Shown here: positions 1 to 32,438 of the stretch, in pieces
Layout: each line of letters begins with the position of its first letter
How positions within the stretch are numbered: position 1 is the first letter of the stretch
DNA from: an uncultured bacterium
Lineage (GTDB): Bacteria > Vulcanimicrobiota > Vulcanimicrobiia > Vulcanimicrobiales > Vulcanimicrobiaceae
Direction: 5' to 3'
Assembly: GCA_964244215.1 (NCBI GenBank)
Contig: CAXTIY010000002.1
Span: 1 to 32,438 of the forward strand
Length of the DNA: 32,438 nt
The notes under the pieces: generated by a model
The model's input: only the letters and a program-made list of their open reading frames with translations
Told to the model about the DNA's origin: nothing
Databases searched by the model: none
Made by a program: the position numbers and the translations under genes

Positions 1-1
1 A

Positions 2-553
2 CCTTTTAGCGGCAAGCCGGGAACGTTTTCGCGCACGCCGAATCGGCGCGACTACGCTGTAGAGCCGCCACCCAATCTCTTGGATCGCTTATCGAATTCC
101 GGCACGAGCGTTCACGCGGTGGGAAAGATATGCGATATCTTCAGTGGGCGTGGCGTAACGACGTCGTCGCGCGTTGCCGATAATGAAGAAGCGATGGAAC
201 GCACCTACGGGCTTTTGCGTTCTATCGATTCCGGCTTTATCTTCACGAATCTCAACGACTTCGATACGAAGTTCGGTCATCGGCGCGACGTGCGCGGCTA
301 TGCTGCGGCACTCGAGCGTCTCGATGGACACGTGCCTCGTCTCGAAGCGCTCTTACGACCGGGAGACCTCGCTATCTTTACTGCCGATCACGGCTGCGAT
401 CCGACGGCGCCAGGTTCCGACCACACGCGCGAGTTCGCGCCGTATGTGGAAGTCGGAGAACGCCGCGGGTCCGTAGGCACGATTCGTGGCTTCGACTATG
501 TCGGTCAGCGGGTTTCGGAGACGCTGGCAGCGGCCGGCTCGGCGCGCGCTTGA
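2..553 (+). CDS. deoB: phosphopentomutase, C-terminal part (5' end lies outside the window)
   Basis: The frame is open from the window edge (PFSGKPGTFSRTPNRRDYAVEPPPNLLDRL...). Motifs GKICDIFSGRG, FTNLNDFDTKFGHRRD and FTADHGCDPT match conserved DeoB segments. TGA at 551-553. Confidence 0.85.
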   Translation, partial: PFSGKPGTFSRTPNRRDYAVEPPPNLLDRLSNSGTSVHAVGKICDIFSGRGVTTSSRVADNEEAMERTYGLLRSIDSGFIFTNLNDFDTKFGHRRDVRGYAAALERLDGHVPRLEALLRPGDLAIFTADHGCDPTAPGSDHTREFAPYVEVGERRGSVGTIRGFDYVGQRVSETLAAAGSARA

Positions 554-1236
554 CGCCGCAGACGAAACTACCCGGATTGCTCGCACCTCCCCGCCGTAAA
601 CCGGCCCTCGCACGAGCCCCGCGCCACGTGCCGGCCTCTTGGACGGCCCTTAAGCGCGTCCTCGACCTCGCCGTATCGGTAACCGTCATCGTAGTCGCTT
701 CCCCGCTCGTCGCTCTGGCGGCGCTCGGAATCGTCTGCGTTTCACCGGGGTCTCCGTTTTTTTGGCAAGAACGCGTCGGCAAAGACGGTCGACGCTTCAA
801 ACTCTGCAAACTTCGCACCATGATCGACGGCGCTCATCTCACGCACGATGAAATGCGCTCCTTCAGTGAAGTCGACGGACCCGTGTTCAAGCTCCGCAAC
901 GATCCGCGCCTCCACCGGCTCGGGAAGCTACTGCGCCGTACGAGTATCGACGAGCTACCGAACCTTATCAACGTAGTACGCGGCGATCTGTCACTCGTCG
1001 GACCGCGGCCACCGCTGGTGTGCGAAGTGCGCTCCTACGACGATTTCGCGCTCCGGCGTCTCACGGTCAAGCCCGGCATCACGTGTTTGTGGCAGATCTC
1101 CGGTCGCTCGAACGTTTCGTTCGATGAATGGATGCGACTCGATAATCATTACATCGATACGTGGACGCCGCTCGGCGATTTCGTGATTTTGCTCAAGACG
1201 ATTCCCGCGGTCGTTGGTGGCGAGGGCGCTCATTAG
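550..1236 (+). CDS. undecaprenyl-phosphate sugar phosphotransferase (small PglC-like bacterial sugar transferase family)
   Basis: 228-aa ORF with a TTG start overlapping the deoB stop (TTGA at 550-553). One N-terminal hydrophobic helix (LDLAVSVTVIVVASPLVALAALGIV) is followed by PFFWQERVGKDGRRFKLCKLRTM and IDELPNLINVVRGDLSLVGPRP, which are typical of phosphoglycosyl transferases. Confidence 0.85.
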   Translation: MTPQTKLPGLLAPPRRKPALARAPRHVPASWTALKRVLDLAVSVTVIVVASPLVALAALGIVCVSPGSPFFWQERVGKDGRRFKLCKLRTMIDGAHLTHDEMRSFSEVDGPVFKLRNDPRLHRLGKLLRRTSIDELPNLINVVRGDLSLVGPRPPLVCEVRSYDDFALRRLTVKPGITCLWQISGRSNVSFDEWMRLDNHYIDTWTPLGDFVILLKTIPAVVGGEGAH

Positions 1237-2863
1237 TCGTCGCGGCGGCGATCAAGCGCGGATTATCTTACGCGCGGTTCCGACGACGACGAACCGCTCA
1301 CTCGCCCGCTCGACGATCGTCGTCATGGCCGCGACGCTCGTATCGAGCATCCTCGGTTTCGGTCGAGAAGTCGTCGATGCTCGGTTCTTCGGCACGCAAA
1401 TCGAGATGGACGCTTTCCTCGCGGCCGTAACGATCCCGACGATCCTGTTCGGCGTATTCAACGGCGCGCTCGTAAGCGCACTCGTCCCGGTCTTCTCCGA
1501 ATTCGTCGCACGCGGCGACGATCTCGCCGTATCGCGTTTGGCGAGTACGGTCTTCAACCTGCTCGCGATCGGTCTATCGCTGCTCGCCGTGATCGGCTGG
1601 GTCTACGCGCCGTTTTACGTGCCGGTCATCGCGCACGGTTTCGGGCCGGATCAGTTGCGTATGACGATCGATATGACGCGCTGCCTCATGCCGAGCATCG
1701 TCGCTACGAGCCTTGCGGGCGTGGTCAGCGCCATGCTCAACGCGCGCAATCGTTTCTCCGCAGCGGCCTTCGCCGGTATCGCGGTCAACCTCGTGACGAT
1801 CGCAATGGTGCTCGCCTTCACGCAACGTTTCGGCATCTTTTCACTCGTGCTCGGCACGGCGCTCGGGCTCGTCGCGCAACTGCTGGTGCAATTGCCCGAA
1901 GTCGTGCGCTCGCAGATGTATCGGCCCGTAATCGACCTGCATCATCCGGGGCTTGCAAAGATATGGCAAATGCTCGGACCGATCGTCGTCGGCTCGGCCG
2001 CGGGGCAACTCGCTATCTTCTTCGACCGGCATTTTGCCTCGACGCTGTCGGCAGGCTACATCTCCGGTATGAATTACGCGACGAAGCTCGTCGGCTTTCC
2101 GCAGCAAATCTTCGCGGTCGCCATCGCGACCGTTATTTTTCCGCTACTCGCATCGCAGTTTGCAAGCGCCAATCGCATCGGCATGCGGCGCAACGTCGTC
2201 ATGGGGCTGCGGCTCGTGAATTTCATCACGATACCGGCCGTCTTCGCGCTCATCGCGCTCGCGCACCCGATGATCGCGGCACTTTTTCAGCGCGGCGCAT
2301 TTCGGAGCAGCGCGACCGATCTCTGCGCGGGTCTGCTTCCGTATTCGGCGATCGGCCTCGTCGGTCTCGCCGCATGCATCGTGCTCACGCGTTGCTGCTT
2401 CGCGTGCCGCGAGACGCGCTTTACGGTTGCCATTTCCGTCTTTACGGTGCTGCTCAACGTCGGGTTGTCCCTCATCTGGCTCGGCCCGCTCGGAGCGCGC
2501 GGATTGCTGCTCGCAAATTCGGTTAGCCAGTGGGTACAGGCGGCGCTCTTATGCACCCTCGTCTGGCGTTTGCTCGGTGGTTTCGATTGGCGGGTTCTCG
2601 CCGCATCCGCGCTTCGTATCGCGATCTGTTCCTGCGTGATGATTTTCGCCTTGGCATGGATCGCGTCGCTCGGGGTCAGCGTCGGGCCGACTTTCGCCGC
2701 CCGTGCGTGGTATCTCGTCGGCCAAGTGACGATCGGAGCGTTCGTCTTCCTCGGAGCGGCGCGGTTGATGGGCGTCGAAGAGCTATCGATCTCGGCACGT
2801 TTGTTGATGCAGAAATTCGAAGCGAGCGAGCCGCCGGAGAATCTCGAGATCACGATTGCTTGA
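1214..2863 (+). CDS. murJ: lipid II flippase MurJ/MviN
   Basis: ~549 aa and polytopic. The N-terminus SLARSTIVVMAATLVSSILGFGREVVDARFFG...DAFLAAVTIPTILFGVF matches the conserved MurJ start. The start codon is uncertain (TTG 1214 or GTG 1217); either overlaps the upstream gene end. Confidence 0.85.
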   Translation: MVARALISRRGGDQARIILRAVPTTTNRSLARSTIVVMAATLVSSILGFGREVVDARFFGTQIEMDAFLAAVTIPTILFGVFNGALVSALVPVFSEFVARGDDLAVSRLASTVFNLLAIGLSLLAVIGWVYAPFYVPVIAHGFGPDQLRMTIDMTRCLMPSIVATSLAGVVSAMLNARNRFSAAAFAGIAVNLVTIAMVLAFTQRFGIFSLVLGTALGLVAQLLVQLPEVVRSQMYRPVIDLHHPGLAKIWQMLGPIVVGSAAGQLAIFFDRHFASTLSAGYISGMNYATKLVGFPQQIFAVAIATVIFPLLASQFASANRIGMRRNVVMGLRLVNFITIPAVFALIALAHPMIAALFQRGAFRSSATDLCAGLLPYSAIGLVGLAACIVLTRCCFACRETRFTVAISVFTVLLNVGLSLIWLGPLGARGLLLANSVSQWVQAALLCTLVWRLLGGFDWRVLAASALRIAICSCVMIFALAWIASLGVSVGPTFAARAWYLVGQVTIGAFVFLGAARLMGVEELSISARLLMQKFEASEPPENLEITIA

Positions 2864-4154
2864 ACTTATCGGTCACGCGCGGCGGCTGGCGCGAAACGAT
2901 TTCGTGCGACAGTCGTTCATCGTGTTTTGCGCGAGCACGCTCGTCAACGCGCTCGGCTACGCGTTTCACTTTGCGATAAGCCGCCGAATCGGCGTCGTAC
3001 AGTACGGCGTCCTCTCCGCGCTTAACGCGGCCTACATGATCTGCTCGACGCTCGCCGCGATTACGGGCACGGTCGTGATAAAGTACGTGGCGGAGCTGCA
3101 CGCGGTCGGCGACGTGCCGAAGTTAACGCTCTTCATTCGCAAGCTCATGGCATTTAGCGCCGTTGCGGCCGTGGTTGCGATCGCCATCGGCGTGCTCGCG
3201 TCGCATGCGATCGCGAACTTCCTCAAAGTGCAGGACGTCGACGCGATCGCGCTCGACGTGGTGATCATCGGTCTCACCGTTGCCAACGCTCCGCTTCGGG
3301 CCGTCTTCGTGGGCCTCGAAGAGTTCGTAACGTTTTCGGTTTTCGCGACGATGGAGAGTTTCGTTAAAGCGCTGCTCGGCATCGGGTTCGTGTATCTCGG
3401 TTTCGGCGTGACGGGAGCGTTCGCCGGATGGACGATCGGTTCGACGCTCAGTCTGGTCGCGACGGGAACCGTGCTGCTACGCCGCTTCGGCAAAACGCGC
3501 GACACGAAGCTGTACGTCGATTTTCGCAGGCTCATGCTGACCACGGCGAACGTCGCGCTCGCGACGGTGATGCTGACCGTCATCGGTTATTTCGACGTAA
3601 TCGTCGTAAAGCATTACGCCGATCCGACGACGGCCGGCCTCTATGGCGCGTTATCGCTATCGGGGAAAATACTATTCTTTTTCGTAGCCTTCGTGCCGAC
3701 CGTGCTGCTGCCCAAGGCGACGCGACTCGCACTCGGCGGACGCTCCGCACTCCCGATCTTCTTGCAAGCGATGGCCGTGATCGTCGCTATATCTGCAATC
3801 GGCCTAGTCGTTTACGGACTAGCCCCCGCGCTCATCGTCACGACGCTCGCCGGTGCCTCTTTCGCGCCGGCGGCCCCGTACGTCTTCTCGTACGGCGTCG
3901 CGATGGTGATGCTCGCTGCGCTCAACGTCGTGGTGACGTTTAAGATCGGCTTGCATCGTTTCGATTTCATCGTTCCGCTTACGATCGTCGCGATCGGAGA
4001 GATCGCCTGCATCTCACTGCATCACGCTCGACTGAGCGACGTCATCACCGTTTTAATCGTGGGCAACGCGCTCGCACTCGCAAGTTCGCTCTATCGTATC
4101 GACGCGTCGGTCGTCGTGCGGGTTCCGGTGCGTTCGACCGCCGACGTGGCATAA
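2856..4154 (+). CDS. polysaccharide/oligosaccharide flippase-like membrane protein (Wzx/MOP superfamily)
   Basis: 432 aa with ~12 hydrophobic segments and no soluble domain. The TTG start overlaps the murJ stop by 8 nt. It sits in a glycan cluster. The call rests on topology and context rather than a specific motif. Confidence 0.6.
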   Translation: MLELIGHARRLARNDFVRQSFIVFCASTLVNALGYAFHFAISRRIGVVQYGVLSALNAAYMICSTLAAITGTVVIKYVAELHAVGDVPKLTLFIRKLMAFSAVAAVVAIAIGVLASHAIANFLKVQDVDAIALDVVIIGLTVANAPLRAVFVGLEEFVTFSVFATMESFVKALLGIGFVYLGFGVTGAFAGWTIGSTLSLVATGTVLLRRFGKTRDTKLYVDFRRLMLTTANVALATVMLTVIGYFDVIVVKHYADPTTAGLYGALSLSGKILFFFVAFVPTVLLPKATRLALGGRSALPIFLQAMAVIVAISAIGLVVYGLAPALIVTTLAGASFAPAAPYVFSYGVAMVMLAALNVVVTFKIGLHRFDFIVPLTIVAIGEIACISLHHARLSDVITVLIVGNALALASSLYRIDASVVVRVPVRSTADVA

Positions 4155-5257
4155 CCGCGGGCCGCTCTCGTAACGCGCGCTCGATCGACGAGCGCTTGCG
4201 TCTGGGAGCTTTCGAGCGCCGCCACGATGCGTTCGGCCGCATCGCCCGCGCCGAAGAGCGGTGGATGTGCGGCCGGCCGCGGATAGTCGGCCTGCAAGGC
4301 GCTGCGGATCGCATTCGTATTCGCACCAACCAGCCGGTTCCACCCGGCGTCCACCGTGTTCGTCCATTCGGTCGTATCGCGTAACGTGACGCACGGCACT
4401 TCCGCGAAATACGCTTCGCGCTGCACGCCGCCGGAATCCGTAAAAATCGCTCGCGCGCCGCATTCCAGTGCGACGATATCTAAATAACCGAGCGGTTCGA
4501 TCGGCACGATCTCTTGCGGTAGCGTGAGGTCGAATTCGGCAAGCCGGGCCGCGGTACGCGGATGGATCGGAAAGATAACGCGTCGCGGGGCGCCCACGAA
4601 ACCTGCGACGATCGCTTGCAAACGTTCGCGGTCGTCCGTGTTTTCCGCGCGGTGCAGCGTCAGCAAATCGTACGGTTCTTTAGCAAGCGCACGTAAACGC
4701 TCGCCCAGTTGCGCGCGCGCCGGTTCTCGCGCGCGCAAAAAGACATCGAACATGACGTCGCCGCAAACGTGCACGTGGTCGCGCACGCCTTCGAGAGACA
4801 AGCGTTCGCGTGCGGCTTCGTCGGTTACCAGAGCGATATCGGAAATATGATCCGCAACGACGCGATTGATTTCTTCGGGCATCGTGCGATCGTACGAACG
4901 CATGCCGCCTTCGATGTGCGCGAGCGGTAATAGCAGTTGCTTGGCAGCGATGGCGCCGGCGAGCGTGCTATTCGTGTCGCCGCGCACGATAACGAGATCC
5001 GGTGCGACGCTCGCGATGACCTCCGCCAAGCCCGCGAGCATCTCGCCCGTCTGCGCGCTCGAGCCGCGCGCTTTCGTTCCGAGATTAAAATCGGGTTGCG
5101 GAATACCGAGTTGCTCGAAGAAGCTCTCCGACATCCGTTCGTCGTAATGTTGGCCCGTGTGTACGAGCACTTCTTCATGCCGCCGTCGAAGGACGCGCGA
5201 GAGCACCGCGACTTGCACGAACTCGGGTCGGGCCCCAACGATGGAAACAATCTTCAT
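4091..5257 (-). CDS. wecB: UDP-N-acetylglucosamine 2-epimerase (non-hydrolysing, WecB/WbpI-like)
   Basis: 388 aa. MKIVSIVGARPEFVQVAVLSRVL...VHTGQHYDERMSESFFEQLGIPQPDFNLG, VIVRGDTNSTLAGAIAA and DSGGVQREAYF are classic epimerase_2 motifs. The 3' end overlaps the convergent flippase gene by 64 nt. Confidence 0.9.
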   Translation of the reverse strand: MKIVSIVGARPEFVQVAVLSRVLRRRHEEVLVHTGQHYDERMSESFFEQLGIPQPDFNLGTKARGSSAQTGEMLAGLAEVIASVAPDLVIVRGDTNSTLAGAIAAKQLLLPLAHIEGGMRSYDRTMPEEINRVVADHISDIALVTDEAARERLSLEGVRDHVHVCGDVMFDVFLRAREPARAQLGERLRALAKEPYDLLTLHRAENTDDRERLQAIVAGFVGAPRRVIFPIHPRTAARLAEFDLTLPQEIVPIEPLGYLDIVALECGARAIFTDSGGVQREAYFAEVPCVTLRDTTEWTNTVDAGWNRLVGANTNAIRSALQADYPRPAAHPPLFGAGDAAERIVAALESSQTQALVDRARVTRAARGYATSAVERTGTRTTTDASIR

Positions 5258-5440
5258 TTGTCGCGTCGAACCTTGAATTAATTAAACGTCTAAAATAGCG
5301 CTTAGAGTGAGTTTCTTAACACGTTGTGCGGAGGGAAGCAACGCGGAGCGCCCAAGACGCGTTATACCGTAAGGCAAGAGCTTGTCCGCATGCTCTTTGC
5401 CGATATTGGTAAAAGGGTCCGGGGAGGCCCTTCGTTTCTG
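5258..5440. promoter_or_regulatory. divergent intergenic region between wecB (-) and the aminotransferase gene (+), containing the most AT-rich stretch of the window
   Basis: 183 nt without a credible ORF. It contains ttgaattaattaaacgtctaaaatagc (about 5273-5299) and a GGGGAGG Shine-Dalgarno at 5421-5427, 13 nt before ATG 5441. No exact -35/-10 pair with proper spacing could be assigned. Confidence 0.3.
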
Positions 5441-6574
5441 ATGATCGAGACAACCATTTCAGTACCGCTCGTCGTTCCGCATGTCGGCGAGGAAGAAGTC
5501 GCCGCGGTCGTTGCGGTCCTTCGTTCGGGCCAGCTCGCGCAGGGTCCCGAAGTCGCCGCTTTCGAGCGTGAATTCGCGGCCGCCGTGGGCATCGCACACG
5601 CCGTTGCCATGAACAACGGCACGGCCGCCAATCACGCGGCGCTCGAAGCACTCGGTATCGGCGACGGCGATGAAGTGCTCGTCACTCCGTTTACGTTTGC
5701 CGCAACCGCAACGCCGATTTTGATGCAGCGAGCGATACCACGCTTTCTCGATATCGATCCGCGGACGTTCAATCTCGACCCGGCCGCGGCTCTTGCGGCG
5801 AGCGGCTCGGCTACCAAGGGAGCGGTTCTCGTCGACCTCTTCGGTCTGCCGATCGATCCGGCAGGTCTCGGGAATCTTCGCTCCGCCGGCATTCGTTTCG
5901 TTGAAGACGCATGTCAGGCCATCGGAGCTTGGCGTGACGGACGGGCGGCGGGTTCTTTTGGCGACGCGGCCTCGTTCTCGTTCTATGCTACGAAGAATTT
6001 GATGACGGGCGAAGGCGGAATGCTGACCACGAACGACGATGCCGTCGCGGCGAGCGCCCGGCGCTTCCGCCACCACGGTCAAGGCGAACGTTACGAATAT
6101 CTGTCGCTCGGCTACAACTACCGGATGACCGATCTCAGTGCTGCGATCGGCCGCGCCCAACTCGCGCGACTCGGGTCGATCTCGGCCAGACGCCGCTCGA
6201 ACGCCGCACATTACGATGCGGGCCTTGCCGAAATAGCTGGGGTAACGACCCCGTTCGTTCCGCCGGGCGTCGCCCACGCGTACCATCAGTATTCGATTCT
6301 GATCGATCCTGCAGCGACTCCGAACGGAAGCGATCGCGACGCCGTTCGCACGGCGCTCGCGGCGCAGAACGTCGGGTCGGGCATCTACTACCCGACCCCG
6401 CTCCACCTCCATCCGCTCTTCGCGAGCTACGGGTACGGGCCGGGCGACTTCCCGGTTTCCGAACGCGTTTCCAAACAGATCATGGCTTTACCGATCCATC
6501 CGCTTCTCGAACCGGCGCAACTCGCCCATGTCGTCGCAGCGATTCGCGCGGCGGTCGGTGCGAGCGAGATCTGA
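5441..6574 (+). CDS. DegT/DnrJ/EryC1/StrS-family PLP-dependent sugar aminotransferase (WbpE/GnnB-like)
   Basis: The start is moved to ATG 5441, which is preceded by GGGGAGG; the track ORF begins at 5324. 377 aa. Motifs VPLVVPHVGEEEVAAVVAVLRSGQLAQGPEV, SFYATKNLMTGEGGML (PLP lysine region) and YNYRMTDLSAAIG. Confidence 0.85.
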   Translation: MIETTISVPLVVPHVGEEEVAAVVAVLRSGQLAQGPEVAAFEREFAAAVGIAHAVAMNNGTAANHAALEALGIGDGDEVLVTPFTFAATATPILMQRAIPRFLDIDPRTFNLDPAAALAASGSATKGAVLVDLFGLPIDPAGLGNLRSAGIRFVEDACQAIGAWRDGRAAGSFGDAASFSFYATKNLMTGEGGMLTTNDDAVAASARRFRHHGQGERYEYLSLGYNYRMTDLSAAIGRAQLARLGSISARRRSNAAHYDAGLAEIAGVTTPFVPPGVAHAYHQYSILIDPAATPNGSDRDAVRTALAAQNVGSGIYYPTPLHLHPLFASYGYGPGDFPVSERVSKQIMALPIHPLLEPAQLAHVVAAIRAAVGASEI

Positions 6575-6576
6575 GG

Positions 6577-7575
6577 ATGGCCGCGAACGTTCGGGTCGGC
6601 GTGGTCGGTTTCGGCGCTATCGGGCGCCATCACGCGCGCAATCTCGCAGCCATGCCGGACGTCACGCTCGTCGGCGTCGCGGAGAACTCGCCGCTCGCGG
6701 CGGCGCAAGCCGAGTCGTTCGGGCATCGCACCTTCGAGTCGAGCCGCAAGCTCATCGCCGAGGGTCTCGATGGGGTCGTGATCTGCGTGCCGACGAGCCT
6801 GCACGAGGACGTCGCAACCGATTTCATCGACGCGGGCGTCGCGTTGCTCATCGAAAAGCCGATCGCCCATACGATGGAGGCTGCCAAGCGTTTGATGGCG
6901 CGCTGCCAGCGGGCGGGCTTACCGCTCATGGTCGGTTACGTCGAACGCTACAATCCGGCGATGACCGCCATTCGCGATTTCGTTGCGGGCGGTAATCTCG
7001 GGCGCCTCATCAGCATGTCGGCCCGCCGCGTTGGTGTTCTGCCGCCGCGTATCCGCGATGCGAGCGTCTTGATCGATATCGGCGTGCACGATATCGATAT
7101 GGCGGCCTTCATCACGGGTGCCCGCCTCAATCTGCTTTGCGCGCAGGGCGGCATGGCCGTTCTTCAGGATCGGCTCGATTTTGCAACGCTGATGCTCGAC
7201 GCGGCCGGTTGCGTGGTGTCGATCGAAGCGAATTGGGTCACGCCCGTTAAAGTGCGCGAGCTTTCCATCACGGGTACGCACGGCTATTGCCGAGTCGATT
7301 ACATCACGCAGGAGGCCTGGTTTGCGCCGGGCGTGGCGTTCGAGCGGACGGGCACGTTTGAAGGACCCGTGCGCCAGTATAAAGAAGGACCGCTGATCTC
7401 GCTACCGGTTCACAAGCGCGAACCGCTCGCGTGCGAGCTCGAAGTGTTCGTCAACGGAATTCGGGGTGGTCCCTTGCCGAATCCCGGCATCGCGCTCGCT
7501 TCGCTACGCATCGCGGAGGAAGCGACCGCGTACATCAATCGTATCCCGACGGCACTTGCCGTCGCGAGCTTGTGA
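6577..7575 (+). CDS. Gfo/Idh/MocA-family NAD-dependent sugar oxidoreductase (WbpB/GnnA-like)
   Basis: 332 aa. N-terminal Rossmann fold VRVGVVGFGAIGRHHARNL, then LLIEKPIAHT. ATG lies 2 nt after the aminotransferase stop. Confidence 0.8.
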   Translation: MAANVRVGVVGFGAIGRHHARNLAAMPDVTLVGVAENSPLAAAQAESFGHRTFESSRKLIAEGLDGVVICVPTSLHEDVATDFIDAGVALLIEKPIAHTMEAAKRLMARCQRAGLPLMVGYVERYNPAMTAIRDFVAGGNLGRLISMSARRVGVLPPRIRDASVLIDIGVHDIDMAAFITGARLNLLCAQGGMAVLQDRLDFATLMLDAAGCVVSIEANWVTPVKVRELSITGTHGYCRVDYITQEAWFAPGVAFERTGTFEGPVRQYKEGPLISLPVHKREPLACELEVFVNGIRGGPLPNPGIALASLRIAEEATAYINRIPTALAVASL

Positions 7576-8162
7576 CGTCGACTCTCGGCGCCGGCGCCTA
7601 CGTCCATCCGACGGCGCTCGTTGAAGACGGAGCGCAAATCGGGCCGGATTGCAAAATTTGGCACCAGGCCCAGGTGCGAACGCGCGCTCGGATCGGAGCG
7701 CGTTGCATCGTCGGGAAAGGCGCTTTCGTCGATTTCGACGTCGTGATCGGCGACGATTCGAAGCTGCAAAATTACTCCTGCGTCTATCACGGGGTCACGC
7801 TCGGACGCGGGGTTTTTATCGGGCCCCATGTGGTTTTCACGAACGACCGGAGACCGCGGGCGACCGATCCCGGTTTCGCCCCGCTCCGCGACGGCAATTG
7901 GGAAGTCGGCGAAACGTCGGTCGGCGACGGCGCGGCGATCGGGGCGAACAGTACGATTTTACCGGGCATCGCGATCGGCGCTTGGGCGATGATCGGCGCG
8001 GGAGCCGTCGTGACGCACGACGTGCCGGCGTACGCGCTCGTCGTAGGAAGCCCCGCGCGTCGCCTCGCCTGGGTATGCTCGTGCGGCGACCGGCTGGCGG
8101 ACGACGCCAAAAGCTGCGGACGGTGCGGCGAGCTGCCCGCAGACCATCCGCTGCGCGCTTAA
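7572..8162 (+). CDS. left-handed beta-helix (hexapeptide repeat) sugar N-acetyltransferase (WbpD-like)
   Basis: GTG 7572 overlaps the upstream TGA (GTGA). 196 aa with imperfect hexapeptide repeats (IGPDCKIWHQAQV, IGARCIVGKGAFV, IGDDSKLQNYSCV, IGANSTILPGIAIGAWAMIGAGAVV). The C-terminal CSCG...CGRCG is zinc-ribbon-like. The track ORF start at 7431 lies inside the upstream gene. Confidence 0.8.
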   Translation: MTSTLGAGAYVHPTALVEDGAQIGPDCKIWHQAQVRTRARIGARCIVGKGAFVDFDVVIGDDSKLQNYSCVYHGVTLGRGVFIGPHVVFTNDRRPRATDPGFAPLRDGNWEVGETSVGDGAAIGANSTILPGIAIGAWAMIGAGAVVTHDVPAYALVVGSPARRLAWVCSCGDRLADDAKSCGRCGELPADHPLRA

Positions 8163-8168
8163 ACGCTT

Positions 8169-8579
8169 TTAGAAGCGGCGGACGTTCAGCAGGCCCGAAC
8201 TGCGGAAAGCCGTCTCGACACGATCGATGGTATCTGCTTTCGCGTAGTACGCGACGACCGTCCGGCCGCGTTCGAGGGCTTCGGCGTAGTTGCCGATCTC
8301 GCTTTCGGGAATTTCGAGATCGCCAAGGCGATCGTCGACGGCTTCGTTCCGGAAATACGAGGTCATCCGGCGCGAGCTGTTGATGCCCGGCACGCCCGTT
8401 CCCGTGCCGAAGTCGCCACTCGCTATCTCCGAGCCCGCGAGCCCGCTTCCGACCCGGTCCGCGCCTTCGCCGGGCTGTATGACCGTCAGGCCGTCCGCGC
8501 TGAGACCGGCTTCCGATAGCGCGAGCTTCAAGGCCGTGAGATCGCCTTCGGGCGAGAGTCCGGTTACGACGAGTGCCAT
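8169..8579 (-). CDS. hypothetical small cytoplasmic protein
   Basis: 136 aa. ATG 8579 is preceded by GGAGA with a 4-nt spacer. It is the last gene of the ECF sigma operon. The N- and C-terminal ~35-aa segments look like a duplicated small alpha/beta unit joined by a Gly/Ser-rich linker. No family recognised. Confidence 0.55.
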   Translation of the reverse strand: MALVVTGLSPEGDLTALKLALSEAGLSADGLTVIQPGEGADRVGSGLAGSEIASGDFGTGTGVPGINSSRRMTSYFRNEAVDDRLGDLEIPESEIGNYAEALERGRTVVAYYAKADTIDRVETAFRSSGLLNVRRF

Positions 8580-8628
8580 GGGGTCTCCACATTAGCGGCG
8601 AGCGGTAATCGTTGCTTTGGCCGTACGG

Positions 8629-9471
8629 CTAAGAAGATGCTGGTCGATTCATCGCCGAGGTTCCGGGCCCCGGCCCGCTCGTGAACGAGCGGAACGTCGA
8701 TTCGCGGACGAACGCGAGAATCGCGGCCCCGAGACCGACGAGCGCGACGACCGCAAAGACGGCCCAGCCGACCACGGGCAACGATTCTGCCGCCGTGATG
8801 ACGACGAGACCGACCGCCAGCGCTGCGAGCGGAGTCGGCGTGGCCGTCGGGCGCAGCATTTCGTAAAGGCGCCGGCCCAGCAGCAGTCCGAGCGCGGCGT
8901 TCCCGATCCAAAGGCCCGCGCACAGCACGGCCGCTTCGATTGGAATGAGTGGAATTCCGATAACGCTCAGCGCCAACAGCACGCAGATCGGCAGCGCGGC
9001 GACCGTCACGACCGCCCCCGTAATGCCGGAGAGCCCGGGATGCTTCTCCACGCGGTCCATTGCGATCCGCACGCGTAGCGGAAAGAGAAGGAACGCGAAT
9101 GCGACGACCACGTCCCAAGCAAGTTTCTTGAAAAAGCCGCGATCTTGCGCGAAGTTGCCGGTTGCGACCGGGCCGAACCATGGCAGCGATTCAAAATCGC
9201 CCGCCGTCGCGACCCGGCCGTCGATTTGGCAGCCGTCGTCTTGTTCGAAATGGCCGAAGAACGTATGCACGTCTCCATGGATTTGCGCGCCGTCATCGCA
9301 CGTTACCGTGCCGAAAACGACGTCGAGATTGCCATCGATCTCGTCGCCGTCGTTGAGCTCGAGATTGCTGAACCAGACGATCTTGCCTTCGTGGCTCTGC
9401 GCCGATGCAGCCGACGCCGTGAAGCCGAGGCACGTCGCGAAAGCGAAGACCAGAAGCGCGAGGCGGCGCAT
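8629..9471 (-). CDS. membrane protein with an exported beta-helix (polymer-forming/bactofilin-like repeat) domain and a polytopic C-terminal region
   Basis: The start is placed at ATG 9471-9469, which overlaps the anti-sigma TGA by 1 nt (TGATG). Signal peptide MRRLALLVFAFATCLGFTASAASA. Repeat-like GDEIDGNLDVVFGTVTCDDGAQIHGDVHTFFGHFEQDDGCQIDGRV, followed by 4-5 hydrophobic helices. Confidence 0.6.
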   Translation of the reverse strand: MRRLALLVFAFATCLGFTASAASAQSHEGKIVWFSNLELNDGDEIDGNLDVVFGTVTCDDGAQIHGDVHTFFGHFEQDDGCQIDGRVATAGDFESLPWFGPVATGNFAQDRGFFKKLAWDVVVAFAFLLFPLRVRIAMDRVEKHPGLSGITGAVVTVAALPICVLLALSVIGIPLIPIEAAVLCAGLWIGNAALGLLLGRRLYEMLRPTATPTPLAALAVGLVVITAAESLPVVGWAVFAVVALVGLGAAILAFVRESTFRSFTSGPGPGTSAMNRPASS

Positions 9472-10025
9472 CAGCAAAGCTCCGTCGCTCGCGCGCTCGC
9501 GCCGCGCCGGGAGCGGCGGAAGGCGTATAGCAGCGCGACGCACCCCGCCACCACGAGATCGGCCCCGAGCAAACCGCCCATGGCGGCCGTGACGTCGAAG
9601 GTTTCGCCACCGAAGGTGCGGCTGGTCACGTGCGAGAGCGATTGAAGGCTCGCGCCGGCATGGGTGAAGCCCTCACCGATCGTTGCAAGCATGGCTCGTG
9701 CCTGGACGCCACCGAATAAGAGGAACGCACCGATCGTGACCCAGCCGAACGCGACGTACGTGCCGAGCACGGCCAGGAGCGAGGTGCGATGGTGGCGCGG
9801 CGGCGGCAGCGAGCGCACCTCGGCCATCACCGCAAATGTGAAATTCGGAGCCGGTTCGAGCTTACGCGGCGCGAGCAGCAACGCATCGATAACGCGGTAT
9901 TCGGCGAGCAGCGCGGCACACGCGGGGCACGCCTCGGCATGGTTCTCGAAGCGCATCCGAGCGGAAGCCGTAAGCGTGCCCTCGACGTATTCGTCGAGGG
10001 AATCGTTAAAAGACGAGCAGCGCAC
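9471..10025 (-). CDS. membrane-bound zinc-finger (ZAS/zf-HC2) anti-sigma factor
   Basis: 184 aa. GTG 10025 is preceded by AGGAG with a 6-nt spacer. The H-x3-C-x2-C motif (HAEACPACAAL) is near the N-terminus, followed by two hydrophobic helices. It lies immediately downstream of the ECF sigma gene and overlaps it by 20 nt. Confidence 0.8.
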   Translation of the reverse strand: MRCSSFNDSLDEYVEGTLTASARMRFENHAEACPACAALLAEYRVIDALLLAPRKLEPAPNFTFAVMAEVRSLPPPRHHRTSLLAVLGTYVAFGWVTIGAFLLFGGVQARAMLATIGEGFTHAGASLQSLSHVTSRTFGGETFDVTAAMGGLLGADLVVAGCVALLYAFRRSRRGASARATELC

Positions 10026-10650
10026 GTGGTGCTCCTAAGGGCTTATCCGTACGCGAGAGTGCGGCGACCGCAGACTCTTCCCGGTCGCGTAATTTTTGCG
10101 CGAGGGCGAGCTTGCCGCGATGGATCAACGTCTTGACGTTGCCGAGCGAAAGCCCGAGGGTTTCTGCGATCGTTTGATATTCCATGTTGTCGTAATAGCG
10201 TAACGAGAGGACGGTGCGCGTGCGTTCCGGCAGTTCCGCGAGCGCCGCGCGCACGCCGGCCTCGGCTTCGGCACGCAAGATGCCGCCCGCAGGATCGGCG
10301 CTCGGTGACGTATCGGGAAGCGCCGTCTCGAGGCTGCGTTCTTCGCCGAGATCGACGCAGGGAGGGCGGCGCAGCGATTTGCCGAGATGCGTGCGCACGA
10401 CGTTGCGGGCGATGTGGTAGATCCAGGTGGAAAAGCGCCCGAGACTCGGATTGAACGTGCCGAGGTGGGCGTATGCCCGCATGAACGTTTCTTGCGTGAG
10501 ATCCGCTACGTCCGAGGGACCGCGCACGCTCGCGCCGATAAAATTTGTGATACCGCGTTTGTAACGGTCGACTAAGACGGCAAAGCAGTCGCTGTTGCCG
10601 CCGAGTACGAGCTGGATCAACTGCTCGTCGTCCTGCTCTGCGATCGCCAT
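10006..10650 (-). CDS. ECF-type RNA polymerase sigma factor (sigma-70 family, group 4)
   Basis: The start is moved to ATG 10650, directly preceded by GAGGAGGA (10651-10658). 214 aa. Region 2 (FAVLVDRYKRGITNFI...DVADLTQETFMRAYAHL) and region 4 (LPERTRTVLSLRYYDNMEYQTIAETLGLSLGNVKTLIHRGKLAL). Confidence 0.9.
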   Translation of the reverse strand: MAIAEQDDEQLIQLVLGGNSDCFAVLVDRYKRGITNFIGASVRGPSDVADLTQETFMRAYAHLGTFNPSLGRFSTWIYHIARNVVRTHLGKSLRRPPCVDLGEERSLETALPDTSPSADPAGGILRAEAEAGVRAALAELPERTRTVLSLRYYDNMEYQTIAETLGLSLGNVKTLIHRGKLALAQKLRDREESAVAALSRTDKPLGAPRALLVF

Positions 10651-10763
10651 TCCTCCTCGCCTCTTTCTTGTGGCTAGATTACCGGTCGGCGCGTCATAAG
10701 TTTCGCACGCGTAAGAGCGCCCAAAGACTTCCGGCACGCCGTCGGGAACGACATTGCAGTTCC

Positions 10764-12317
10764 ATGCAACTCCGAATCGATACGGGGCTCGTCGGTGAAG
10801 CGCGCGCACTCGCGCTCGCGATCTCGGGGCCTATAAATGACTTCATCGCCGCGCACTCGACCGTCTCCGTCGAGCGCGCCGTGCTGCGGTTGCTCGGCAT
10901 CGACGGCGTCGGACGCGACGATATTCCGTTGCCGAACCTCGTCGCCGAACGCCTGGGCGCCGAGCGTTTGCGCGGCGGCGCGGCGCGACCGATCGGAGCG
11001 CTCGTGGCGCAAACCGGCCGTACGGCAGACGACGTGGCAGCCGCCCTCGGCGACGGCTCGCTCGACGCGGCCGCGGGCGACGACGTTCCCGAGATTGCGG
11101 CACGGGTGGCTTTGGAGAGGACGATCGCGCGCGCGCTCGGCCGTATCGACGCACGCCGCGAGGAACGTGGACGGCTAGTCGCCGCCTACCCGCAATTACC
11201 GCCGCCGCTGCTGTACGTGATCGTGGCGAGCGGCAACATCTACGAAGACCGGACGGCCGCGATCGCGGCGGCGGAAGCGGGCGCGCAGATCATCGCGGTG
11301 ATCCGCTCGACGGGGCAATCGTTGCTCGATTTCGTGCCGTACGGCGCGACGACCGAAGGCTTCGGCGGCACATACGCGACGCAAGAAAATTTTCGCATCA
11401 TGCGCGAGGCGCTCGACGCGGTCTCGCAGCGTCTCGGCCGTTACGTAATGCTCACGAATTACGCGAGCGGCCTCTGCATGCCCGAGATCGCAACGATGGC
11501 GGCGCTCGAGCGGCTCGACATGCTGCTCAACGACTCGATGTACGGGATACTTTTTCGCGACATCAATATGAAGCGCACGTTCGTCGATCAGCACTTCTCG
11601 CGCATGCTCAACGCCCGCTCGGGCATCATCATCAATACGGGCGAAGATAATTATCTTACCACGGCCGACGCCGTCGAACAGGCGCCCGCGGTGCTCGCTT
11701 CGCAATTCATCAACGAAGCATTCGCGCATCGCGCGGGTATGCCGAACGCGCAGATCGGCCTCGGCGACGCTTACGAAATCGACCCGTCGCTCGAAGACGG
11801 TTTTCTCTACGCCATCGCGCAAGCGCAACTCGCGCGGCAAGTCTTCCCCGATGCGCCGCTTAAATATATGCCGCCGACGAAGCACATGACGGGCGACGTT
11901 TTTAAGGGACATCTCATCGACGCGATGTTCAACCTGACGTCGGTCATGACGAAGCAGACGATTCATCTTTGCGGCATGATGACGGAAGCCATTCATACGC
12001 CGTTTCTCGGCGATCGCGCGCTCGCGCTCGAAAATGCGCGTTACGTGATGTCGACGGCGCGCCATCTCGGCGACGATATCGAATTCAAGCGCGACGGCGT
12101 CGTCGAGCGCCGCGCGCAGAGCGTCTTGCGCGACGCGCACGCGTTGCTCGAGCGTGTGGCGGATCTCGGCTTGATGGCCGCGATCGATGCGAAGACGTTC
12201 GCCGACGTGAAGCGTTCGCCCGACGGCGGGCGCGGCTTCGACGGCGTGTTCGAGCGGGCGGCGGACTATTGGAACCCGTTCGCGGAAGCCCTCGCACCCG
12301 AGGCGCTCGCGCGGTGA
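10764..12317 (+). CDS. kamD: lysine 5,6-aminomutase alpha subunit (TIM-barrel subunit)
   Basis: 517 aa from ATG 10764. HSTVSVERAVLRLLGIDGV near the N-terminus, and the overall length and conservation fit KamD. Its partner, the B12-binding subunit gene, lies downstream. Confidence 0.8.
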   Translation: MQLRIDTGLVGEARALALAISGPINDFIAAHSTVSVERAVLRLLGIDGVGRDDIPLPNLVAERLGAERLRGGAARPIGALVAQTGRTADDVAAALGDGSLDAAAGDDVPEIAARVALERTIARALGRIDARREERGRLVAAYPQLPPPLLYVIVASGNIYEDRTAAIAAAEAGAQIIAVIRSTGQSLLDFVPYGATTEGFGGTYATQENFRIMREALDAVSQRLGRYVMLTNYASGLCMPEIATMAALERLDMLLNDSMYGILFRDINMKRTFVDQHFSRMLNARSGIIINTGEDNYLTTADAVEQAPAVLASQFINEAFAHRAGMPNAQIGLGDAYEIDPSLEDGFLYAIAQAQLARQVFPDAPLKYMPPTKHMTGDVFKGHLIDAMFNLTSVMTKQTIHLCGMMTEAIHTPFLGDRALALENARYVMSTARHLGDDIEFKRDGVVERRAQSVLRDAHALLERVADLGLMAAIDAKTFADVKRSPDGGRGFDGVFERAADYWNPFAEALAPEALAR

Positions 12318-12318
12318 G
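12309..12318. repeat. left copy of the 10-bp direct repeat GCGCGGTGAG at the kamD / cassette junction
   Basis: Exact 10-mer containing the kamD TGA (12315-12317) and the GTG of the next gene (12314-12316). An identical 10-mer lies at 14481-14490. Confidence 0.9.
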
Positions 12319-13495
12319 TGGGCTGGAATTGCAGAAAATACTTGAGCGGGGCGAATCACAGCGCGCTGAATTCAAGGAAAACACGAAGGCGGCATTACGC
12401 GAAGCGGTCTGTGCGCTCGCCAACGATCTTGAAGGGAGCGACGAAGTCGGGTATCTGCTGGTTGGCATAAACGACGTCGGACGTTTCTGCGGAGTCGCAA
12501 TCGACGATACCATGCTTGAGATCCTTGCGCAGATTCGCTCCGATGGGGCACTACAACCGCTGCCGAGCATTTCTGTCGAGCGGGTTGAGTTAGGCGGTGA
12601 TTCATGTGCCGTCGTGCATGTGCGCCCTTGTGATGACCCGCCGATGCGTTATCGAGGGCGCGTCTGGGTTCGTGTCGGATCAACGACGCAGATTGCAAGC
12701 CCGCAGGATGAGCGCGTCCTTGTCGAGCGGCGACGCCGTACAAACCTGCCGTTTGACCATAGAGTGGCCGAGAGTGCTACTCTTGATGACCTGGCTATCG
12801 ACTTCTTCGAGAAAACCTATCTGCCGGCGGCGTATGCTCCCGAAATCTTGCAAGCAAATGGTCGAACGATCTTCGCACAACTAGAAGCTCTGCGCTTCGC
12901 CTTCAAAGAACTTCCTACAGTTGGCGGAATTTTGGTGAGCGGGGCTGATCCTCTACGTTTCGTTCCCGGCGCATACTTGCAGTTCGTAGTCTTCGCGGGT
13001 AAAGATGTAACCAGCGGCATCGTCGATGAGAAGGTTGCATCCGGCCGCATCGACTCCATCGCTACGGCGGCGCTAGAGCTTCTTCGTCTCACGCTTGCTG
13101 TTTCTCTTCGACAAGAGGAAGGCGAGCGAGATGTTAAAGTGCCTCGCTATCCCCTTGTGGCATTAACGGAAATTACTATCAACGCATTGATGCATCGCAA
13201 CTATGATGGAACGAATGCGCCAGTGCGAGTCTATGCCTTCGCTGATAGAATCGAGATTTCAAATCCCGGCGGTCCATTCGGAACTGTCAATAAGTCAACG
13301 TTCGGCCAGCGCGGCATCACGGATTACCGCAATCCCATTCTTGCGGATGCATTAAAGACGCTCGGCTTTGCCCAACGCTTCGGATACGGTATCGAGGCGT
13401 CACGCAAGGCACTTCGGGCGAATGGCAATCCAGAACCTCGCTTTGAAGTCGAACGTGATTTCGTGAACGTAGTCATCGGAGCTGCGAATGCCTAG
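12314..13495 (+). CDS. AlbA_2 (Schlafen-like, 'divergent AAA') + HATPase_c_4 domain protein, often annotated as a RecG-like putative DNA-binding or ATP-binding protein
   Basis: GTG 12314 overlaps the kamD stop (GTGA). 393 aa. N-terminal ERGESQRAEFKE...GYLLVGINDVG...AVVHVRP...PMRYRGRVWVRVGSTT has the AlbA_2 pattern. C-terminal EITINALMHRNYDGTNAPVRVYAFADRIEISNPGGPFG...DYRNPILADALKTLGFAQRFGYGI has the HATPase_c_4 pattern. The gene has lower GC than its flanks. Confidence 0.7.
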   Translation: MSGLELQKILERGESQRAEFKENTKAALREAVCALANDLEGSDEVGYLLVGINDVGRFCGVAIDDTMLEILAQIRSDGALQPLPSISVERVELGGDSCAVVHVRPCDDPPMRYRGRVWVRVGSTTQIASPQDERVLVERRRRTNLPFDHRVAESATLDDLAIDFFEKTYLPAAYAPEILQANGRTIFAQLEALRFAFKELPTVGGILVSGADPLRFVPGAYLQFVVFAGKDVTSGIVDEKVASGRIDSIATAALELLRLTLAVSLRQEEGERDVKVPRYPLVALTEITINALMHRNYDGTNAPVRVYAFADRIEISNPGGPFGTVNKSTFGQRGITDYRNPILADALKTLGFAQRFGYGIEASRKALRANGNPEPRFEVERDFVNVVIGAANA

Positions 13496-14489
13496 CATCG
13501 CATTCTTCAACAACAAGGGTGGCGTCGGTAAAACGACCTTAGTTTACCACTTGGCTGCCATGTTTTCCGATTTGGGCGTTCGCGTTCTGGCTGTCGATTT
13601 GGACCCACAAGCCAACCTGAGCGCTATGTGTCTTCCCGAAGAAGATTTCCTAAAAATGTGGCCGGATGGGCCACACCCCGATACGCTCTTTGGTGCCGTC
13701 GCACCGATTATGGAGGGCACGGGTGATATAGCGCCGGTTTTCATTAGCGAGATAGATCCCGCTTTTGGATTGCTCGCGGGAGACTTGAGTCTTAGTTCCT
13801 TCGAGGGCGATCTCGCGCAGGCTTGGCCGAACGTGCTCGATAGACGCATCAACGCTGTTAGGCAAACAACGGCTTTCGCCCGGATTATCGAGGCGGCACG
13901 CGCCGAGTGGTCTGCTGACCTCGTACTTATTGATGTTGGTCCAAATCTCGGAGCGTTGAACCGAGCCGCTCTTTTATCAGCTACGCATGTTATAACGCCG
14001 CTAGCACCGGATCTTTTTTCGCTTCAAGGTCTGCGCAATCTTGGTCCCGCGCTCTCGTCTTGGCGTGAAGAGTGGAAAGAACGCTACGATCGTAATCTCA
14101 ACCGCGGCGTGTCCTTGCCGGTCGGAGCGATGCAACCACTCGGCTATATAGTTCTTCAACACGCCATGCGTCTCGATCGACCGGTTCAAGCTTACGGTCG
14201 TTGGATGGAGCAAATTCCAGGCGCTTTTCAACATGAAATCATGGATCGGGCAGGCGTTTCGCCGCTTCATGGACCGCTTGCTTTAGCGACCCTGAAAAAT
14301 TATCGTAGTTTGATGCCCCTCGCTATGGAAGCTCGCAAGCCAATGTTTGCATTACGTCCTGCAGATGGAGCGCTCGGGGCGCAACAACAGGCCGTCAGTC
14401 GCTGTTACGAAGATTTTCGAACCCTTGCAATGAACATCGCAGATCGGTTGGAGATCGATGTTCCTGTAGCGCATGGCGTTGCGCGGTGA
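13488..14489 (+). CDS. ParA/MinD-family P-loop ATPase with an extended C-terminal region
   Basis: 333 aa. Deviant Walker A IAFFNNKGGVGKTTLVYHLA, then VLAVDLDPQANLS, and Walker B-like DLVLIDVGPNLG. ATG 13488 overlaps the upstream stop by 8 nt. The TGA overlaps the kamE GTG. GC is lower than in the flanks. Confidence 0.8.
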   Translation: MPSIAFFNNKGGVGKTTLVYHLAAMFSDLGVRVLAVDLDPQANLSAMCLPEEDFLKMWPDGPHPDTLFGAVAPIMEGTGDIAPVFISEIDPAFGLLAGDLSLSSFEGDLAQAWPNVLDRRINAVRQTTAFARIIEAARAEWSADLVLIDVGPNLGALNRAALLSATHVITPLAPDLFSLQGLRNLGPALSSWREEWKERYDRNLNRGVSLPVGAMQPLGYIVLQHAMRLDRPVQAYGRWMEQIPGAFQHEIMDRAGVSPLHGPLALATLKNYRSLMPLAMEARKPMFALRPADGALGAQQQAVSRCYEDFRTLAMNIADRLEIDVPVAHGVAR

Positions 14490-14490
14490 G
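14481..14490. repeat. right copy of the 10-bp direct repeat GCGCGGTGAG at the cassette / kamE junction
   Basis: Exact 10-mer containing the ParA-like TGA (14487-14489) and the kamE GTG (14486-14488). Confidence 0.9.
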
Positions 14491-15223
14491 CGGACTCGTT
14501 AAGCCCTACGGCGATACGCGCGACGACGGCAAGGTGCAACTCTCGTTCACGCTGCCGCTCGAATGGAGCGAAGCGGCCGACGAAGCGGCGCGGCAGCTCG
14601 TTGCGAAGATGGGTTTTTCGGAAGTCGCGGTCGCCGAAGGTCGGCCGATCGCGACCGGGTTTTCGTTTTTTATCGTGTACGCGAGTACGCCCGTCGCGAT
14701 CGACGCGAGCGCGATCGTCGCGCCGTCGGCGAAATCGCACGCGATGTCGATGGACGAAATCGACGAGTTCGTGCGCGAGCGGCTCGGCCGTAAGATACGC
14801 ATCGCGGGCGCGTGCATCGGCACCGACGCCCACACGGTCGGCATCGATGCGATCCTCAATATGAAAGGGTATAAGGGCGATTACGGGCTCGAGCGTTATA
14901 AAGAATTCGTCACGTTCAATCTCGGCAGTCAAGTTTCGGTCGAGGCGCTCGTCGCGTTCGCCAAAAGCGAGCGAATAGATGCGTTGCTCGCATCGCAGGT
15001 CGTTACGCAGAAGGGTAGCGACGTTGCGAATTTTACCGCGCTTTCCGAATTACTCGAAGCCGAAGGTATGCGCGACGAAGTGCTGCTAATCGCCGGAGGG
15101 CCGCGCATGACGAACCTGCTCGCGACGGAGCTCGGTTACGACGCGGGCTTCGGGCGCGGCACCGTGCCGAGCGACGTCGCCGCGTTCGTCGCGCAACGCA
15201 TGGCCGAGCGCGTTACGGTTTAA
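14486..15223 (+). CDS. kamE: lysine 5,6-aminomutase beta subunit (cobalamin- and PLP-binding)
   Basis: 245 aa. KPYGDTRDDGKVQLSFTLPL N-terminus, base-off B12 motif GTDAHTVGID (DxHxxG), and the PLP-lysine region LNMKGYKGDYGLERY. Confidence 0.85.
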   Translation: MSGLVKPYGDTRDDGKVQLSFTLPLEWSEAADEAARQLVAKMGFSEVAVAEGRPIATGFSFFIVYASTPVAIDASAIVAPSAKSHAMSMDEIDEFVRERLGRKIRIAGACIGTDAHTVGIDAILNMKGYKGDYGLERYKEFVTFNLGSQVSVEALVAFAKSERIDALLASQVVTQKGSDVANFTALSELLEAEGMRDEVLLIAGGPRMTNLLATELGYDAGFGRGTVPSDVAAFVAQRMAERVTV

Positions 15224-15227
15224 ACGT

Positions 15228-16721
15228 TTGCCGCGTAAGGCGTCGTTGCGTGCGGCTTTCGTGCGCTGTGCGTTTGTCGCGCTCTGCATGCTCGCGCCCG
15301 CGTCTTCGGCGCTCGGCGCGGCGCCCGCGACGGCCGTTCGCCCGTCGGATGCGGGCGATGCCTGGAGCTCGAGCGAGGTTGCGACGTTGCGTCGCGATCT
15401 CGATGCGATGCTCGCGAGCGATCCGGCGGTGCGCGGCGCGCACGTCGGCGTGGCCGCACTGATTACGAAGTCGGGAGCGCCGCTCTACGAACATAATGCG
15501 ACCGACGAATTTCAACCGGCGAGTACGCTCAAGCTGCTCGTGGGAAGCGTCGCGCTCGATGATCTCGGGACCGCCTACCGATTTCGAACAGTGCTCGAGC
15601 AGAGCGGAGATCGCCTCATCTTGCGGCCGGGTGGCGACCCGCTTTTGCGTTCGAGCGATCTCGAAGCGGCAGCGGATGCGGTGCTCGCCGCGGGAATGTT
15701 GCGCGTGGGCGCAGTTGCCGTCGATGCGTCGCATTTCGAGGGACCGCCCTATCCGAACGGCTGGGTATGGGACGACTTTTCATACGATTACGCCGCACGC
15801 GTGTCGGCCGCGGCGGTTAACGAAAACGTCACGACCTATTCCGCGTTGCCCGGTGCGAGAATCGGCGATCCGATTCGCCTTGCTGCGGGGCGAGCGTTCC
15901 TCGAGCCGCAGACTGCGTGCCCGGGTCTCGTCAATCGCGCCGTTACGGCGCCTGCGAGCGAAGCGTCCAGGCTCGATACGTTGACGCTTGCGCCCGATTG
16001 TACGGCGATCACCGGTCTTTTGCCCGCGAACTCGTCGTCCGCGTTCGTCGACGTTGCGGTCGGCGATCCGGTCGAAAATTTGCGGAGCGTTTTTACAGAT
16101 CGGCTAATCGGCCCGACGCATCGCTTCGCTATCGGTGAAGACGGGTCGCAGTCGAAGCCGGCCGTAGCCGGCCGGACCATCTGGCAACACGATTCGGATC
16201 CACTCGGCGCGTGGCTCGGGCCGTCGTTTTGGATTCCCTCGGATAACTTCGTTGCGGAGCAGCTTTTGTGCGAAGTCGGTTTCGCAGATCATGGCGGAGC
16301 GGGCTCGACGGAGCGCGGTCTGGACGCCGAACGAACGTGGTTACGTGCGAACGGCATCGATCCGGCGACAACGACGCTCGCCGACGGAAGTGGCCTCTCG
16401 CAATACGATCGGATAACACCACGCGACCTCGTCGCGATTCTGCAACACGACTGGATCGGCCAGAATCGCAATCTCGTTCTCGATTCGCTACCGATCGGGG
16501 GCGTGCGCGGCACGATCGAAGGTATAGCGGGTACGGCCGCCGCGGGACGCGTGTTTGCGAAGACGGGGAGCATGTCGCACGTCCGTGGGCTCGCGGGCTA
16601 TCTTTCGACGCTACGCCATGGCGCCGTGACGTTCGCCTTTAGCGTCGACGATTGGAACGGCGATTACGGGCAGCTAGCGGCGTTGCGCGCGAGAGTGCTC
16701 GCTCGGCTTATCTCGGATTGA
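15228..16721 (+). CDS. dacB: D-alanyl-D-alanine carboxypeptidase/endopeptidase (PBP4, peptidase S13)
   Basis: 497 aa with an alanine-rich signal peptide. SxxK (PASTLKLL) and KTG (FAKTGSMSHVRGLAGYL) motifs. TTG start is assumed. Confidence 0.8.
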   Translation: MPRKASLRAAFVRCAFVALCMLAPASSALGAAPATAVRPSDAGDAWSSSEVATLRRDLDAMLASDPAVRGAHVGVAALITKSGAPLYEHNATDEFQPASTLKLLVGSVALDDLGTAYRFRTVLEQSGDRLILRPGGDPLLRSSDLEAAADAVLAAGMLRVGAVAVDASHFEGPPYPNGWVWDDFSYDYAARVSAAAVNENVTTYSALPGARIGDPIRLAAGRAFLEPQTACPGLVNRAVTAPASEASRLDTLTLAPDCTAITGLLPANSSSAFVDVAVGDPVENLRSVFTDRLIGPTHRFAIGEDGSQSKPAVAGRTIWQHDSDPLGAWLGPSFWIPSDNFVAEQLLCEVGFADHGGAGSTERGLDAERTWLRANGIDPATTTLADGSGLSQYDRITPRDLVAILQHDWIGQNRNLVLDSLPIGGVRGTIEGIAGTAAAGRVFAKTGSMSHVRGLAGYLSTLRHGAVTFAFSVDDWNGDYGQLAALRARVLARLISD

Positions 16722-16724
16722 GTA

Positions 16725-17435
16725 TTAGCATTCCACAGAATCGACTATGCCGCTCACCTTTCTCGATTGCATGATAATGCCGAAGGTACGTGTGCAACTC
16801 TGCGCCTTGTTCGGTACCGGGCCGACGTAATAGTAGACTCCGTCGCCGAGGTCTTTAAAAAACCATGATGGTTTACCCAAGACGTGCTTGCGAGCGACGC
16901 TCGGCGCGGAAGTCCCGATCTGCGCGATAGCGTACGGTTCGCCGAATCGCGCGAGCACTTCGTCCGCGGGCGAACCGATGCCGATTCCGGCGATGGTCAT
17001 CAGGGGCAGATGCCGCGCCGGTATGGACCTCGGAAGGGTGGAGGAATAACGCATCACCGAAAGCGTTATGCCGCCGCTACCTTTCGGATTTTGCATCGTT
17101 ATGACGATGCGTTGGGTGGTATCGGCCAACACCGCCGCATCGATCACGTTACTCGGACCGCCATGGAAGTGCCCGACGCTGGTTCCATAGATGCGCGCGG
17201 CGCGATCGATCCGCTCCTCTTCCGCTTCGGACGGAACGGCGTTCGTATTGCTGACGCCGAAGCCATGATAGAGCAGAGGCTCGTGATGCAGCGAGAAGAG
17301 GGAGACCGAGCCGTAGGCATGGGCGATTAGGAAGCGAACGTTCATTCGCTCGTCGTCTCCTCGCGCGCTTTTGGCCGCAGTAAGCAAGACGATGCCGCTG
17401 AAAACGCAGGCAACCGCGCGCCCGACACAACTCAC
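16725..17435 (-). CDS. hypothetical protein (possibly secreted), low-GC orphan
   Basis: 236-aa ORF with no recognisable family. The start is ambiguous. GTG 17435 gives a signal-peptide-like N-terminus but has no SD. ATG 17345 is preceded by GAGGAGA about 10 nt upstream. Two hand-counted lines give ~50% GC. Confidence 0.5.
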   Translation of the reverse strand: MSCVGRAVACVFSGIVLLTAAKSARGDDERMNVRFLIAHAYGSVSLFSLHHEPLLYHGFGVSNTNAVPSEAEEERIDRAARIYGTSVGHFHGGPSNVIDAAVLADTTQRIVITMQNPKGSGGITLSVMRYSSTLPRSIPARHLPLMTIAGIGIGSPADEVLARFGEPYAIAQIGTSAPSVARKHVLGKPSWFFKDLGDGVYYYVGPVPNKAQSCTRTFGIIMQSRKVSGIVDSVEC

Positions 17436-17470
17436 GGTTTACGAAAGGGCGGTCGTATACGCCGCATCGC

Positions 17471-18466
17471 TTAGCCGTTCGGCAAAATCACGGCGCGAAA
17501 TCGCACTTTCCCGTTTGCGACTTTGTCGTACGCGTTCGAAATGTCGTCGAGCGAGAACGTCTCGGTGACGACCTTCACTTTCTTTTCCGCGACCCACGCG
17601 AGCGCTTCGAAGAGATCGCGCCGGCCGTTCTGCGACGACATGATAACCCGCGCTCGCTTATTGAGGAGCGCCGCAGGGGTGAACGAAAATTTATCCGCGC
17701 CGTCGACGCCCATGACGATGATCCGGCCGTCGGGCTGTAACGCGTCGAGCGCATCCGACATGGCGGAATTCGAATTGCTCGTCGCGAGTACGACGTCGGC
17801 ACCACCCGACTTCGCGAGTTCCTTACCGTCTTTGACGACCTCGTCTGCGCCGAGTTCTTTTGCGAGGTCGACTTTATCGGGCGAACTGGTCACGGCCGTG
17901 GTATGAAAGCCCGCGGCGTGTGCGTACTGCAGTGCGAGATGTCCGAGGCCGCCGATTCCGACGATCGCGACGCGTTCGTGGGGCTGTGGTTCCGCTATGC
18001 GTAAGCCGCTGTACACGGTATAACCGGCGCAGAAAATCGGCGCGGCTTGTTCGTACGAGATACCGTCCGGTAAAAGCATCGTCGCGTCCGCAAACGCGAG
18101 CAAATATTCCGCATGGCCACCGGGCATGCCGATCGCAGCTTGCACCGACTCCGCGCAATTATGCGGCAGCCCGCGCAGGCACCATTCGCAGCGTCCGCAT
18201 GAGGATTGAATCCACGGCACGCCGACGCGGTCGCCCGTCTTGCGCGACAGCACGCCCGGACCGACGGAAACGATTTCGCCGACCGGCTCGTGCCCCAGAC
18301 GCATCGGATACGGCATTCCGAAATGTCCGAGCGCCTGATGCACGTCCGTGTAGCATTGGCCGCTCGCGTGTATTTTGATGACGACTTGGTTCGGTCCGGG
18401 CTCCGGCATCGGAACGTCCTGGAGTTCCCACGGCTTATCGGCTGAGGTAACGACTGCGGCTTTCAC
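17471..18466 (-). CDS. zinc-dependent alcohol dehydrogenase (medium-chain dehydrogenase/reductase)
   Basis: 331 aa with a GTG start. Catalytic-zinc region CYTDVH...GHEPVGEIVSVG, structural-zinc cysteines CGRCEWCLRGLPHNC, and NAD-binding VAIVGIGGLGH. Confidence 0.9.
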   Translation of the reverse strand: MKAAVVTSADKPWELQDVPMPEPGPNQVVIKIHASGQCYTDVHQALGHFGMPYPMRLGHEPVGEIVSVGPGVLSRKTGDRVGVPWIQSSCGRCEWCLRGLPHNCAESVQAAIGMPGGHAEYLLAFADATMLLPDGISYEQAAPIFCAGYTVYSGLRIAEPQPHERVAIVGIGGLGHLALQYAHAAGFHTTAVTSSPDKVDLAKELGADEVVKDGKELAKSGGADVVLATSNSNSAMSDALDALQPDGRIIVMGVDGADKFSFTPAALLNKRARVIMSSQNGRRDLFEALAWVAEKKVKVVTETFSLDDISNAYDKVANGKVRFRAVILPNG

Positions 18467-18519
18467 GCTTATCTCGACGCGCGAGGACAGGAGGAAGTTT
18501 CGTCTCGCGTAAGCGCGTC

Positions 18520-20118
18520 GTGGTGTCCCGCGGCTCGCAACGCTCCGATACGATTACGCGACGCGTCGCGGTGTTCGCGCTCGCATGCTCGATCGCACTC
18601 TGCGTCATCGTGGCCGTCATCTTTTGGAAGCGGACCGCGCCGTTAAAAAATGTCGCGGCGCCCCCGATCGCCGCGCTACCGCCGGGGACGCCGATCTTCG
18701 AACCGGTGGCCGCGGCAAACATGTCGCTCGATGCTTCGCCGCTCGGCATATCTCCGGACGGCTTCGCACGTTGGCTCGTTCGCGTGAAATTTTCGAGTGC
18801 CGACGGCACCCCGGTTCGCCTCGTGAGCGGCGGCGACATCGCCTTCGTGCCGACGCACGGCACCGCGCAATGGCAAACCCGGCTGCGCTACGGTGGCCCG
18901 GCCGCGATCGTTTCGACGACCGTCGATGGACCGCTCGGCATCATCGTCCGCGCGAACGCGCCAATACGATTGCCGACGCGGCGCGTCACGACGAATACGC
19001 GCTATTGGAACGAGCCTCGAATAACGGCCGCAGCTCTCGGCCCGCACGTCGCTCAGCTCGGCTGGTTTCCGGCGGCGCTCGGAACCGTGCGAATAACGTC
19101 GATCGATCCGAACGGCGTCCGGCGAAGCGCGGCGTTGCTACCGCCGTCATCGACGTTTCGCGATGGGTCGGTCGAGCCGGGTGCGGTGTCGCGATACGAG
19201 TTAACCTTACCGGGTCGCGCGCCGCTGCACTTCGCGCTTCGCATCCCGCCCGAGCCCGCGCATGCGTCGCTCGGCGCGCTCGCAGGCAAGGCGATGTGGC
19301 TCTCGTTTTCGCCGTCGCTGCGTGATGCCGATAGCTACGATGAACTCGACGCCCGGGCCATCATCGCGCGCGCGACGACTGCCGGCGTTCGCGCGATCGA
19401 ACTGCGCACCGCGTACGGGCCGTTCTCCGAAATTACGCCGGAGGCGCAGCCGAAGGTCGACGCACTTATCGATGCCGCAGCCGCTCGAGGTATCGCGATC
19501 GTCGCATGGACCGTTCCGCGCGGTAGCGATTACGACGATCTCGCACGTTCCGTCGCCGCGGCGTACTACCGAACGGCGCGCGGCAACGGTATCGCCGCGC
19601 TCGCGATCGACCTCGAGCGGGGAAGCGATTTTCTCGGCGATGGTCCTACGGGCTTCGAAGCGATTGCGGCATACGCGTTGCGGCTGCGTGAGGCGCTCGG
19701 CGCAGGTTATCCGCTCGTCGCGACGGTGGAAGATCCGTATCTCGGGCACTTGAGCGGCAGCGACTATCCGTATGCGGCAGTTGCGGCGCGAGTCGACGTA
19801 CTGCAGCCGATGACGTATTGGCGCATGATGTCGGCGCGAGCGCAAACGCCGGAAGCCGTGCGGCAAATCGTCCGGGCTTCGTACGCGGCGACGCTACGCG
19901 CTGCCGGCAAACCGATCGCGATCGATATCGGCGGTCAGACGTCGGGCGAGGGTCCGCGCGGCGCGCCGCCCCCGGGCGAAATCGCCGCAGCTATTTTGGC
20001 GGCCCGACAAGCGGGCGCGTTCGGCATAACGTTCTTCGATTGGAACGCGACGAGCGACGCACAGTGGGATGCCCTCGAGCGCACGCCATGGGGCGAAGCC
20101 GGGTCGGCCTTGCGATGA
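18520..20118 (+). CDS. membrane-anchored hypothetical protein with a C-terminal glycoside-hydrolase-like TIM-barrel domain
   Basis: 532 aa. It has a single N-terminal TM helix (VAVFALACSIALCVIVAVIFW), a central beta-rich region, and a C-terminal ~270 aa with alternating beta/alpha signature (GVRAIELRT, GIAIVAWTVP, IAALAIDLE, PLVATVEDP, VDVLQPMTYW, GITFFDW). The family assignment is tentative. Confidence 0.45.
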   Translation: MVSRGSQRSDTITRRVAVFALACSIALCVIVAVIFWKRTAPLKNVAAPPIAALPPGTPIFEPVAAANMSLDASPLGISPDGFARWLVRVKFSSADGTPVRLVSGGDIAFVPTHGTAQWQTRLRYGGPAAIVSTTVDGPLGIIVRANAPIRLPTRRVTTNTRYWNEPRITAAALGPHVAQLGWFPAALGTVRITSIDPNGVRRSAALLPPSSTFRDGSVEPGAVSRYELTLPGRAPLHFALRIPPEPAHASLGALAGKAMWLSFSPSLRDADSYDELDARAIIARATTAGVRAIELRTAYGPFSEITPEAQPKVDALIDAAAARGIAIVAWTVPRGSDYDDLARSVAAAYYRTARGNGIAALAIDLERGSDFLGDGPTGFEAIAAYALRLREALGAGYPLVATVEDPYLGHLSGSDYPYAAVAARVDVLQPMTYWRMMSARAQTPEAVRQIVRASYAATLRAAGKPIAIDIGGQTSGEGPRGAPPPGEIAAAILAARQAGAFGITFFDWNATSDAQWDALERTPWGEAGSALR

Positions 20119-20308
20119 CGGGCGTTATAACGTCGCTACGATTCGCTCAGCCGCCTCGATGCCGCTCCGTCGGCCGCTGCCGCACCTTCGGATCCGTGCA
20201 ACGTTTTCTCGACGACGATTGCGTGGCGGTCCGAGACGCCGATGGATTCGAGCCATAATTCGATGTAGCTGCGACCGCCGCAGAAGAACTCGGTACGCGT
20301 AGCCGTAA

Positions 20309-21295
<987 letters not shown>

Positions 21296-21297
21296 CG

Positions 21298-22233
21298 ATG
21301 CGCGCGCTCGTGACCGGCGGAAACGGTTTCGTCGGCCGCTATCTCGCAGCCGAACTGCGCTCGCGCGGTATCGAGACGCTAACGGCAGCCCGTTACGACG
21401 AGGGCACCGATCTCGATCTGCCGCTCGATCTCGGCGATCTCGAAAACGTTCGTGGCATCGTCGAACTGGCGAGCGTCGATGTGATATTTCACCTTGCGGC
21501 ACAGGCGTTCATACCGCAAGCCACGGGCGCGCCGCTCGAAACCTACGATACGAACGTCATGGGCACGGCGCGACTCATCGAAGCGATTCGCGGACTGCCG
21601 GTGGAGCACCGGCCGCGCCTCGTGTACGTTAGTTCGGGCGAAGTTTACGGGAGCCGAGATGCCGCCGATTTGCCGCTACGTGAAACGCTCGCTCCCGAGC
21701 CCGCAACGCCCTACGCCGCAAGCAAAGCCGCTGCCGAAGCGATCGTACTCGCTTCGGTGCGGACCTACGGGCTGCGCGCGTTCGTCACGAGAGCGTTCAA
21801 CCATATCGGCCCGGGCCAGAGCGAACTTTATGCGGTGGCCGCATTTGCGAAGCGGCTGGCCGCGATCGCGGCCGGGGGCGCCGCGCGCTTCCCCGTCGGC
21901 AATCTAAGTGCGCGGCGAGATTTTCTCGACGTTCGCGACGTCGTACGCGCGTATGCCGACCTTGCCGAGCATGGTGTCGACGGCGAAATTTATAACGTTT
22001 GCAGCGGCGTAGCGCGGAAGATGGAAGACGTTTTGCGCACGCTCGTGAGCATCGCCCGAGTCGGAGTCGAAATACGTGAAGATCCCACGCTCGTGCGGCC
22101 CGTCGACGTGCCGCTGATCTACGGCGATAATACGAAATTGAAGACGCTCACCGGGTGGCAGCCCTCGTTCGCATTCGCACGTTCGTTGCGCGACGTTTAC
22201 GAATCCGCGCTCGATGCTTCGGCGCGCGTATGA
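21298..22233 (+). CDS. rmd: GDP-4-dehydro-6-deoxy-D-mannose reductase (Rmd-like SDR); GDP-D-rhamnose branch is likely
   Basis: ATG 21298 lies 2 nt after the gmd stop. 311 aa. VTGGNGFVGRYL, HLAAQAF, SSGEVYG, YAASKAAAE (YxxxK), RAFNHIGPGQ and RDFLDVRDVVRAY closely follow the Rmd pattern rather than Fcl. Confidence 0.7.
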   Translation: MRALVTGGNGFVGRYLAAELRSRGIETLTAARYDEGTDLDLPLDLGDLENVRGIVELASVDVIFHLAAQAFIPQATGAPLETYDTNVMGTARLIEAIRGLPVEHRPRLVYVSSGEVYGSRDAADLPLRETLAPEPATPYAASKAAAEAIVLASVRTYGLRAFVTRAFNHIGPGQSELYAVAAFAKRLAAIAAGGAARFPVGNLSARRDFLDVRDVVRAYADLAEHGVDGEIYNVCSGVARKMEDVLRTLVSIARVGVEIREDPTLVRPVDVPLIYGDNTKLKTLTGWQPSFAFARSLRDVYESALDASARV

Positions 22234-23453
22234 ACGCCGTCTATTTCGAGATGATCGGCGGGGCGAGCGGCAATATGCTGCTCGGCGCATTGATCGATGC
22301 GGGCGCGAGCCGCGGAGCGATCGAGGCGGCGCTGCGCACGATTCCGGTAACGGGTTGGACGAGCGAAATGCGCCGCGTCGATAAACGCGGCATTGCTGCG
22401 ACCTATTTCGATTTCGTAATACCGGGTGAGGATCACCACCCGCACGACCACGGCAAACCGGGCGCGCCACGTCACGGACGCCATCTCTCCGAAGTTCTCG
22501 AACTCATCGAACGTAGCGGGCTTGAAGAGGCGCAGAAAACGCGAGCGCGCACGATCTACCTGCGGCTCGGTGAAGCTGAAGCGAAAGTGCACGGCACGAC
22601 GGTCGAGCGCATTCACTTTCACGAAGTCGGCGCGACGGACGCGATCCTCGACGTCGCAGGCACCTGCGTCGCGCTCGATCTGCTCGGCGTCCGGAACGCG
22701 TATTGTTCGGCGTATCCGATCGGACGCGGTTCGATCGCAATGGACCACGGCCGCTATCCGAATCCACCGCCGGCCACGGCCGAACTGCTGCTCGGCGCGC
22801 CGACGTACGACGCCGGCATCGAAGGCGAGATGGTGACGACCACGGGCGCGGCGATATTGTCGACGCTCGTCGCGAACCCGGGAGAACGCCCGCCGATGCG
22901 TACCGAGCGCATCGGCTACGGTGCGGGCCGCTCCGACTTCGCGATACCGAACCTTTTGCGAGCCTCCCTCGGCACGCTCGCCGCAGGCGGCCCTGCTTCG
23001 GCCGCAGGCGGCCTCGGTTCGGACGAAGTCGTGGTGTTGGAAGCGAACGTAGACGACATGTCGCCGCAGCGTTTCGAACTCGCGCTCGAACGAGCCCTCG
23101 CCGCCGGCGCCTACGACGTCTGGCTCGCGCCCGTGACGATGAAGAAATCGCGGCCGGCGATTCTGTTCGGTGCGATCGCGCCGCTGGATTGCGAAGCCGC
23201 CGTCGCCCGCGCGATGCTGGCGGAGACGACGACGCTCGGCGTGCGCGTCCGCCGCGAACGCCGCTATACGCTCGCCCGTGAGACGGCCTCGCACGAAACG
23301 CCGTTCGGTCCGGTTCGCGTGAAGACGGCCATGTTCGACGGACAAGCGCGCCGGACGCTCGAATACGATGACGTTGCGCGGATCGCGCGCGAACGGCAAC
23401 GGTCGTTCGCCGAAATCGCCTTACGTATCGAGGAGTCCTTGCCGCCCCTATGA
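22230..23453 (+). CDS. larC: LarC-family nickel insertion protein (nickel-pincer cofactor biosynthesis, DUF111)
   Basis: ATG 22230 overlaps the rmd TGA (ATGA). 407 aa. YFEMIGGASGNMLLGALIDAG N-terminus, His-rich HHPHDHG, FHEVGATDAILDVAG, and the C-terminal ETTTLGVRV...VKT region. Confidence 0.8.
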   Translation: MNAVYFEMIGGASGNMLLGALIDAGASRGAIEAALRTIPVTGWTSEMRRVDKRGIAATYFDFVIPGEDHHPHDHGKPGAPRHGRHLSEVLELIERSGLEEAQKTRARTIYLRLGEAEAKVHGTTVERIHFHEVGATDAILDVAGTCVALDLLGVRNAYCSAYPIGRGSIAMDHGRYPNPPPATAELLLGAPTYDAGIEGEMVTTTGAAILSTLVANPGERPPMRTERIGYGAGRSDFAIPNLLRASLGTLAAGGPASAAGGLGSDEVVVLEANVDDMSPQRFELALERALAAGAYDVWLAPVTMKKSRPAILFGAIAPLDCEAAVARAMLAETTTLGVRVRRERRYTLARETASHETPFGPVRVKTAMFDGQARRTLEYDDVARIARERQRSFAEIALRIEESLPPL

Positions 23454-23662
23454 CATCCGGCCAAACCCAAGACGCCGAGGCTGCGCTGCAAGCCGCCGGT
23501 TTTCCGCAGATCCGCGTTGCGGGGCACGGGGACGTGGCCCGGCTCGCCGTGCCTGCGGCCGATTTCGAACGCTTCGGTGTGCCCGGCGTTCGGGAAGCGG
23601 TGGTCGCGGCGGTCCGCGCGGCGGGCTACCGGTTCGTCGCGCTCGATCTCGACGCCGAGTGA
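23450..23662 (+). CDS. 70-aa protein resembling only the C-terminal domain of LarE-type PP-loop sulfur transferases (stand-alone domain or gene remnant)
   Basis: ATGA overlap with the larC stop and GTGA overlap with the next gene. AAGFPQIRVAGHGDVARLAVP...VRAAGYRFVALDLD matches my recollection of the LarE/TIGR00268 C-terminus (GF.Q.RVR.HG..ARIEV...G..YVTLDL). The PP-loop SGGxDS and the catalytic Cys region are absent. Confidence 0.45.
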   Translation: MTSGQTQDAEAALQAAGFPQIRVAGHGDVARLAVPAADFERFGVPGVREAVVAAVRAAGYRFVALDLDAE

Positions 23663-24255
23663 GCGAACGCTCGTGGCGCGACTTCGTCTTTAAGAACCGC
23701 GGAACGCTGCTCGCACTTCCGGCGGTCGCGCTCGCCGTGTTCGGACGGCCGTCGCCTGCATCGGTTGCGGTCGGCGTCCCGGTCGCGCTCGCCGGAGAGG
23801 CCTTGCGTTGCTGGGCGGTCGGTTATTCCGGCGTCACGACGCGCGCCGATCACGTTATCGCACCACAACTCGTAACGGCCGGGCCGTACGCCCGCGTTCG
23901 CAATCCGCTTTACGTCGGCAATTTCATCACCGCTCTCGGCTTCACGCTCGGCTTTACCGGCCGGATGTCGAGCGCGCAGCGTGCGGGAATCGCGCTTGTG
24001 AGCCTCGGCACGATGGCCCTCGTTTACGCCGCGATCGTGCCGCTCGAAGAAGCGTATCTGCGCGAAACCTTCGGTGCCGCGTTCGACGAATACGTCGCTG
24101 CGGTGCCACGGCTCGTGCCGCTCGGCACGCCCGCCGGCTCGCAAGCGGGCGCTTACGATGCGAGCGTCATCGCGCGAGCGGAATCGTGCACGTTCGTAAC
24201 GTTCGGAATCATGCTCGCCGCCCTCGTTGCCAAAACGGTTGCGTCCGGACGCTGA
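23659..24255 (+). CDS. isoprenylcysteine carboxyl / phospholipid methyltransferase-family membrane protein (ICMT/PEMT-like)
   Basis: GTG 23659; 198 aa. Several TM helices and the family motif LVTAGPYARVRNPLYVGNF...EEAYLRETFGAAFDEY. Confidence 0.7.
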   Translation: MSERSWRDFVFKNRGTLLALPAVALAVFGRPSPASVAVGVPVALAGEALRCWAVGYSGVTTRADHVIAPQLVTAGPYARVRNPLYVGNFITALGFTLGFTGRMSSAQRAGIALVSLGTMALVYAAIVPLEEAYLRETFGAAFDEYVAAVPRLVPLGTPAGSQAGAYDASVIARAESCTFVTFGIMLAALVAKTVASGR

Positions 24256-25199
24256 TGGCTGCGGCCGGAGGTCACGTGCACGGCGGCGGGGGCCACGATC
24301 ACGCTCGCGGCGCCACGCCGGCACCGCTCGGCCTCGCACTTACCCTCACGCTATGCGTCGCCGTACTCGAACTCGTCGGCGGCCTCGTTTCCCACAGCCT
24401 CGCGCTGCTGACGGATTCGGCGCACGTCTTCATGGACGTCGTCGCACTCGGCATCTCGGTCGCGGCCGCGGCGCAGATGCGGCGACCCGCAAACGACCGG
24501 CAGACCTACGGCTTCGCTCGCTTCGAGACGATCGCGGCACTCGTAAACGGCATCTTGCTCTTCGGCATCACGGCCGTGATCGCGGTCGAAGCGGTCCGGC
24601 GTTTCGGAGCGCCGGAATTACCGCAGGGCGGGTCGATGGCGATCTTCGCCGGAATCGGCCTCGCCGTTAATCTCGCGATTGGACTGTTGCTCGCTCGCGG
24701 CGCGCACGGCGATCTCAATGTGAAAGCGGCACTTTTTCACGTCGGCGGCGATGCGCTCGGCGCATTTTCCGTCGCGGTTGGCGGGCTGCTCGTCGCGACG
24801 ACGCACGCGGCGTGGATCGATCCTGCGGTGTCGCTCTTCGTCGCGGCGATCATCGTGGTCGGCGTCGCCGGAATCGTACGCGAAGCGGCATCGGTCCTAC
24901 TCGAATCGGCGCCCGAGCAAGCCTCGATCCCCATCGTGCGCGAACGTCTGCGTGCGATCGTAGGCGTCGTCGACGTGCACGATCTTCACGTTTGGACGAT
25001 CGGCGGCGGCTCGCACGTACTCTCCGCGCACGTCCAACTCGAAGACAAACGGATTAGTGAGGCTTCGAGCATTTTGCGGGAGATCGAGCGGCGAGTAGGC
25101 GACGAGTTCGGTATCGATCACGCCACGATCCAGTTTGAGTGCGAGCGGTGTCAGCCGGACGAACGAATCGTTTGCACGCGGAGAGCATCGGGCAGTTAA
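24255..25199 (+). CDS. cation diffusion facilitator (CDF) divalent-metal efflux transporter (CzcD/ZitB-like)
   Basis: ATG 24255 overlaps the upstream TGA by 1 nt. 314 aa. His-rich N-terminus GGHVHGGGGHDH, SLALLTDSAHVFMDV, HVGGDALGA, and the C-terminal cytoplasmic domain VHDLHVW...LSAHV. Confidence 0.85.
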   Translation: MAAAGGHVHGGGGHDHARGATPAPLGLALTLTLCVAVLELVGGLVSHSLALLTDSAHVFMDVVALGISVAAAAQMRRPANDRQTYGFARFETIAALVNGILLFGITAVIAVEAVRRFGAPELPQGGSMAIFAGIGLAVNLAIGLLLARGAHGDLNVKAALFHVGGDALGAFSVAVGGLLVATTHAAWIDPAVSLFVAAIIVVGVAGIVREAASVLLESAPEQASIPIVRERLRAIVGVVDVHDLHVWTIGGGSHVLSAHVQLEDKRISEASSILREIERRVGDEFGIDHATIQFECERCQPDERIVCTRRASGS

Positions 25200-25389
25200 G
25201 GCGGCGGTGCCTGCGGGAGTCCAATTGGTTAACCGATTGTATAAAAGCGGGAGGTTGCCCTGGCCATCTGTAAAACCGGGTGCAAGAGGCGTTAAGAGCG
25301 CATTAACGTACCCTTAGCCGCAACCGCGATTAGGTAAGTCGCTGCAGGCCTTGTCATACGTACTCCGCTCTCTTTCTCTTGGGGACTTC

Positions 25390-28300
25390 ATGCCACGACT
25401 TCTTCGGTCGATGCGTTTTGCTGCATTGTCGTCGCGCGTACTTGCGACGGCCGCACTCATTTTTTCATTCATGTTAAGTAGCCTCACGCCGGCGTTCGCA
25501 CTGGGCGGCGTGACGGGCAACGTCGCGGGCGTCGTGGTTGACGCTGCAAAGGCTCCGGTCAAGGGCGCGACCGTGACGCTTGCCGCACCTTCCGGCACGT
25601 TTAAAGCGACGACCGACGATAATGGCCGTTTCTCGATCAACGGCGTGAGCGTCGACACCTACACGGTGACGATCACGGCGCAAGGCTTCGAAACCGCCCA
25701 AGAAAACGGCGTGACCGTTCAGGGCGATCAAACGCTGCAAATCGGTAACGTTACGCTTACGAAACAACTTCGGACCATCGGTCGTGTCGGCGCCCGTAGC
25801 GCTTCAAGCGCGTTTCAGCCGGGTCAGACGACGGACACGTATACCGTAACGGGCCCGCGCGTTCAAGAGATTCTAGGCAAAGCGGCGAACACGAACGAAC
25901 AAACCCTGCTGCTTTCCGTTCCGGGCGCGACGCTGACCAACGGCGGTAACATAACGGTCCGCGGCGGCCTCGAGAACGAAACGGGATACCAGCTCGACGG
26001 TGTACCGTTCACCGAGCCGTTCCTTTCCCAGAACGCTGGGAACAACCGCCTCAACGGCTTGGGTTCGTTGCAGGTCGTCGAAGGCGCGGGCGATGCGACT
26101 CAGGGTAACGTCGGTAGCGGCGTCGTTAATATTATCCCCAAGCGCGGGACGTATCCCGGTACCGGACTATTGGATTTCGAGATCGGTGGCCCGAGCTACG
26201 CGCATCAGATCGCTGCCGAATACGGCATCGCAACGCGTACCGGCAACATCTCGAATTACTTCAGTTATGTCGGCGAACGTACCGCTCCGTATTACGGCTA
26301 TTCCAATCAGAACGTCGCGTATGGAATCACCTCCGCCGGAAACAATCCGTTTCTCGGCGGTACGTCGCTTCAGGCGCACGACAATATCATCGACAACTTC
26401 ATCGTGAAGTTCGGCAAGAACAATCACCAATCGCTGCAAGCCCTCTACACCACTCTGGATCTGCAAGATTACGGCCAAGTCGGCGGCCTGACGGGCCGCA
26501 GCTACTATCTGACCGATCCGTACGTCTACACGCACGGCGCAGCGGGTAATCCGTTTGCCGGTGCGACTGCGACGGCGGCGGGCGACGCGGCGGTGTTCGC
26601 CAACTATACGGGGCTCACGCCCTACGCGGACCTCAGCGGCAAGCAGGCGACGAACAGTATCCTCAATCAGGTCGAACCAACGTCGCTGCTCAAGTTCGAA
26701 TACGACAATAGCCTTGACGACAAGACGTTCCTCGCGCTGCGTTACTACAATTTCAACTCGTTCGAAACGACCAACAGTACGTTCTCCAGCAACTCGAGTC
26801 CGTCGGTCAGTACGACGGGCGGTCAGCGCGTCGGCACGAACCTCGAGTTGACGCGAACGCTCGGGCGGCACACGCTTACTTTTCAAGCGCAACTCGAAAA
26901 TCAGAAACCAATCTGGAACGACTACGCGCCGCTAAACACGCTACAGACGCTCGAGTTTGGCGTAGATGGTGTTTCGTATAACGATTTTCTGCCTGCCGCA
27001 TACAATAGCAATATCGCAGGGTCGGCGCAGCCTGCCGGCTGGGTCTACCAGCATCTGGGCGCAACGCGCATTCCGACGGTCGGCATTAATTATAACGGCG
27101 CCGATTTTCAAACGCTCGGTGGTGGCATCCGTGACCAATGGTCCGTTACCGATAAGCTCAAGCTGGACTACGGCGTACGCGTCGACCACGCGAACTACAA
27201 ATTCGGCCGCAATCCCTACAATCCCAACGACTTGGGCAACCCTTCGGACGTACCTCCATCGTTCTTAGCGAACGACTACCTTCACCCGACGCAGTTCGAG
27301 CCGCGCTTGGCCATTTCGTTCCAACCGTCGAGTTCCGATGGGGTGCGCGTGAGCTATGGGCGTTCCGTTGAGTTCTTGAACGCGCAAACGGCGGGCACGC
27401 CTGCCGGTATGTACGGCGCGGACGCCTTAGCCGGCGTGCCCGCGACGCCGGGAACGAATACTGCTAACCCAGCCACGTGGACGTGCGGCACGGGCCTCAA
27501 TCCGACGCACCTCGTTAAAGGTTCGGTCGCGACGCCGTCGGGCGGCGGCTTCTTCCGGTGCACGAACTATGCACAGCAGTTGTTCTGGGCTTACGATCAA
27601 AACTTCGACGCGCCGGACCTCGGGAACGGCTCCTCGCCCACGTATAATAATTACGATGCGTCGTACACGCACGCTTTCAAGAACGGTTTCGGCGTTAAGG
27701 CGACGGGCTTCTTCCGGCTCTCGACGGGCCTGCCGGGATTCTTCGTCCTAAGTCAGCAGACGGATCCGACGACGGGTGAGATTCTGTCGCAAGTCTTCTC
27801 GGTTAACAACAAAGCGATTCAAAAGACGACCGGCGTCGAATTCCAAGTCACCACGCCCGAACATCCGACCGGGTTCTCCGGCTACCTCAGCGCGACGTAC
27901 CAAAACGCAATATCGAGCATCCCGCCACTGCTCTCCGGTGAGGACCAGTTACCGCTAGTCACGGCGCAATCGTTCGCGCTTAACGATACCTACCGCGCTG
28001 GTTTTTTGACGCCGGTATCGATTAATGTCGGCGGCTCTTATCGCACTAAGGGCGGTCTAACAATCTCGCCTAACGTTCAATTCAATGCCGGCTATCCGGT
28101 CGGAATCGGAAATCTGGTCGCGTACAACGGTAACATCAACGGGTTGCCATACAACGTACCGTCCAGTAACGTCGGCGGTTCGCAACCGACCGTCAACGGC
28201 TATGGAAACACGAGCCAAAACGTCGCTGCGAATTATGCCGATCCGGCGTATCCCGGCAGCATCTTCAATCCGAACATCGCCGCGACGCGCGGAGTTAAGG

Positions 28301-28644
28301 AAACCTCGTCTCCAGGCGGCCTGCTGACCACCCCGTCCTTCACCGCCAACCTGAGTGCGCAGTACACGTTCGCGAAACATAATACGATCGGTATCCTCGT
28401 TAATAATATATCGGGTCAGATCTACGCCGGCCACGTACCGATTCCGAACGTCTACTACCAGCCCGTGACGACCGGCATAGCGGGTCCCGCGACAGGTTAC
28501 CCGCGTCAAGCGAACCCGGCGCAAACGTCGTACGCGAATCACGGCTACAACCAGCTTCAGAATAGCTCGTACGGCCAGAATGCATTCCTGCTCTTTCCGA
28601 ATCTGCCCACCACCTATCGCCTCTACTACCAGATCGGCTTGTAG
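25390..28644 (+). CDS. TonB-dependent-receptor-like outer-membrane protein with an N-terminal carboxypeptidase-regulatory-like (CarboxypepD_reg) domain
   Basis: ATG 25390; 1084 aa. Signal peptide ...LTPAFALGG. GVVVDAAKAPVKGATVTLAAPSGTFKATTDDNGRFSINGVSVDTYTVTITAQGFE has the CarboxypepD_reg pattern. It is followed by a plug-like region (ITVRGG, YQLDGV) and a long Y/N/G/T-rich beta-barrel-type sequence. Confidence 0.75.
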   Translation: MPRLLRSMRFAALSSRVLATAALIFSFMLSSLTPAFALGGVTGNVAGVVVDAAKAPVKGATVTLAAPSGTFKATTDDNGRFSINGVSVDTYTVTITAQGFETAQENGVTVQGDQTLQIGNVTLTKQLRTIGRVGARSASSAFQPGQTTDTYTVTGPRVQEILGKAANTNEQTLLLSVPGATLTNGGNITVRGGLENETGYQLDGVPFTEPFLSQNAGNNRLNGLGSLQVVEGAGDATQGNVGSGVVNIIPKRGTYPGTGLLDFEIGGPSYAHQIAAEYGIATRTGNISNYFSYVGERTAPYYGYSNQNVAYGITSAGNNPFLGGTSLQAHDNIIDNFIVKFGKNNHQSLQALYTTLDLQDYGQVGGLTGRSYYLTDPYVYTHGAAGNPFAGATATAAGDAAVFANYTGLTPYADLSGKQATNSILNQVEPTSLLKFEYDNSLDDKTFLALRYYNFNSFETTNSTFSSNSSPSVSTTGGQRVGTNLELTRTLGRHTLTFQAQLENQKPIWNDYAPLNTLQTLEFGVDGVSYNDFLPAAYNSNIAGSAQPAGWVYQHLGATRIPTVGINYNGADFQTLGGGIRDQWSVTDKLKLDYGVRVDHANYKFGRNPYNPNDLGNPSDVPPSFLANDYLHPTQFEPRLAISFQPSSSDGVRVSYGRSVEFLNAQTAGTPAGMYGADALAGVPATPGTNTANPATWTCGTGLNPTHLVKGSVATPSGGGFFRCTNYAQQLFWAYDQNFDAPDLGNGSSPTYNNYDASYTHAFKNGFGVKATGFFRLSTGLPGFFVLSQQTDPTTGEILSQVFSVNNKAIQKTTGVEFQVTTPEHPTGFSGYLSATYQNAISSIPPLLSGEDQLPLVTAQSFALNDTYRAGFLTPVSINVGGSYRTKGGLTISPNVQFNAGYPVGIGNLVAYNGNINGLPYNVPSSNVGGSQPTVNGYGNTSQNVAANYADPAYPGSIFNPNIAATRGVKETSSPGGLLTTPSFTANLSAQYTFAKHNTIGILVNNISGQIYAGHVPIPNVYYQPVTTGIAGPATGYPRQANPAQTSYANHGYNQLQNSSYGQNAFLLFPNLPTTYRLYYQIGL

Positions 28645-29958
28645 ATGCGCGCCACATGTAAGGCCGTTGGTTTGAACAATACACGTTTAGCTCTCGCCGC
28701 AACTGCGGTCGTCGCAATCTCGGGCTGCGGTGGCAACAGCGCCTCACCCATCGGAGCGACGACCGTCGTTCAACCCGCGACTTCGAAGGTGCAACTCGCC
28801 GTCGGTACGGCCAATATCTTCGGCCTCGCGACCGGCCTCAACGTTACATCGACGTTGCGTACGACCGAGGGTACCTCGGTGCTGCTCAACACGCCGAAGC
28901 TTACGGGCCCGTTTCGGCTGCCAGGTGCGGCAGGTACCCCTGATGCGAACGGCGCGACGATCGTCGACGGCCCGTCCGCTTCAGAAATTCGTTCCGGCGG
29001 AATCATTTCGGCGACGAATCAAGTGCTGCCGGGCACGCTCGCAAGCGCGATTCCCGCTACGACGTTCGGCATTCGTGGCGGCGTATTCGCGGGCGGATTC
29101 CAACCGGCCAACGCCGACAATATCGGAAACTTCCGCAACGTTCCTTATACCGTTCCGGCTTACGATCCGTTGAGCGATACCGATGCCGGCGATCCGAACG
29201 CGTTTACCCCGTGGGGTGGCCCCCCCGCGTTCGACCCGAATAAAGACGGTCAAGGAGCACGTGACGGCACCTTCGATGCGAGCGTTCCGGGCTTTAACGA
29301 GTTTATCACCGTTTTCCAAGGTGTAACCGTCGCTGCCGGAACGTACACGCTCGCCGTGACCATCCCGACCAACTCGACGTCGACGACGGCGTCGCTTTCG
29401 GCTTCGACTACGCTTGGCGCCGTCAGGACCTTGGGTACGGTCACCGCACCGACGTTCGTGCCGAACGGTAGCGGTGGCGGTACGTTCGCCGTCGTGCTGC
29501 CCGCCGGCGTCACGGACGGGCTTCTAAATATCGAGGATTTCGGACCCGCGCCGCTCGCTGACGGCACGACTTTTGCCAGCTGCTATCTCAACGGTGCGCC
29601 GCCCGCCTACTTCACGATCCACGTGACCGGTTCGGGAACGTATACGCTACCAAACACCGACGGCGTCGGTTCGCCGACGCAAAAGACGCCGACGATCTGT
29701 ACGGCCGCGCAGAACGCAGCCGTCGCCTCCAACGCCGGCACGGCGCCCGGGCCCGACGTGATCGCCGTTCAGCTCATCGGAGCCGACTATCCGATCTACT
29801 CCTCGAACTATCTGTTCAATCTCGGCGTTCAGACCCCCAACATCAAGGGTGCGGGGGGCAACGACATTACGATCTCGGCGGTCTCCACGCAAGGCGGGAC
29901 TGCTGCCGCGGCTGCCGTCCTTCGGCGCAATCTCAAGCTTAAACTAAGACACATCTAA
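28645..29958 (+). CDS. hypothetical lipoprotein, Thr/Gly/Ala/Pro/Asn-rich
   Basis: ATG immediately follows the receptor TAG with a 0-nt gap. 437 aa. Lipobox AISGC after a hydrophobic leader. No recognisable family; it is not SusD-like by eye. Confidence 0.6.
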   Translation: MRATCKAVGLNNTRLALAATAVVAISGCGGNSASPIGATTVVQPATSKVQLAVGTANIFGLATGLNVTSTLRTTEGTSVLLNTPKLTGPFRLPGAAGTPDANGATIVDGPSASEIRSGGIISATNQVLPGTLASAIPATTFGIRGGVFAGGFQPANADNIGNFRNVPYTVPAYDPLSDTDAGDPNAFTPWGGPPAFDPNKDGQGARDGTFDASVPGFNEFITVFQGVTVAAGTYTLAVTIPTNSTSTTASLSASTTLGAVRTLGTVTAPTFVPNGSGGGTFAVVLPAGVTDGLLNIEDFGPAPLADGTTFASCYLNGAPPAYFTIHVTGSGTYTLPNTDGVGSPTQKTPTICTAAQNAAVASNAGTAPGPDVIAVQLIGADYPIYSSNYLFNLGVQTPNIKGAGGNDITISAVSTQGGTAAAAAVLRRNLKLKLRHI

Positions 29959-29981
29959 TCGCCGCCAGTTTGTTAAGAAAA

Positions 29982-30014
29982 GGGAGCCGATTCGTCGGTT
30001 CCCTTTTTGGTTTT
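29982..30014 (+). terminator. rho-independent terminator
   Basis: GGGAGCCGA (29982-29990), loop TTCG, TCGGTTCCC (29995-30003; 9-bp stem with one G-U pair), followed by TTTTTGGTTTT. It lies 24 nt after the lipoprotein stop. Confidence 0.8.
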
Positions 30015-30046
30015 CAAAGAAGGTAGCTGCAAGGTCGTCGAGGTCC

Positions 30047-30060
30047 GGCCGCTAGCGGCC
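30047..30060. promoter_or_regulatory. 14-bp perfect palindrome GGCCGCTAGCGGCC upstream of the thiolase-hbd operon (candidate operator)
   Basis: Perfect dyad symmetry verified base by base. It lies 43 nt upstream of ATG 30103, between the terminator and the AGGAG SD (30093-30097). Confidence 0.25.
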
Positions 30061-30102
30061 CGGAAGATTCTTTCAGCGTTCTCCGTCTAAGCAGGAGCCA
30101 CG

Positions 30103-31443
30103 ATGAATTGTAAGACCGTCGTCCTTTCTACCGCCCGCACGCCGTTCGGCAAACTCGGAGGAGCCCTCGTCTCGCTCTCCGCGACGACGCTCGGCGGCGA
30201 AGCGATCCGCGCGGCGGTCGAGCGTTCCAAGCTCGACCCGGCCGAGATCGAGCACGTCATCATGGGCAACGTCATTCAAGCCGCAAACGGTCAAGCGCCC
30301 GCGCGTCAGGCGATGTTCAAGGCGGGGCTTAGTAAAACGACGACCTTCGAGACGGTTAATAAGGTTTGTGCGTCCGGGATGATAGCGATCGTGCAAGCGG
30401 CGCGATTGATCAACGACGATGCCAAGCACGTCGCGGTCGCCGGCGGCATGGAATCGATGTCGAACGCACCGTACGCTTTGCCGCAGGCGCGCTTCGGCTA
30501 TCGCTTCGGCGACGGCGCGTTCGTCGATCTGCTGAATTACGATGCGCTGCTCGATCCATTTTCCGGCTGGACGATGGCCCAAGCGCAGACGCGCGTCAAT
30601 ACCGATCTCGGCATTACGCGCGAAGTGCAGGACGAATTTGCATACCTCTCCCACGAACGCGCCGCGAAAGCGACGGCCGAAGGTCTCTTTAAAGAAGAGA
30701 TCGTCGCGCTTAAAGTTGCGACGAAGGCGAAGGGCAAACTCGTCGTCGACAAGTTGCCGCAAGCCGCTCGGGCGCGCGTACCGATTTATGCGGGAATGAA
30801 CGGCGCAGCCGAAAAGCTATTTCACGCACCGCCGGAAAACATGCAGGCGCAGGCTGCGCTCTATAACTCCTATGTAACGGGCGCCGACGTGCCGTTCACG
30901 CTCGTCGACAAAGACGAACCGATTCGCGGCGACGCGTCGCTCGCATCGATGTCGAAGCTGCGGCCGCTCGATAAAGACGGTACCGTAACCGCGGGCAACG
31001 CGCCGGGCGTCAACGATGGTGCGGGCGCAGTCGTACTCGCGAGTGAGGATTACGCGCGCAGCCACGGCTACGAGGCGCTCGGGACGATCGTCGATCATGC
31101 CGATGCATCGTGGGATCCGGCCTATCTCGCGCTGACGCCGGCGATGGCAGCGCAGCAGTTGCTCGAGCGCCATCAACTCAAAGCCTCCGACATCGCGGTG
31201 TGGGAAGTAAACGAAGCGTTTGCGGCCGTCGCCTGGAGCACGGCGAACCTGCTCGGCATCGATCAGCGCGCGATCAATCTACAGGGCGGCGCAGTCGCTC
31301 TCGGCCATCCCGTCGGCGCATCGGGCGCGCGCATCGTGGGCTCCGTGATTCACCAATTGCGCCGGCGCGGTGGCGGTTACGGCATCGCCGCCATTTGCAG
31401 CGGCGGCGGCCAGGGCGACGCGGTTCTCATTAAGGTAGGCTAA
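30103..31443 (+). CDS. acetyl-CoA acetyltransferase (thiolase II) with a 53-aa internal insertion
   Basis: AGGAG lies 5 nt upstream of the ATG. 446 aa. VNKVCASGM (active-site Cys), GTVTAGNAPGVNDGAG, NEAFAAV, GGAVALGHPVGASGARI and CSGGGQGDA. The extra segment relative to ~392-aa thiolases falls between KGKLVVDK and DEPIRG. Confidence 0.9.
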   Translation: MNCKTVVLSTARTPFGKLGGALVSLSATTLGGEAIRAAVERSKLDPAEIEHVIMGNVIQAANGQAPARQAMFKAGLSKTTTFETVNKVCASGMIAIVQAARLINDDAKHVAVAGGMESMSNAPYALPQARFGYRFGDGAFVDLLNYDALLDPFSGWTMAQAQTRVNTDLGITREVQDEFAYLSHERAAKATAEGLFKEEIVALKVATKAKGKLVVDKLPQAARARVPIYAGMNGAAEKLFHAPPENMQAQAALYNSYVTGADVPFTLVDKDEPIRGDASLASMSKLRPLDKDGTVTAGNAPGVNDGAGAVVLASEDYARSHGYEALGTIVDHADASWDPAYLALTPAMAAQQLLERHQLKASDIAVWEVNEAFAAVAWSTANLLGIDQRAINLQGGAVALGHPVGASGARIVGSVIHQLRRRGGGYGIAAICSGGGQGDAVLIKVG

Positions 31444-31448
31444 GCGGT

Positions 31449-32345
31449 TTGCGCGTGCTCGTCGTCGGTGCGGGGCAGATGGGCGGCGGCATCGCTTACG
31501 TCGCGGCGCTTTTCGGCGACAAAGTAACGCTGCTCGATCGTGAAGCGTCCGTCGTCGAACGCGGCCTTGGGACGATCCGAAAAACGTTCGACCGCAGCGT
31601 CGAGAAGGGCCGGCTTAGCGTCGCCGAGCGCGACGCGGCCCTCGGCCGCATCGAAGGCGTGGGGAGCTGGACCGATTTCGACGTTGAAGTCGCAATCGAA
31701 GCGGCGACCGAAAACGAGGCACTGAAAACGGAGATCTTTCGCAAGCTCGACGCGCATACGCCGGCCGCGGCGATTCTCGCAAGTAACACGTCTTCGATTT
31801 CCATCACGAAGCTCGCCGCTGCCACCGCTCGGCCCGACCTCGTAATCGGCATGCACTACATGAATCCGGTTCCCGTGATGGCGCTCGTCGAAATCATCCG
31901 CGGCATCGCGACCGCGCCTCAAACGTTCGAGACGATCCGGGCCCTCGCCGTCGCACACGGAAAAACGCCCGTGGAAGTGCGCAATTATCCGGGCTTCGTT
32001 TCGAATCGCATACTGTGTCCGATGCTCAACGAAGCGATTTTCGCACTCTTCGAGGGAGTCGCGACGGTCGAAGCGATCGATACCGTGATGAAGCTCGGGA
32101 TGAATCATCCGATGGGGCCGCTCGAACTCGCCGATTTCATCGGACTCGATACGCTCGAATCGATCTTGGATGTCTTGCACGAAGGTCTCGGAGATTCGAA
32201 ATATCGCGCCTGCCCGCTCTTGCGTGAATATGTCGCTGCCGGCTGGTTCGGTCGAAAGAGCGGACTCGGATTTTATGATTGGCGCGGCCCGGCGCGTGCG
32301 CGGCGCACCGATCTCGGGCCGAGCGGCGTTCCTGCTTTCGCCTAA
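31449..32345 (+). CDS. hbd: 3-hydroxybutyryl-CoA / 3-hydroxyacyl-CoA dehydrogenase
   Basis: 298 aa; start is TTG 31449 or GTG 31455. VVGAGQMGGGIA, NTSSISIT, HYMNPVPVMALVEIIRG and GFVSNRIL motifs. Confidence 0.9.
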   Translation: MRVLVVGAGQMGGGIAYVAALFGDKVTLLDREASVVERGLGTIRKTFDRSVEKGRLSVAERDAALGRIEGVGSWTDFDVEVAIEAATENEALKTEIFRKLDAHTPAAAILASNTSSISITKLAAATARPDLVIGMHYMNPVPVMALVEIIRGIATAPQTFETIRALAVAHGKTPVEVRNYPGFVSNRILCPMLNEAIFALFEGVATVEAIDTVMKLGMNHPMGPLELADFIGLDTLESILDVLHEGLGDSKYRACPLLREYVAAGWFGRKSGLGFYDWRGPARARRTDLGPSGVPAFA

Positions 32346-32372
32346 TCTCCACGGCCTCGCGCGAGCGGGGCG

Positions 32373-32438
32373 ATGAGCACGCCGCTCTACATTCTCCTCT
32401 GGCTCGGGCTCATCGTTTGTTTCGCCGTCGCCGCAAGG
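32373..32438 (+). CDS. N-terminus of a hypothetical membrane protein (3' end outside the window)
   Basis: ATG 32373 opens MSTPLYILLWLGLIVCFAVAAR, a hydrophobic helix. Only 22 codons are visible. Confidence 0.3.
   Translation, partial: MSTPLYILLWLGLIVCFAVAAR

Follow-up and report, generated by a model that had tools for sequence, protein, structure and literature searches.

Integron gene cassettes are small, promoterless units of one or two genes that use an upstream host promoter and are gained and lost unit by unit. Free-standing homing endonuclease genes of phages, such as T4 mobE between nrdA and nrdB, are selfish genes that lie between two subunit genes with precise boundaries and a patchy distribution among relatives. 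Recombination at short homologies, homology-facilitated illegitimate recombination and the deletion of DNA between short direct repeats usually occur at scattered sites. Integration hot spots and defence islands harbor alternative cargos between two conserved genes in different strains, normally between operons or beside tRNA genes. PMC13056530 and PMC12839542 describe prokaryotic Schlafen (pSlfn) HisKinase and HisKinase-HTH proteins as effectors with an accessory or 'backup' role, embedded in BREX and BREX-related (DUF1156/DUF499/helicase) loci. According to PMC13056530, characterised Schlafen domains are Mn-dependent tRNases, and the single one tested was inactive on DNA.

Here, we analyze a two-gene module, g1 and g2 (bases ~12319-14490), that sits where the stop and start codons of kamD and kamE overlap, in a 32,438-nt stretch of an Eremiobacterota chromosome (the window). 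Like the BREX-embedded pSlfn proteins, g1 contains an AlbA_2/Schlafen domain, an Ex4ExK motif and a minimal histidine-kinase-like HATPase_c_4 domain. However, the host operon of the window pair is metabolic (B12 aminomutase), and junction duplications and borrowed start and stop codons are unreported for pSlfn in the passages searched. The original remark that no described element class is known to insert in this manner needs correction as regards the cargo, which is of a known kind, Schlafen-HisKinase(-HTH) (PMC12839542; PMC13056530). The module resembles an integron gene cassette in its size, gene number, lack of a promoter and unit-wise gain and loss, but the window has no attC-like imperfect inverted repeat, attI or integron integrase, and its 'attachment site' is the host's own coding stop/start overlap, which is duplicated. 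The likeness to T4 mobE lies in the position between subunit genes, the patchiness and the precise boundaries; in contrast, the window pair has no recognised homing-endonuclease domain and lies in a bacterial chromosome rather than in co-infecting phages, homing yields no target duplication, and the Schlafen domain is an RNase wherever tested. Variable 10-20 nt repeats of target sequence and a precise loss that restores a single copy are as expected of short-homology recombination, whereas the reuse of the junction phylum-wide and the in-frame joins at both ends are not. Finally, alternative cargos occupy the site in different strains, as at an integration hot spot, yet the site is an intra-operon 4-nt overlap of subunit genes.

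Organization of the kam locus

The locus contains the following features.

10764-12317, + strand: kamD, lysine 5,6-aminomutase alpha subunit (NCBIfam Lys_5_6_mutase equivalog, 774 bits, cutoff 600; Pfam Lys-AminoMut_A, 8.9e-233)
12300-12303, + strand: SD-like GAGG, 10 nt 5' of the junction GTG and ahead of g1 in the window (read directly)
12306-12325, + strand: left copy of the duplicated junction, CTCGCGCGGTGAGTGGGCTG, with the exact 10-mer at 12309-12318; last codons and TGA of kamD, GTG and codons 2-4 of g1
12314-13495, + strand: g1, 393 aa, prokaryotic Schlafen (AlbA_2) plus HisKinase-like HATPase_c_4 (Pfam SLFN_AlbA_2, 1.2e-15; HATPase_c_4, 7.9e-18); its VSGL codons duplicate those of kamE
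13478-13481, + strand: GGAG, 6 nt 5' of the g2 ATG, within the end of g1 (read directly)
13488-14489, + strand: g2, 333 aa, ParA/MinD-type ATPase (Pfam AAA_31, 1.6e-27; CbiA, 3.3e-14); its A-R-stop codons duplicate the kamD tail
14478-14497, + strand: right copy of the duplicated junction, GTTGCGCGGTGAGCGGACTC, with the exact 10-mer at 14481-14490; last codons and TGA of g2, GTG and codons 2-4 of kamE
14486-15223, + strand: kamE, lysine 5,6-aminomutase beta subunit, B12-binding (NCBIfam Lys_5_6_beta equivalog, 338.6 bits, cutoff 280; Pfam OAM_dimer and B12-binding)
15228-16721, + strand: pbp, PBP4-type D-Ala-D-Ala carboxypeptidase (Pfam Peptidase_S13, 6.2e-73)

The longest kamD reading frame starts from TTG 10668, and ATG 10764 gives the 517 aa found in relatives (L081 and L179, 517 aa each). 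The pbp gene is the downstream member of a kamD-kamE-pbp string whose order is kept in L081, L083, L174, L179, L181 and L185.

The Ex4ExK motif of g1 is intact (E14, E19 and K21; motif and class as given in PMC13056530). PADLOC returned partial matches of g1 to pAgo-associated Schlafen proteins, and its structure match is PDB 3lmm, which is annotated as 'uncharacterized'. g2 contains a KGGVGKT motif and a family-specific C-terminal half, and matches the structure PDB 3pg5 (1.1e-30); its homologs span at least 8000 matched database clusters, and every NCBIfam match is under the cutoff. Six to seven additional residues extend the g2 C-terminus in the kam-clade copies only. The two genes overlap by 8 nt, as originally noted, and g1 is located immediately 5' of g2 in essentially all 95 loci with a g2 homolog. 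Together, g1 and g2 probably form an anti-phage module.

The module had been described as free of a promoter, inverted repeat, transposase and integrase, and our scans agree. Promoter-like and terminator-like sites in the cassette show no excess over chance, the cassette ends are not conserved in sequence and carry no terminal inverted repeats, and no transposase or integrase was found among the called genes of the window scanned against Pfam. In addition, no BREX or other defence gene lies within the 32 kb, and no circular or excised form of the cassette was seen.

Duplication of the kamD/kamE junction

The 10-mer GCGCGGTGAG has exactly two copies in the window, at 12309-12318 and 14481-14490, spaced by 2172 nt (724 x 3). 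Shuffled sequence contained 0.39 copies on average and two or more copies in 7 of 100 shuffles. Each copy encloses a GTGA stop/start overlap, which is formed by the kamD TGA (12315-12317) and the g1 GTG (12314-12316) on the left and by the g2 TGA (14487-14489) and the kamE GTG (14486-14488) on the right. The similarity extends past the 10-mer: 12306-12325 and 14478-14497 are identical in register at 15 of 20 positions, V-S-G-L is the common N-terminus of g1 and kamE, and A-R-stop is the common C-terminus of kamD and g2. The GAGG is present at the left junction and has no counterpart ahead of kamE. All of these points, including the coupling-type overlaps kept at both ends, bear out the original observation. 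When 1902 pairs of xTGA junction-like sites, each pair from within one locus, were compared, in-register runs of at least 10 nt arose in ~5 distinct unrelated cases (~0.3%), and the single window repeat, taken alone, is therefore suggestive.

The junction duplication is secure because of an empty site and of repeats in independent cassette copies (12 nt in L013 and 14 nt in L172). The empty site, which had been predicted to exist in relatives, was found in the close relative L179/L180 (kamE 96% aa) as a single junction, CTCGCGCGGTGAGCGGCCTG, with the same GAGG ahead of the kamE GTG. The left window junction matches that of L179 at 18 of 20 positions and the right one at 16 of 20, 13 of which are contiguous (GCGCGGTGAGCGG). 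Since both window junctions align to the single L179 junction, ~13-20 nt of the kamD tail and kamE head have been duplicated. As a consequence, g1 opens with a copy of the kamE start and first codons behind the GAGG; g2 ends in copied kamD last codons and a stop that again overlaps the kamE GTG. In silico deletion of one copy with the intervening DNA, expected to regenerate the kamD/kamE overlap, gives ...GAGGCGCTCGCGCGGTGAGCGGACTCG..., essentially the empty junction of L179. The fusion points of the window locus (WIN), L081 and L082 are identical. Cassette gain or loss is nucleotide-precise. Between the empty L007 and the filled L178, whose flanks are 94% identical, 15 nt are cleanly replaced by 2243 nt.

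The duplication had been put at 10 nt; it is real but longer (~13-20 nt), and it varies among lineages (perfect repeats of 10, 12 and 14 nt in WIN, L013 and L172). Of the two origins initially offered, a target-site duplication or microhomology-mediated integration, short-homology recombination fits better than a fixed-length transposase duplication because the length varies.

Distribution and phylogeny in Eremiobacterota

In ~25 Eremiobacterota relatives, kamD and kamE are adjacent or overlap as xTGA, and in most relatives the overlap is 4 nt. The 4-nt overlap supports the earlier claim that g1 and g2 are not native to the kam operon. The Eremiobacterota pair forms one clade (98% bootstrap) located almost always at kamD|kamE, with a patchy distribution in partial conflict with the host tree. 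Across strains, the site is empty or filled with other module versions (A and B cassettes) or with unrelated genes (glyoxalase and polysaccharide genes), and kamD|kamE is therefore a real, unusually precise intra-operon insertion hot spot. A chimeric assembly is ruled out by the same arrangement in several independent assemblies (L081/L092, L082, L013/L018, L172/L173 and L174-177).

The host tree groups WIN with L082 (96), then L179 (80) and then L081 (99), so that the empty L179 is nested among filled genomes; one gain combined with one precise loss accounts for L179 as parsimoniously as two precise gains do. Cassette lineages A and B largely track the two host groups. L174 has a WIN-like host but a B-lineage cassette, and its flanks are host-like up to 100 nt from the junction. 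The host distance between the window and L185 is 0.19, yet the L185 g2 is just 59% identical; WIN, L185 and L174 together lie within a nucleotide distance of 0.2, and their cassettes are only 56-59% identical. The junction repeats are lineage-specific, and the L013 and L172 repeats differ at three positions that co-vary in both copies. Decayed copies in L083, L093, L178 and L185, with truncated or fused forms persisting, indicate that the pair is dispensable. L174, L178 and L185 are filled but have no junction repeat, and their kamD runs into a cassette-borne leader; thus, one mechanism cannot cover every gain. The g2|kamE overlap is 4 nt in 10 of the 10 filled loci examined. A copy of lineage A that is not at the kam site (L094/L095) has some of the g2 tail (x-[A/S]-x-stop) in common, so part of the repeat may be pre-existing microhomology rather than duplication. 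In L028, a copy at the kamE|pbp junction is flanked by CCGCGTGACG, and the g2 and kamE tails have 8-nt similarity.

Base composition

The GC content is 54-55% in the cassette versus 62-64% in kamD/kamE (300-nt windows, 52-58% inside and 60-72% outside); the drop estimated from hand counts (~47-53% versus ~65-72%) is real but smaller. GC3 is 51-54% in the cassette versus 76-79% in the flanks. Cassette GC follows host GC at a constant offset, and GC3 lies 16-25 points under the flanks in every host. Because the deficit is persistent across hosts, low GC is no proof of recent arrival, contrary to the initial interpretation. The clade is old and phylum-specific, and it occupies kamD|kamE in lineages with g2 proteins merely 55-57% identical.

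The pair in other phyla

Other phyla often carry the pair inside BREX and BREX-related defence operons. There it is placed between pglX and pglZ or within DUF1156-methylase/helicase loci and overlaps its neighbours on either side by 4 nt. Many unrelated sites hold the pair, and its homologs lie in BREX-type loci or stand alone, without kam genes. No junction repeats were found around these copies. The pglX/pglZ and DUF1156 contexts agree with PMC12839542, and the searched passages of PMC13056530 and PMC12839542 make no mention of a ParA-like partner.

Proposed mechanism and alternative explanations

We propose, with a probability of roughly 0.6, that a Schlafen-HisKinase plus ParA-like module is inserted into the kamD/kamE GTGA overlap and cycles by host recombination across the duplicated junction, with recombination at short junction homology as the favoured integration route. 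The direct repeats would recombine to excise the module, and re-entry would proceed through short-homology or homology-facilitated illegitimate recombination of relatives' DNA carrying a kam-junction remnant. Such cycling would keep both repeat copies identical within one genome. Against the re-entry step, cassette re-integration via 12-20 nt homology is inefficient in model bacteria. The operon anatomy suggests that the pair would be transcribed from the kam operon promoter and translated by termination-reinitiation along kamD > g1 > g2 > kamE. The pair may be a phage-triggered (abortive-infection-type) RNase system or a selfish module of such type.

The single kam-sited clade (98%), the broad agreement of lineages A and B with host groups, the invariant g2|kamE overlap and the constant GC offset would also suit an ancient resident that entered Eremiobacterota once and early, descended vertically with many losses and retained perfect lineage-specific repeats through gene conversion. 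We regard this history as unlikely, given that the trees conflict inside the tight host clade of WIN, L185 and L174, that repeats of 10-20 nt located 2.2 kb apart are very short gene conversion substrates and that L007 and L178 differ by a clean replacement. It is more doubtful still that a transposase or integrase acting in trans made staggered cuts and left true target-site duplications. Perfect repeats derived from each host's own junction and the flanked L028 copy speak for such an enzyme, but the repeats vary in length and are unusually long (10 to ~20 nt), the cassette ends lack inverted repeats and conserved sequence, copies in other phyla have no repeats, no such enzyme is encoded by the window genes scanned against Pfam, and the L028 repeat is explicable by the 8-nt tail similarity.

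Repeated occupation of the same intergenic point, with tight boundaries, little co-transferred flank and an intact g1 nuclease motif, could point to homing, in which g1 would cleave an unoccupied junction and the pair would be copied in during repair templated by a filled allele. We assign this process a slim chance: the Schlafen tRNases noted above, including one inactive on DNA, do not fit (PMC13056530). Moreover, homing creates no target duplications, other phyla carry the pair at numerous unrelated sites, and unrelated genes also occupy the kamD|kamE junction. The pair could instead be a functional aminomutase-operon part, such as a ParA/SIMIBI-type chaperone or regulator, in an adaptive rather than parasitic position. 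B12 mutases use SIMIBI-class NTPase chaperones (MeaB), the pair is tied almost always to the kam operon in the phylum, and coupling-type overlaps are kept. This role is nevertheless very improbable, as most kamDE loci, close relatives included, lack the pair, truncated or fused copies persist, homologs in other phyla lie in BREX-type loci or alone without kam genes, and g2 is of the ParA/MinD type rather than the MeaB type. The comparative data refute both a chance repeat and a chimeric assembly: although a 10-nt in-register match does arise at the ~0.3% level given above, a relative has the site empty with a single junction copy, repeats of 12 and 14 nt are found in other lineages, and more than 10 independent contigs, drawn from different projects, have the same architecture.

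Organization of the kamD-kamE region

The kamD-kamE region of the window consists of four co-directional genes that are packed without gaps, with a two-gene cassette (g1 and g2) located between the genes of the two lysine 5,6-aminomutase subunits.

Genes of the kamD-kamE region in the window
10764/10668-12317, + strand: kamD, alpha subunit of lysine 5,6-aminomutase
12314-13495, + strand: g1, Schlafen-HisKinase protein, 393 aa
13488-14489, + strand: g2, ParA-like ATPase, 333 aa
14486-15223, + strand: kamE, beta subunit of lysine 5,6-aminomutase

Both kam genes are identified by NCBIfam equivalogs, kamD by the alpha-subunit model NF052384 (774 bits versus a cutoff of 600) and kamE by the beta-subunit model NF052385 (338.6 bits versus 280), and their Pfam matches are PF09043, PF16554 and PF02310 (TIM-barrel PLP domain in alpha; OAM dimerisation and B12-binding domains in beta). 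kamD overlaps g1, and g2 overlaps kamE, through the same GTGA tetranucleotide, and the 8-nt overlap of g1 with g2 that had been read from the sequence is borne out by their coordinates.

The original prediction described the pair as a low-GC insertion between direct repeats. The 10-mer GCGCGGTGAG indeed occurs at 12309-12318 and 14481-14490, with a spacing of 2172 nt, and nowhere else within the window. The similarity claimed to continue past the 10-mer amounts to 15 of 20 bases in register (12306-12325 versus 14478-14497). A GAGG lies 10 nt upstream of the left GTG and has no counterpart before kamE. As had also been stated, the window genes scanned against Pfam include no transposase or integrase, and the cassette ends carry no inverted repeat, either terminal or of the attC-like hairpin type. 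Thus, the anatomy, repeat, GC, SD, signal and Pfam checks in the window uphold all items of this description, although the size of the hand-counted GC contrast was somewhat overstated: GC is 54-55% in the cassette versus 62-64% in kamD and kamE. The difference is larger at third codon positions (GC3), where the cassette reaches 51-54% versus 76-79% in kamD and kamE and falls below every other confidently called gene of the window. Scans for promoter-like and terminator-like sites found none above shuffled expectation, and the window yielded no match in either an Rfam or a tRNA scan.

An empty site and comparative evidence for insertion

The window belongs to a bacterium of the Eremiobacterota (Vulcanimicrobiota). 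For comparison, 80 loci with kamD were retrieved from reference genomes (compared loci are cited below by L-number). Nearly all of them have adjacent kamD and kamE, as had been assumed, and those of Eremiobacterota mostly share an xTGA overlap. The empty site that the original prediction called for exists in L179 and L180, two loci from JGI metagenomes in which kamD and kamE overlap directly at the junction gaggcgCTCGCGCGGTGAGCGGCCTGatcaaaccg. These loci are closely related to the window (amino acid identity of 96% in kamE and 92.5% in kamD) and are syntenic with it on both sides. The BLAST alignments of the left and right window flanks overlap by 24 nt on the L179 sequence, and the L179 20-mer is matched at 18 of 20 positions by the left copy and at 16 of 20, 13 of them contiguous, by the right copy. 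This alignment indicates a target duplication of at least 13 nt and probably about 20 nt. It also identifies the g1 start GTG AGT GGG CTG (V-S-G-L) as a diverged copy of the kamE start GTG AGC GGC CTG, and the last codons and stop of g2 as a copy of the kamD tail.

Other relatives (L081/L092 and L082) contain an orthologous cassette (85-89% identity in g2) with identical fusion points and partly decayed repeats. In a host tree built from the kamD 3' end, kamE and pbp, the downstream gene for a PBP4-type carboxypeptidase, the topology is (((WIN,L082)96,L179)80,L081)99, where WIN denotes the window, and the empty L179 is therefore nested among filled genomes. The history of L179 is either one gain and a precise loss or two precise gains. 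Both are nucleotide-exact, and either one regenerates or consumes the canonical overlap.

The two cassette genes form an accessory module of foreign origin that was inserted into a stop/start overlap, with a duplicated junction, in-frame fusions at both ends and intact overlaps. A defence-type module thus occupies the 4-base overlap between the subunit genes of one enzyme, and neither gene is broken because the copies of the duplicated junction are used as the start and stop of the module.

A conserved Schlafen and ParA-like pair

The N-terminal region of g1 is a Schlafen/AlbA_2 domain (PF04326, 1.2e-15, residues 14-128), in which residues 14-21 (ESQRAEFK) fit Ex4(E/D)xK, given as the catalytic motif of prokaryotic Schlafen (pSlfn) tRNases in PMC13056530. 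The C-terminal region is a histidine-kinase-like ATPase domain (PF13749 HATPase_c_4, 7.9e-18, residues 302-388), and the closest PDB relative is 3lmm. According to the same article, Schlafen-HisKinase and Schlafen-HisKinase-HTH are the commonest pSlfn architectures. The g2 protein is a ParA/MinD-type ATPase with a deviant Walker A motif (NNKGGVGKTT, residues 8-17), Pfam matches to AAA_31 (1.6e-27) and CbiA (3.3e-14) and PDB matches to Soj/ParA. Its C-terminal half is family-specific, its closest PDB relative is 3pg5, an uncharacterised protein, and it scores far below all NCBIfam cutoffs for ParA, RepA and MinD. The partner of g2 is a Schlafen protein rather than the ParB of a partition system. 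The g2 family comprises at least 8000 clusters at 90% identity (E below 1e-60) and is 55-60% identical across many phyla; a look-up of the window g2 returned no record of the exact protein.

In essentially every g2-bearing locus, a g1 homolog lies directly upstream of the g2 homolog, and g1 and g2 form a conserved two-gene system. In other phyla, the pair either stands alone behind an upstream gap of 330-390 nt or, often, is embedded, overlapping its neighbours by 4 nt on either side, in BREX or BREX-related operons, between pglX and pglZ in BREX (L127, L136 and L139) or in DUF1156-methylase/helicase loci (L141, L161, L120, L151 and L157). These embedded copies have host-like GC and lack junction repeats. 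An anti-phage or abortive-infection-type function of the pair, with phage-triggered tRNA cleavage, is predicted from the BREX-type contexts of its homologs, which would make this unnamed conserved pair a candidate two-gene anti-phage system. PADLOC gave only partial domain matches, and no defence system defined there fits the pair. The cargo belongs to a kind already described, the pSlfn-HisKinase accessory effectors. However, the homologs in other phyla conform to a BREX or BREX-related accessory effector, whereas the window lacks pglX, pglZ, brxC, DUF1156 and DUF499. The passages searched in the pSlfn/BREX literature (PMC13056530 and PMC12839542) contain no mention of a ParA-like partner. 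A plasmid or phage vehicle is unsupported, because collections of sequenced plasmids and phages yielded only distant ParA matches (27-35%) and the family is practically absent from them.

Turnover of cassettes at one junction

Further cassettes occupy the kamD|kamE junction in L013/L018, L172/L173, L174-177, L178, L083, L093 and L185/186. The kam-sited copies all group with their nearest relatives in a single clade (98% bootstrap), which indicates that the pair entered the phylum once, and this clade splits into two deep lineages, A (100%, including the window) and B (98%). Separate imports from other phyla had been considered, given that the L013 g2 is 56% identical to the window g2 and 57-59% identical to copies from other phyla, and were rejected by the monophyly of the kam-sited copies in the bootstrapped tree.

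The distribution of the cassettes is not simply vertical. In the kamE tree, filled loci are scattered among empty ones, and the filled L178 is sister to the empty L007, with flanks that are 94% identical. Moreover, three very different cassettes reside within one host clade (nucleotide distance of at most 0.2), namely those of the window type, L185 and L174. The L185 cassette belongs to lineage A, is only 59% identical to the window type in g2 and is fused or decayed. In L185 (2253-4004) and L186 (413-2164), a single 583-aa ORF combines the Schlafen portion of g1 with g2 from about residue 20, without HATPase_c_4 or Walker A but with the ATGA overlap with kamE retained. This ORF is a decayed lineage-A cassette. 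The L174 cassette belongs to lineage B and shares 56% identity in g2 and 44% in g1 with the window type. Its host kamD 3' end and kamE 5' end remain host-like to within 100 nt of the junction. Allele exchange via long flanking homology was rejected for this cassette, since no co-transferred flank is visible around it, and joint transfer of long homology arms thus does not account for the swaps. g2 and kamE share a 4-nt overlap in all filled loci examined, and in every Eremiobacterota host the cassette GC3 is 16-25 points below that of its flanks.

A lineage-A cassette with its own TAA stop also occurs off the kam site (L094, 505-972; L095, 1795-4315). It adjoins a degenerate IS-type transposase ORF in L094 and HipA-like and PIN toxin genes in L095.

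Junction repeats and unrelated cargo

Direct repeats at the two junctions are lineage-specific. The repeat TTACGCGCATGA (12 nt) is present at both junctions of L013 and CGTTGCGCAGATGA (14 nt) at both junctions of L172; three positions distinguish these repeats and co-vary in both copies. L174, L178 and L185 lack repeats, and their kamD runs into a cassette-borne leader with its own SD. In a null set of 1902 junction-like pairs compared within loci, runs of at least 10 nt appeared in only about five unrelated cases. One chance junction-like repeat of this test is the 10-mer CAACATGAAG, which is shared in frame by kamD (5722, DINMKRTF) and kamE (9040, ILNMKGYK) of L013.

The site is polymorphic and reused across the phylum. 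In a relative represented by L181-184 (kamE 90% identical), the junction holds a gene of the glyoxalase/bleomycin-resistance type (about 1190-1660, 120 aa, opposite strand) with host-like GC and without a junction repeat. Capsule/polysaccharide genes (Caps_synth x2, PS_pyruv_trans) lie at the junction in L031 (1214-2104, - strand) and L083 (2521-5273, - strand), in the latter accompanied by an intact g2 and a g1 truncated at its 5' end. In the empty-site loci L022, L029 and L032, kamD has long C-terminal tails with SAQDDK- or VLSGAP-type peptides that resemble translation products of REP/MITE-like repeats inserted at this site, and within the phylum both the length and the sequence of the kamD tail are hypervariable.

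L028 contains a 152-nt insert between kamD and kamE (7546-7697) with an imperfect flanking repeat of about 20 nt (GAGACGGTT(T)CGCG(C)TGAGC), and a lineage-A cassette after kamE (8410-10656), between kamE and pbp, flanked by CCGCGTGACG. The g1 of this copy is frameshifted near 8695, perhaps through an error of long-read assembly. We did not accept the kamE|pbp copy as a clean transposition, because its 10-nt repeat may come from an 8-nt similarity between the g2 and kamE tails and because of the 152-nt scar.

Proposed entry and exit of the cassette

How could a module without a recombinase gene be inserted with such precision? The kamD|kamE site resembles an integration hot spot in harbouring alternative unrelated cargos. 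An integron gene cassette would have an attC-type inverted repeat, which is absent at the ends, and an integrase, which is absent from the window; an insertion sequence or transposon would have a transposase gene and terminal inverted repeats, neither of which is present here. The target-site duplication of a transposon has a fixed length; duplicated target sequence is present here, with 10 exact nt (about 20 ancestral) in the window clade, 12 in L013, 14 in L172 and none in L174 or L178. We favour short-homology recombination, given that the repeats vary in length (10-20 nt), that conserved ends, inverted repeats and a recombinase gene are all absent from the cassette, and that direct repeats are known to give rise to precise deletions. 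The module would be gained and lost through host recombination at the short duplicated junction. It would be transcribed from the kam promoter and translated by termination-reinitiation along kamD, g1, g2 and kamE.

We tentatively propose, with a probability of about 0.2, that g1 and g2 make up an integrative cassette that lacks a recombinase, is specific for the junction, uses the kamD-stop/kamE-start overlap as an attachment site and cycles between empty and filled states, also between related genomes, with nucleotide precision. Each entry would re-create the in-frame fusions that supply the start codon, ribosome-binding site and stop codon. The reaction might be aided by the cassette's own proteins, a nuclease/GHKL-type ATPase and a ParA-like ATPase, or alternatively by an unrecognised host activity. 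Repeated excision and re-entry would also explain why the junction copies are identical within a genome and different between genomes. An ancient insertion combined with gene conversion is a possible, if doubtful, alternative to short-homology recombination. Insertion by an enzyme that acts in trans is improbable. Homing, in which the g1 nuclease would cut the empty junction CTCGCGCGGTGAGCGGCCTG, is very improbable; g1 and g2 differ from free-standing homing endonucleases in that Pfam detects no LAGLIDADG, GIY-YIG, HNH, His-Cys-box, PD-(D/E)xK or EDxHD domain in them. It is also unlikely that the pair serves the aminomutase, because the pair is missing from most kamDE loci, persists in decayed copies and has its homologs in defence loci.

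Promoterless cassettes and integration hot spots are known general ideas. We found no description of a hot spot in a 4-nt subunit-gene overlap inside a metabolic operon, of a cassette that receives its start codon, SD and stop codon from a duplicated host junction, of two deep cassette lineages that turn over at one junction with repeats evolving in concert, or of the constant Schlafen and ParA-like pairing as a named system. With its empty sites, two lineages, decayed copies and unrelated cargos, this junction is a phylum-wide natural experiment that bears on how operons acquire and lose promoterless genes and how translational coupling is kept. Excision and re-integration, if true, would represent a new form of gene mobility without an encoded recombinase.

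The kam neighbourhood

In Eremiobacterota (window 10764-16721; also L081, L174 and L179), kamD-kamE is followed by the gene for the PBP4-type D-Ala-D-Ala carboxypeptidase. Upstream of kamD (window 9471-10809, - strand) lie a divergent ECF sigma factor gene, a zf-HC2 anti-sigma protein gene and a DUF8173 gene. The lysine-fermentation genes kamA, kdd, kce and kal were not seen near kamD-kamE. These neighbours, together with the absent genes, suggest an aminomutase role other than classical lysine fermentation. Farther downstream, a 236-aa ORF (window 16725-17435, - strand) without a Pfam match is located between pbp and a zinc alcohol dehydrogenase gene, and it constitutes a second presence/absence difference, because pbp directly adjoins the dehydrogenase gene in L179.

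Follow-up and report, generated by a model that had tools for sequence, protein, structure and literature searches.

A two-gene cassette for a Schlafen-GHKL protein and a long ParA-like ATPase at the kamD-kamE junction, a candidate conflict module

A foreign cassette between kamD and kamE

The window that we analysed, a stretch of 32,438 nucleotides (contig CAXTIY010000002.1 of assembly GCA_964244215.1), carries two genes, ORF1 and ORF2, that lie exactly between the aminomutase genes kamD and kamE, with a GTGA stop/start overlap at each end (Table 1). When the repeats at the two junctions were compared in register, 14 of 21 positions were identical (null P(>=14) = 0.0024). At the protein level, the ..AR* of the ORF2 C-terminus copies the ..AR* of KamD, and VSGL at the N-terminus of ORF1 copies the VSGL of KamE. 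The GC content is 0.544 for the cassette versus 0.643 and 0.624 for its flanks, so that the foreign composition proposed in a preliminary description of this DNA is real, as is the 8-nt overlap between the two genes. This overlap points to translational coupling of ORF1 and ORF2, and not necessarily to the stoichiometric expression that had been read from it. Since no promoter or terminator signals were seen inside the cassette, its co-transcription with kamDE is likely.

Table 1. Coordinates of the cassette, its junctions and its motifs in the window
Feature	Positions	Strand	Remarks
kamD, lysine 5,6-aminomutase alpha	10668-12317	+	upstream host gene, context only; Pfam 773.7 bits, NCBIfam 774 bits
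Left junction repeat	12309-12324	+	GCGCGGTGAGTGGGCT; kamD stop / ORF1 start, GTGA overlap
ORF1	12314-13495	+	393 aa; GTG start overlapping kamD stop
Schlafen catalytic motif (Ex4ExK)	12353-12376	+	E14-SQRA-E19-F-K21; read from sequence
GHKL N-box	13169-13198	+	E286-ITI-N290-ALM-H294-R295; then NPGG (residues 317-320) and FGYG (356-359)
ORF1/ORF2 overlap	13488-13495	+	8 nt, ATGCCTAG
ORF2	13488-14489	+	333 aa
Deviant Walker A	13509-13535	+	N8-N-K10-G-G-V-G-K15-T16; read from sequence
ORF2 C-terminal extension	14073-14486	+	about residues 196-333; conserved
Right junction repeat	14481-14496	+	GCGCGGTGAGCGGACT; ORF2 stop / kamE start, GTGA overlap
kamE, lysine 5,6-aminomutase beta, B12-binding	14486-15223	+	downstream host gene, context only; NCBIfam 338.6 bits

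Domains and catalytic residues of the two proteins

Pfam searches with ORF1 returned SLFN_AlbA_2 (residues 14-128, E = 1.2e-15, 58.5 bits, cutoff 25.3) and HATPase_c_4 (residues 302-388, E = 7.9e-18, 64.7 bits, cutoff 26), both above cutoff as had been predicted for the first protein; this is the 'Schlatpase' architecture of an SLFN_AlbA_2 nuclease domain joined to a GHKL ATPase. The residues E14, E19 and K21 of the Schlafen catalytic motif (as defined in PMC13056530) are invariant in the ORF1 family alignment A4. In an 80-sequence ORF1 alignment, E14 and E19 are present in every aligned sequence, and of the 68 sequences aligned at position 21, 50 have K, and the other 18, which make up one subclade, have T. 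In the GHKL domain N290, H294 and R295 are invariant (80/80), and the general-base position 286 holds E in 29 of the 80 sequences, the clade of ORF1, and Q in the other 51. The substitution of T for the motif lysine and the Q at the general-base position both speak against a defence reading. The AF2 model of ORF1 (pLDDT 88.7) found its best Foldseek match in 3lmm (DIP2311), with further matches to the N-domains of SLFN11/13/14/12, the SAMD9 tRNase and histidine-kinase CA domains. With its Ex4ExK motif, its GHKL N-box and its Schlafen and HK-CA folds, ORF1 appears to be catalytically competent.

Database entries name such proteins 'transcriptional regulator' or 'putative DNA binding domain-containing protein', and many AlbA_2-HATPase_c_4 proteins do carry a C-terminal wHTH (bioRxiv 10.64898/2026.05.29.728809; PMC12839542), both in keeping with a pair of transcription regulators. 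However, the wHTH is absent from ORF1 and from its whole clade of 392-400 aa (Pfam, alignment A4), the catalytic residues of ORF1 are conserved, and the heterogeneous neighbours of the pair hold no conserved target operon; a regulatory function appears highly improbable to us.

ORF2 is a long ParA/MinD-type ATPase with a deviant Walker A (NNKGGVGKT), as first described: it matched AAA_31 (E = 1.6e-27, confined to residues 3-195) and CbiA (E = 3.3e-14) in Pfam and continues into a conserved C-terminal extension. K10 and K15 are each kept in 81 of 84 ORF2-family sequences and the Walker A'/B aspartates D37, D39 and D149 are invariant in the family alignment; with these residues, ORF2 likewise looks catalytically competent. 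Mean column identity in the family alignment A1 is 71%, and the extension contains invariant motifs, e.g. Y272-R-S-L-x-P-L-A..A-R-K284-P-M-F287 and D293-G-A-x-G297. The extension is folded in the AF2 model (pLDDT 86.4) and is shared with the best structural match, PDB 3pg5 (DIP2308 of C. diphtheriae, function unknown), which covers the full length of ORF2 (E = 2.7e-40) and is followed by Soj, ParA and McdA. DIP2311 and DIP2308, the best matches of ORF1 and ORF2, come from the same genome with locus tags three apart.

These folds and the intact Walker motifs would suit a true ParA-type ATPase that positions part of the chromosome, a mobile element or some cellular cargo, with ORF1 as its DNA-binding adaptor in the role of ParB or McdB. 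More distant relatives of ORF2 (<=38% identity) on IMG/VR contigs, followed by a gene of ~290 aa that is known by length alone, are also arranged as one would expect of a partition operon. By contrast, ORF2 scores far under the cutoffs of the NCBIfam partition models (78.5 vs 348 for RepA; 61.2 vs 180 for ParA_partition), and a search of 72,556 plasmids gave only 6 distant ParA matches (<=35% identity). Moreover, these are single-copy genes on the chromosome that are nested in operons of metabolism and defence, the partner bears a nuclease motif instead of a ParB/CTPase or RHH fold, and both the adaptor-first gene order and the patchy distribution are atypical of partition systems. We consider a positioning role very unlikely.

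Conservation of the pair and its genomic contexts

The ORF1-ORF2 pair is a real, conserved module. Species genomes with the ParA family of ORF2 number at least 591 and come from more than 20 bacterial phyla, and in 79 of 80 loci the ParA gene is directly preceded, in the same orientation, by that of an ORF1 homolog (full length, 36-48% identity), which bears out the expectation that the two genes are conserved as neighbours. The overlap between them measures 4 nt in 52 of 74 homologous loci. ORF1 and ORF2 co-evolve, with correlated distance matrices (Mantel r = 0.57, p = 0.001) and broadly congruent trees. The only clean fusion of the pair, the 731-aa protein P0255, unites SLFN_AlbA_2, HATPase_c_4 and AAA_31 in one chain, but it represents one cluster only, and the fusion may be an artefact of a frameshift. 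Another relative of ORF2, P0292, is fused to a RES toxin domain.

In a strict toxin-antitoxin (TA) or addiction dyad, ORF1 would be an RNase whose toxicity is constitutive, countered by the ParA-like ATPase as an antitoxin that works by nucleotide-dependent conformational change or by phosphorylation, the pair persisting through post-segregational killing and not through defence. Exactly such logic has been proposed for dyads of HEPN (MAE_18760) and ParA/Soj-like proteins (Anantharaman et al. 2013, PMC3710099), and the two genes show the tight coupling that it calls for. TA-rich regions surround some of the copies; a decayed ORF1 stands beside an intact ORF2 in four loci (L255, L082, L003 and L014), again as a TA dyad would allow. 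On the other hand, if ParA were the obligatory antitoxin, the intact solo ORF1 homologs of L252 and L254, which have all catalytic motifs and no ParA gene, should be lethal. In addition, ParA is better conserved than ORF1 (mean identity 64% vs 49%), which sets it apart from typical antitoxins, plasmids almost never carry the pair, and both proteins far exceed typical type II TA components in size. On balance we regard a strict TA dyad as unlikely, though less so than the other rival readings.

The pair behaves as a horizontally acquired accessory module and looks related to conflict: 44 of 50 loci show a GC content below that of their flanks, and the mean difference is -3.9 points (p = 5e-9). 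It is nested on the same strand within Hma/BREX-type defence operons in 14 of 79 loci (~18%), between HmaA and HmaB, between BrxC and PglX, or between a DUF1156 methylase and a helicase. Copies in Eremiobacterota also adjoin RES/Xre, ParE, HipA and an IstB fragment. Most loci lie outside recognisable defence islands: in ~80% none of the immediate neighbours is a recognisable defence gene, and the varied housekeeping neighbours include gyrA, uvrA, kdpA, aaRS genes, mutS and catalase.

The gene for GlmL/MutL lies between the glutamate mutase subunit genes. In a function comparable to that of GlmL/MutL or of MeaB, the two ATPases would load or reactivate the cofactor of the B12 aminomutase in the Eremiobacterota lineage; for ORF2, such a role had been raised in the preliminary description by analogy with MeaB. 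It would accommodate the likely co-transcription with kamDE, the placement of the pair in ten further Eremiobacterota loci (L001, L002, L003, L064, L087, L248, L250, L251, L253 and L255), where it separates kamD from kamE or closely follows kamE, and the solo ORF1 homolog of L252, which sits between the genes for the large and the B12-binding subunit of an MCM-like mutase. Yet kamD directly abuts kamE, without an insert, in 30 of 35 related Eremiobacterota kamDE loci and the junction is a variable hotspot that harbours unrelated cargo in other genomes, which leaves a B12-chaperone role unsupported. Similarly, kamDE is absent from all 75 loci of phyla other than Eremiobacterota, copies of the Eremiobacterota clade are also found away from any B12 gene, and ORF2 is of the ParA/MinD-type class and not G3E/MeaB, with no MeaB match in Pfam. 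The RNase motif of ORF1 would serve no purpose in a chaperone, and the foreign GC of the cassette also counts against one. Such a role is, in our view, extremely unlikely.

A proposed mechanism and related systems

The best fit is offered by the first of the two earlier hypotheses, a defence, abortive-infection or addiction module, for which the Schlafen motif, the Hma/BREX operons and the RES-fused ParA relative argue, and against which the position of most loci outside defence islands must be set. We hypothesize, with somewhat better than even confidence, that ORF1 and ORF2 form a two-gene conflict module, of the defence or abortive-infection type, that is self-contained and has spread horizontally. 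ORF1, as a prokaryotic Schlafen RNase and probably a tRNase, would be the effector, and its GHKL ATPase domain would govern oligomerisation into the active nuclease, by analogy with SLFN-pAgo. ORF2 would descend from ParA/Soj ATPases and, with its partition context lost, would have become an obligate partner; most likely it would act as a sensor or switch that depends on nucleotide, may be bound to DNA, and either holds the RNase off or licenses it. It might thus control ORF1 as an inhibitor or as an activator, and a trigger and a phage-defence phenotype are likewise presumed. The module, its two genes probably coupled in translation, would have landed in a recombination-permissive hotspot of an Eremiobacterota genome, the kamD-kamE junction, and would now be expressed within the aminomutase operon with no role in the enzyme.

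Consistent with the initial impression that the pairing matches no named system, PADLOC has no model for it, ORF1 matching there only Schlafen-bearing pAgo-associated models and a pAgo model, and we found no description of the pair in the published literature. Its nearest prior work is that on bacterial Schlafens, on the 'Schlatpase' supradomain and on predicted TA dyads of HEPN and ParA/Soj proteins, the ORF1-ParA pair itself being uncharacterised. Prokaryotic Schlafens (pSlfns) serve in defence as tRNase effectors; the architecture most frequent among them, at 34%, is the histidine-kinase-type fusion (Perez Taboada et al., Nat Microbiol 2026, PMC13056530). This HisKinase class resembles ORF1 in the fusion of an SLFN_AlbA_2 domain with Ex4(E/D)xK to a GHKL ATPase and in its partial association with defence loci. 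In the one published test of this class, Schlafen-HisKinase genes from Enterobacterales failed to protect against the phages of the panel, an observation that speaks against a defence reading (PMC13056530). Whereas pSlfns are described as single-gene sensor-effector fusions, the ORF1 clade has an obligate, co-evolving ParA-like gene that is unmentioned in PMC13056530.

For SLFN-pAgo, it is the binding of ATP to the GHKL domain that makes the active nuclease assemble (bioRxiv 10.64898/2026.05.29.728809), and the Schlatpase supradomain of these proteins (SLFN plus PF13749 GHKL), e.g. in RzAgo, has the same Pfam domains in the same order as ORF1, with E314/N318 of the RzAgo N-box equivalent to E286/N290. 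Unlike SLFN-pAgo, the cassette has no Argonaute core, and guide/target sensing therefore cannot be the trigger; no conserved partner is named for stand-alone Schlatpases in that work, whereas the cassette provides a ParA-like ATPase. Schlafen-HK proteins also commonly serve BREX and BREX-related (BR) loci as backup effectors (PMC12839542), and the nested copies of the pair are placed like the auxiliary Schlafen-HK-wHTH effectors of BREX, Hma and type-1 BR (NAR 2026, PMC12839542). Unlike these effectors, the ORF1 clade lacks the wHTH and is accompanied by a ParA-like gene not listed in PMC12839542, and ~80% of the pair's copies, that of the window included, lie outside any BREX/Hma locus. ORF2 in turn shares the deviant Walker A fold of the ParA/Soj/McdA ATPases but, unlike those systems, has no ParB or centromere partner, lies off plasmids and falls far below partition-family cutoffs. 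Finally, dyads of a HEPN protein (MAE_18760 family) and a ParA/Soj-like ATPase, which are predicted TA systems (Anantharaman et al., Biol Direct 2013, PMC3710099), also combine a predicted RNase with a ParA/Soj-type SIMIBI ATPase in a two-gene unit, a likeness at the level of the ATPase class. A Schlafen domain is fused to some MAE_18760 proteins (PMC3710099), and the logic proposed for these dyads, an ATPase that regulates an RNase, parallels ours as a prediction on both sides; unlike them, ORF1 has no HEPN domain and joins a Schlafen RNase to a GHKL ATPase of its own.

The Schlafen-GHKL protein and its ParA-like partner

Four closely packed genes, all on the plus strand, occupy positions 10668-15223, and the two inner ones, ORF1 and ORF2, form a cassette flanked by the lysine 5,6-aminomutase genes kamD and kamE. 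The preliminary description of this cassette was confirmed in every point, that is in its coordinates, in the 8-nt overlap of ORF1 and ORF2 and in the Pfam domains of both proteins, as HMM searches returned SLFN_AlbA_2 and HATPase_c_4 for ORF1 and AAA_31 (E 1.6e-27) plus CbiA for ORF2. At the outer borders, a GTGA is shared by the kamD stop and the ORF1 start and another by the ORF2 stop and the kamE start. The cassette interior holds no promoter-like or terminator-like signal exceeding shuffled expectation, and its GC content (0.544, versus 0.643 in the left and 0.624 in the right flank) bears out the foreign composition that had been proposed.

Features of the cassette and its surroundings in the window
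Feature	Coordinates	Strand	Description	Score or sequence
ECF sigma / zf-HC2 anti-sigma / DUF8173 trio	8629-10809	-	divergent; always precedes kamDE in the lineage	
kamD	10668-12317	+	lysine 5,6-aminomutase alpha	NCBIfam 774 bits
Left junction repeat	12309-12324		16-nt imperfect direct repeat	GCGCGGTGAGTGGGCT
Cassette (ORF1 and ORF2)	12314-14489	+	occupied form of the kamD|kamE junction	
ORF1	12314-13495	+	393 aa	
ORF2	13488-14489	+	333 aa	
Right junction repeat	14481-14496		16-nt imperfect direct repeat	GCGCGGTGAGCGGACT
kamE	14486-15223	+	aminomutase beta, B12-binding	338.6 bits
Peptidase_S13 gene	15228-16721	+	D-Ala-D-Ala carboxypeptidase; always follows kamDE in the lineage	

In ORF1, the N-terminal Schlafen domain (PF04326, residues 14-128; E 1.2e-15; 58.5 bits against a cutoff of 25.3) shares the chain with a GHKL domain (residues 302-388; E 7.9e-18). 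The Schlafen active-site motif Ex4ExK is present as E14-SQRA-E19-F-K21, the GHKL N-box comprises E286, N290, H294 and R295, and the glycine-rich boxes read NPGG (317-320) and FGYG (356-359); with the exception of E286, all of these are invariant in A4, a 30-sequence alignment of the ORF1 family. At the E286 position, that of the GHKL general base, 51 of 80 homologs have Q and 29, including the window protein, have E. We also observed a subclade with ExxxxExT, not ExxxxExK (homologous loci L009, L024, L025, L033, L034, L037, L039, L044, L046, L050 and others); among the 68 sequences that align at the lysine position of the Schlafen motif, 18 belong to it. The AlphaFold model of ORF1 (pLDDT 88.7) gave the uncharacterised 3lmm (DIP2311) as top Foldseek match, and the next matches were the N-domains of SLFN11 (7fex, 7zel), SLFN13 (5yd0), SLFN14 and SLFN12 and the SAMD9 tRNase domain, all at E ~2e-4 to 3e-3, together with histidine-kinase CA domains. 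A C-terminal wHTH is absent throughout the ORF1 clade, whose members are 392-400 aa long. As judged by sequence and predicted fold, ORF1 is a putative prokaryotic Schlafen (pSlfn) with a Schlatpase supradomain (SLFN plus PF13749 GHKL).

ORF2 carries a deviant Walker A (KGGxxK[ST]; K10, K15), a Walker A' (D37, D39) and a Walker B (D149), and its C-terminal extension is strongly conserved, the alignment columns averaging 71% identity across phyla. For ORF2, both the predicted structure (pLDDT 86.4) and a profile search led to 3pg5 (DIP2308, function unknown), matched over its full length, with Soj, ParA and McdA next. Curated partition models all scored far below cutoff (RepA 78.5 versus 348.45, ParA_partition 61.2 versus 180, SopA 17.8 versus 725). 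ORF2 therefore has the fold and motifs of ParA but fails the tests for the partition families, and on the basis of these scores and of only 6 distant matches among 72,556 plasmid records we rejected a role in plasmid partition. Of the solved structures, those closest to ORF2 and ORF1 both come from Corynebacterium diphtheriae, where DIP2308 and DIP2311, annotated as uncharacterised, differ by three in their locus tags; this species may have a distant version of the pairing.

Conservation and genomic contexts of the pair

A search with the ParA family yielded more than 8000 matches from many phyla at roughly 57-60% identity, and a profile search of the 50%-identity representative library returned 792 clusters at E <= 1e-30. 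Scanning one genome per species, we confirmed at least 591 loci and kept 80. In 79 of these 80, the ParA gene starts where a same-strand homolog of ORF1 (36-48% identity) ends, so that the upstream neighbour of the ATPase is a Schlafen-GHKL protein rather than a ParB-type partner, and the conservation as neighbours on which the preliminary description had made its reading depend holds. A 4-nt overlap joins the two genes at 52 of 74 loci, the trees of the two proteins agree in broad outline, and the corresponding distance matrices are correlated (Mantel r = 0.57, p = 0.001). One library protein, P0255 (731 aa), has SLFN_AlbA_2, HATPase_c_4 and AAA_31 on a single chain; P0342, seemingly a second fusion, was set aside as an apparent frameshift in the gene call. 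In another, P0292, the long ParA is joined to a RES toxin domain and the Walker A is degenerate. The GC content of the pair is below that of its flanks at 44 of 50 loci (mean -3.9 points, p = 5e-9). Viral contigs (IMG/VR) gave 2 true pairs only, on which ground we rejected a phage origin.

L066 (positions 4619-9008, Symploca) is alone in having the ParA gene but no ORF1 homolog; about 1.3 kb upstream, by-eye reading of the translation revealed a protein of 651 aa in which a caspase-like N-terminus is combined with a HATPase_c_4-like segment and with pentapeptide repeats. The P22-like phages ST160 (Salmonella phage; L167, NC_014900: 11482-13035) and SE1 both encode a DUF3024 protein and a long ParA-like protein of distant relationship (27% identity), and in both the two genes directly follow the c2 repressor gene, a slot that is usually taken by lysogen-expressed exclusion genes.

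The immediate neighbours of the pair are heterogeneous, gyrA, uvrA, kdpA, catalase, tRNA synthetases and mutS being among them. Methylation-based defence operons enclose the pair at 14 of 79 loci, where it shares their strand and its stops and starts often overlap with those of its neighbours; the orders are HmaA-pair-HmaB (1680 and 1517 bits for HmaA and HmaB), BrxC-pair-PglX (1396 and 1339 bits) and DUF1156 methylase-pair-PLD helicase. This nesting agrees with a survey that found Schlafen-HK proteins to be frequent auxiliary effectors in BREX and BREX-related loci (PMC12839542) and that does not mention a ParA-, MinD- or Soj-type partner. The window pair lies outside such Hma or BREX operons: the ten other ORFs scanned are ordinary genes for envelope, polysaccharide and metabolic functions, and none of them is a defence gene. 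When searched against PADLOC-DB v2.0.0, ORF1 matched only Schlafen-bearing pAgo-associated (Aga) models and one pAgo model, the match of ORF2 was limited to the P-loop of PDC-M28B, and no system model was matched by both. The earlier remark that the pairing is not recognisable as a named defence system thus held in this check, and we rejected the named systems as its identity.

Insertion at the kamD|kamE junction

The closest relatives of the pair are all from Eremiobacterota, where it lies between kamD and kamE in L001, L002, L064, L087, L248, L250, L251, L253 and L255 and just after kamE in L003; the L255 junction holds a truncated ORF1, the ParA gene and three minus-strand polysaccharide genes. 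Using KamE as query, we recovered 35 related kamDE loci; kamD abuts kamE in 30 of them, mostly by stop/start overlap, and the remaining five junctions contain the pair (L087), unrelated cargo (L109, L115, L091) or a 309-nt gap (L118). The cargo consists of a small TA-like pair and a minus-strand S8/S53-like peptidase in L109, a 321-aa ORF in L115 and a 96-aa DUF3303-like ORF in L091. On the basis that most junctions are empty and occupied ones hold varied cargo, the kamD|kamE junction of Eremiobacterota (L086-L122, L255 and the window) is a variable hotspot. The ParA and ORF1 sequences from this phylum form one clade, and the divergence of the pair does not track that of KamDE (KamE 86% and ParA 58% in L087; KamE 78% and ParA 66% in L003), which suggests that the pair has been exchanged within the phylum.

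It had also been proposed that ORF2 serves the B12 aminomutase as a MeaB-like chaperone. A dedicated role of this kind was rejected because 30 of the 35 related kamDE junctions lack the pair, because kamDE is absent from all 75 loci of phyla other than Eremiobacterota and because the clade members L254 and L256 reside in TA-rich regions without any B12 gene. ORF2 itself has no MeaB match, all its assignments being of ParA/MinD/CbiA rather than G3E/MeaB type, and the occurrence of MCM/B12 genes close to the pair in L050 is roughly as expected by chance. One oddity stands against this picture: a similar insertion was seen in another split operon for a B12 enzyme, in a Baltobacteraceae MAG (L252, positions 3156-6919), in which a solo ORF1 homolog (55% identity) with all motifs intact and without a ParA gene sits between the genes for the large (PF01642) and the B12-binding small (PF02310) subunit of an MCM-like mutase. 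The surroundings of kamDE comprise envelope and polysaccharide genes (MurJ, DegT, epimerases); no other lysine-fermentation gene was found among the window ORFs scanned, and the window aminomutase may have a non-fermentative role.

Both window junctions carry a 16-nt imperfect direct repeat; the end of ORF2 reproduces the C-terminal codons of KamD (..AR*) and the start of ORF1 the N-terminal codons of KamE (VSGL). Alignment in the register of the stop codon showed 14 of 21 positions to be identical in three lineages, those of the window, L064 and L003 (null P(>=14) = 0.0024 each), and the same comparison revealed no such junction repeat in L087, L250 and L253. In L023, an Hma locus, the pair has on either side a copy of 97 nt from the 5' end of hmaB (6635-6731 and 8984-9080). 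We rejected a general target-site duplication or att site, since comparison of both boundaries at 69 loci from other phyla gave 3% at p <= 0.05; the in-register repeats are limited to some Eremiobacterota loci. No recombinase gene accompanies the pair, and one possibility is that it inserts via an excised copy that recombines at short homology.

A putative NTPase switch for a Schlafen effector

The pair is classified as a widespread, putative Schlafen-based conflict module regulated by an NTPase partner. [quoted passage not shown] By analogy, ORF1 would be an RNase effector whose assembly is under GHKL control, and ORF2 would act as a nucleotide-dependent switch, possibly bound to DNA, that provides ORF1 with its missing input. 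If ORF2 were instead the obligatory antitoxin of ORF1, such a toxin-antitoxin history would also leave the decayed ORF1 that is found next to an intact ORF2 in L255 and L082; however, ORF1 is intact without its partner in L252 and L254, and these solo genes favour a sensor or licensing role of ORF2 over that of an obligatory antitoxin.

The effectors counted for the long ParA scaffold are Schlafen-GHKL, as a separate gene or fused (P0255), and the RES NADase domain (P0292), HEPN RNases having been predicted as a further one in 2013 (PMC3710099). The DUF3024 partner beside the P22-like prophage repressor gene is possibly another. Swapping of effectors (Schlafen-GHKL, RES, predicted HEPN) on one ATPase scaffold is typical of conflict systems. 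It is conceivable, if on balance somewhat doubtful, that the long ParA-like family (3pg5/DIP2308 type) is an unrecognised conflict-system sensor or switch with interchangeable effectors. If so, a large clade within the HisKinase type (Schlafen-GHKL), the commonest class of bacterial Schlafens, would be two-component, and its need for a ParA-like partner would explain why HisKinase-type genes conferred no defence when tested without one.

It was not until 2025-2026 that bacterial Schlafens, relatives of human SLFN11, were shown to be antiviral effectors that cut tRNA, and the most abundant bacterial Schlafen architecture, Schlafen plus GHKL ATPase, has no demonstrated trigger or function yet. 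A large Schlafen-GHKL clade that spans phyla and is locked to a ParA-derived ATPase, with which it is coupled, co-evolving and once fused, offers a testable hypothesis for its control and would place ParA-type ATPases, classically known as DNA-segregation motors, among immune or conflict switches. That a defence-type module resides inside a metabolic operon, at a hotspot of recurrent insertion, is relevant to how modules of this kind spread when they lack a recombinase of their own. Our literature search found no paper on Schlafen together with ParA-like and defence, nor on the pair itself, and the nearest precedent is the 2013 prediction of HEPN + ParA/Soj dyads (PMC3710099). The pair differs from these dyads in that the Pfam domains of ORF1 are SLFN_AlbA_2 and HATPase_c_4 only, and not HEPN, but shares with them the conserved two-gene unit of an RNase, here predicted, and a ParA/Soj-type ATPase.
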